From the UHGV virus genome UHGV-0219829: a stretch of 26,053 nucleotides of DNA. One strand, written 5' to 3'. The notes below the pieces were generated by a model that was not told where the DNA came from, ran no database searches, and worked only from the letters and a program-made list of their open reading frames with translations. The translations under genes and the position numbers were made by a program. Shown here in pieces: positions 1-26,053 of the stretch. Every line of letters starts with the position of its first letter. The stretch's first letter is position 1. Origin of the DNA: a virus.

Positions 1-40
1 TAAACCCTGTTTTCCTTGCCATAGACACCATCCCTGTCTT

Positions 41-67
41 CCCCCACATGATGTGGGGGTTTTTTTT
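41..67 (+). terminator. Rho-independent terminator-like hairpin (CCCCCACAT/ATGTGGGGG stem followed by a T8 run), probably ending a host transcript at the prophage boundary
   Basis: Seen directly: perfect 9-nt inverted repeat at 41-59 followed by TTTTTTTT at 60-67. Plus-strand orientation is inferred from the T-run position. Confidence 0.6.
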
Positions 68-152
68 ATCAATTACTTACATGCAATCAAAAGTAAAAAC
101 AAGTACTTATCGAAAGCTGTAAGGGTTTGGAGCGGTTTCAAAATTTCTTGAG

Positions 153-173
153 TGTGGACACTATGTGGACACT
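153..173. repeat. Tandem direct repeat TGTGGACACT-a-TGTGGACACT next to the int 3' end; candidate integrase arm-type binding sites of attL
   Basis: Seen directly: 10-bp unit at 153-162 and 164-173. It lies 14 bp from the int stop. The match to P2-type arm sites (TGTGGACA-like) is from memory and not verified. Confidence 0.5.
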
Positions 174-186
174 CAGAGGGGGAAAT

Positions 187-1197
187 TTATAACGTCACTC
201 CGCCTTTTAGTGGATTCAGAGCGACGGCATTTTGCAGATAGTCAGGCGCAAGGTGCGCATAGGCCATCGTCTGCTGAATGCTCGCATGTCCCAGAATCTG
301 TTGCAGTGCGATTATATTGCCCCCATTCATCATGAAATGGCTTGCGAATGTATGCCGCAGGATGTGGGTTGCCTGATTGGGTGGTATATCAGGTTTCACT
401 CTGCGTAAAATCCCGCAAAATTTCTCATAATCAACTTTGAATAATTTGGCGCTGGCCTCCTCTTTAACTTTTTTCTCCAGTTCCTCAGAAATCGGCACGG
501 TTCGCTTTTTACCGTTTTTGGTTTTCAGGAAGGTAACCCTGCAATTTGTAATCTGTGCTGGTTTTAGCGTGGCAACTTCCGTCCATCTTCCTCCAGTGCT
601 CAGACATAAAAGCGCGACAAGTAAGTCATCACCAGCCAAAACATTTAACAGTTTTTCGATTTCTGCTTTTTCCAGGAACGTCATTTCAGGGTTGGCCTCC
701 GCCAGTGGCGGCAGTCCGTGAATTGGGTGTTGCCCGGAAAATTCATCCAATTGAATTAATTTTGTGAACATGCCGGATAATCGGTACATGTCACGGTTTA
801 TCGTTGCGGCACTGATACCATCACGTAGTCGCATGGAACGATAATCCATCAAAGCCCTTTTGCTCATCCTGCTCACTGGTATATCACCTATGCCGCTGAT
901 GGTTTTGAGTAGATGATTAAACTCTTTTGTTCCATGCTCGTGGTTTTGCCCGTGATATTTCCACCAGATGTCCAGCAACTCACTCAAAGTCCGGCGGTCT
1001 GCTCGCTGGCCTCCCCATTCTTTCTGACTGGCATTGGCGATTGTGTATCGCTCAAATGCTAGTGCTTCAGCTTTTCTTTCGAATTTCCTGCGGATGCGTT
1101 TTCCGTCGCGACCGCGAGGTCTAATGTCCACTTCATAGCGACCATCATCGAGCTTCTTAATTGCCATAAGAAAGCCCTCCGGCGCTGTATTCACCAT
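187..1197 (-). CDS. int: Tyrosine site-specific integrase (P2 Int-like)
   Basis: 336-aa ORF at the prophage edge, adjacent to and co-oriented with the repressor. C-terminal region contains HxLRHT, matching the conserved tyrosine-recombinase box (ATHILRHTFASHFMMNGGNIIALQQILGHASIQQTMAYAHL). An alternative ATG at 1167 (MAIKKL...) has a GGAGG Shine-Dalgarno, so the true start may be 1167. Confidence 0.9.
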   Translation of the reverse strand: MVNTAPEGFLMAIKKLDDGRYEVDIRPRGRDGKRIRRKFERKAEALAFERYTIANASQKEWGGQRADRRTLSELLDIWWKYHGQNHEHGTKEFNHLLKTISGIGDIPVSRMSKRALMDYRSMRLRDGISAATINRDMYRLSGMFTKLIQLDEFSGQHPIHGLPPLAEANPEMTFLEKAEIEKLLNVLAGDDLLVALLCLSTGGRWTEVATLKPAQITNCRVTFLKTKNGKKRTVPISEELEKKVKEEASAKLFKVDYEKFCGILRRVKPDIPPNQATHILRHTFASHFMMNGGNIIALQQILGHASIQQTMAYAHLAPDYLQNAVALNPLKGGVTL

Positions 1198-1236
1198 CTT
1201 GGTAGCAAATGGTGAAAATGTAATCTTTATATAGAG

Positions 1237-1530
1237 TTAGCCAATCCTTTTCGCGGAGTGGTTGGACTCTGTTGACTCTGGCCCAATGTGCGCGAGAGCC
1301 GGTGCGATTTGTCCTGCGTCCGGCGCGGTTTTATCTGTCATAAGCCATAGAGCATATTTTTGGAATGTGGGATGCATAGTGATTTTTAGCAAAGCTGTGC
1401 CACCGGGTTCAAAGTTTCCTCCTTCATATTTTTTAAGTGTGCTTAGCGGTAACTCTATGATTTCACAGAATTTTGATTGGCTTAGCCCTTCAGCCTCACG
1501 CAAGGCCTTAATCTTTTCGCTTAATTTCAT
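1237..1530 (-). CDS. C: Immunity repressor (P2 C-like, HTH)
   Basis: 97-aa ORF with ATG start, divergent from the early operon. The N-terminus looks like a helix-turn-helix and the C-terminal part (GQIAPALAH...) resembles P2 C as I recall it. Position is between int and cox. Confidence 0.85.
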   Translation of the reverse strand: MKLSEKIKALREAEGLSQSKFCEIIELPLSTLKKYEGGNFEPGGTALLKITMHPTFQKYALWLMTDKTAPDAGQIAPALAHIGPESTESNHSAKRIG

Positions 1531-1651
1531 TTGACATGGTGCCTATATAGGGACTAAATTCCCTCAAAACTGGAACCTATATAGGTTCCATTGATTTGAG
1601 AATAAACCAGCGTCTAAACGGTTTTGAGTGGTTTAGAAAGGGCTGGATCCT
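1531..1651. promoter_or_regulatory. Lysis/lysogeny switch region with face-to-face early (Pe) and repressor (Pc) promoters; contains two identical palindromic 10-bp elements CCTATATAGG (1542-1551 and 1576-1585) and a TTGACA box (1531-1536)
   Basis: Seen directly: two perfect copies of the self-complementary CCTATATAGG, 34 bp apart, between divergent C and cox. The operator role is inferred from position. Confidence 0.6.
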
Positions 1652-1666
1652 ATGAGGGTACCATAT

Positions 1667-1939
1667 ATGGACGCTGAAAATTATGTGATTCAGTATCCGC
1701 TTGATGCGGTTCATGTGGATAAATTTGCTGATTTATTAGGGAAGCCAAAGACAGCCGTCAGTGAAATGGTGAAGGCAAATAAATTACCAATTATTGAATT
1801 GCGTGATCCTTGCAAACCGAAGGCTCGTGCCGGTGAAAAATGGGTTTTCATTCCTGAGTTTAATCGCGCTGTACGTGAGGCGTTTTATAACCGACCGGTT
1901 GAACAGCGTGATGCATGGCTTTTGTGGATGGGGTTGTGA
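1667..1939 (+). CDS. cox: Cox-like excisionase/transcriptional regulator
   Basis: First gene of the rightward early operon opposite C. GAGGG Shine-Dalgarno lies 7 nt upstream of the ATG at 1667; the longest ORF starts at ATG 1652. Size is about 90 aa, as for P2 Cox. Confidence 0.7.
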   Translation: MDAENYVIQYPLDAVHVDKFADLLGKPKTAVSEMVKANKLPIIELRDPCKPKARAGEKWVFIPEFNRAVREAFYNRPVEQRDAWLLWMGL

Positions 1940-1941
1940 TT

Positions 1942-2112
1942 ATGAATGAGCCGCGTTGTATTGCTCAGTTATTACGTAACGAAAGCCCCAGGGCGATTGA
2001 CTTCACCATCACCCACGGGAAGGGTCGCAAAGGAATCATTATCCGCACTAAAAAACAGAGTCCGTTAAAGAAGGCTCTGACCTTTCTGAAAAGCCGGAGG
2101 GTCTGGAAATGA
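1942..2112 (+). CDS. Small basic hypothetical protein (early operon, between cox and B)
   Basis: ORF in the early operon with an ATG at 1942 just after the cox stop; lysine/arginine rich. No recognisable motif. Confidence 0.45.
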   Translation: MNEPRCIAQLLRNESPRAIDFTITHGKGRKGIIIRTKKQSPLKKALTFLKSRRVWK

Positions 2113-2609
2113 CAGTGATGACGCTCAATCTCGTTGAAAAACAGCCAGCAGCTATGCGCCGGATAATTGGCAAGCATCTTGCCGTCCCTCGCTGGCAGGA
2201 TACATGTGATTATTATAATCAGATGATGGAGCGCGAACGGCTAACGGTTTGCTTCCATGCGCAGTTAAAACAGCGTCACGCAACGATGCGTTTTGAAGAA
2301 ATGAATGATGTCGAACGTGAACGACTGGTATGTGCAATTGATGAATTGCGTGGGGCATTCTCAAAACGCCGTCAGGTTGGCGCAAGTGAGTATGCATATA
2401 TTAGTTTTTTAACAGTCAGTCAGCGTCGTACTTTATTTATGCATGCCGGATTGACTGAAAAAGAATTCAACCAGCCATACTGGCGAATTAATGAAGAATC
2501 ATGTTACTGGCGTGATGCTTTATTCCGTGCATTACGTGAATTATTCAGCCTGTTTGAGTATGCACCGACAATTCTGACGTCGGTAAAACCAGAGCAATAT
2601 CTGCATTAA
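2109..2609 (+). CDS. B: Replication protein B-like (helicase loader-type early protein)
   Basis: 166-aa ORF with GGAGGG Shine-Dalgarno and ATG overlapping the upstream stop. Same size and position as P2 gpB. Confidence 0.75.
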   Translation: MTVMTLNLVEKQPAAMRRIIGKHLAVPRWQDTCDYYNQMMERERLTVCFHAQLKQRHATMRFEEMNDVERERLVCAIDELRGAFSKRRQVGASEYAYISFLTVSQRRTLFMHAGLTEKEFNQPYWRINEESCYWRDALFRALRELFSLFEYAPTILTSVKPEQYLH

Positions 2610-2630
2610 GTAATTAACCAGAGTTTTTAA

Positions 2631-2658
2631 CGCACTTAATCGTGCGGGGCTTCTTTTT
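2631..2658 (+). terminator. Weak hairpin (CGCAC-ttaatc-GTGCG) followed by a T-rich tract; possible attenuator/terminator between B and downstream early ORFs
   Basis: Seen directly: 5-bp stem followed by GGGCTTCTTTTT. The stem is short, so this is weak. Confidence 0.3.
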
Positions 2659-2672
2659 GCCTGGAGAAAGTC

Positions 2673-2897
2673 ATGCATACAGTTTCTGAAAATCAGTGCG
2701 GTATATACGCATTACTGCTGCAACAGGCCAGAACCGAAGCACAGGCCGACGCTGCGACGCGCTTTTCTTCTCATCTTGACGCCATGATTCGCCACATCAC
2801 AAAGGCGGAGTTATCCCGCGTGGAGATAGTCGAGCTGCTCAGTCAGGAGTCGGAAAAATTTCACAATATCGGATTGTCTCGCGGGGAGGTGCTTTGA
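2673..2897 (+). CDS. Hypothetical early protein (P2 orf80-position)
   Basis: 74-aa ORF with ATG and GGAGA Shine-Dalgarno, in the early operon. Confidence 0.6.
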
Positions 2898-3199
2898 TGT
2901 CCTGTTCTCGTTCAGTTGTATTACTGAATAACGCCTTAAAAATCGCCGTTATGAAAAATGGCGATTTATCTCTTATTCAACTTGGTCTTGATAAAGAAAA
3001 ACGCGAAATAACTGAGTCTGTTATCGCGATTTATCAGAACGAATTAAATCTCCTGTCTGATGTGGTCAATTTACTTGTTAAACGCGCTGTATTTCACAAG
3101 CAAATCTCCTCCGTGGATGAACTGACGAAATTAACGACAGAAATTGCCAGCTATTGCGCTGATGAATTTAAAAAACTTAACGACAAAAGGAGCTGGTAA
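2897..3199 (+). CDS. Hypothetical early protein (P2 orf81-position)
   Basis: ATG at 2897 overlaps the upstream TGA (ATGA); the track start at 2894 is a TTG. About 100 aa. Confidence 0.6.
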   Translation: MSCSRSVVLLNNALKIAVMKNGDLSLIQLGLDKEKREITESVIAIYQNELNLLSDVVNLLVKRAVFHKQISSVDELTKLTTEIASYCADEFKKLNDKRSW

Positions 3200-3423
3200 T
3201 GCCGGACAACGTAGATTTTATTCAGGAACAACAGGCTGAATTACTGGAGCGCCAGATTAACTCGGCAAGGGTAAAGCATTGCGGTGTTTCTGCGCTGGTT
3301 TGCGAAGAGTGTGACGCGCCAATACCTGCTGCCCGTCGTGCGGCTTATCCGTCAGCCACGCGTTGTGTTTCCTGCCAGTCAGTCTTTGAAGCAAAAAACA
3401 AACATTACCGGAGAACGGCATGA
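3199..3423 (+). CDS. TraR/DksA-family C4 zinc-finger protein (P2 orf82-position)
   Basis: 74-aa ORF containing CEEC...(17 aa)...CVSC, a four-cysteine CxxC-N17-CxxC arrangement. ATG overlaps the upstream stop. Confidence 0.7.
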   Translation: MPDNVDFIQEQQAELLERQINSARVKHCGVSALVCEECDAPIPAARRAAYPSATRCVSCQSVFEAKNKHYRRTA

Positions 3424-3695
3424 GTATTCGTATTGAAATTGGCGAACGTTATGTCGTTACCAGTGACAGCTTTCAGTTTATTCTCCACGAGAAAAAGAGA
3501 GCTGAAAGCGGTAAAAACGCCGGTCAGGAATGGCTGGCGGTGGTTGGTTATTACCCGAAATTAAGCCAGCTTGTTTCCGGCCTGATGCATCACGATATTC
3601 TGACCGGAAGCGCAAAGTCTTTTGCTGATTTAAACGCGCAGGTTGAGCAACTCAGCAAGCGTTGTTCAGAGGCTTTTGGCTCATATGGCCGTTAA
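3420..3695 (+). CDS. Hypothetical early protein (P2 orf83-position)
   Basis: 91-aa ORF with ATG overlapping the upstream stop, immediately before gene A. Confidence 0.6.
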   Translation: MSIRIEIGERYVVTSDSFQFILHEKKRAESGKNAGQEWLAVVGYYPKLSQLVSGLMHHDILTGSAKSFADLNAQVEQLSKRCSEAFGSYGR

Positions 3696-5961
3696 AGCCT
3701 CCGGGCGTTTTGTCCCTCCGTCAGCATTTGCCGCAGGCACCGGTGAGACGTTTACCGGTGCTTATGCATGGAACGCGCCACGCGAGGCCGTCGGGCGCGA
3801 AAGACCCCTTACACGTGACGAGATGCGTCAGGTGCAAGGTGTTTTATCCACGATTAATCGCCTGCCTTACTTTTTGCGCTCGCTGTTTACTTCACGCTAT
3901 GACTACATCCGGCGCAATAAAAGCCCGGTGCACGGGTTTTATTTCCTCACATCCACTTTTCAGCGCCGTTTATGGCCGCGTATTGAGCGCGTGAATCAGC
4001 GCCATGAAATGAACACCGACGCGTCGTTGCTGTTTCTGGCAGAGCGTGACCATTATGCGCGTCTGCCGGGGATGAATGACAAGGAGCTGAAAAAGTTTGC
4101 CGCCCGTATCTCATCGCAGCTTTTCATGATGTATGAGGAACTCTGCGATGCATGGGTTGATGCACATGGCGAGAAAGAATCGCTGTTTACAGATGAGGCG
4201 CAGGCGCATCTGTATGGTCATGTTGCTGGCGCTGCACGTGCTTTCAATATTTCCCCTCTCTACTGGAAAAAATACCGTAAAGGACAGATGACCACGAGGC
4301 AGGCATATTCTGCCATTGCCCGTCTGTTTAACGATGAGTGGTGGACTCATCAGCTTAAAGGCCAGCGTATGCGCTGGCATGAGGCGTTACTGATTGCTGT
4401 CGGGGAGGTCAATAAAGACCGTTCTCCTTATGCCAGTAAACATGCCATTCGTGATGTGCGTGCACGCCGCCAGGCAAATCTGGAATTTCTTAAATCGTGT
4501 GACCTCGAAAACAGGGAAACCGGCGAGCGCATCGACCTTATCAGTAAGGTGATGGGCAGTATTTCTAATCCTGAAATTCGCCGGATGGAGCTGATGAACA
4601 CCATCGCCGGTATTGAGCGTTACGCCGCCGCAGAGGGTGATGTGGGGATGTTTATCACTCTGACCGCGCCGTCAAAGTATCACCCGACACGTCAGGTCGG
4701 AAAAGGCGAAAGTAAAACCGTCCAGCTAAATCACGGCTGGAATGATGAGGCATTTAATCCAAAGGATGCGCAGCGTTATCTCTGCCGCATCTGGAGCCTG
4801 ATGCGCACGGCATTCAAGGATAATGATTTACAGGTCTACGGTTTGCGAGTCGTCGAGCCACACCACGACGGAACGCCGCACTGGCATATGATGCTTTTTT
4901 GTAATCCACGCCAGCGTAACCAGATTATCGAAATCATGCGTCGCTATGCGCTCAAAGAGGATGGTGACGAAAGAGGAGCCGCGCGAAACCGTTTTCAGGC
5001 AAAACACCTTAACCGGGGCGGTGCTGCGGGATATATCGCGAAATACATCTCAAAAAACATCGATGGCTATGCACTGGATGGTCAGCTCGATAACGATACC
5101 GGCAGGCCGCTGAAAGACACTGCCGCGGCTGTTACCGCATGGGCGTCAACGTGGCGCATTCCGCAATTTAAAACGGTTGGCCTGCCGACAATGGGGGCTT
5201 ACCGTGAACTACGCAAATTGCCTCGCGGCGTCAGCATTGCTGATGAGTTTGACGAACGCGTCGAGGCTGCACGCGCTGCCGCAGACAGTGGTGATTTTGC
5301 GTTGTATATCAGCGCGCAGGGTGGGGCAAATGTTCCGCGCGATTGTCAGACTGTCAGGGTTGCCCGTAGTCCGTCGGATGAAGTTAACGAGTACGAGGAA
5401 GAAGTCGAGAGAGTGGTCGGCATTTACGCGCCGCATCTCGGCGCGCGTCATATTCATATCACCAGAACGACGGACTGGCGCATTGTTCCGAAAGTGCCGG
5501 TCGTTGAGCCTTTGACTTTAAAAAGCGGCATCGCCGCGCCTCGGAGTCCTGTCAATAACTGTGGAAAGCTCACCGGTGGTGATACTTCGTTACCAGCTCC
5601 CACACCTTCTGAGCACGCCGCAGCAGTGCTTAATCTGGTTGATGACGGTGTCATCGAATGGAATGACCCGGAGGTCGTGAGGGCGCTCAGAGGTGCATTA
5701 AAACATGGCCTGAGAACACCAAATCGCCAGCAAAGAAACGGAAGCCCGTTAAAACCGCATGAAATGGCACCATCGGCCAGACTGACCCGGTCGGAACGAA
5801 TGCAAATTACCCGTATCCGCGTTGACCTTGCTCAGAACGGTATCAGGCCGCAGCGATGGGAGCTTGAGGCGCTGGCGCGTGGGGCAACCGTAAATTATGA
5901 CGGGAAAAAATTCACGTATCCGGTCGCTAATGAGTGGTCGGTTTTTTCAATTAAACAATAA
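3685..5961 (+). CDS. A: Rolling-circle replication initiator protein A (HUH endonuclease)
   Basis: About 758 aa from ATG 3685 (the track start at 3643 is TTG). Contains an HUH motif (TPHWHMMLF) and a downstream paired-tyrosine motif (GYIAKYISK), both seen directly. Position and size match P2 gpA. Confidence 0.9.
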   Translation: MAVKASGRFVPPSAFAAGTGETFTGAYAWNAPREAVGRERPLTRDEMRQVQGVLSTINRLPYFLRSLFTSRYDYIRRNKSPVHGFYFLTSTFQRRLWPRIERVNQRHEMNTDASLLFLAERDHYARLPGMNDKELKKFAARISSQLFMMYEELCDAWVDAHGEKESLFTDEAQAHLYGHVAGAARAFNISPLYWKKYRKGQMTTRQAYSAIARLFNDEWWTHQLKGQRMRWHEALLIAVGEVNKDRSPYASKHAIRDVRARRQANLEFLKSCDLENRETGERIDLISKVMGSISNPEIRRMELMNTIAGIERYAAAEGDVGMFITLTAPSKYHPTRQVGKGESKTVQLNHGWNDEAFNPKDAQRYLCRIWSLMRTAFKDNDLQVYGLRVVEPHHDGTPHWHMMLFCNPRQRNQIIEIMRRYALKEDGDERGAARNRFQAKHLNRGGAAGYIAKYISKNIDGYALDGQLDNDTGRPLKDTAAAVTAWASTWRIPQFKTVGLPTMGAYRELRKLPRGVSIADEFDERVEAARAAADSGDFALYISAQGGANVPRDCQTVRVARSPSDEVNEYEEEVERVVGIYAPHLGARHIHITRTTDWRIVPKVPVVEPLTLKSGIAAPRSPVNNCGKLTGGDTSLPAPTPSEHAAAVLNLVDDGVIEWNDPEVVRALRGALKHGLRTPNRQQRNGSPLKPHEMAPSARLTRSERMQITRIRVDLAQNGIRPQRWELEALARGATVNYDGKKFTYPVANEWSVFSIKQ

Positions 5962-6132
5962 TGACTACTACTGCAGTGTTGTGGGAATGTTATAGTGTTT
6001 GTGGGATTTTTCTATGAAAAACAATGAATTAATCTGTTTTTCATATTGAGCTAATTTTTTATGGCCACAGTTGTTAAAAAGTGAGAACATAATCTTGTTC
6101 AAAACCTGCTTCTATATACGGAGGCTTTCGCT

Positions 6133-6159
6133 ATAATACGCGGTCGGTTTTAGGAGGGG
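6133..6159 (+). promoter_or_regulatory. Putative promoter -10 (TATAAT at 6133-6138) and strong Shine-Dalgarno (AGGAGGGG at 6152-6159) for the methyltransferase gene
   Basis: Seen directly in the AT-rich spacer after gene A. The -35 element is weak, so promoter strength is uncertain. Confidence 0.45.
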
Positions 6160-6162
6160 ATA

Positions 6163-7107
6163 ATGCCAACAGTAGTTTCACTTTTTTCTGGATGCGGTGG
6201 TTCCGATGCGGGGGTTTTGAGAGCCGGCTTTGATGTGCTTATGGCCAACGATATCTTGCCGTATGCGCGCGATGTTTATATTGCCAATCATCCAGAAACT
6301 GATTACATATTAGGCAATATTGCTGATGTAACTACTTTTCCTAAATCTGATTTGCTGGTAGGTTGTTATCCATGTCAGGGATTCAGCCAGGGTGGTGCGC
6401 GTAAAGCCGATCGAAAAATTAATACTCTTTATTTAGAGTTTGCTAGAGCTTTAAACAATATAAAGCCTAAAGCTTTTATAGTAGAAAACGTGTCTGGTAT
6501 GGTTAGAAAAAATTTTGAGCATTTGTTATCTGACCAGATCAGGGTTTTTACTGAAGCAGGTTATACTGTTTCCGCAAAAGTTTTAAATGCGGCTGAATAT
6601 GGAGTAGCGCAGGAAAGAAAAAGAATATTTATCGTAGGAATCCGTAATGATTTCAAAGTTAAGTACGAGTTCCCTCAGCCAACTCATGGGCCAGCAACTG
6701 GCGTCAACTATGTTACTATTAAAGATGCTATAGGGCATTTACCTGAATGGCCAGAAGGTGAATTTTATGATATGGGATTCCATTGGTATTATATGTCTCG
6801 CAATCGTCGCCAGGATTGGGATCAAATTTCAAAGACAATAGTTGCTAATGCAAGGCATATGCCGTTGCATCCTGTCAGTCCTCCGATGGAGAAAGTAAGA
6901 ACTGATGAATGGAGATTTGTTGAGGATCGGAGAGCTCGCAGATTCAGTTTTCGAGAGGCAGCACTATTACAAGGGTTTGAGGATCTAGTGTTTCCAGAAA
7001 CAAATGCTGCAAGTCTTGGCATGAAATACACGGTGGTTGGTAATGCAGTGCCTCCGCCGCTTTTTGAAGCTGTAACGAAGGCATTGCCAATAGAATTATG
7101 GGATTGA
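6163..7107 (+). CDS. DNA (cytosine-5)-methyltransferase (Dcm-type C5-MTase)
   Basis: 314-aa ORF carrying the full canonical C5-MTase motif set: motif I FSGCGG, motif IV PCQGFS (catalytic Cys), motif VI ENV, motif VIII QERKR, motif IX REAALLQGF, motif X GNAVPPPL. Confidence 0.9.
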   Translation: MPTVVSLFSGCGGSDAGVLRAGFDVLMANDILPYARDVYIANHPETDYILGNIADVTTFPKSDLLVGCYPCQGFSQGGARKADRKINTLYLEFARALNNIKPKAFIVENVSGMVRKNFEHLLSDQIRVFTEAGYTVSAKVLNAAEYGVAQERKRIFIVGIRNDFKVKYEFPQPTHGPATGVNYVTIKDAIGHLPEWPEGEFYDMGFHWYYMSRNRRQDWDQISKTIVANARHMPLHPVSPPMEKVRTDEWRFVEDRRARRFSFREAALLQGFEDLVFPETNAASLGMKYTVVGNAVPPPLFEAVTKALPIELWD

Positions 7108-7114
7108 TAAGCTA

Positions 7115-8104
7115 TTAAGGCTCTGGATTTAATGTATAAAGCTCTTCCTCAAATTCGCGAAACCAATCAGAGGTAGTTATCGCTTCCCATTGGTTTGCCT
7201 TATCAAGTAGATATATGATTCTCAACCTATCTAATAATAATACCCCAGCGGTTGCGTGTGTGCTTACCCATTCGCCATTTGCTTCCCGATAGAAAACAGG
7301 CGTGAACATTGTTGATGGATGCTGGAACGCAATTTGGAAATAGGTGGTCAGTTTTAACACGTTAGCCTCTAATGTTTTGCTTGGCCACCCTGTTTCTTGT
7401 GCGCCACATTGACCAAGAATTCCATAGTTGCTAGTTTGACCATCAGGAAATTCCACTGTAGCAATTAGGTCAAACCCGGCATCACCAGATGTGGGAGCTC
7501 TATTTATTTCCCTTGTGTTTAAACTACAAACTCCAAGATCTTTTCCTAAAGTTTGTAGAGCTGTCCGAAGATTTGTTCCATAATAATTTTGCCTATCATC
7601 GGAGTTAGCATCAAAAATTCTTACGGTGCCATGTGCAGGTAAGAGAGAAATCATTGCTACTTTACATACTCTGGCAAAGCTCTTTGCCCAACGTTGTGCT
7701 GCTCCTTTAATCGACTTAAAGGATCTAAGTCTAGAGCAGCAAAGAAGAAAAACATATATTCGTTGTTGTTGGTTTAGATTTTCTTTAATAATTATCTCAT
7801 CACCTGAAATTATAAATGGATATATTTTGCCAAGAGCACTTTCTCTATATTCGAGTTGTGTCCAAACATCTTCGAGTTGCTCTTCAAAACGATCATTTCT
7901 CTCAGCGTCTCCATTAATTTCTTCTTCAGAATTACATTCTTCATCAATTTCTTCAACGCTTGTTATGCCGAATTTTCTTACTGAATCTAAATCATTTTTA
8001 TGTAGTGAGTTACGTCCGGTATAATTAATTACCGTGAGTAACTCGGCTAAATCTGCAAACAAATGAGGAGAGTTGGGATGCATAACTCCTACTTCAAAAG
8101 TCAT
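7115..8104 (-). CDS. Hypothetical protein, partner of the ParB-like protein; function unknown (candidate defence effector)
   Basis: About 329-aa ORF. ATG starts at 8107/8104 lie just downstream of a GAGG, and the gene overlaps the upstream gene's stop, suggesting translational coupling. Its stop is 7 nt from the convergent MTase stop. Low GC. I recognised no confident motif. Confidence 0.65.
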   Translation of the reverse strand: MTFEVGVMHPNSPHLFADLAELLTVINYTGRNSLHKNDLDSVRKFGITSVEEIDEECNSEEEINGDAERNDRFEEQLEDVWTQLEYRESALGKIYPFIISGDEIIIKENLNQQQRIYVFLLCCSRLRSFKSIKGAAQRWAKSFARVCKVAMISLLPAHGTVRIFDANSDDRQNYYGTNLRTALQTLGKDLGVCSLNTREINRAPTSGDAGFDLIATVEFPDGQTSNYGILGQCGAQETGWPSKTLEANVLKLTTYFQIAFQHPSTMFTPVFYREANGEWVSTHATAGVLLLDRLRIIYLLDKANQWEAITTSDWFREFEEELYTLNPEP

Positions 8105-9215
8105 CATCACCTCTGCTATTTTTCTCTGCTATTTCAGAACCTATAAGCTTAATATGTTTATTGATTCTTCGTGCTACTTCATGGGCCTGTCTATCATACT
8201 CTACCGTGGCAACCATGCCTGCTGCATCTATCAAAGCTGCTTCAACTTGATAAAGTAACTGGAGAAAGTCCTTAGTAATATCAGATGTCAATTGATAGGC
8301 AACTGCGAGTGGAGCCCCCATTCGGAATTGCTCCAATGCCTTAGGGCTACTTACAACAGCAGCTAGTTCTCTTAAATTACGTGATTCTCCTACACGAGTT
8401 TTTTTATCCTCGCCTTTTTTATATAACCATTCAGTTAGTTCTTTTATTTCTTTGTTCTTTAAACTCTTAGAATTGATGATAGGATGACTTGGTATTGTGT
8501 CTCCATCGTCTTCGATTGAAACTCCGACAAACTGGCCTAACCGCTCATCAGCAAGTGCTGTTGATAATACTGAAAATTTAATCGTTTCTTCATCTAGCTT
8601 TTCAATACCATAAAAATCATTTTTTTTAATGATTTCATACACCGCTAAAGCGTCTAGGTTACGCTTGATATGATCCCTACGACTGCCAATAGCTCTGGCA
8701 ACCTCATAGTAGCGTAGCATTGGATCCAGATTTGCATTGGTATAATCAAAAAGCTGTTTAATATATCGAGCTTTTGATAAGGGTTCCCATTGTTTGACAC
8801 CAGTAATATGTCTGAAACCAAGGTACGGAAGAATCTCTTCTCTTGTTTGGCGCTCAATGACAGGAACACGATCGACCGTATGTTTTGCATTTGATGCAAT
8901 TTCTCGTAGTCGAGCACTTGGATTTTCACATAGTGTCGGATCGCGTAATAATTTGACCGCGGATAGGCGACGGTTTCCTTCAACTACAATGTACTTCCCC
9001 GGCGCTCCACTATCAGGAATGACAATCAATGGTTCTCCAGGGAAAAAACCATTTTCCGCAATAGCACTCATTAGGTCTTCGATAGATGTTGAGGTTGCTA
9101 TGTAGTTAATCATTCCCAATTGGTCACGAGACACGCCTTCAGGAAGTCTTGGGTTTTCTGTGTCAAGTTCCAAATCATCTAGCGGAACATAAAGTATTTC
9201 TGAATCAGCAATCAT
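8094..9215 (-). CDS. ParB/Srx-like N-terminal domain protein (ParB-like nuclease/NTP-binding fold) with probable HTH; candidate defence component
   Basis: About 373 aa from ATG 9215, which has a GGAG Shine-Dalgarno 6 nt upstream (the track start 9254 is TTG). ParB box-like motifs are seen directly: LDDLELDTENPR and IVVEGNRRLSAVK (GxRR arginine finger-like). Confidence 0.7.
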   Translation of the reverse strand: MIADSEILYVPLDDLELDTENPRLPEGVSRDQLGMINYIATSTSIEDLMSAIAENGFFPGEPLIVIPDSGAPGKYIVVEGNRRLSAVKLLRDPTLCENPSARLREIASNAKHTVDRVPVIERQTREEILPYLGFRHITGVKQWEPLSKARYIKQLFDYTNANLDPMLRYYEVARAIGSRRDHIKRNLDALAVYEIIKKNDFYGIEKLDEETIKFSVLSTALADERLGQFVGVSIEDDGDTIPSHPIINSKSLKNKEIKELTEWLYKKGEDKKTRVGESRNLRELAAVVSSPKALEQFRMGAPLAVAYQLTSDITKDFLQLLYQVEAALIDAAGMVATVEYDRQAHEVARRINKHIKLIGSEIAEKNSRGDDDF

Positions 9216-9441
9216 CTGGATCTCCGTTGAACATGTCCACGAGAAGGAGCACAAAGTTATTTCATAACATGCAATATACTCATTCTGTAGCCATAAATGA
9301 ATTATTCATGATGTAAGATTCGCGTTGATGTGCGTGAATTCGCAAGTAATTATACAGCAAGGTTTGATTGGGTATCGTCAGCACCAGTGCGGTTCCAACG
9401 TACTCATGCAACTGCATTAAAACCGCCCCATGAAGCGGGCG

Positions 9442-9460
9442 GGCGAGGCGGGGAAAGCAC
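9442..9460. other. cos: cos cohesive-end site (GGCGAGGCGGGGAAAGCAC) for terminase cleavage/packaging
   Basis: The 19-mer matches the P2 cohesive end as I recall it (from memory, not verified). It lies in the non-coding region just upstream of portal gene Q, where cos sits in P2. Confidence 0.6.
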
Positions 9461-9602
9461 TGCGCGCTGGCGGTGGTGCTGATTTTATTTTTTCAGCGTC
9501 TCAGCGCGTCGTAATGGCGTTTAGATTGTGCGCCGGGGCGTTGGTGTGTCTGCGGGCTGTTTTGTGCGGTGGTGAGTGTGTGAGGGCGTGATGACGGGGT
9601 GT

Positions 9603-9628
9603 AAAAAAGCCGCCCGCAGGCGGCGATG
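9603..9628 (-). terminator. Rho-independent terminator of the leftward P-Q late operon
   Basis: On the minus strand, 5 nt after the Q stop: GCCGCC-tgcg-GGCGGC hairpin followed by TTTTTT. Confidence 0.7.
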
Positions 9629-9629
9629 T

Positions 9630-10664
9630 TCAGCCGTTGTCAGTGTCCAGTGAGTAGTTTTTAAAGCGGATGACCTCCTGGCCGAGCCAGCCGTTTATCT
9701 CGCGGATCCTGTCCTGTAACGGGATAAGCTCATTGCGGACAAAGACCTTTGCCACTTTCTCAATATCACCCAGCGACCCGACGTTCTCCGGCTTGCCGCC
9801 CATCAACTGAAAAGGGATGCGGTGCGCGTCCAGCAGGTCTGCGGCGCTGGCTTTTTTGATATTAAAAAAATCGTCCTTCGTTGCCACTTCACTGAGCGGG
9901 ATAATTTTAATGCCGTCGGCTTTCCCCTGTGGGGCATAGAGAAACAGATTTTTAAAGTTGTTGCGGCCTTTCGACTTAACCATGTTTTCGCGAAGCATTT
10001 CGATATCGTTGCGATCCTGCACGGCATCAGTGACGTACATGATGTATCCGGCATGTGCTCCATTTTCGTAATACTTGCGGCGGAACAGCGTGGCCGACTC
10101 ATTCAGCCAGGCAGAGTTAAGGGCGCTGAGATATTCCGGCAGGCCGTACAGCTCCTGATTAATATCCGGCTCCAGCAGGTGAAACACGGAGCCGGGCGCG
10201 AAGGCTGTCGGCTCGTTGAAGGACGGCACCCACCAGTAAACATCCTCTTCCACACCACGGCGGGTATATTTTGCCGGTGAGGTTTCCAGTCTGATGACCT
10301 TACCGGTAGTGCTGTAACGCTTTTCCAGAAACGCATTACCGAACACCAGAAAATCCAGCACAAAGCGGCTGAAATCCTGCTGGGAAAGCCACGGATGCGG
10401 GATAAATGTCGAGGCCAGAATATTACGTTTGACGTAAATCGGTGAGCTGTGATGCACGGCAGCACGCAGGCTTTTTGCCAGACCGGTAAAGCTGACCGGT
10501 GGCTCATACCATCTGCCGTTACTGATGCACTCGACGTAATCCAGAATGTCACGGCGGTCGAGTACCGGCACCGGCTCGCCAAAGGTGAATGCTTCCATTT
10601 TCGGGGCGCTGGCGGTCATTTTTTTTGCCGCAGGTTGCGGTGTTTTCCCTTTTTTCTTGCTCAT
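9630..10664 (-). CDS. Q: Portal protein (gpQ)
   Basis: 344-aa ORF, the same size as P2 gpQ. Its ATG overlaps the P stop (ATGA). Lysine-rich N-terminus. Confidence 0.9.
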   Translation of the reverse strand: MSKKKGKTPQPAAKKMTASAPKMEAFTFGEPVPVLDRRDILDYVECISNGRWYEPPVSFTGLAKSLRAAVHHSSPIYVKRNILASTFIPHPWLSQQDFSRFVLDFLVFGNAFLEKRYSTTGKVIRLETSPAKYTRRGVEEDVYWWVPSFNEPTAFAPGSVFHLLEPDINQELYGLPEYLSALNSAWLNESATLFRRKYYENGAHAGYIMYVTDAVQDRNDIEMLRENMVKSKGRNNFKNLFLYAPQGKADGIKIIPLSEVATKDDFFNIKKASAADLLDAHRIPFQLMGGKPENVGSLGDIEKVAKVFVRNELIPLQDRIREINGWLGQEVIRFKNYSLDTDNG

Positions 10665-12436
10665 CAGTAAAACTCCAGAATGGTGGATGTCAGCGGGGTG
10701 CTGATACCGGCGGTGAGTGGCTCATTTAACAGGGCGTGCATGGTTGCCCAGGCGAGGTCGGCGTGGCTGGCTTCCTCGCTGCGGCTGGCCTCATAGGTGG
10801 CGCTGCGTCCGCTGCTGGTCATGGTCTTGCGGATAGCCATAAACGAGCTGGTGATGTCGGTGGCGCTGACGTCATATTCCAGACAGCCACGGCGGATAAC
10901 GTCTTTTGCCTTGAGCACCATTGCGGTTTTCATTTCCGGCGTGTAGCGGATATCGCGCGCGGCGGGATAGAACGAGCGCACGAGCTGGAACACGCCGACA
11001 CCGAGGCCGGTGGCATCAATCCCGATGTATTCAACGTTATATTTTTCGGTGAGTTTGCGGATGGATTCCGCCTGGGTGGCAAAGTCCATGCCTTTCCACT
11101 GGTGACGCTCAAGTATTCTGAATTTGCCACCGGCCACCACCGGCGGTGCCAGTACCACGCATCCGGCGCTGTCGCCACGGTGTGACGGGTCGTAACCAAT
11201 CCATACCGGGCGGGAGCCGAACGGATTGGCGGCAAAGGGTGCATAGTCTTCCCATTCTTCCAGCGTGTCGACCATGCAGCGTTGCAGCTCCTCGAACGGG
11301 AACACCGACGCCTTGTCGTCAACAAATTCACACATGAACAGGTTTTTAAAATCGTCGGCGCTGTTTTCGCGTTTGAGCTGCTCAATGTCGAACAGCGTGC
11401 AGCCACCTTTCAGGGCGTCCTCAATGGTGACAATCTGTCGCCACTGGCCGTCCGCACAGAGAAGCCCACCGGCAAGGGCGTTATGACTGACGTCGATTTC
11501 CACGCGTTCGGCGGCGCTGGCGCGTCCCCGGTTAAACAGTTCACCCGACCAGAACGGGTAGGCGTCGTGCGCCAGCGTGGACGGGGTGGAGAAATAGGTC
11601 GAGCGCAGGTGGCTCTGTGAGGCCATACCTGATGCCACCTTACGCAGTACCTGAAAATTCGGGATCCAGAAAATCTCGTCGACGTACAGGTCGCCGTTAT
11701 GGCTCTGTGCGGTGTTGGAGTTGGTGCCGAGAAAAATCAGTTTTGCGCCGTTATTGCCCAGGACAATCGGGTCACCGGTCAGGTCAACGTCAACCAGCCG
11801 GGCAAAGGCGATGATGTATTCGCGGAACACATACGCCTGCGTTTTACTGGCCGACAGAAAAATCTGGTTATGACCGGTTTTCAGGGCACGCAGCAGCGCC
11901 TCGCGGGAAAAATAAAACGTCGCGCCAATCTGGCGGGATTTCAGGATATCGCGGATGCGGTGCTCAAGCCCGGCGCGATACCAGTGCAACTGATAGTCGA
12001 AAGACTGCTCAAAGAAAATCTGCTCCAGCTTTTCGATGGCCTCGTCACTGAAAAAATTCTTTTTCGGTTTGCGACGCCCGCCTTTGTTGCGGTTAGCGAC
12101 GTTCGGATTAAGGTCTGCCTCGTTGCCGGTCTGACTGTAGCGGTTTACCCGTGCCAGTCGTTCAATCTGGCGTCCGAGCAGGTCAATTTCCTTGAAGTCA
12201 CCACCGGTTTTCTGCGGTTTGATGATGAGCTGGGTCAGCCGCGCTTCCAGACTCATTTCGACACGGCTGATGGGGGCAACGCTGTCCCAGCCGTCGCGCT
12301 GTTTCCAGCTCTGCACCGTCGGGCGTTTCATCTGCAACATGGCGGCAATCTGCGGCACGGAAAACCCCTGCCAGTACAGCAGCGCCGCCTGACGACGCGG
12401 GTCGTGTAAAAGAGTGGTGTCTGTGGTGATGGTCAT
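10664..12436 (-). CDS. P: Terminase large subunit (gpP)
   Basis: 590 aa from ATG 12436, which has a GAGG Shine-Dalgarno (the track start 12466 is TTG). Size equals P2 gpP; located upstream of the portal. Confidence 0.9.
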   Translation of the reverse strand: MTITTDTTLLHDPRRQAALLYWQGFSVPQIAAMLQMKRPTVQSWKQRDGWDSVAPISRVEMSLEARLTQLIIKPQKTGGDFKEIDLLGRQIERLARVNRYSQTGNEADLNPNVANRNKGGRRKPKKNFFSDEAIEKLEQIFFEQSFDYQLHWYRAGLEHRIRDILKSRQIGATFYFSREALLRALKTGHNQIFLSASKTQAYVFREYIIAFARLVDVDLTGDPIVLGNNGAKLIFLGTNSNTAQSHNGDLYVDEIFWIPNFQVLRKVASGMASQSHLRSTYFSTPSTLAHDAYPFWSGELFNRGRASAAERVEIDVSHNALAGGLLCADGQWRQIVTIEDALKGGCTLFDIEQLKRENSADDFKNLFMCEFVDDKASVFPFEELQRCMVDTLEEWEDYAPFAANPFGSRPVWIGYDPSHRGDSAGCVVLAPPVVAGGKFRILERHQWKGMDFATQAESIRKLTEKYNVEYIGIDATGLGVGVFQLVRSFYPAARDIRYTPEMKTAMVLKAKDVIRRGCLEYDVSATDITSSFMAIRKTMTSSGRSATYEASRSEEASHADLAWATMHALLNEPLTAGISTPLTSTILEFY

Positions 12437-12609
12437 GAATACCTCGCCGTGATGAATACACGGCAAGGCTACTGAGTCGCGCCCCGCGATTCGCTAAGGT
12501 GCTGTTGTGTCAGTGATAAGCCATCCGGGACTGATGGCGGAGGATGCGCATCGTCGGGAAACTGATGCCGACATGTGACTCCTCTAATCACTATTCAGGA
12601 CTCCTGACA
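12437..12609. promoter_or_regulatory. Divergent late promoter region (by analogy with P2 PP leftward and PO rightward, activator-dependent)
   Basis: Non-coding region between divergent P and O. I could not locate a perfect TGT-N12-ACA element, so exact promoter elements are unassigned. Confidence 0.4.
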
Positions 12610-13464
12610 ATGGCAAAAAAAGTCTCAAAATTCTTTCGTATCGGCGTTGAGGGTGACACCTGTGACGGGCGTGTCATCAGTGCGCAGGATATTCAGGAAA
12701 TGGCCGAAACCTTTGACCCGCGTGTCTATGGTTGCCGTATTAACCTGGAACATCTGCGCGGCATCCTGCCTGACGGTATTTTTAAACGTTATGGTGATGT
12801 GGCCGAACTGAAGGCCGAAAAGATTGACGATGATTCGGCGCTGAAAGGCAAATGGGCGCTGTTTGCGAAAATCACCCCGACCGATGACCTTATCGCGATG
12901 AACAAGGCCGCGCAGAAGGTCTACACCTCAATGGAAATTCAGCCGAACTTTGCCAACACCGGCAAATGTTATCTGGTGGGGCTGGCCGTCACCGATGACC
13001 CGGCAAGCCTCGGCACGGAATACCTGGAATTCTGCCGCACGGCAAAACACAACCCTCTGAACCGCTTCAAATTAAGCCCTGAAAACCTGATTTCAGTGGC
13101 AACGCCTGTTGAGCTGGAATTTGAAGACCTGCCTGAAACCGTGTTCACAGCCCTGACCGAAAAGGTGAAGTCCATTTTTGGCCGCAAACAGGCCAGCGAT
13201 GATGCCCGTCTGAATGACGTGCATGAAGCGGTGACCGCTGTTGCTGAACATGTGCAGGAAAAACTGAGCGCCACTGAGCAGCGCCTCGCTGAGATGGAAA
13301 CCGCCTTTTCCGCACTTAAGCAGGAGGTGACTGACAGGGCGGATGAAACCAGCCAGGCATTCACCCGCCTGAAAAACAGTCTCGACCACACCGAAAGTCT
13401 GACCCAGCAGCGCCGCAGCAAGGCCACCGGTGGTGGCGGTGACGCCCTGATGACGAACTGCTGA
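12610..13464 (+). CDS. O: Capsid scaffolding protein (gpO)
   Basis: 284 aa from ATG 12610 (MAKKVSKFF...). The track start at 12544 adds 22 residues with no Shine-Dalgarno. Size equals P2 gpO. Confidence 0.9.
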   Translation: MAKKVSKFFRIGVEGDTCDGRVISAQDIQEMAETFDPRVYGCRINLEHLRGILPDGIFKRYGDVAELKAEKIDDDSALKGKWALFAKITPTDDLIAMNKAAQKVYTSMEIQPNFANTGKCYLVGLAVTDDPASLGTEYLEFCRTAKHNPLNRFKLSPENLISVATPVELEFEDLPETVFTALTEKVKSIFGRKQASDDARLNDVHEAVTAVAEHVQEKLSATEQRLAEMETAFSALKQEVTDRADETSQAFTRLKNSLDHTESLTQQRRSKATGGGGDALMTNC

Positions 13465-13523
13465 CCGGCGTCAGTCAGTCCGGGAAAAACCTTCACGATT
13501 AACCCTTAATTTCAGGAAAAACT

Positions 13524-14597
13524 ATGCGCCAGGAAACCCGCTTTAAATTTAATGCCTACCTGTCCCGTGTTGCCGAACTGAACGGCATCGACGCCGGTGA
13601 TGTGTCGAAAAAATTCACCGTTGAACCGTCGGTCACCCAGACCCTGATGAACACCATGCAGGAGTCCTCTGACTTTCTGACCCGCATCAACATTGTGCCG
13701 GTCAGCGAAATGAAAGGGGAAAAAATTGGTATTGGTGTCACCGGCTCCATCGCCAGCACCACCGACACCGCCGGTGGCACCGAGCGTCAGCCGAAGGACT
13801 TCTCGAAGCTGGCGTCAAACAAGTACGAATGCGACCAGATTAACTTCGATTTTTATATCCGCTACAAAACGCTGGACCTGTGGGCGCGTTATCAGGATTT
13901 CCAGCTTCGTGTCCGTAACGCCATTATCAAACGCCAGTCCCTTGATTTAATCATGGCCGGTTTTAACGGCGTGAAGCGTGCCGAAACCTCTGACCGCAGC
14001 AGCAATCCGATGCTACAGGATGTGGCGGTCGGCTGGCTGCAGAAATACCGCAATGAAGCCCCGGCGCGCGTGATGAGCAAGGTCACTGACGAGGAAGGCC
14101 GCACCACCTCTGAGGTTATCCGCGTGGGTAAGGGCGGTGATTATGCCAGCCTTGATGCACTGGTGATGGATGCGACCAACAACCTGATTGAGCCGTGGTA
14201 TCAGGAAGACCCTGACCTTGTGGTGATTGTGGGACGTCAGCTACTGGCGGACAAGTATTTTCCCATCGTCAACAGGGAGCAGGACAACAGCGAAATGCTG
14301 GCCGCTGACGTCATCATCAGCCAGAAACGCATCGGTAACCTGCCGGCGGTACGCGTCCCGTACTTCCCGGCGGATGCGATGCTCATCACAAAGCTGGAAA
14401 ACCTGTCCATCTACTACATGGATGACAGCCATCGCCGCGTGATTGAGGAAAACCCGAAACTCGACCGCGTGGAGAACTACGAGTCAATGAACATTGATTA
14501 CGTGGTGGAAGACTACGCCGCCGGTTGTCTGGTGGAAAAAATTAAGGTCGGTGATTTCTCCACACTGGCTAAAGCGACCGCAGAGCCGGGAGCGTAA
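13524..14597 (+). CDS. N: Major capsid protein (gpN)
   Basis: 357-aa ORF, equal to P2 gpN; follows the scaffold gene. Confidence 0.9.
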   Translation: MRQETRFKFNAYLSRVAELNGIDAGDVSKKFTVEPSVTQTLMNTMQESSDFLTRINIVPVSEMKGEKIGIGVTGSIASTTDTAGGTERQPKDFSKLASNKYECDQINFDFYIRYKTLDLWARYQDFQLRVRNAIIKRQSLDLIMAGFNGVKRAETSDRSSNPMLQDVAVGWLQKYRNEAPARVMSKVTDEEGRTTSEVIRVGKGGDYASLDALVMDATNNLIEPWYQEDPDLVVIVGRQLLADKYFPIVNREQDNSEMLAADVIISQKRIGNLPAVRVPYFPADAMLITKLENLSIYYMDDSHRRVIEENPKLDRVENYESMNIDYVVEDYAAGCLVEKIKVGDFSTLAKATAEPGA

Positions 14598-14600
14598 CCG

Positions 14601-15344
14601 ATGACGAGTCCCGCACAGCGCCACATGATGCGGGTCTCGGCAGCGATGACCGCGCAGCGGGAAGCCGCCCCGCTGCGACATGCAACTGTCTATGAGCAGA
14701 TGCTGGTTAAGCTCGCCGCAGACCAGCGCACACTGAAAGCGATTTATTCAAAAGAGCTGAAGGCCGCGAAAAAACGCGAACTGCTGCCGTTCTGGTTGCC
14801 GTGGGTGAACGGCGTGCTGGAGCAGGGCAAAGGTGCACAGGATGACATTCTGATGACGGTCATGCTGTGGCGTCTGGATACCGGCGATATTGCCGGTGCG
14901 CTGGAGATTGCCCGTTATGCCCTGAAGTACGGTCTGACCATGCCGGGTAAACACCGCCGCACCCCGCCGTACATGTTCACCGAGGAGGTGGCGCTTGCGG
15001 CCATGCGCGCTCACGCTGCCGGTGAGTCTGTGGATCCCCGCCTGCTGACGGACACCCTTGCACTGACCGCCACGGCAGACATGCCTGATGAAGTGCGCGC
15101 AAAGCTGCACAAAATCACCGGTCTGTTTCTGCGTGACGCTGGTGATGCCGCCGGTGCGCTGGCTCACCTGCAACGCGCAACACAGCTCGACTGTCAGGCA
15201 GGCGTCAAAAAAGAGATTGAACGACTGGAGCGGGAGCTGAAACCGAAGCCGGAGCCGCAGCCCAAAGCGGCCACCCGCACTCCGCGTAAGACCCGGAGCG
15301 TGACACCGGCAAAACGTGGACGCCCGAAAAAGAAAGCCAGTTAA
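14601..15344 (+). CDS. M: Terminase small subunit (gpM)
   Basis: 247-aa ORF, equal to P2 gpM; basic KRGRPKKK C-terminal tail. Confidence 0.85.
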   Translation: MTSPAQRHMMRVSAAMTAQREAAPLRHATVYEQMLVKLAADQRTLKAIYSKELKAAKKRELLPFWLPWVNGVLEQGKGAQDDILMTVMLWRLDTGDIAGALEIARYALKYGLTMPGKHRRTPPYMFTEEVALAAMRAHAAGESVDPRLLTDTLALTATADMPDEVRAKLHKITGLFLRDAGDAAGALAHLQRATQLDCQAGVKKEIERLERELKPKPEPQPKAATRTPRKTRSVTPAKRGRPKKKAS

Positions 15345-15443
15345 CAACCGAATGCGCCCCGCGCCAGGGCGGCACGCCGGTCAGTGACGGTGAATCACCT
15401 GACACTGCACCGGCGTCCACCGCCCGACTTTTCAGAGGTAGTC

Positions 15444-15953
15444 ATGATGACGCTGATTATTCCGCGAAAGGAGGCTCCCGTGTCCGGTGAGGGTACGGTG
15501 GTTATCCCGCAACCGGCAGGCGACGAGCCGGTGATTAAAAACACGTTCTTTTTTCCCGATATTGACCCGAAGCGCGTCCGGGAACGTATGCGCCTTGAGC
15601 AGACCGTCGCCCCCGCCCGTCTGCGTGAGGCCATCAAGTCAGGCATGGCGGAGACGAATGCGGAGCTGTACGAGTACCGCGAACAGAAAATTGCCGCCGG
15701 TTTTACGCGTCTGGCGGACGTCCCGGCGGACGACATCGACGGTGAAAGCATCAGGGTTTTTTACTACGAGCGCGCCGTGTGTGCGATGGCGACCGCGTCG
15801 CTTTATGAGCGTTATCGCGGCGTGGATGCCAGTGCGAAAGGCGACAAGAAGGCCGACAGCATTGACAGCACCATTGATGAGCTGTGGCGGGATATGCGCT
15901 GGGCAGTGGCGCGTATCCAGGACAAGCCGCGCTGCATCGTGAGTCAAATCTGA
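15444..15953 (+). CDS. L: Head completion/stabilisation protein (gpL)
   Basis: 169 aa from ATG 15444 with a GAGGT Shine-Dalgarno (the track start 15384 is GTG). Size equals P2 gpL. Confidence 0.85.
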   Translation: MMTLIIPRKEAPVSGEGTVVIPQPAGDEPVIKNTFFFPDIDPKRVRERMRLEQTVAPARLREAIKSGMAETNAELYEYREQKIAAGFTRLADVPADDIDGESIRVFYYERAVCAMATASLYERYRGVDASAKGDKKADSIDSTIDELWRDMRWAVARIQDKPRCIVSQI

Positions 15954-16156
15954 TGAAGACCTTTGCGCTACAGGGCGACACGCTCGACGCCATTTGTGTC
16001 CGGTATTACGGGCGCACTGAGGGCGTGGTCGAGGCCGTGCTCGCCGCAAATCCGGGACTGGCTGAACTGGGGGCGGTGCTGCCACACGGCACCGCCGTCG
16101 AACTGCCCGACGTTCAGACCGCGCCCGTGGCTGAAACTGTCAATCTGTGGGAGTAA
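15953..16156 (+). CDS. X: Tail protein X (LysM-like small protein)
   Basis: 67 aa from ATG 15953, overlapping the L stop (TGATG). Size equals P2 gpX. Confidence 0.8.
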   Translation: MKTFALQGDTLDAICVRYYGRTEGVVEAVLAANPGLAELGAVLPHGTAVELPDVQTAPVAETVNLWE

Positions 16157-16159
16157 CGC

Positions 16160-16441
16160 ATGACAGCAGAAGAAAAAAGCGTCCTGTCGCTTTTCATGAT
16201 TGGGGTGCTGATTGTTGTCGGCAAGGTGCTTGCCGGTGGTGAACCCATCACTCCGCGTCTGTTTATCGGGCGCATGTTGCTCGGTGGTTTTGTCTCGATG
16301 GTTGCCGGTGTTGTTCTGGTGCAGTTTCCTGACCTGTCACTGCCTGCGGTGTGCGGCATCGGCTCCATGCTGGGTATCGCCGGTTATCAGGTGATTGAGA
16401 TTGCCATTCAGCGCCGCTTTAAGGGCAGGGGGAAACCGTAA
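16160..16441 (+). CDS. Y: Holin (gpY)
   Basis: 93-aa ORF with hydrophobic transmembrane stretches and a charged C-terminus (RRFKGRGKP); GGGAG Shine-Dalgarno. Size equals P2 gpY. Confidence 0.85.
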   Translation: MTAEEKSVLSLFMIGVLIVVGKVLAGGEPITPRLFIGRMLLGGFVSMVAGVVLVQFPDLSLPAVCGIGSMLGIAGYQVIEIAIQRRFKGRGKP

Positions 16442-16938
16442 TGCCGGTAATTAGCACACATCAGAATATCGCCGCCTTTCTCGACATGCTGGCGGTGTCC
16501 GAAGGGACGGCGAATCATCCGCTGACGAAAAACCGGGGCTATGACGTGATAGTCACCGGACTGGACGGAAAGCCGGAAATTTTCACCGACTACAGTGACC
16601 ACCCGTTCGCACATGGCCGACCGGCGAAGGTGTTTAACCGTCGCGGTGAAAAATCCACGGCCTCCGGTCGCTATCAGCAGCTTTACCTGTTCTGGCCGCA
16701 TTACCGCAAACAGCTTGCCCTGCCGGATTTCAGTCCGTTGTCACAGGACAGGCTCGCCATTCAGTTGATCCGCGAACGCGGTGCACTGGATGACATCCGG
16801 GCGGGACGCATTGAGCGTGCCATTTCACGCTGTCGCAATATCTGGGCGTCCCTGCCGGGTGCCGGTTACGGTCAGCGTGAGCATTCACTGGAAAAACTGG
16901 TCACCGTCTGGCGTACCGCTGGCGGCGTACCGGCTTAA
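16441..16938 (+). CDS. K: Endolysin (gpK)
   Basis: 165-aa ORF following the holin; size equals P2 gpK. Confidence 0.85.
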   Translation: MPVISTHQNIAAFLDMLAVSEGTANHPLTKNRGYDVIVTGLDGKPEIFTDYSDHPFAHGRPAKVFNRRGEKSTASGRYQQLYLFWPHYRKQLALPDFSPLSQDRLAIQLIRERGALDDIRAGRIERAISRCRNIWASLPGAGYGQREHSLEKLVTVWRTAGGVPA

Positions 16939-16952
16939 ACGGAGTAAACACC

Positions 16953-17378
16953 ATGAAGAAATTATCCCTTTCACTGATGCTGCACGTGTCGCTGGCGCTG
17001 ATGCTGGCACTGTCCCTGATTTATCCGCAGAGCGTGGCCGTCAGTTTTGTCGCTGCCTGGGCGATTCTGGCGACGGTTATCTGTGTGGTTGCCGGTGGTG
17101 TCGGGGTGTATGCCACTGAGTATGTGCTGGAACGCTACGGGTGGGAGCTGCCGCCGGAATCGCTGGCCGTGAAGATTGTCACGTCGCTGTTTTTGCAGCC
17201 GGTGCCGTGGCGCAGACGGGCGGCGGCTCTGGTGGTGATGGTGGCGACGTTTATCTCGCTGGTCGCCGCCGGGTGGATTTTTACCGCGCTGATTTATCTT
17301 GTGGCGTCGCTGTTTTTCCGGCTGATACGTAAAGCCTGTCGTCAGCGTCTTGAGGAGCGGGAACCATGTCAAGGCTGA
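16953..17378 (+). CDS. lysA: Lysis timing regulator LysA (membrane protein)
   Basis: 141-aa ORF, strongly hydrophobic with multiple transmembrane segments, following the endolysin gene. Confidence 0.8.
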   Translation: MKKLSLSLMLHVSLALMLALSLIYPQSVAVSFVAAWAILATVICVVAGGVGVYATEYVLERYGWELPPESLAVKIVTSLFLQPVPWRRRAAALVVMVATFISLVAAGWIFTALIYLVASLFFRLIRKACRQRLEEREPCQG

Positions 17379-17785
17379 TGATTGTGCTGGTCGTGTTGTT
17401 ATCGCTGGCGGGGCTGTTTCTGGTGAAACACAAAAATGCCAGCCTGCGCGCCTCGCTGGACAGGGCGAACAACGTCGCCAGTGAACAGCAGACGACCATC
17501 ACCATGCTGAAAAATCAGCTTCATGTTGCCCTCACCAGAGCAGACAAAAACGAGCTGGCGCAGGTGGCACTGCGTCAGGAACTGGAGAACGCCGCGAAGC
17601 GTGAAGCACAGCGCGAGAAAACCATCACGAGGTTACTTAATGAAAACGAAGATTTTCGCCGCTGGTACGGTGCTGACCTGCCTGATGCTGTGCGCCGGTT
17701 GCACCAGCGCCCGGCCTGCACCGACGCCAGTGATTGTCGCCAACGCCTGCCCGAAAGTGAGCCTTTGCCCGATGCCGGGCAGTGA
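17366..17785 (+). CDS. lysB: Spanin inner-membrane subunit (LysB, Rz-like)
   Basis: 139-aa ORF with an N-terminal transmembrane segment and a coiled-coil-like periplasmic part. Confidence 0.8.
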   Translation: MSRLMIVLVVLLSLAGLFLVKHKNASLRASLDRANNVASEQQTTITMLKNQLHVALTRADKNELAQVALRQELENAAKREAQREKTITRLLNENEDFRRWYGADLPDAVRRLHQRPACTDASDCRQRLPESEPLPDAGQ

Positions 17786-17930
17786 CCCGCAGACGAACGG
17801 CGATTTAAGTGCTGATATCCGGCAGCTTGAGAACGCGCTGGCACGCTGTGCCAGCCAGGTAAAAATGATTAAACACTGTCAGGACGAAAACGATGCTCAA
17901 ACCCGACAGCCTGCGCAGGGCGCTGACTGA
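17640..17930 (+). CDS. lysC: Spanin outer-membrane lipoprotein subunit (LysC, Rz1-like), overlapping lysB in another frame
   Basis: 96 aa from ATG 17640. Signal peptide with lipobox (MKTKIFAAGTVLTCLMLCAGC), proline-rich. Starts inside lysB in a different frame and extends past it. Confidence 0.8.
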   Translation: MKTKIFAAGTVLTCLMLCAGCTSARPAPTPVIVANACPKVSLCPMPGSDPQTNGDLSADIRQLENALARCASQVKMIKHCQDENDAQTRQPAQGAD

Positions 17931-18360
17931 TGCCGTCACGGTGCTGAAAACCAGTCCCGAGATGCTGCGGATATTCGTGGATAACGGGAGTATTGCCTCC
18001 ACACTGGCGACGTCTATGTCATTCGAAAAGCGTTACACGCTCAATGTGATTGTGACCGACTTTACCGGTGATTTTGACCTGCTCATCGTGCCGGTGCTGG
18101 CGTGGCTGCGGGAAAATCAGCCCGACATCATGACCACCGACGAAGGCCAGAAAAAGGGCTTCACGTTTTATGCAGACATCAACAATGACAGCAGCTTTGA
18201 TATCAGTATCAGCCTGATGCTGACTGAGCGCACGCTGGTCAGTGAGGTTGACGGCGCACTGCATGTGAAGAATATCCCGGAACCCCCGCCGCCGGAGCCG
18301 GTCACCCGCCCGATGGAGCTTTATATCAATGGCGAACTGGTGAGCAAGTGGGATGAATGA
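17893..18360 (+). CDS. R: Tail completion protein (gpR)
   Basis: 155-aa ORF, equal to P2 gpR. Confidence 0.85.
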   Translation: MLKPDSLRRALTDAVTVLKTSPEMLRIFVDNGSIASTLATSMSFEKRYTLNVIVTDFTGDFDLLIVPVLAWLRENQPDIMTTDEGQKKGFTFYADINNDSSFDISISLMLTERTLVSEVDGALHVKNIPEPPPPEPVTRPMELYINGELVSKWDE

Positions 18361-18805
18361 GTTTAAGCGTTTTGAAGACCGGCTGACCGGACTGATTGAG
18401 TCGCTGTCACCGTCAGGGCGTCGGCGACTGAGCGCCGAACTGGCGAAGCGTCTGCGGCAGAGTCAGCAGCGTCGGGTGATGGCACAGAAAGCCCCGGACG
18501 GCACACCCTACGCGCCACGCCAGCAGCAGAGCGCCAGAAAAAAGACCGGTCGTGTTAAGCGAAAAATGTTTGCGAAACTTATTACCAGTCGTTTTTTGCA
18601 TATCCGCGCCAGCCCTGAACAGGCATCAATGGAGTTTTACGGCGGGAAGTCACCGAAAATCGCCAGCGTGCATCAGTTCGGTCTGTCGGAAGAAAACCGG
18701 AAAGACGGTAAGAAAATTGATTATCCGGCGCGTCCCCTGCTCGGCTTTACCGGTGAGGATGTGCAGATGATTGAAGAGATTATCCTGGCTCACCTCGACC
18801 GTTAG
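18353..18805 (+). CDS. S: Tail completion protein (gpS)
   Basis: 150-aa ORF, equal to P2 gpS; overlaps the R stop. Confidence 0.85.
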   Translation: MNEFKRFEDRLTGLIESLSPSGRRRLSAELAKRLRQSQQRRVMAQKAPDGTPYAPRQQQSARKKTGRVKRKMFAKLITSRFLHIRASPEQASMEFYGGKSPKIASVHQFGLSEENRKDGKKIDYPARPLLGFTGEDVQMIEEIILAHLDR

Positions 18806-18871
18806 TTGTGCCATTCCCGACACCTCATCGTCACATTGCCGCCGGTATGACCCGGCGGCATCCTTCCCGTT

Positions 18872-19507
18872 ATGAACACTCTCGCAAATATTCAGGAACT
18901 CGCGCGCGCACTGCGCAACATGATACGCCCCGGCATTATCGTCGAAACCAACCTTAACGCCGGTCGCTGCCGTGTGCAGACCGGCGGCATGTGCACCGAC
19001 TGGCTTCAGTGGCTGACCCATCGTGCCGGGCGTTCGCGCACATGGTGGGCACCTTCCGTGGGGGAACAGGTGCTGATTCTGGCCGTGGGCGGTGAACTCG
19101 ACACGGCGTTTGTTCTGCCGGGAATTTATTCCGGCGATAATCCCGCGCCGTCTGCGTCGGCGGATGCCCTGCATATCCGTTTCCCTGACGGGGCGGTGAT
19201 TGAGTATGAACCCGAAACCAGTGCACTCACGGCAAGCGGAATTAAAACGGCCAGCGTGACGGCTTCTGATTCTGTTACTGCCACGGTGCCGGTGGTCATG
19301 GTGAAAGCATCAACCCGCGTCACCCTGGACACGCCGGAGGTGGTCTGCACAAACAAGCTGATTACCGGCACGCTGGAAGTGCAGAAGGGCGGGACGATGC
19401 GCGGCAACATTGAACACACCGGCGGTGAACTCTCATCAAACGGTAAGGTACTGCATACCCATAAACACCCCGGCGACAGCGGCGGCACAACCGGGAGTCC
19501 TCTATGA
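18872..19507 (+). CDS. V: Baseplate spike/assembly protein (gpV)
   Basis: 211-aa ORF, equal to P2 gpV. Confidence 0.85.
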   Translation: MNTLANIQELARALRNMIRPGIIVETNLNAGRCRVQTGGMCTDWLQWLTHRAGRSRTWWAPSVGEQVLILAVGGELDTAFVLPGIYSGDNPAPSASADALHIRFPDGAVIEYEPETSALTASGIKTASVTASDSVTATVPVVMVKASTRVTLDTPEVVCTNKLITGTLEVQKGGTMRGNIEHTGGELSSNGKVLHTHKHPGDSGGTTGSPL

Positions 19508-19851
19508 CAGCGCGTTATCTCGGAATGAATCGCAGTGATGGCCAGACTGTCACTGACCTTGAGCATATCAGCCAGAGTATCGGCGATATCCTGCGCACAC
19601 CGGTCGGCTCACGGGTGATGCGTCGTGATTACGGCTCGTTGCTGGCGTCAATGATTGACCAGCCGCAGACCCCGGCACTTGAGTTGCAGATTAAGGTCGC
19701 CTGTTACATGGCGGTGCTGAAATGGGAACCCCGCGTCACCCTGTCATCCGTCACCACGGCGCGCAGCTTTGACGGGCGAATGACAGTTACATTAACCGGC
19801 CAGCACAACGACACCGACCAGCCACTTTCGTTAACCATCCCTGTGAGTTGA
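19504..19851 (+). CDS. W: Baseplate protein (gpW, GPW/gp25 family)
   Basis: 115-aa ORF, equal to P2 gpW; overlaps the V stop. Confidence 0.85.
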   Translation: MTARYLGMNRSDGQTVTDLEHISQSIGDILRTPVGSRVMRRDYGSLLASMIDQPQTPALELQIKVACYMAVLKWEPRVTLSSVTTARSFDGRMTVTLTGQHNDTDQPLSLTIPVS

Positions 19852-19855
19852 AACC

Positions 19856-20764
19856 ATGCCGATTATCGACCTGAACCAGCTACCCGCACCGGATGTGGTC
19901 GAGGAGCTGGACTTTGAAACCATTCTTGCCGAACGCAAGGCGACACTGATTTCCCTTTACCCGGAAGACCAGCAGGAGGCGGTCGCCCGTACCCTGACGC
20001 TGGAATCTGAGCCTCTCGTCAAACTGCTGGAGGAAAATGCTTATCGTGAGCTTATCTGGCGTCAGCGTGTGAATGAGGCCGCACGGGCGGTGATGCTGGC
20101 CTGTGCCGCCGGTAATGACCTTGATGTGATTGGTGCCAATTACAACACCACACGTCTGATTATCACCCCGGCAGATGATTCGACCCTCCCGCCGACACCG
20201 GCAGTGATGGAATCTGACACCGATTATCGTCTGCGTATTCAGCAGGCGTTTGAGGGCTTAAGCGTCGCCGGGTCGGTGGGAGCCTATCAGTATCATGGTC
20301 GCAGTGCCGACGGGCGTGTCGCGGATATCTCTGTCACCAGTCCGTCTCCGGCCTGCGTCACTATCTCCGTGCTGTCTCGCGAAAATAACGGTGTCGCATC
20401 CGAAGACCTGCTGGCGGTGGTGCGCAACGCCCTGAATGGTGAGGACGTCAGACCGGTGGCCGACCGAGTGACCGTGCAGTCTGCCGCCATTGTTGAATAC
20501 CAGATAAACGCCACGCTGTACCTTTACCCTGGTCCCGAAAGCGAACCCATCCGCGCCGCCGCCGTGAAAAAACTGGAAGCATACATCACGGCACAGCACC
20601 GGCTGGGGCGCGACATCCGTCTGTCTGCCATTTATGCCGCTTTGCATGTGGAAGGCGTGCAGCGTGTCGAACTGGCTGCACCACTGGCCGACATCGTGCT
20701 CAACAGTACGCAGGCGTCTTTCTGTACCGAATACCGCGTCGTGACCGGAGGCTCGGATGAGTGA
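19856..20764 (+). CDS. J: Baseplate protein (gpJ)
   Basis: 302-aa ORF, equal to P2 gpJ. Confidence 0.85.
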   Translation: MPIIDLNQLPAPDVVEELDFETILAERKATLISLYPEDQQEAVARTLTLESEPLVKLLEENAYRELIWRQRVNEAARAVMLACAAGNDLDVIGANYNTTRLIITPADDSTLPPTPAVMESDTDYRLRIQQAFEGLSVAGSVGAYQYHGRSADGRVADISVTSPSPACVTISVLSRENNGVASEDLLAVVRNALNGEDVRPVADRVTVQSAAIVEYQINATLYLYPGPESEPIRAAAVKKLEAYITAQHRLGRDIRLSAIYAALHVEGVQRVELAAPLADIVLNSTQASFCTEYRVVTGGSDE

Positions 20765-21368
20765 TTCGCGACTGCTGCCGACCGGCTCATCACCGCTTGA
20801 AGTTGCCGCCGCAAAAGCCTGTGCGGAAATTGAAAAAACGCCGGTCAGTATTCGTGAGCTGTGGAACCCGGATGCCTGTCCGGCAAATCTGCTGCCGTGG
20901 CTGGCGTGGGCGTTTTCGGTTGACCGCTGGGATGATAAGTGGCCGGAAGCGACCAAACGCGCTGTTATCCGCGATGCGTATTTCATTCACTGCCATAAGG
21001 GCACTATCGGTGCGATTCGCCGTGTGGTGGAGCCGCTTGGCTATCTGATTGAGGTGAGGGAGTGGTGGCAACTCAACGAGAAACCGGGGACGTTCCGCAT
21101 CGTTGTTGGCGTGCTTGAGCAGGGTATTACCGAGGAAATGTATCAGGAGCTGGAGCGTCTCGTTGCTGATGCAAAACCGGCAAGCCGCCATCTGACGGGA
21201 CTGGCTATCAGTTTAAGTACAACCGGCAACATTTTTGCCGGTGCGGGATGCTATCACGGCGACGCCCTGACGGTTTATCCCTACACCCCGGAGGCCATTA
21301 TTGTCGGAGGGGATTATTTCCCGGCCTCGGCCATTCATTTAATTGATAACCTGAGAGTAAACGCATGA
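20757..21368 (+). CDS. I: Baseplate protein (gpI)
   Basis: 203-aa ORF overlapping the J stop, upstream of the tail fibre gene. Confidence 0.8.
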   Translation: MSDSRLLPTGSSPLEVAAAKACAEIEKTPVSIRELWNPDACPANLLPWLAWAFSVDRWDDKWPEATKRAVIRDAYFIHCHKGTIGAIRRVVEPLGYLIEVREWWQLNEKPGTFRIVVGVLEQGITEEMYQELERLVADAKPASRHLTGLAISLSTTGNIFAGAGCYHGDALTVYPYTPEAIIVGGDYFPASAIHLIDNLRVNA

Positions 21369-22942
21369 CAGTGAAATACTACGCCATTCTGACTAATCAG
21401 GGCGCAGCACGGCTGGCTAACGCGACGATGCTCGGCAGTAAGCTGAATCTGACGCAAATGGCCGTTGGTGATGCGAATGGTGTCTTGCCGACACCAGACC
21501 CGGCACAGACAAAACTGATTAACCAGAAACGCATCGCGCCGCTGAATCTTCTGAGTGTTGACCCGAACAACCAGAGCCAGATTATTGCGGAGCAAATCAT
21601 CCCTGAGAACGAGGGCGGATTCTGGATCCGTGAGATTGGGCTTTATGATGATGAAGGCGTACTCATTGCGGTGGCGAATTGCCCGGAAACGTACAAACCG
21701 CAGTTGCAGGAAGGCAGTGGTCGTACCCAGACTATCCGCATGATTCTGGTTGTCACGAATACCGAAGCCATCACGCTGAAAATTGACCCGTCGGTGGTAC
21801 TGGCAACACGCAAATATGTGGATGACAAAATTTCTGAGCACGAACAGTCACGACGCCACCCGGACGCCTCGCTGACCGCAAAAGGTTTTACTCAGTTAAG
21901 CAGTGCAACCAACAGCACATCTGAAACAATGGCCGCAACACCGAAAGCGGTTAAGGCAGCGTACGACCTTGCTAACGGAAAATATACCGCTCAGGACGCT
22001 ACTACGGCACGAAAAGGCCTTGTTCAACTCAGTAGCGCCACAAACAGCACGTCTGAAACGCTGGCTGCAACGCCAAAAGCTGTTAAGACGGTAATGGATG
22101 AAGCGAACAAAAAAGCGCCATTAAACAGCCCGGCGCTGACCGGAACGCCAACAACGCCAACTGCGCCAAAGGGTACTAATAATACTCAGATAGCAAGCAC
22201 GGCTTATGTTATGGCTGCGATTGCTGCGCTTGTAGACTCGTCGCCTGACGCACTTAACACGCTGAACGAACTGGCCGCCGCGCTTGGTAATGATCCAAAT
22301 TTTGCGACCACCATGACTAACGCGCTCGCGGGCAAGCAACCGAAGGATGCCACCCTGACGGCGCTGGCAGGACTGTCTACATCAGCCGATAAACTCCCTT
22401 ATTTTACAGGGGCAGATCGTGCCGCGTTAACTGCACTGACAAGTGTTGGGCGTACCATTCTTGGTAAAACCAGCACTCAGGGAGTTCTTGATTACCTTGG
22501 TTTGGGAGAAGGCTCTGCATTGCCTGTTGGTGTACCAATTCCGTGGCCTTCTGCAACACCACCAGGCGGTTGGCTAAAATGCAATGGCGCAACTTTTGAC
22601 AAAGCGAAATATCCTCAGCTTGCAAAGGTATACCCTACCGGGAAATTACCTGATTTGCGTGGCGTGTTTATTCGTGGCTGGGATGATGGACGGGGAATTG
22701 ATACCAGTCGTGCTCTACTTTCAGAGCAGCAACCTAAAGTTGGTCAGTTCTGGGCAAGAGGAACAACATATACCGTAAGTCCTGGCAGTATCTATATAAC
22801 CGATGCGATTTCAATAGGACAATCACCATCCAGTGTTGCGGTAAATAACGATTCCGGCGCATCGGAAAATTACGTTGAAGTAACCCCTGTTGATACCAGA
22901 CCTATCAACAATGCGTTTAACTATATCGTGAGGGCTGCGTAA
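21365..22942 (+). CDS. H: Tail fibre protein (gpH) with an internal tandem protein repeat and a probably exchanged C-terminal receptor-binding region
   Basis: 525-aa ORF. Seen directly: repeated block QLSSATNSTSET[M/L]AATPKAVK (about nt 21893-21957 and 22025-22087). Shorter than P2 gpH (669 aa as I recall). Confidence 0.85.
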   Translation: MTVKYYAILTNQGAARLANATMLGSKLNLTQMAVGDANGVLPTPDPAQTKLINQKRIAPLNLLSVDPNNQSQIIAEQIIPENEGGFWIREIGLYDDEGVLIAVANCPETYKPQLQEGSGRTQTIRMILVVTNTEAITLKIDPSVVLATRKYVDDKISEHEQSRRHPDASLTAKGFTQLSSATNSTSETMAATPKAVKAAYDLANGKYTAQDATTARKGLVQLSSATNSTSETLAATPKAVKTVMDEANKKAPLNSPALTGTPTTPTAPKGTNNTQIASTAYVMAAIAALVDSSPDALNTLNELAAALGNDPNFATTMTNALAGKQPKDATLTALAGLSTSADKLPYFTGADRAALTALTSVGRTILGKTSTQGVLDYLGLGEGSALPVGVPIPWPSATPPGGWLKCNGATFDKAKYPQLAKVYPTGKLPDLRGVFIRGWDDGRGIDTSRALLSEQQPKVGQFWARGTTYTVSPGSIYITDAISIGQSPSSVAVNNDSGASENYVEVTPVDTRPINNAFNYIVRAA

Positions 22943-23544
22943 TGAATACAGCGGTTTTAAATAGTAGCTTTATTGCAATAGAGGCTGGGGATATTACAGT
23001 TTATAACTATGATGGCGAGACGCGGGAATATATTTCCACATCAACTGAATATCTTGCTGCTGGTGTCGGTATCCCGGCATGTTCTTGTTTAGATGCACCA
23101 GGCACACATAAGGCTGGCTATACAATCTGCCGCTCATCGGATTTTAACTCATGGGAATATGTGCCAGACCATCGCGGTGAAATCGTCTATAACACCGAAA
23201 CGGGTGACGCCAAAGAAATCACAGCACCGGGCGACTATCCTGAAAACACAACCACTATCGCCCCGTTAACGCCATACGATAAATGGGATGGTGAGAAATG
23301 GGTGACAGACACTGAGGCACAACACAGTGCCGCAGTAGAAGCGGCAGAAGCACAGCGCCAGTCACTGATTGATGCTGCTATGGCTTCCATTAGTCTGATT
23401 CAGTTGAAATTGCAGGCCGGGCGCAAACTGACGCAAACAGAAACAACCCGACTTAACGCTGTGCTGGATTACATTGACGCGGTGACAGCAACAGATACCA
23501 GCACAGCGCCGGATGTTATCTGGCCTGAACTGCCGGAGGCGTAG
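22942..23544 (+). CDS. G: Tail fibre assembly chaperone (gpG)
   Basis: 200-aa ORF; its ATG overlaps the H stop (TAATG). Confidence 0.8.
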   Translation: MNTAVLNSSFIAIEAGDITVYNYDGETREYISTSTEYLAAGVGIPACSCLDAPGTHKAGYTICRSSDFNSWEYVPDHRGEIVYNTETGDAKEITAPGDYPENTTTIAPLTPYDKWDGEKWVTDTEAQHSAAVEAAEAQRQSLIDAAMASISLIQLKLQAGRKLTQTETTRLNAVLDYIDAVTATDTSTAPDVIWPELPEA

Positions 23545-23555
23545 GTCATTCAATA

Positions 23556-23597
23556 TCTGGAGCACTGGAAATATCGACCAGTTCCAGTGCGTCCAGA
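23556..23597. repeat. Long imperfect inverted repeat (TCTGGAGCACTGGAA ... TTCCAGTGCgTCCAGA) downstream of G
   Basis: Seen directly: perfect 8-bp core stem CACTGGAA/TTCCAGTG (23563-23570 and 23582-23589) with an 11-nt loop, extendable to about 15 bp with one bulge. No following T-run. Confidence 0.5.
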
Positions 23598-23820
23598 TAA
23601 TCGAGTGAGAGGGAACAGACAGGACGGTTGCTGGTTGTGGGGGAATCACGTCAACGTGTGGCGCTGATTTTTGATATTGGCCTGTCCACGCTCTATAAAA
23701 ATCCCCCTCATCAGCGACAAAGAATAAATTGTGTCATCCCTTAGCCAACCGGGATAAATAGCCTGACATCTCCGACACACATGAAAATACCACTCACCCA
23801 TTAACCACGGAGTTAAACGG

Positions 23821-25011
23821 ATGAGTGACTATCATCATGGCGTGCAGGTGCTGGAGATTAACGACGGCACCCGCGTCATTTCCACCGTATCCACTGCCAT
23901 TGTCGGCATGGTCTGCACGGCCAGCGATGCGGATGCGGAAACCTTCCCCCTCAATAAACCGGTGCTGATTACCAATGTGCAGAGCGCAATTGCAAAGGCC
24001 GGTAAAAAAGGCACGCTGGCGGCGTCGTTGCAGGCCATCGCTGACCAGTCAAAACCAGTCACCGTTGTCGTGCGTGTTGAAGACGGCACCGGCGACGACG
24101 AGGAAACGAAACTCGCGCAGACCGTTTCCAATATCATAGGCACCACTGACGAAAACGGTCAGTACACCGGACTGAAAGCCCTGCTGGCGGCGGAGTCGGT
24201 TACCGGCGTTAAACCGCGCATTCTTGGTGTGCCGGGGCTGGACACCAAAGAGGTTGCCGTCGCACTGGCATCGGTATGCCAGGAACTGAATGCATTCGGG
24301 TATATCAGCGCATGGGGCTGTAAAACCATTTCCGAGGTGAAAGCCTACCGCCAGAATTTCAGCCAGCGTGAGCTGATGGTCATCTGGCCGGATTTCCTCG
24401 CATGGGATACGGTCACCAGCACCACCGCCACCGCGTATGCCACCGCCCGTGCGCTGGGTCTGCGCGCTAAAATCGACCAGGAGCAGGGCTGGCATAAAAC
24501 GCTGTCCAACGTCGGGGTAAACGGTGTTACCGGCATCAGCGCATCTGTATTCTGGGATTTGCAGAAGTCCGGCACTGATGCTGACCTGCTGAACGAGGCA
24601 GGCGTCACAACGCTGGTTCGCCGCGACGGTTTCCGTTTCTGGGGTAACCGTACCTGCTCCGATGACCCACTGTTCCTCTTTGAAAGCTACACACGCACCG
24701 CGCAGGTACTGGCCGACACGATGGCTGAGGCGCACATGTGGGCTATTGATAAGCCCATCACCGCAACGCTGATTCGCGACATCATTGATGGCATCAATGC
24801 CAAATTCCGCGAACTGAAAAGCAACGGTTATATCGTGGATGGCACATGCTGGTTCAGTGAAGAATCCAACGATGCGGAAACCCTCAAGGCCGGAAAACTG
24901 TATATCGACTACGACTATACCCCGGTGCCTCCCCTCGAAAACCTGACCCTGCGCCAGCGTATTACTTCAAGATACCTGGCAAGTCTGGTCACCTCGGTTA
25001 ACAGCAATTAA
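23821..25011 (+). CDS. FI: Tail sheath protein (gpFI)
   Basis: 396-aa ORF, equal to P2 gpFI. Confidence 0.9.
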   Translation: MSDYHHGVQVLEINDGTRVISTVSTAIVGMVCTASDADAETFPLNKPVLITNVQSAIAKAGKKGTLAASLQAIADQSKPVTVVVRVEDGTGDDEETKLAQTVSNIIGTTDENGQYTGLKALLAAESVTGVKPRILGVPGLDTKEVAVALASVCQELNAFGYISAWGCKTISEVKAYRQNFSQRELMVIWPDFLAWDTVTSTTATAYATARALGLRAKIDQEQGWHKTLSNVGVNGVTGISASVFWDLQKSGTDADLLNEAGVTTLVRRDGFRFWGNRTCSDDPLFLFESYTRTAQVLADTMAEAHMWAIDKPITATLIRDIIDGINAKFRELKSNGYIVDGTCWFSEESNDAETLKAGKLYIDYDYTPVPPLENLTLRQRITSRYLASLVTSVNSN

Positions 25012-25023
25012 GGAGCCTGACCG

Positions 25024-25542
25024 ATGGCAATGCCGCGCAAACTCAAGTTAATGAACGTCTTTCTGAACGGCTACAGCTATCAGGGCGTCGCGAAGTCCGT
25101 CACGCTGCCAAAACTGACCCGTAAGCTCGAAAACTATCGCGGTGCGGGGATGAACGGCAGCGCACCGGTAGACCTCGGCCTTGATGACGATGCGCTGTCA
25201 ATGGAGTGGTCGCTCGGGGGCTTCCCGGATTCGGTTATCTGGGAACTTTACGCCGCAACCGGTGTGGATGCCGTGCCGATTCGTTTTGCAGGCTCTTACC
25301 AGCGTGACGATACCGGCGAAACGGTGGCCGTCGAAGTGGTTATGCGTGGCCGTCAGAAAGAAATCGACACCGGCGAGGGTAAACAGGGAGAAGACACCGA
25401 GTCGAAAATCTCCGTGGTCTGCACCTATTTCCGGCTGACGATGGACGGTAAGGAGCTGGTCGAAATTGACACCATCAACATGATTGAGAAGGTGAACGGC
25501 GTCGACCGGCTGGAGCAACACCGCCGCAATATCGGCCTGTGA
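25024..25542 (+). CDS. FII: Tail tube protein (gpFII)
   Basis: 172-aa ORF, equal to P2 gpFII. Confidence 0.9.
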   Translation: MAMPRKLKLMNVFLNGYSYQGVAKSVTLPKLTRKLENYRGAGMNGSAPVDLGLDDDALSMEWSLGGFPDSVIWELYAATGVDAVPIRFAGSYQRDDTGETVAVEVVMRGRQKEIDTGEGKQGEDTESKISVVCTYFRLTMDGKELVEIDTINMIEKVNGVDRLEQHRRNIGL

Positions 25543-25598
25543 TTTTCATCCGGTCAGCCTGGCTGACCGGTTAACCCTGATTCAGAAGTGAGAAAACC

Positions 25599-25874
25599 AT
25601 GAACAAAGAAAATGTGATTACCCTGGACAATCCGGTCAAGCGTGGTGAGCAGGTTATCGAACAGGTCACGCTGATGAAACCCAATGCCGGGACGCTGCGC
25701 GGTGTCAGTCTGGCTGCGGTCGCAAACTCCGAAGTCGATGCACTGATTAAAGTGCTGCCGCGCATGACGGCACCGATGCTGACTGAGCAGGAGGTCGCCG
25801 CGCTGGAGCTGCCTGACCTTGTGGCGCTGGCCGGTAAGGTGGTCGGTTTTTTGTCGCCGAACTCGGTGCAGTAA
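25599..25874 (+). CDS. E: Tail assembly chaperone E
   Basis: 91-aa ORF between the tube and tape-measure genes; size equals P2 gpE. Confidence 0.85.
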   Translation: MNKENVITLDNPVKRGEQVIEQVTLMKPNAGTLRGVSLAAVANSEVDALIKVLPRMTAPMLTEQEVAALELPDLVALAGKVVGFLSPNSVQ

Positions 25875-26026
25875 CGTTTCCGAAAAATCTCTCGGTCGAT
25901 GACCTGATGGCGGATGTGGCAGTGATATTTCACTGGCCGCCATCAGAACTGTATCCCATGAGCCTGACCGAACTCATCACATGGCGCGAAAAGGCGCTCC
26001 GGCGAAGCGGAAACACGAATGAGTAA
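25599..26026 (+). CDS. E': Tail assembly chaperone E+E' made by programmed -1 ribosomal frameshift at T_TTT_TTG (25847-25853)
   Basis: Seen directly: slippery heptamer TTTTTTG near the E 3' end. The -1 frame is open from 25853 to a TAA at 26024-26026, giving about 142 aa (85 + 57), the expected E+E' size. Confidence 0.7.
25847..25853 (+). other. Slippery heptamer T_TTT_TTG for the E/E' -1 frameshift
   Basis: Seen directly, in the zero-frame context GGT TTT TTG. Confidence 0.7.
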
Positions 26027-26053
26027 CAATGTAAAATTACAGGTATTGCTCAG
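26019..26053 (+). CDS. T: Tail tape measure protein (gpT), N-terminal fragment; continues beyond the window
   Basis: ATG at 26019 translating MSNNVKLQVLL..., overlapping the E' stop. The ORF is open to the window end. Confidence 0.6.
   Translation, partial: MSNNVKLQVLL

Follow-up and report, generated by a model that had tools for sequence, protein, structure and literature searches.

Between positions 6163 and 7107 of UHGV-0219829, a viral stretch of 26,053 nucleotides (hereafter the window), lies the gene for a small C5-cytosine methyltransferase, which faces two overlapping genes of the opposite strand. A first-pass annotation made from the sequence had proposed two roles for this enzyme, either that of an orphan protecting phage DNA from host restriction or that of the M subunit of an R-M-like system. 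We asked which of these roles is better supported by the methylase itself, by its neighbours and by the arrangement of their homologues in other genomes.

The methylase gene lies in a cargo hotspot of a P2-like prophage

Judged by its gene content, the window is a P2-like prophage. The following landmarks define the surroundings of the methylase gene.

187-1197, minus strand: integrase
3643-5961: replication protein gpA, 772 aa (PF05840, E = 3e-124), the largest ORF in the window
5920-5941, plus strand: terminator-like hairpin with T-run (scan), 3' of gpA, left edge of the cargo cassette
9442-9460, minus strand: P2-type cos, 19-nt cohesive end GTGCTTTCCCCGCCTCGCC (sequence), right edge of the hotspot
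9630-10664, minus strand: portal Q
10664-12466, minus strand: terminase (RefSeq name)

The cassette is flanked by gpA on one side and by the portal and terminase genes on the other. The cohesive end at 9442-9460 is the one published for phage HQ103 (PMC10321612), the record of which terminates at the cos site. Given gpA on the left and this HQ103-type cohesive end on the right, we placed the methylase gene in the hotspot between gpA and cos-Q, which holds tin and old in P2 and has been documented to harbour defence cargo (Rousset 2022; Vassallo 2022, PMC9519451). Both marks of P2 hotspot 1 cargo, a position between gpA and cos/portal Q and a deviating composition, were found for the cassette, with a GC content of 39.8% for the cargo (5962-9440) and of 53.9% for the rest of the window. 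The only cargo beside the methylase in the hotspot consists of the two overlapping minus-strand genes.

The entire cassette was present in 48 of 5426 complete E. coli genomes (99.7-99.8% identity) and in Yersinia phage HQ103 (99.9% identity). The P2 hotspot table of Rousset 2022 contains the combination 'DNA_methylase + hypothetical + ParBc' at least 98 times. The cassette is absent from the same study's table of cloned systems, terms related to the trio do not occur in a P2/P4 hotspot paper of 2026, and our literature search found no functional description of a methylase/ParB-like/nuclease trio.

The methylase is a canonical C5 enzyme with a HaeIII-like TRD

The ORF at 6163-7107 (plus strand, ATG start, TGA stop) encodes 314 aa. 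Its product matched PF00145 (E = 5.5e-65; 220 bits for a cutoff of 22; residues 3-308, model positions 2-322 of 324) and the NCBIfam model TIGR00675 dcm (E = 1.4e-56), the match being far above chance, and motifs I, IV, VI, VIII, IX and X, by which the C5-MTase family is recognized, were found in canonical order.

Residues 7-13: motif I, LFSGCGG
Residues 67-75: motif IV, GCYPCQGFS, with catalytic Cys71
Residues 108-110: motif VI, ENV
Residues 150-154: motif VIII, QERKR
Residues 165-255 (roughly): TRD, between motifs VIII and IX
Residues 259-272: motif IX, RRFSFREAALLQGF
Residues 293-300: motif X, GNAVPPPL

By these matches the product is a C5-cytosine DNA methyltransferase, and it is predicted to methylate DNA in a SAM-dependent manner. 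The earlier description of a compact canonical enzyme with all motifs was thus borne out by both profile matches and by the motif positions. The same ORF is entered in RefSeq as WP_001143636 ('DNA cytosine methyltransferase'), and an identical protein is recorded on at least 1000 contigs. Taken alone, as a compact canonical enzyme, the methylase is ordinary; its context is more interesting.

Signals upstream of the methylase and of the opposing genes were as follows.

6013-6045, no strand assigned: perfect 11-nt inverted repeat TATGAAAAACA-N11-TGTTTTTCATA, 5' of the methylase gene
6132-6137, plus strand: TATAAT hexamer, possible -10 of the methylase gene (sequence), no matching -35
6152-6157, plus strand: Shine-Dalgarno AGGAGG (sequence), 5 nt 5' of the ATG
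9349-9354, minus strand: TATAAT hexamer, candidate -10 only (sequence), some 135 nt 5' of the ParB-like gene; the scan did not call it

Since a terminator-like hairpin follows gpA, the methylase gene plausibly needs a promoter of its own. The first-pass annotation had credited it with a strong Shine-Dalgarno sequence, which is present, and with its own -10 element, for which a TATAAT exists; however, for want of a usable -35, a sigma-70 scan upstream of the methylase called no full promoter, and we therefore treat this '-10' as a hexamer match only. The inverted repeat was restricted to near-identical cassettes, and divergent cassettes had no repeat in common, for which reason it was rejected as a conserved operator.

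Among solved methylases, M.HaeIII (GGCC) was the only one aligned over the full length including the TRD (E = 1.4e-48), the others being aligned to the catalytic domain only. Five M.HaeIII residues have been reported as contacts to target bases (PMC11879396). Three of them (S224, R225 and R243) are conserved in the methylase as S212, R213 and R231, and the other two (S219 and Q244) are both replaced by His. Because the TRD is HaeIII-like and keeps three of the five contacts, the target is likely to be a GGCC-containing site. The exact site is left open, since for a Methylomonas C5 methylase the REBASE prediction was GGCC and the experimentally determined site TGGCCA (PMC7720504). With a trio present in M. 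koyamae, membership of this TGGCCA methylase, from Methylomonas DH-1, in the trio family is a lead only, the sequence not being identical. In the P2 backbone, GGCC occurred 87 times (about 132 expected) and TGGCCA once (9.7 expected), numbers that are uninterpretable without controls, as both words may be rare in E. coli; no skew of these counts was seen inside the cassette.

Two overlapping minus-strand genes encode a ParB/Srx-fold protein and a probable nuclease

The two genes opposing the methylase have the following coordinates.

7115-8104, minus strand: 329-aa protein, hypothetical in RefSeq, N-terminal winged helix and C-terminal probable PD-(D/E)xK fold; proposed effector
8094-9215, minus strand: ParB/Srx-fold protein, 373 aa, RefSeq 'ParB N-terminal domain-containing protein'; overlaps the downstream gene by 11 nt

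The ParB-like and 329-aa genes are translationally coupled in an operon. The stop codon of the 329-aa gene lies 7 nt from that of the convergent methylase gene.

The structure model of the 373-aa protein was confident (pLDDT 87.7) and comprises an N domain, an HTH-like middle part and a helical C-terminus. The N domain has the ParB/Srx fold and carries the GxRR arginine motif of ParB box II, here E79-G-N-R-R-L84, which was invariant among 27 homologues. Fold matches included KorB and Spo0J, and 25 PD-Lambda-5_A models of PADLOC matched the sequence (best E = 6.6e-29, profile positions 7-277 of 440). The nucleotide preference of ParB folds is not predictable from sequence (PMC12704722).

Neither the 329-aa protein nor ten of its distant relatives matched a family in Pfam, NCBIfam or PADLOC, and PHROGs returned only 'unknown function' for the 329-aa protein. 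The best fold matches of its nuclease part include MspJI and AspBHI; in a Foldseek search of the protein, NgoMIV and MspJI ranked at the top without being significant (E = 0.17 to 0.2). The residues conserved in the family (G207-D-x-G-x-D212, D221, Q232-C-G, W240, K243 and E246) are kept in a paralogous clade of only 26% identity. A PD-(D/E)xK nuclease fold is probable for this protein, with moderate support. A profile search of 1.8 billion representatives placed its relatives in at least 1168 clusters at 50% identity; the best 150 of the 1168 matches were 116-365 aa long, most of them 310-350 aa, and no ParB-nuclease fusion was seen among these 150.

The three genes are linked across mobile elements and distant taxa

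Loci were retrieved via homologues of the 329-aa protein. Among genome representatives, the ParB-like gene precedes the 329-aa homologue wherever the contig allows, and a homologous C5 methylase (60-77% identical) adjoins the pair in 12 loci, usually in convergent orientation and in two cases upstream on the same strand. Methylase and nuclease gene were found together in all 26 viral contigs, and the ParB-like gene in all but one cut contig. The trio occurs in coliphage Wphi (orf98/orf96/mth), in phage 12474III, in Pseudomonas phage D14A at a different genomic position, in an integrative element of Pseudomonas nitroreducens and in the chromosome of Methylomonas koyamae, while in L-413C only a ParB remnant is left. 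Two contexts of close methylase homologues were looked up (P0331 and P0243), and both homologues lie beside a ParB-nuclease pair.

The same association was found at greater distance. Those distant relatives whose contexts were retrieved (profile E = 1e-34 to 1e-43) were each located downstream of a ParB_N gene, and the order ParB_N, nuclease, C5 methylase on one strand was found in the four contigs, out of four, that reach past the nuclease gene. In one of these loci (L069), there is a 4-nt overlap at each of the two junctions. The methylases of the distant relatives are 42-46% identical to that of the window and have the same TRD core, FH(W/G)xY(M/L)(S/T)RNR...W and H(M/V)PLHP.

Across 40 distinct loci, which are not phylogenetically independent points, divergence of the methylase correlated with that of each partner (Spearman 0.72 to 0.76), and the correlation between the two partners was 0.94. 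In P2-like prophages of Klebsiella, the methylase is 75% identical to that of the window and the paralogous partners only 33% and 27%; for Klebsiella, Wphi and D14A together, the values are 75-77% for the methylase versus only 25-35% for the partners. This gap fits methylase swapping as well as co-evolution. From the linkage data together, we are highly confident that the three genes form a module to which the methylase is integral.

The cassette resembles PD-lambda-5 but differs in methylase class and effector

PD-lambda-5 was experimentally selected from ECOR7, cloned in an mrr-deleted host and tabulated as 'ParB/HEPN, methyltransferase'; its authors read it as a compacted R-M-like system (RM+Abi), and the anti-phage activity, known from the ECOR7 system alone, was strongest against T-even phages (PMC9519451). 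No mechanistic paper on PD-lambda-5 was found in our literature search. Like the cassette, it is prophage-borne and combines a ParB/Srx N-domain protein, homologous to the 373-aa protein, with an adjacent DNA methyltransferase. However, its methylase PD-lambda-5_B is a D12-class N6-adenine (Dam-like) enzyme (PF02086, HHpred), whereas that of the window is a C5-cytosine enzyme, for which the best 25 of 63 PADLOC matches included no PD-Lambda-5_B model. The second difference concerns the A protein (about 430-500 aa in full). The 373-aa protein matches its N-terminal two thirds and lacks the unmatched C-terminal part, which gave a weak HEPN/DUF4145 signal (HHpred); in the cassette this C-terminus is replaced by a separate winged-helix and PD-(D/E)xK-like protein with no PADLOC match. 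PADLOC identified a complete PD-lambda-5 (A + B) in Marinobacter phage AS1 and one with the A protein split into two genes in Vibrio peduovirus ValB1MD-2, and in both the whole PD-Lambda-5_A profile was covered. Because methylase class and effector both differ, the cassette falls outside the A + B rule for PD-lambda-5. The sequence is best read as a widespread system of the PD-lambda-5 kind, a variant that combines a ParB-fold protein with a separate nuclease-like protein and a C5 methylase.

The likeness to a Type II R-M system, represented by M.HaeIII, lies in a compact C5 methylase with all motifs that is convergent with, and tightly packed against, a gene for a probable nuclease fold. It ends on the restriction side, which here comprises two proteins, one of them with a ParB/Srx fold. 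To our knowledge, no Type II enzyme has a protein of this fold, and the 329-aa protein matched none of the restriction-enzyme families in Pfam. As to gene linkage, the earlier suggestion of an M subunit of an R-M-like system thus holds, but the partner is a pair of a ParB/Srx-fold protein and a winged-helix, probable PD-(D/E)xK protein, not a classical Type II endonuclease.

GmrSD, SspE, PD-T4-2 (DUF262+HEPN) and DndB are single-chain DUF262 fusions with HNH or HEPN effectors, and GmrSD and SspE act on modified DNA. The cassette, in contrast, has a ParB module of canonical ParB/KorB type that includes an HTH-like domain; its effector is a PD-(D/E)xK-like protein in its own right, and the cassette also codes for a methylase. 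The top PADLOC match of the methylase itself was DruM of Druantia type II (PDLC00027, E = 1.1e-113), which assigns the enzyme to the DruM subfamily. Neither DruE, DruF or DruG nor a large helicase ORF was found in the window, and Druantia type II was rejected, the DruM-like match being the only one present.

A proposed R-M-like defence and addiction cassette and its alternatives

We favour, with somewhat better than even confidence, the view that the trio is a horizontally acquired R-M-like defence and addiction cassette residing in hotspot 1 of P2-like prophages. The C5 methylase would mark the DNA of the lysogen and of the phage itself at a GGCC-containing site; the ParB/Srx-fold protein, with its intact box II and HTH-like domain, would bind or clamp DNA in a nucleotide-dependent manner; and the winged-helix and PD-(D/E)xK-like partner would cleave DNA without the mark, methylation blocking rather than triggering cleavage. 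The lysogen would thereby be shielded from superinfecting phages, and the cassette would act as an addiction module as well. The relatedness to defence systems is drawn from the ParB part, as this is homologous to the validated PD-lambda-5_A.

A more specific version of this model is rather doubtful at present. The ParB/KorB-fold protein could be a nucleotide-gated DNA-binding or sliding subunit that reads GGCC-type methylation and delivers the separate winged-helix/PD-(D/E)xK nuclease, and the cassette would then represent a distinct and widespread NTP-dependent class of R-M outside Types I-IV, with PD-lambda-5 as a sister architecture.

Besides the discordant identities in Klebsiella, Wphi and D14A and the pairs without a linked methylase (below), two observations run counter to the model. 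A winged helix combined with an MspJI/Mrr-like nuclease is also found in modification-dependent enzymes, and PD-lambda-5 acts best on T-even phages, which classical methylation-blocked restriction usually cannot stop.

Methylase and nuclease need not go together in every locus. In at least five chromosomal loci (L006, L011, L014, L018 and L020), and probably in L019 as well, the flanks available contain no DNA methylase beside the ParB-nuclease pair. These pairs retain the conserved nuclease residues, except for E246A in L011, and the L006 pair adjoins a type I hsdS. A linked methylase is therefore not a strict requirement of the pair, and these loci are the main caveat to a three-gene R-M-like model. 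They would also be expected if the pair were modification-dependent or infection-triggered (Type IV-like or Abi-like), with the methylase providing the trigger mark or a separate layer of restriction evasion. The effector architecture, which resembles Mrr/MspJI-type enzymes, points the same way: MspJI has the spacing D-X20-QxK, of which D212-X19-Q232 is reminiscent. ParB-superfamily proteins fused to nucleases, GmrSD and SspE, sense modified DNA, and PD-lambda-5 is active on T-even phages and was termed RM+Abi. We nevertheless consider this explanation unlikely: it would amount to suicide for a co-transcribed methylase to make the substrate that its own nuclease attacks, self-marking is what three genes in one operon with overlapping codons normally indicate, and neither Pfam nor the fold search detected an SRA-like or other modified-base-binding domain.

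If the methylase were instead an orphan, it would serve as an anti-restriction or epigenetic enzyme against host endonucleases of GGCC type, and the ParB-nuclease pair would be an independent neighbour in the hotspot. Its own Shine-Dalgarno sequence and -10-like hexamer, its convergent orientation without co-transcription with the pair, the genomes with the pair alone and the discordant identities in Klebsiella and Wphi could all be accounted for in this way. However, the linkage is not confined to P2 hotspots and survives deep divergence, co-directional operons (one with overlapping codons) being among the cases; it holds for every viral contig (26 of 26) and for the P0331 and P0243 contexts. 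Because the trio is linked in unrelated elements, in distant taxa and in convergent as well as co-directional layouts, we rejected the orphan role as decidedly unlikely. In this respect the first-pass annotation is contradicted, since homologues of the methylase go with homologues of both minus-strand genes across mobile elements and distant taxa.

Selfish Type II R-M modules typically show compact convergent layouts of methylase and nuclease genes. With the same parts as in the model that we favour, the primary role could be addiction, with post-segregational killing keeping the prophage or episome stable and phage defence being incidental. Besides its compact convergent layout, the mobility of the cassette between unrelated elements and the persistence of HQ103, which carries an identical cassette, in a non-integrated carrier state are in line with such a role. 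The papers on HQ103, however, explain the carrier state by H-NS and a truncated repressor, with no mention of the cassette genes (PMC10321612). Moreover, the related PD-lambda-5 was isolated through an anti-phage phenotype, and the hotspot is enriched in defence cargo. Addiction as the primary role therefore appears improbable to us. Very improbable, finally, is that the ParB-like protein has nothing to do with the methylase and serves in the partition or segregation of an episomal P2-like phage: some homologues are named 'ParB/RepB/Spo0J partition protein' by NCBI, the fold matches KorB and Spo0J, and HQ103 is maintained extrachromosomally (PMC10321612), but no ParA partner is present, partitioning cargo in P2 hotspots takes the form of another cassette (StbA/Plasmid_stab_B; Rousset 2022), the gene is translationally coupled to the nuclease-like gene and methylase-linked in chromosomal non-phage contexts, the TIGR00180 score of 33 bits is below the cutoff of 58.45, and a role via the HQ103 carrier state was rejected, as the HQ103 papers do not implicate the cassette genes.

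If the R-M-like model is correct, the ParB-fold nucleotide switches that are mainly associated with the segregation of chromosomes and plasmids would have a second use as scanning subunits in a common restriction-like immune system. PD-lambda-5 would gain a mechanistic frame, that of a ParB module with an interchangeable effector and an interchangeable methylase, and a function would be assigned to a large family of 'hypothetical' proteins of about 330 aa and to one recurrent P2-hotspot cargo. Current defence finders would overlook the cassette or call it incompletely. A prophage-borne 5mC methylase would furthermore alter the methylome of the host and change how compatible it is with McrBC or Mrr hosts, a point of practical interest for cloning, for phage therapy and for how P2-like phages spread. 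The cargo is also known from phages of Klebsiella, Salmonella, Yersinia and Pseudomonas.

Cassette composition in other genomes

Loci fetched through homologues of the cassette proteins are referred to here by L numbers. In Klebsiella P2-like prophages (L028-L031) and phage Wphi (L035), the methylase is 75-77% identical to that of the window, whereas identity falls to 25-35% for the ParB-like and nuclease-like partners. This mismatch suggests that either the methylase was exchanged between cassettes or the partners have evolved much faster. The same trio is present in Pseudomonas phage D14A (L071), with a ParB-like protein of 35% identity. The hotspot of Yersinia phage L-413C (L037, 207-1199) contains a truncated ParB-like ORF (62% identical, 79% coverage) and neither nuclease nor methylase, and is apparently occupied by the remnant of a decayed cassette.

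ParB-like and nuclease-like genes also occur as a pair in Methylococcales and Burkholderiales genomes (L006, L011, L014, L018, L020 and probably L019), located between housekeeping genes or adjoining a type I hsdS gene, and no DNA methylase was found in the flanks of these pairs. The conserved nuclease residues are retained in them, the only exception being E246A in L011.

Relation to other defence architectures

Among the PADLOC defence models, the best match of the methylase (6163-7107, plus strand) was DruM, the Druantia type II methylase (378 bits), with generic Type II methylase models scoring well below (264 bits). At least two distinct defence architectures have thus apparently drawn on the same methylase subfamily. 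In PADLOC, the ParB-like protein (8094-9215, minus strand) also matched PDC-M38A over positions 59-341 of a 715-position profile (E = 1.3e-20); this defence candidate comprises several genes, is uncharacterised and is approximately twice the protein's length. Rousset 2022 (Table S5A) lists a further ParB-superfamily protein that occurs with a C5 methylase and with an effector that is a separate protein.

Upstream repeat, phage HQ103 and word composition

One further feature lies upstream of the methylase:

6013-6045, between gpA and the methylase gene: perfect 11-nt inverted repeat, TATGAAAAACA-N11-TGTTTTTCATA

This repeat was confined to near-identical cassettes; divergent cassettes lack it. 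The whole cassette was found at 99.9% identity in Yersinia phage HQ103 (H21/H22), which has been reported in Y. pestis as a temperature-dependent, non-integrated carrier state (PMC10321612); published work on HQ103 makes no mention of the cassette genes.

Word counts were compared with those expected under a maximal-order Markov model. While no skew in GATC, GGCC or TGGCCA was seen within the cargo cassette, GATC was strongly depleted in the P2 backbone (1-5961 and 9441-26053; 10 observed versus approximately 92 expected). GGCC (87 versus 132) and TGGCCA (1 versus 9.7), words that may be rare in E. coli generally, were also low in the backbone.

Follow-up and report, generated by a model that had tools for sequence, protein, structure and literature searches.

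The ParB-like protein encoded in a P2-like prophage of virus genome UHGV-0219829 is, on balance, best explained as the subunit that binds nucleotides and DNA in a two-protein restriction-like module, which is coupled to a C5 cytosine methyltransferase to give a three-gene anti-phage cassette (Table 1; positions refer to the window, i.e., the whole stretch of 26,053 nucleotides that was analyzed). The protein most likely acts as a sensor or regulatory subunit rather than as a partition protein, and the module is a distant, split-effector relative of PD-lambda-5. The order of the cassette is ParB-like gene, nuclease-like gene, and C5 methylase gene, and no description of this arrangement was found in literature searches. 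The initial annotation of the window rightly placed the ParB-like gene in a defence-module context but overlooked that this gene heads a cassette of three genes, and membership of this cassette is the key to the role of the protein. ParB-fold nucleotide switches reach far past chromosome segregation, and what they do in phage defence is for the most part unexplained.

Table 1. Positions and proposed roles of the cassette genes, the surrounding island, and the regions of the ParB-like protein.
Feature	Position	Strand	Description
Low-GC accessory island	5962..9406	.	P2 'tin/old' hotspot cargo
C5 cytosine DNA methyltransferase gene	6163..7107	+	314 aa; proposed protective (self-marking) component
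Partner gene	7115..8104	-	329 aa; proposed nuclease subunit
ParB-like gene	8094..9215	-	373 aa; proposed sensor/regulatory subunit
ParB-like protein, N-terminal domain	~residues 1-120		ParB/Srx-fold NTP-binding domain (predicted); box I LDxxNPRLP, box II/P-motif EGNRRL
ParB-like protein, second domain	~residues 125-200		ParB-type HTH; invariant YLGxRHITGxKxW...KARY
ParB-like protein, middle domain	~residues 200-310		Helical, with beta-hairpin
ParB-like protein, C-terminus	residues 312-367		Long helical hairpin
ParB-like protein, tail	extreme C-terminus		Acidic tail, last residue Phe (DDDF)

The ParB-like open reading frame is real, with a GGAG upstream of its ATG at position 9215. Two ParB box-like motifs had been pointed out in the initial annotation, and these are located at residues 13-24 (LDDLELDTENPR) and 75-87 (IVVEGNRRLSAVK) of the protein. 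In a profile alignment, the GNRR of the second motif falls on the GERR of box II of the Helicobacter ParB, and the residues E79-G-N-R-R83 are conserved in 100% of 79 ParB-like homologues with identities down to ~30%, which far exceeds chance. The AlphaFold model of the protein resembles both ParB/Srx-fold proteins and the ParB helix-turn-helix domain, so that the ParB/Srx fold and the HTH-like region proposed earlier are borne out by structure comparison. Taken alone, sequence profiles would weakly suggest a ParB identity for the 373-aa protein, with the scores for Pfam ParB_N (E = 0.11, 13 bits; cut-off 26.3) and NCBIfam parB_part (E = 4.8e-8, 33 bits; cut-off 58.45) both below the respective cut-offs. 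Box III of ParB (ENxQR) gives way to GFRHITG in this protein, and therefore neither the identity of the nucleotide nor its hydrolysis is predictable; ParB-fold proteins are known to bind CTP, ATP, or GTP (PMC12704722). Some homologues are named 'chromosome partitioning protein ParB' in the databases. A HEPN reading of the C-terminus was rejected because its Rx4H-like sequence 'RRINKH' has Asn in place of His in most homologues; neither a HEPN fold in the structure model nor a conserved HEPN Rx4-6H motif was found for this protein.

The nuclease-like gene is located directly downstream of the ParB-like gene, on the same strand, in each of the 80 loci that could be tested, which span many phyla. 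Its start lies no more than 17 nt past the ParB-like stop in every one of these loci (median overlap, 14 nt), and the two genes share 11 nt in the window. The pairwise divergences of the two proteins are also correlated (Mantel r = 0.94, a value reached in 0 of 999 permutations). Amongst the loci with this pair, 41 have a neighboring C5 methyltransferase and ~22 have the phosphorothioation genes dndCDE(A), and the C5 methylase and dnd genes were never found together at one locus. This pattern is expected of a restriction module that uses alternative self-marking modules. Another ~10 complete loci have neither methylase nor dnd genes within 5-6 kb of the pair. A restriction enzyme that is always active would not be expected to occur in this way, which means that either the pair must be activated or its modification genes are encoded elsewhere.

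The same distribution bears on whether the ParB-like protein could be a transcriptional regulator of the cassette, standing outside the restriction machinery in the manner of an R-M controller protein, DndB, or KorB. Such a regulator would bind operator DNA and time the expression of nuclease versus methylase upon entering a new host. This is unlikely, as the ParB-like gene stays with the nuclease gene whatever the modification module, even where there is none, and in the dnd loci it follows dndCDE(A) instead of occupying a regulatory position upstream. Moreover, the ParB-like protein is larger and more conserved than the nuclease-like partner (mean pairwise identity of 38% vs 29%), its predicted NTP-binding motif is invariant, and no repeated operator-like palindromes were found flanking the cassette genes. 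The DndB models (Pfam PF14072 and NCBIfam DndB) gave no match to the ParB-like protein at E ≤ 1, nor to the Flavobacterium homologue in a dnd cluster at E ≤ 0.01.

The 329-aa partner is predicted to have an N-terminal winged-helix domain and a C-terminal PD-(D/E)xK (Mrr/MspJI-like) nuclease fold. The nuclease fold was reached by two methods; when the partner sequence was searched against solved structures, nothing significant was returned, and none of the PADLOC models match it. The residues D213, Q233, K244, R294, and R296 are invariant in the family, and D213, Q233, and K244 are kept in 99-100% of homologues down to ~20% identity, a conservation pattern that is typical of an active site. The invariant D...Q aligns with the catalytic D334/Q355 of MspJI, and the canonical lysine of the motif is missing. 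For the N-terminal domain, a generic winged-helix match and a weak RNAP-delta match were obtained. HARE-HTH was rejected as the identity of this domain because the Pfam HARE-HTH model matches 0 of 41 diverse members.

The missing lysine and the winged-helix domain could also mean that the 329-aa protein is catalytically inactive and serves as a DNA-binding subunit for specificity or sensing, and that the ParB/Srx domain is itself the effector, i.e., a nuclease, a nickase, or an NTP-depleting enzyme of the sort reported for Osa and certain plasmid ParB proteins. Nuclease and ATPase activities have been described for ParB/Srx proteins (Maindola 2014, cited in PMC10853773 and PMC12839542). However, this exchange of roles is quite doubtful given the near-complete conservation of D213, Q233, and K244, which resembles that of an active site, and given that the ParB-like protein retains the P-motif of switch-type ParB proteins. 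The initial annotation had considered the ParB fold itself as a nuclease and the protein as an anti-restriction factor; the existence of a dedicated PD-(D/E)xK partner lowers the likelihood of both.

The methylase gene is convergent with the partner gene, separated from it by a gap of 7 nt, and is preceded by a TATAAT box (6132-6137) and an AGGAGG ribosome-binding site. The encoded protein matches Pfam PF00145 over its full length with all Pfam hallmarks present (E = 5.5e-65, 220 bits) and also matches NCBIfam TIGR00675. It is 76% identical to Mth of phage Wphi, and its closest solved structure is M.HaeIII (full length, E = 1.4e-48). The identity to the HaeIII methylase is ~35%, a figure that is indicative only since the HaeIII sequence used was approximate. 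In the phage backbone, GGCC shows only a mild depletion (0.66 of expected), and no target is assigned to the methylase.

The cassette is located in a low-GC island (0.36-0.42 vs 0.54-0.58 outside in the GC profile) of the P2-like prophage, bounded by the end of gpA on one side and, on the other, by conserved cos-proximal sequence upstream of the portal gene Q, in agreement with the phage accessory slot suggested earlier. The neighbors of the island are gpA (PF05840), portal, and terminase genes, and P2 homology starts again at ~9407 of the window. The cassette is found in the same hotspot in the phages HQ103, vB_EcoM-12474, Wphi, and Pseudomonas D14A. Copies of the same three genes also lie beside integrases or at chromosomal sites in Methylomonas, Burkholderia, and Pseudomonas.

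The proximity of cos, the portal gene, and a terminase gene may suggest that the cassette mainly serves the phage, with the methylase shielding P2 DNA from host restriction during packaging and the ParB-like protein targeting methylation or packaging. The idea of a 'ParB-terminase locus' has precedent in the literature, where ParB-methylase associations near terminase genes were suggested to modify phage DNA as it is packaged (PMC4738411). For this cassette, such a service is improbable. The same three genes are found outside phages with no terminase near, adjoining pnp in Methylomonas and integrases within integrative elements in other copies, and the obligate nuclease-fold partner would be left unexplained. 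Moreover, the position in P2 is the tin/old hotspot, a known site of defence cargo (PMC9519451).

The canonical ParB/Spo0J/KorB proteins, which are CTP-dependent clamps, share with the ParB-like protein the N-terminal fold, the box II arginines, and the adjacent HTH domain, whereas box III, the middle and C-terminal regions, and the nuclease-fold partner set the latter apart. The initial annotation had argued against a partition protein and had named parA and parS beforehand as the features that would count against its view. No parA was found in the window, where the neighbors are the nuclease-like, C5 methylase, gpA, and portal genes, or in related loci, and no parS-like repeats were found in 5900-9650, where short repeats are at chance level. 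Despite its fold, its HTH, and the partitioning names of some homologues, it is therefore extremely improbable that the protein is a canonical partition or segregation ParB, which would also have to be reconciled with profile scores under the Pfam and NCBIfam cut-offs, an obligate nuclease-like partner, and E. coli copies that are all chromosomal (49 of 49, with 0 on a plasmid).

Under the preferred explanation of a restriction-like module, the methylase would mark the DNA of the host and prophage, and the ParB-like protein would bind DNA via its HTH. NTP binding and hydrolysis at the EGNRR P-motif may act as a conformational switch, in the form of clamp-like closure or release, and this switch would read the modification state of the DNA. 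On unmarked incoming DNA, the ParB-like protein would license or recruit the partner nuclease, while on marked DNA it would release or remain inactive. By analogy, we infer that the mechanism parallels the one described experimentally for SspE and DndI, in which ParB-superfamily NTPase sensors are fused to nucleases. An NTP-dependent DNA-binding component of a defence module was amongst the original proposals for the protein and is supported by the fold and HTH, the match to PD-Lambda-5_A, the obligate nuclease-fold partner, and the linkage to DNA-modification genes.

It is conceivable, as a more tentative extension, that the module represents a novel class of restriction enzyme operated by a nucleotide switch, in which a ParB-type (possibly CTP-dependent) clamp loads on or scans DNA, reads the host mark, and licenses a PD-(D/E)xK nuclease. 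One reader and cutter would then have been coupled in evolution to 5-methylcytosine, to phosphorothioate, and, in the fused form of PD-lambda-5, to N6-methyladenine. The locus offers a clean, compact, split version with the proposed sensor, cutter, and marker as three separate genes, and the distribution of the pair prompts the question of how the same two proteins match different DNA marks. The occurrence of the pair behind dndCDE(A) in Bacteroidota suggests that it could be a missing restriction partner of 'orphan' phosphorothioation systems. As ~1% of complete E. coli genomes carry the cassette, and the cultured P2-like phages HQ103, Wphi, and vB_EcoM-12474 have it as well, these proposals are testable directly in E. 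coli.

The cassette resembles type II R-M systems of the HaeIII and NgoMIV type in that a C5 methylase gene converges on a gene for a protein with a predicted restriction-endonuclease fold within a compact mobile cassette. Unlike these systems, it has an obligate third component with a ParB fold (80 of 80 loci) and a non-canonical nuclease motif, and the nuclease pair can be found next to phosphorothioation genes or by itself.

In SspE and DndI, ParB-superfamily NTPase domains sense the modification and control the nuclease domains (PMC11662687). As here, a nuclease is joined to a ParB-superfamily NTPase module in SspE, DndI, and GmrSD, and all three are associated with DNA-modification systems; DndI and SspE are encoded beside dnd or ssp genes, as homologues of the present pair are in dnd clusters. 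These proteins are likely a functional analogy, with an NTPase switch that reads the modification state and gates a nuclease. They differ, however, in being single chains of DUF262 with a fused HNH domain, whereas the putative nuclease here is a separate PD-(D/E)xK polypeptide, the DNA-binding domain is a ParB-type HTH, and the modification is 5-methylcytosine. The relationship to DUF262/GmrSD raised in the initial annotation goes no further than the superfamily level: the ParB-like protein has no Pfam match to DUF262 (PF03235) at E ≤ 1 and no HNH domain, and its motif is EGNRR rather than DGQ(Q/H)R. For the dnd-linked homologues, an identity as DndI was rejected because DndI is a DUF262-HNH protein, and an identity as SspFGH because those are Walker A ATPase and FtsK-like proteins.

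Dnd-associated 'HARE-HTH plus REase' proteins were proposed by Aravind's group as the real restriction component (PMC10853773). [quoted passage not shown] The obligate ParB-like partner is not part of the description in the portion of that account considered here.

The closest likeness in the PADLOC models is to PD-lambda-5, an experimentally validated defence system from a prophage of E. coli ECOR7 that consists of the 'ParB/HEPN' protein PD-Lambda-5_A and the methyltransferase PD-Lambda-5_B and in which its authors saw a compacted form of an RM+Abi system (Vassallo et al. 2022, PMC9519451). The best model for the ParB-like protein is PD-Lambda-5_A (E = 6.2e-29; residues 9-282 on profile positions 7-277 of 440), and PD-Lambda-5_A models make up 24 of the 25 matches listed, out of 26 matched. 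The N-terminal ~270 residues of the ParB-like protein are homologous to PD-Lambda-5_A, and both systems are prophage-borne, with a closely linked DNA methyltransferase and an apparent RM-like logic. [quoted passage not shown] On the other hand, PD-Lambda-5_A is longer (~440-500 aa), whereas the ParB-like protein has no C-terminal HEPN-like extension, and the presumed effector is instead a separate winged-helix and PD-(D/E)xK protein. The methylase belongs to the C5 cytosine class (PF00145) rather than to the MethyltransfD12 adenine class of PD-Lambda-5_B, and the cassette adds a third gene to the two of the PD-lambda-5 layout, namely the nuclease-like gene, which is located between those for the ParB-like protein and the methylase.

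The ParB-like gene provides one subunit of a conserved restriction-modification-like cassette of three genes. The cassette is related to the prophage defense system PD-lambda-5, and its core ParB-like/nuclease pair also teams with phosphorothioation systems. The initial annotation had proposed a component of a defense module, which is essentially right but incomplete, as the gene is one subunit of three. The window is a P2-like prophage, with the integrase, C repressor, Cox, and gpA genes followed by a low-GC island (GC 0.36–0.42 vs. 0.54–0.58) and then cos, portal Q, terminase P, scaffold O, and capsid N. The accessory slot recognized earlier is this island, located at the P2 tin/old hotspot between the replication endonuclease and portal genes, a known location of defense cargo (PMC9519451). 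The island carries three genes, encoding the ParB-like protein, a 329-aa nuclease-like protein, and a C5 cytosine methyltransferase whose nearest solved structure, over its full length, is M.HaeIII. A longer ParB-like ORF beginning with TTG at 9254 is unlikely.

Coordinates of the cassette genes and associated features (window positions unless a locus is named)
Feature	Position	Strand	Remarks
ParB-like ORF	9215..8094	minus	373 aa; GGAG precedes ATG
Acidic C-terminal tail of the ParB-like protein	8094-8108		also in loci L002-L088
Nuclease-like ORF	8104..7115	minus	329 aa; start overlaps ParB-like stop by 11 nt
C5 cytosine methyltransferase	6163..7107	plus	314 aa; convergent with the 329-aa ORF, 7-nt gap
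18-nt direct repeat, first copy	5928-5945		TAATGAGTGGTCGGTTTT
18-nt direct repeat, second copy	6134-6151		TAATACGCGGTCGGTTTT
Hypothetical CDS	5968-6090	minus	40 aa; annotation only, phage HQ103 record
DndE-HerA/FtsK-type fusion	L043 4395-5981; L044 4409-5971; L090 8430-9971		~520 aa; Bacteroidota dnd clusters
Truncated ParB-like ORF, Yersinia phage L-413C	L094 207-1199		62% identity, residues 9-303

The 18-nt repeat copies flank a 200-bp spacer extending from the gpA terminator hairpin to the methylase start, which also holds the hypothetical CDS. A perfect TATAAT box (6132–6137) and an AGGAGG ribosome-binding site sit on either side of the second copy, and the repeat could be a scar left by recombination at the island edge. 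Compared with maximal-order Markov expectations, the P2 backbone (window 1–5961 and 9331–26053) is strongly poor in several short palindromes, including GATC (10 vs. 92 expected), GGWCC (2 vs. 29), and CCWGG (28 vs. 66), with GCCGGC, GGCGCC, CAGCTG, and CGGCCG near zero; the same count gave no comparable depletion in the low-GC island.

Curated sequence models of ParB match the protein below threshold (Pfam ParB_N, E 0.11, 13 bits, cut-off 26.3; NCBIfam parB_part, 4.8e-8, 33 bits, cut-off 58.45), and the fold assignment therefore depends on structure. The AlphaFold2 model, based on 34 homologues (mean pLDDT 87.6), confirmed the ParB/Srx fold and following HTH-like region that had been read from the sequence, and the two motifs quoted at that time are present at residues 13–24 (LDDLELDTENPR) and 75–87 (IVVEGNRRLSAVK). 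In a profile alignment, GNRRL falls on GERRL of box II in H. pylori ParB, and the EGNRR P-motif is 100% conserved among 79 sequences. ParB box III gives way in this family to an invariant GFRHITGxKxW, and hydrolysis may therefore not follow the canonical ParB chemistry. The acidic tail ends in a hydrophobic residue (...DDDF with an invariant Phe in the clade of the window protein, ...EDEL in Bacteroidota) and is disordered in the model (pLDDT below 50). The tail resembles the C-terminal docking peptide of SSB and, speculatively, could dock the nuclease-like partner.

A homologue scan of one genome per species added 80 loci, spanning Proteobacteria, Bacteroidota, Acidobacteriota, Chloroflexota, Actinomycetota, Firmicutes, and other groups, for a total of 83 non-redundant loci with those fetched earlier. 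The nuclease-like gene is present in 80 of the 83, and the other three reach a contig edge within 440 bp. In all 80 loci, it lies on the same strand and starts no more than 17 nt past the ParB-like stop (median overlap, 14 nt). The pairwise identities of the two proteins are also strongly correlated (Mantel r 0.94, reached by 0 of 999 permutations). Based on this adjacency and correlation, the two proteins are an obligate, co-inherited pair.

Neither the 329-aa protein nor 41 of its diverse homologues match a family in Pfam, NCBIfam, or PADLOC, and the family comprises approximately 1,200 clusters at 50% identity with a uniform length of ~300–350 aa. The top Foldseek match is MspJI (probability 0.97, E 0.016). 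In the family profile, “GDxGxD...GQC” aligns with “GDGGVD334...GQ355AK357” of MspJI, which alone is not significant and is consistent with the fold matches. D213 and Q233 are found in all of 78 homologues and K244 in 99% of them, and the canonical Lys position is Gly or Ala. The protein is probably an Mrr/MspJI-like PD-(D/E)xK nuclease with a displaced lysine. As the canonical lysine is absent, a less likely alternative is that the ParB-like protein is itself the real nuclease or an NTP-depleting effector.

The modification module accompanying the pair is variable. In 41 loci, a C5 methylase lies no more than 1.5 kb away, being convergent and downstream in 27, downstream on the same strand in 9, and upstream in 5. 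In approximately 22 loci, mostly from Bacteroidota, the methylase is absent and the pair is located directly 3′ of dnd genes, namely dndC (PAPS reductase), dndD (SMC-like ATPase), and dndE or a DndE-HerA/FtsK ATPase fusion, often with a dndA-type cysteine desulfurase. The fusion, an N-terminal DndE domain joined to a HerA/FtsK-type P-loop ATPase, lies directly 5′ of the ParB-like gene. C5 methylase and dnd genes occur together in none of the 83 loci. This linkage is what would be expected if a portable restriction-type module were matched with alternative self-marking modules. A regulatory role for the ParB-like protein, comparable to that of a controller protein, DndB, or KorB, is possible but a poor fit, as the nuclease pairing is invariant whichever modification module is present and the gene sits 3′ of the dnd genes. 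Approximately 10 complete loci have neither C5 methylase nor dnd genes within 5–6 kb of the pair. In such loci (L010, L018, L025, L030, L052, L056, L059, and L074), both genes are intact and the flanks hold housekeeping or unrelated genes, a type I HsdS, an HNH_2 protein, or an AspBHI-like type IV enzyme. These solitary pairs are a caveat, since a restriction enzyme with constitutive activity would not be expected to survive by itself.

An identical cassette was found in 48 of 5,426 complete E. coli genomes, chromosomal in every case, and Yersinia phage HQ103 carries it at 99.9% identity. Versions of ~60% identity, with all three genes arranged as here, come from a Methylomonas chromosome, a Burkholderia prophage, a Pseudomonas integrative element, and Escherichia phage vB_EcoM-12474. 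Phage Wphi (gp98, gp96, and Mth) and Pseudomonas phage D14A have more diverged cassettes at the tin/old hotspot. As the cassette is also found outside phages, a role serving the phage in packaging or methylation is unlikely. Partition is excluded by context, in agreement with the initial annotation, as the window has no parA gene and a repeat search of the island region found no parS-like array. The Wphi Mth is 76% identical to the window methylase, including the variable target-recognition region, whereas gp98 and gp96 are 34% and 25% identical to the ParB-like and nuclease-like proteins, respectively, reflecting either two deeply diverged pairs with one methylase type or module exchange. At the hotspot of the plague-diagnostic Yersinia phage L-413C, the truncated ParB-like ORF has neither a nuclease-like nor a methylase gene beside it and probably represents what was left of the cassette after a deletion.

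Beyond the features observed directly here (the folds, EGNRR P-motif, HTH, overlapping obligate pair, modification-gene linkage, and homology to a validated defense protein), we propose that the ParB-like protein would bind a nucleotide that acts as its switch on DNA. ParB-fold proteins bind CTP, ATP, or GTP, a choice predicted by neither sequence nor AF3 (PMC12704722). By analogy with SspE and DndI, whose ParB-superfamily NTPase gates a nuclease after sensing phosphorothioate (PMC11662687), the protein may sense the modification status of DNA. Unmarked DNA would then lead it to license the partner nuclease, and self DNA would be shielded by the methylase.

By the tests run, the relationship to DUF262/GmrSD raised in the initial annotation did not hold, and the ParB-like protein fits none of DUF262/GmrSD, DndB, SspFGH, or DndI. 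Aravind's group proposed proteins that join a winged helix (HARE-HTH) to a REase, encoded directly 3′ of dnd modification genes, as the real restriction components (PMC10853773); the Bacteroidota 329-aa-type partners occupy the same position and may belong to that family. A literature search found no paper on the obligate ParB-like partner or the three-gene cassette, which lends itself to experiments in E. coli and is relevant to the ParB-switch and phage-defense fields. The closest known system is given by PADLOC, which assigns residues 9–282 to PD-Lambda-5_A (E 6e-29). The source of PD-lambda-5 is a prophage of E. coli ECOR7. The system was validated against many phages, required an mrr-deleted host for cloning, and is annotated “ParB/HEPN, methyltransferase” and read by its authors as a compacted RM+Abi system (PMC9519451). 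Its layout recurs in Vibrio and Marinobacter phages, where remoter ParB-like homologues of ~490 aa adjoin adenine methylases. A HEPN-like reading of the window protein was rejected, as its Rx4H-like “RRINKH” is not conserved. Unlike PD-Lambda-5_A, the window protein has no C-terminal extension; the methylase is a C5 rather than a D12-class enzyme, and the window cassette adds a separate nuclease-fold gene that no PADLOC model matches.

Follow-up and report, generated by a model that had tools for sequence, protein, structure and literature searches.

The window analyzed here, the whole stretch of 26,053 nucleotides of virus genome UHGV-0219829, is an E. coli prophage of the P2-like (Peduovirus) type. 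The 329-aa protein that it encodes is, in our assessment, probably the DNA-cleaving effector subunit of a three-gene, restriction-modification (R-M)-like anti-phage cassette carried as a prophage accessory module ('moron'). Support for this reading comes from the fold model of the protein, its alignment to the nuclease MspJI, a set of invariant residues and the linkage of its gene to those of a ParB-like protein and a C5 cytosine methylase. The kind of system is known: an R-M-like module in a P2 hotspot, with a PD-(D/E)xK effector and a partner related to PD-λ-5_A. Literature searches found no published description of a ParB plus nuclease plus C5-methylase system, leaving the three-gene system undescribed in the literature found. 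The prophage genes and the cassette are arranged as follows:

187–1197, minus strand: integrase (open reading frame list)
Within the window: C-type repressor and Cox (Pfam)
3643–5961: gpA replication endonuclease (open reading frame list)
6163–7107, plus strand: C5 cytosine DNA methyltransferase of 314 aa, convergent with the 329-aa gene
7108–7114: 7-nt gap between the convergent stop codons, read directly and too short for a terminator
7115–8104 (stop codon included), minus strand: 329-aa protein (predicted winged helix plus restriction-endonuclease-fold domain)
8094–8104, minus strand: 11 nt shared by the 3' end of the ParB-like gene and the start of the 329-aa gene
8094–9215, minus strand: ParB/Srx-fold partner, 373 aa from the ATG at 9215 (extended to a TTG at 9254 in the open reading frame list)
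8110–8113, minus strand: Shine-Dalgarno-like GAGG, 5 nt before the ATG at 8104
9630–10664, minus strand: portal (open reading frame list)
10664–12466, minus strand: terminase (open reading frame list), followed by the late structural genes

P2-like prophages are a main reservoir of anti-phage genes in E. coli, and most of the genes in their hotspots are still listed as 'hypothetical'. The three genes of the cassette form an insert between gpA and the portal gene, with a GC content of 34–43% versus 51–58% in the flanks. In P2, this variable locus is the home of tin and old; it is defence hotspot #1 of Vassallo et al. (2022; PMC9519451). The work of Rousset et al. (2022) on P2 hotspots mentions neither ParB nor methylases.

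The open reading frame of the 329-aa protein has three in-frame start options (GTG at 8110, ATG at 8107 and ATG at 8104). We favor the ATG at 8104 (MTFEVG...) because the M-x-F-x-(I/V)-G N-termini of its homologues match it. The ParB-like gene ends with a TGA at 8096–8094 and, thus, overlaps the 329-aa gene by 11 nt from this start or by 14 nt from the ATG at 8107, the range of about 11–14 nt that a first-pass annotation of the sequence had estimated. That annotation had also described the reading frame, the upstream GAGG and the 7-nt spacing to the convergent methylase stop, all of which are borne out by the sequence on the minus strand, with stop codons at 7117–7115 (TAA, 329-aa gene) and 7105–7107 (TGA, methylase). 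The 11-nt overlap would couple the translation of the ParB-like and 329-aa genes. No terminator-like site was found in the gap at 7108–7114, and a promoter scan of the region returned a number of sites no higher than in shuffled sequence.

The 329-aa reading frame is a real conserved gene, far beyond a chance open reading frame, as indicated by its 252 homologues in a 90%-cluster database, its matches in a much larger profile search and its full length in all 48 of the complete E. coli genomes that carry it. Many of the 252 homologues are 50–60% identical, and they come from gamma- and beta-proteobacteria (Enterobacterales, Pseudomonas, Burkholderia, methylotrophs and Nitrosomonadales). The profile search covered 1.84 billion representatives and matched 1240 clusters (50% identity) at E 1e-3 or better, 220 of them at E 1e-30 or better; nearly all matched clusters have 310–350 aa and align end to end. 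Twelve positions are invariant in 66 members that reach down to 22% identity (D18, E21, R87, Y95, Y117, F143, D208, D212, Q232, W240, R293 and R295). K243, C233, D221, D292, R273 and W279 are conserved in at least 95% of these members (63–65 of 66).

The family is unannotated in every library searched. All 252 homologues are annotated as 'hypothetical' and none has a Pfam domain, and scans of the 66 distant homologues against Pfam yielded no Mrr_cat, no nuclease family and no other match. Searches of the 329-aa protein against Pfam, NCBIfam and PADLOC returned only noise (W_rich_C, E 0.09; EntD, E 0.15), and the PHROGs that it matched are families of unknown function. The first-pass annotation had found no motif to assign; the one sequence-level link that we recovered came through a diverse family profile. 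The predicted domains and motifs of the protein are:

7775–8077, minus strand: N-terminal winged helix (about residues 10–110), with family-invariant D18, E21, R87 and Y95-P96-F97
7859–7966, minus strand: acidic, length-variable insertion in the winged helix (about residues 47–82; close-family alignment, pLDDT about 80)
7190–7771, minus strand: C-terminal PD-(D/E)xK-type (restriction endonuclease-like) domain (about residues 112–305)
7469–7486, minus strand: motif G207-D208-A-G210-F-D212, with D208 and D212 invariant in 66/66 distant homologues
7376–7411, minus strand: motif Q232-C-G...W240-P-S-K243, with Q232 and W240 in 66/66 and K243 in 65/66

The first-pass annotation had guessed at an effector with a nuclease fold and had named structure prediction for a PD-(D/E)xK fold as a way to check it. 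The AlphaFold (AF2) model of the protein (pLDDT 87.9, pTM 0.89) supports the guess by combining a winged helix with a PD-(D/E)xK fold that includes the alpha-beta-beta-beta-alpha-beta core. The two best Foldseek matches to the model are BsaWI and MspJI (probability of 0.99 for MspJI), and its nuclease fold is similar to those of NgoMIV, Cfr10I, Bse634I, SgrAI, AgeI and BsaWI. When all PDB sequences were searched with a diverse family profile (A2), the sole match, a weak one (E 0.0092), was to the nuclease core of MspJI, in which SSGDgGlDlV...vfGQCa of the family aligns with SSGDGGVDFI...LGQAKC. A close-family profile (A1) matched nothing meaningful among the PDB sequences. Residue counting on the A2 alignment places D212 at D334 and Q232 at Q355 of MspJI, which we take to be catalytic together with K357 (D-x20-Q-x-K).

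The position of the canonical lysine (K357 in MspJI) is G234 here and an alanine in 51 of the 66 relatives. This substitution counts against the nuclease reading, as do the absence of a Pfam nuclease match and a non-significant comparison with Mrr. Because of it, catalysis would require K243 as a migrated lysine. The W240-x-x-K243 motif lies 8–11 residues further on and E246 is common in the family; W240 and K243 may be replacements for the missing canonical lysine. Displaced catalytic residues occur elsewhere in the superfamily, one being the glutamate in the NgoMIV/Cfr10I group, and we therefore predict as likely an active site that D208/D212, Q232 and K243 would form together.

Loss of the canonical lysine at position 234 would also suit an explanation that we regard as unlikely, in which the 329-aa protein is an inactive nuclease-fold subunit for DNA recognition or an adaptor, and its ParB/Srx partner is the enzyme (acting by NTP hydrolysis, nicking or nucleotide depletion). 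The winged-helix DNA-binding domain fits such a role, and nuclease and NTPase activities of ParB/Srx proteins are reported in the literature cited by two papers (PMC10853773, PMC12839542). However, D208, D212, Q232, W240 and K243 are kept at the predicted active-site positions in relatives with 22–25% identity. This is the pattern of purifying selection on a catalytic center, whereas inactive nuclease folds usually lose such residues.

Several other candidate features of the protein were considered and set aside. The acidic stretch highlighted in the first-pass annotation exists (EEIDEECNSEEEINGDAERNDRFEEQLED, residues 53–81) and was rejected as a functional motif, being an indel-rich and poorly conserved insertion in the close-family alignment. 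D165 (in FDANSDDR) was dropped as a catalytic residue: it is a feature of the close family only and is replaced by glycine in 44 of the 66 distant members. Membership in the Mrr family was also rejected. Alignment of A2 to Mrr with hhalign gave a probability of 34% with a single sequence and 3.5% with profile A4, hmmsearch scores were 4.4 bits or less, and the likeness is confined to GDGGID and to the final strand (LLLDRLRI versus VLVDGERL).

The ParB-like gene probably starts at the ATG at 9215 and not at the listed TTG, since the PHROG and homologue alignments begin there and the homologues have 367–380 aa. Its product combines an NTPase-type domain at the N-terminus with an HTH region and a helical C-terminus that carries an acidic DDDxF tail. 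The ParB/Srx boxes DxxNPR and EGNRR are intact in the alignment of the ParB-like proteins (R82 and R83 are invariant), and the GFRHITGxKxWEP motif and GESRNLR are conserved as well. The gene matches at least 25 PADLOC PD-Lambda-5_A models (best, PDLC04013, E 6.6e-29, residues 22–295) and also TIGR00180 and ParB PHROGs. A HEPN domain was considered for this protein and rejected, as the R-x4-6-H motif is absent and there is no structural match to HEPN.

The convergent gene codes for a C5 cytosine methylase with significant matches to Pfam DNA_methylase (E 5.5e-65), TIGR00675 (dcm) and the DruM2-like model of PADLOC (1e-113). All of the catalytic motifs are present in its translation, which carries FSGCGG, PCQGFS, ENV, QERKR and GNAVPP. 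The nearest solved structure is M.HaeIII, which aligns over the full length (E 1e-48). The methylase is presumed to be the self-protecting modification subunit of the cassette.

Linkage of the three genes was examined in 23 loci of close relatives (from Pseudomonas, Burkholderia, Salmonella, Edwardsiella, Halomonas, methylotroph MAGs and others) and in nine loci of distant relatives at 24–30% identity. A ParB-like gene lies directly upstream on the same strand in all 17 close loci with upstream sequence and immediately upstream in all nine distant loci. It overlaps the 329-aa homologue by 11–14 nt in 15 of 18 close loci, and the two genes are at most 30 nt apart in the others, distant loci included. 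The first-pass annotation had proposed co-expression with the ParB-like gene and a check of their co-occurrence; the arrangement is consistent with the former, and the partner is present in every locus with flanking sequence. A convergent C5 methylase follows the 329-aa homologue in 14 of the 17 close loci with enough downstream sequence. A C5 methylase is likewise found in 8/8 distant loci with enough flank, where order and orientation vary. This adjacency agrees with the R-M-like module that had been suggested from the tight packing of the genes. The ParB-like and 329-aa genes are, in sum, a conserved operon pair tied to a C5 methylase, seen on mobile elements and within a recognized defence hotspot.

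The methylases of the distant loci differ chiefly in their variable region, as expected for changed specificities. Some of these loci carry additional genes: small HTH_3/HTH_26 genes in L024 and L028, which may be C-protein-like controllers, and a gene for a Vsr mismatch endonuclease in L035. Other loci depart from the common layout. An IS607-like element directly follows the 329-aa homologue in L014, the homologue of L019 is C-terminally divergent and has no methylase, and an HNH gene separates the homologue from the methylase in L010. Locus L009 has an intact ParB-like/nuclease pair next to a Type I hsdS and no C5 methylase within 6 kb, which counts against the R-M reading. In E. coli, on the other side of the balance, the 329-aa gene and the methylase occur together and at full length in 48/48 carrier genomes. 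Furthermore, both genes are gone from Yersinia phage L-413C, where a truncated ParB-like remnant stays, and this joint loss counts for an R-M-like cassette.

We propose a mechanism in which the ParB-like protein and the nuclease would be made in a fixed ratio and act as a complex that provides the restriction activity. The ParB-like subunit would bind DNA, and its binding or hydrolysis of NTP would be the switch that licenses the nuclease, by analogy with GmrSD, BrxU and SspE. The 329-aa protein would be the cutter. The methylase would mark the DNA of the host and the prophage, and cutting would be limited to incoming DNA that is unmethylated.

Among the closest known systems is the experimentally validated PD-λ-5, a two-gene system ('ParB/HEPN, methyltransferase') from a prophage of E. 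coli ECOR7 for which broad protection was shown (PMC9519451). Its authors needed a Δmrr host for the cloning and read it as a compacted system combining RM and Abi (Vassallo et al., 2022; PMC9519451). Both systems are prophage-borne and pair a ParB-like component of the PD-Lambda-5_A type with a methyltransferase. Unlike the ParB-like protein of PD-λ-5, which has a HEPN domain, the one described here is without HEPN. A third conserved gene, coding for the 329-aa protein with no PADLOC match, lies between the ParB-like gene and the methylase here, in contrast to the two-gene layout of PD-λ-5. The separate nuclease would here take over from the HEPN effector, which the ParB-like protein lacks.

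The analogy to GmrSD, BrxU and SspE rests on a shared association, in defence contexts, of a ParB/Srx-fold NTP-binding module with a nuclease. In its original form, GmrSD is a pair of prophage polypeptides, GmrS and GmrD. In the enzymes of this group, a ParB-like DUF262 NTPase is fused to a DUF1524 His-Me nuclease; two papers describe control of the fused nuclease by the NTPase domain (PMC12839542, PMC13251355), and one of them describes NTP hydrolysis as the allosteric switch for cleavage by SspE (PMC13251355). Neither DUF262 nor DUF1524 had a Pfam match in the ParB-like or 329-aa protein. In contrast to these enzymes, the predicted nuclease has a PD-(D/E)xK fold rather than an HNH/His-Me fold, and the two modules are separate proteins from genes that appear to be translationally coupled. 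GmrSD-type enzymes are also stand-alone Type IV enzymes, whereas the pair described here neighbors a C5 methylase in most close loci and in every distant locus with enough flank, at the frequencies given above.

The cassette also resembles Type II R-M systems with a C5 methylase, such as HaeIII and the CCGG family of NgoMIV, Cfr10I and BsaWI. These systems have an endonuclease gene beside the C5 methylase, an assignment that for the 329-aa protein holds at the level of the predicted fold only. Shared features include a tight convergent R/M pair, a complete methylase, a nuclease fold and, in relatives of the cassette, an optional HTH gene for a possible controller and Vsr. Unlike Type II systems, the cassette has a third component with the ParB-CTPase fold, and an N-terminal winged helix precedes the nuclease domain. 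It also differs in how its components diverge. Phage Wphi has the same arrangement in its copy of the hotspot (mth, orf96 and orf98) and its methylase is 76% identical to the one described here, variable region included, with an identical site predicted for both, whereas its homologues of the nuclease and the ParB-like protein are only 25% and 34% identical, respectively. This would be unusual if the nuclease itself read the target sequence of the methylase.

The divergence in Wphi and the methylase-less pair of L009 argue against a simple Type II picture and leave room for a more speculative reading, possible in our view if doubtful, in which the cassette belongs to a hitherto unrecognized class of restriction system, with a ParB-CTPase-fold protein in the role that ATP-driven motors play in McrBC and in Type I/III enzymes. 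The ParB-like protein would load at unmethylated sites as an NTP-gated clamp and slide or spread along the DNA. Once loaded, the clamp would recruit or activate the lysine-shifted, Mrr/MspJI-like nuclease, and C5 methylation would exclude self DNA. The ParB-fold protein would provide site sensing or long-range communication. Such a clamp would explain why the ParB-like partner appears obligatory across a family of more than 1,000 clusters (seen in the 17/17 close and 9/9 distant loci) and, if sites are read differently than in Type II systems, how a nuclease pair of 25–34% identity can accompany a nearly unchanged methylase. Unlike the CTP-dependent DNA clamps ParB and KorB, the protein described here lacks a ParA partner and a partition context, and its C-terminal region is different.

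A further point against the preferred reading of a methylation-blocked effector is that MspJI and Mrr, which among nucleases come nearest to it in sequence and architecture, are methylation-dependent. We consider it improbable, even so, that the 329-aa protein is a modification-dependent Type IV (Mrr/MspJI-like) nuclease with a methylase that is not protective, whether because the methylase marks DNA for attack or because the ParB-like protein keeps the nuclease off self DNA. The MspJI catalytic core is the sole sequence-level match of the family, and both proteins have a DNA-binding N-terminal domain followed by a PD-(D/E)xK domain of the D-x(19-20)-Q type, with GDxGxD and GQ aligned. Mrr likewise places a winged helix before GDGGIDG...QAK...VLVDGERL in about 300 aa, so that its architecture and motif order mirror those of the 329-aa protein (a winged helix and a D...Q-type nuclease in about 300–330 aa). 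MspJI itself is found beside a C5 methylase gene, and this also favors the Type IV explanation. Nevertheless, the lysine of the QxK motif is Gly or Ala in the 329-aa family, which has no Pfam Mrr_cat or Mrr_N match and no significant similarity to Mrr. MspJI and Mrr also act alone on methylated DNA, whereas the 329-aa family is linked to a ParB-like partner and almost always to a methylase. For an enzyme directed to methylated DNA, a strict linkage of such age to an intact C5 methylase would amount to self-destruction. Furthermore, the loss of the gene from L-413C together with the methylase is as in an R-M system, and the possible controller-like HTH genes and the Vsr gene of the distant loci fit a protective methylation of the host genome.

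We find it similarly improbable that the ParB-like/329-aa pair is an Abi or TA-like module (a nuclease toxin restrained by the ParB-like protein and freed on infection, with a methylase of accessory or independent role), because the overlapping two-gene layout like that of TA operons, the description of PD-λ-5 as RM+Abi and the L009 pair without a nearby methylase are outweighed by a methylase that 22 of 25 loci have kept despite diverging very deeply and that no E. coli copy lacks, and by a ParB-like protein that is large and has conserved NTP-binding motifs, unlike labile antitoxins.

For a family without a model in Pfam, NCBIfam or PADLOC, and of unknown function in PHROGs, these results provide a fold, a putative active site and a system in which to place it, and link it to PD-λ-5, a validated system whose mechanism is unexplained. 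They also define a large R-M-like family with three components, namely a ParB-fold NTPase, a predicted nuclease and a C5 methylase, which existing tools for the detection of defence systems would overlook or label wrongly. Should the ParB-like protein indeed gate a restriction nuclease, the known roles of ParB-CTPase switches would reach beyond chromosome segregation, and the cassette would offer a compact model open to genetics in E. coli, strain ATCC 8739 being one of the carriers. Of 5426 complete E. coli genomes, 48 contain the entire insert with at least 99.7% identity; 2174 share the flanking phage genes alone. The insert is also found in Yersinia phage HQ103.

In phage Wphi (NC_005056.1, 29419–32589), the genes mth, orf96 and orf98 occupy the same hotspot. 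The Wphi methylase is 76% identical to the one in the window, variable region included, whereas the homologues of the nuclease and the ParB-like protein share only 25% and 34% identity, respectively. This mosaic of a similar methylase with divergent partners is unexpected for a sequence-matched restriction-modification pair. All that remains in the hotspot of Yersinia phage L-413C (NC_004745.1, 29530–30522) is a ParB-like gene in truncated form (residues 9–303, 62% identity). Because the nuclease and methylase genes are both missing and only this remnant is left, the L-413C locus suggests that R and M were lost jointly.

Three other related loci carry extra genes, which are secondary insertions or additions:

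L010, 6988–7929: HNH endonuclease gene separating the nuclease from the methylase
L014, 3259–5104: IS607-like serine recombinase and TnpB immediately after the nuclease
L035, 467–1830: Vsr and HNH_2 genes adjoining the methylase

We also identified a copy of the nuclease and methylase genes with 97–98% identity in E. coli ATCC 8739 (NZ_CP043852.1, 3850111–3852052), which makes this strain an easily obtained experimental host.

At its C-terminus (window 8094–8108), the ParB-like protein has a conserved acidic tail, DDDxF, in which F373 is nearly invariant. The sequence encoding this tail falls exactly in the overlap with the nuclease start. The tail is similar to the C-terminal protein-docking tail of SSB (DDDIPF) and could be the site at which the nuclease, or else a protein of the host or phage, docks.

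Upstream of the ParB-like gene, the minus strand carries a possible promoter element, a putative cohesive end and two hairpins flanking the region of the latter:

9349–9356, minus: TG directly 5' of TATAAT, ~135 nt before the start of the ParB-like gene
9423–9442, minus: terminator-like hairpin
9442–9460, minus: GTGCTTTCCCCGCCTCGCC (reverse complement, GGCGAGGCGGGGAAAGCAC)
9609–9624, minus: terminator-like hairpin

The TG-TATAAT sequence may be the −10 element of the operon formed by the ParB-like and nuclease genes; it lacks a good −35 and was not reported by the consensus scan. The 19-nt sequence at 9442–9460 is probably the cohesive end (cos) of P2, which would place the defence cassette between gpA and cos.

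Elsewhere in the window, the early interval from cox to gpA contains a 166-aa ORF with no Pfam match, and the second P2 defence hotspot (the Z/fun position) lies between genes G and FI:

2109–2609: 166-aa ORF
22942–23544: tail-fibre assembly gene G, one border of the Z/fun hotspot
23821–25011: sheath gene FI, the other border

Between G and FI, the hotspot (23545–23820) is an empty 276-bp spacer.
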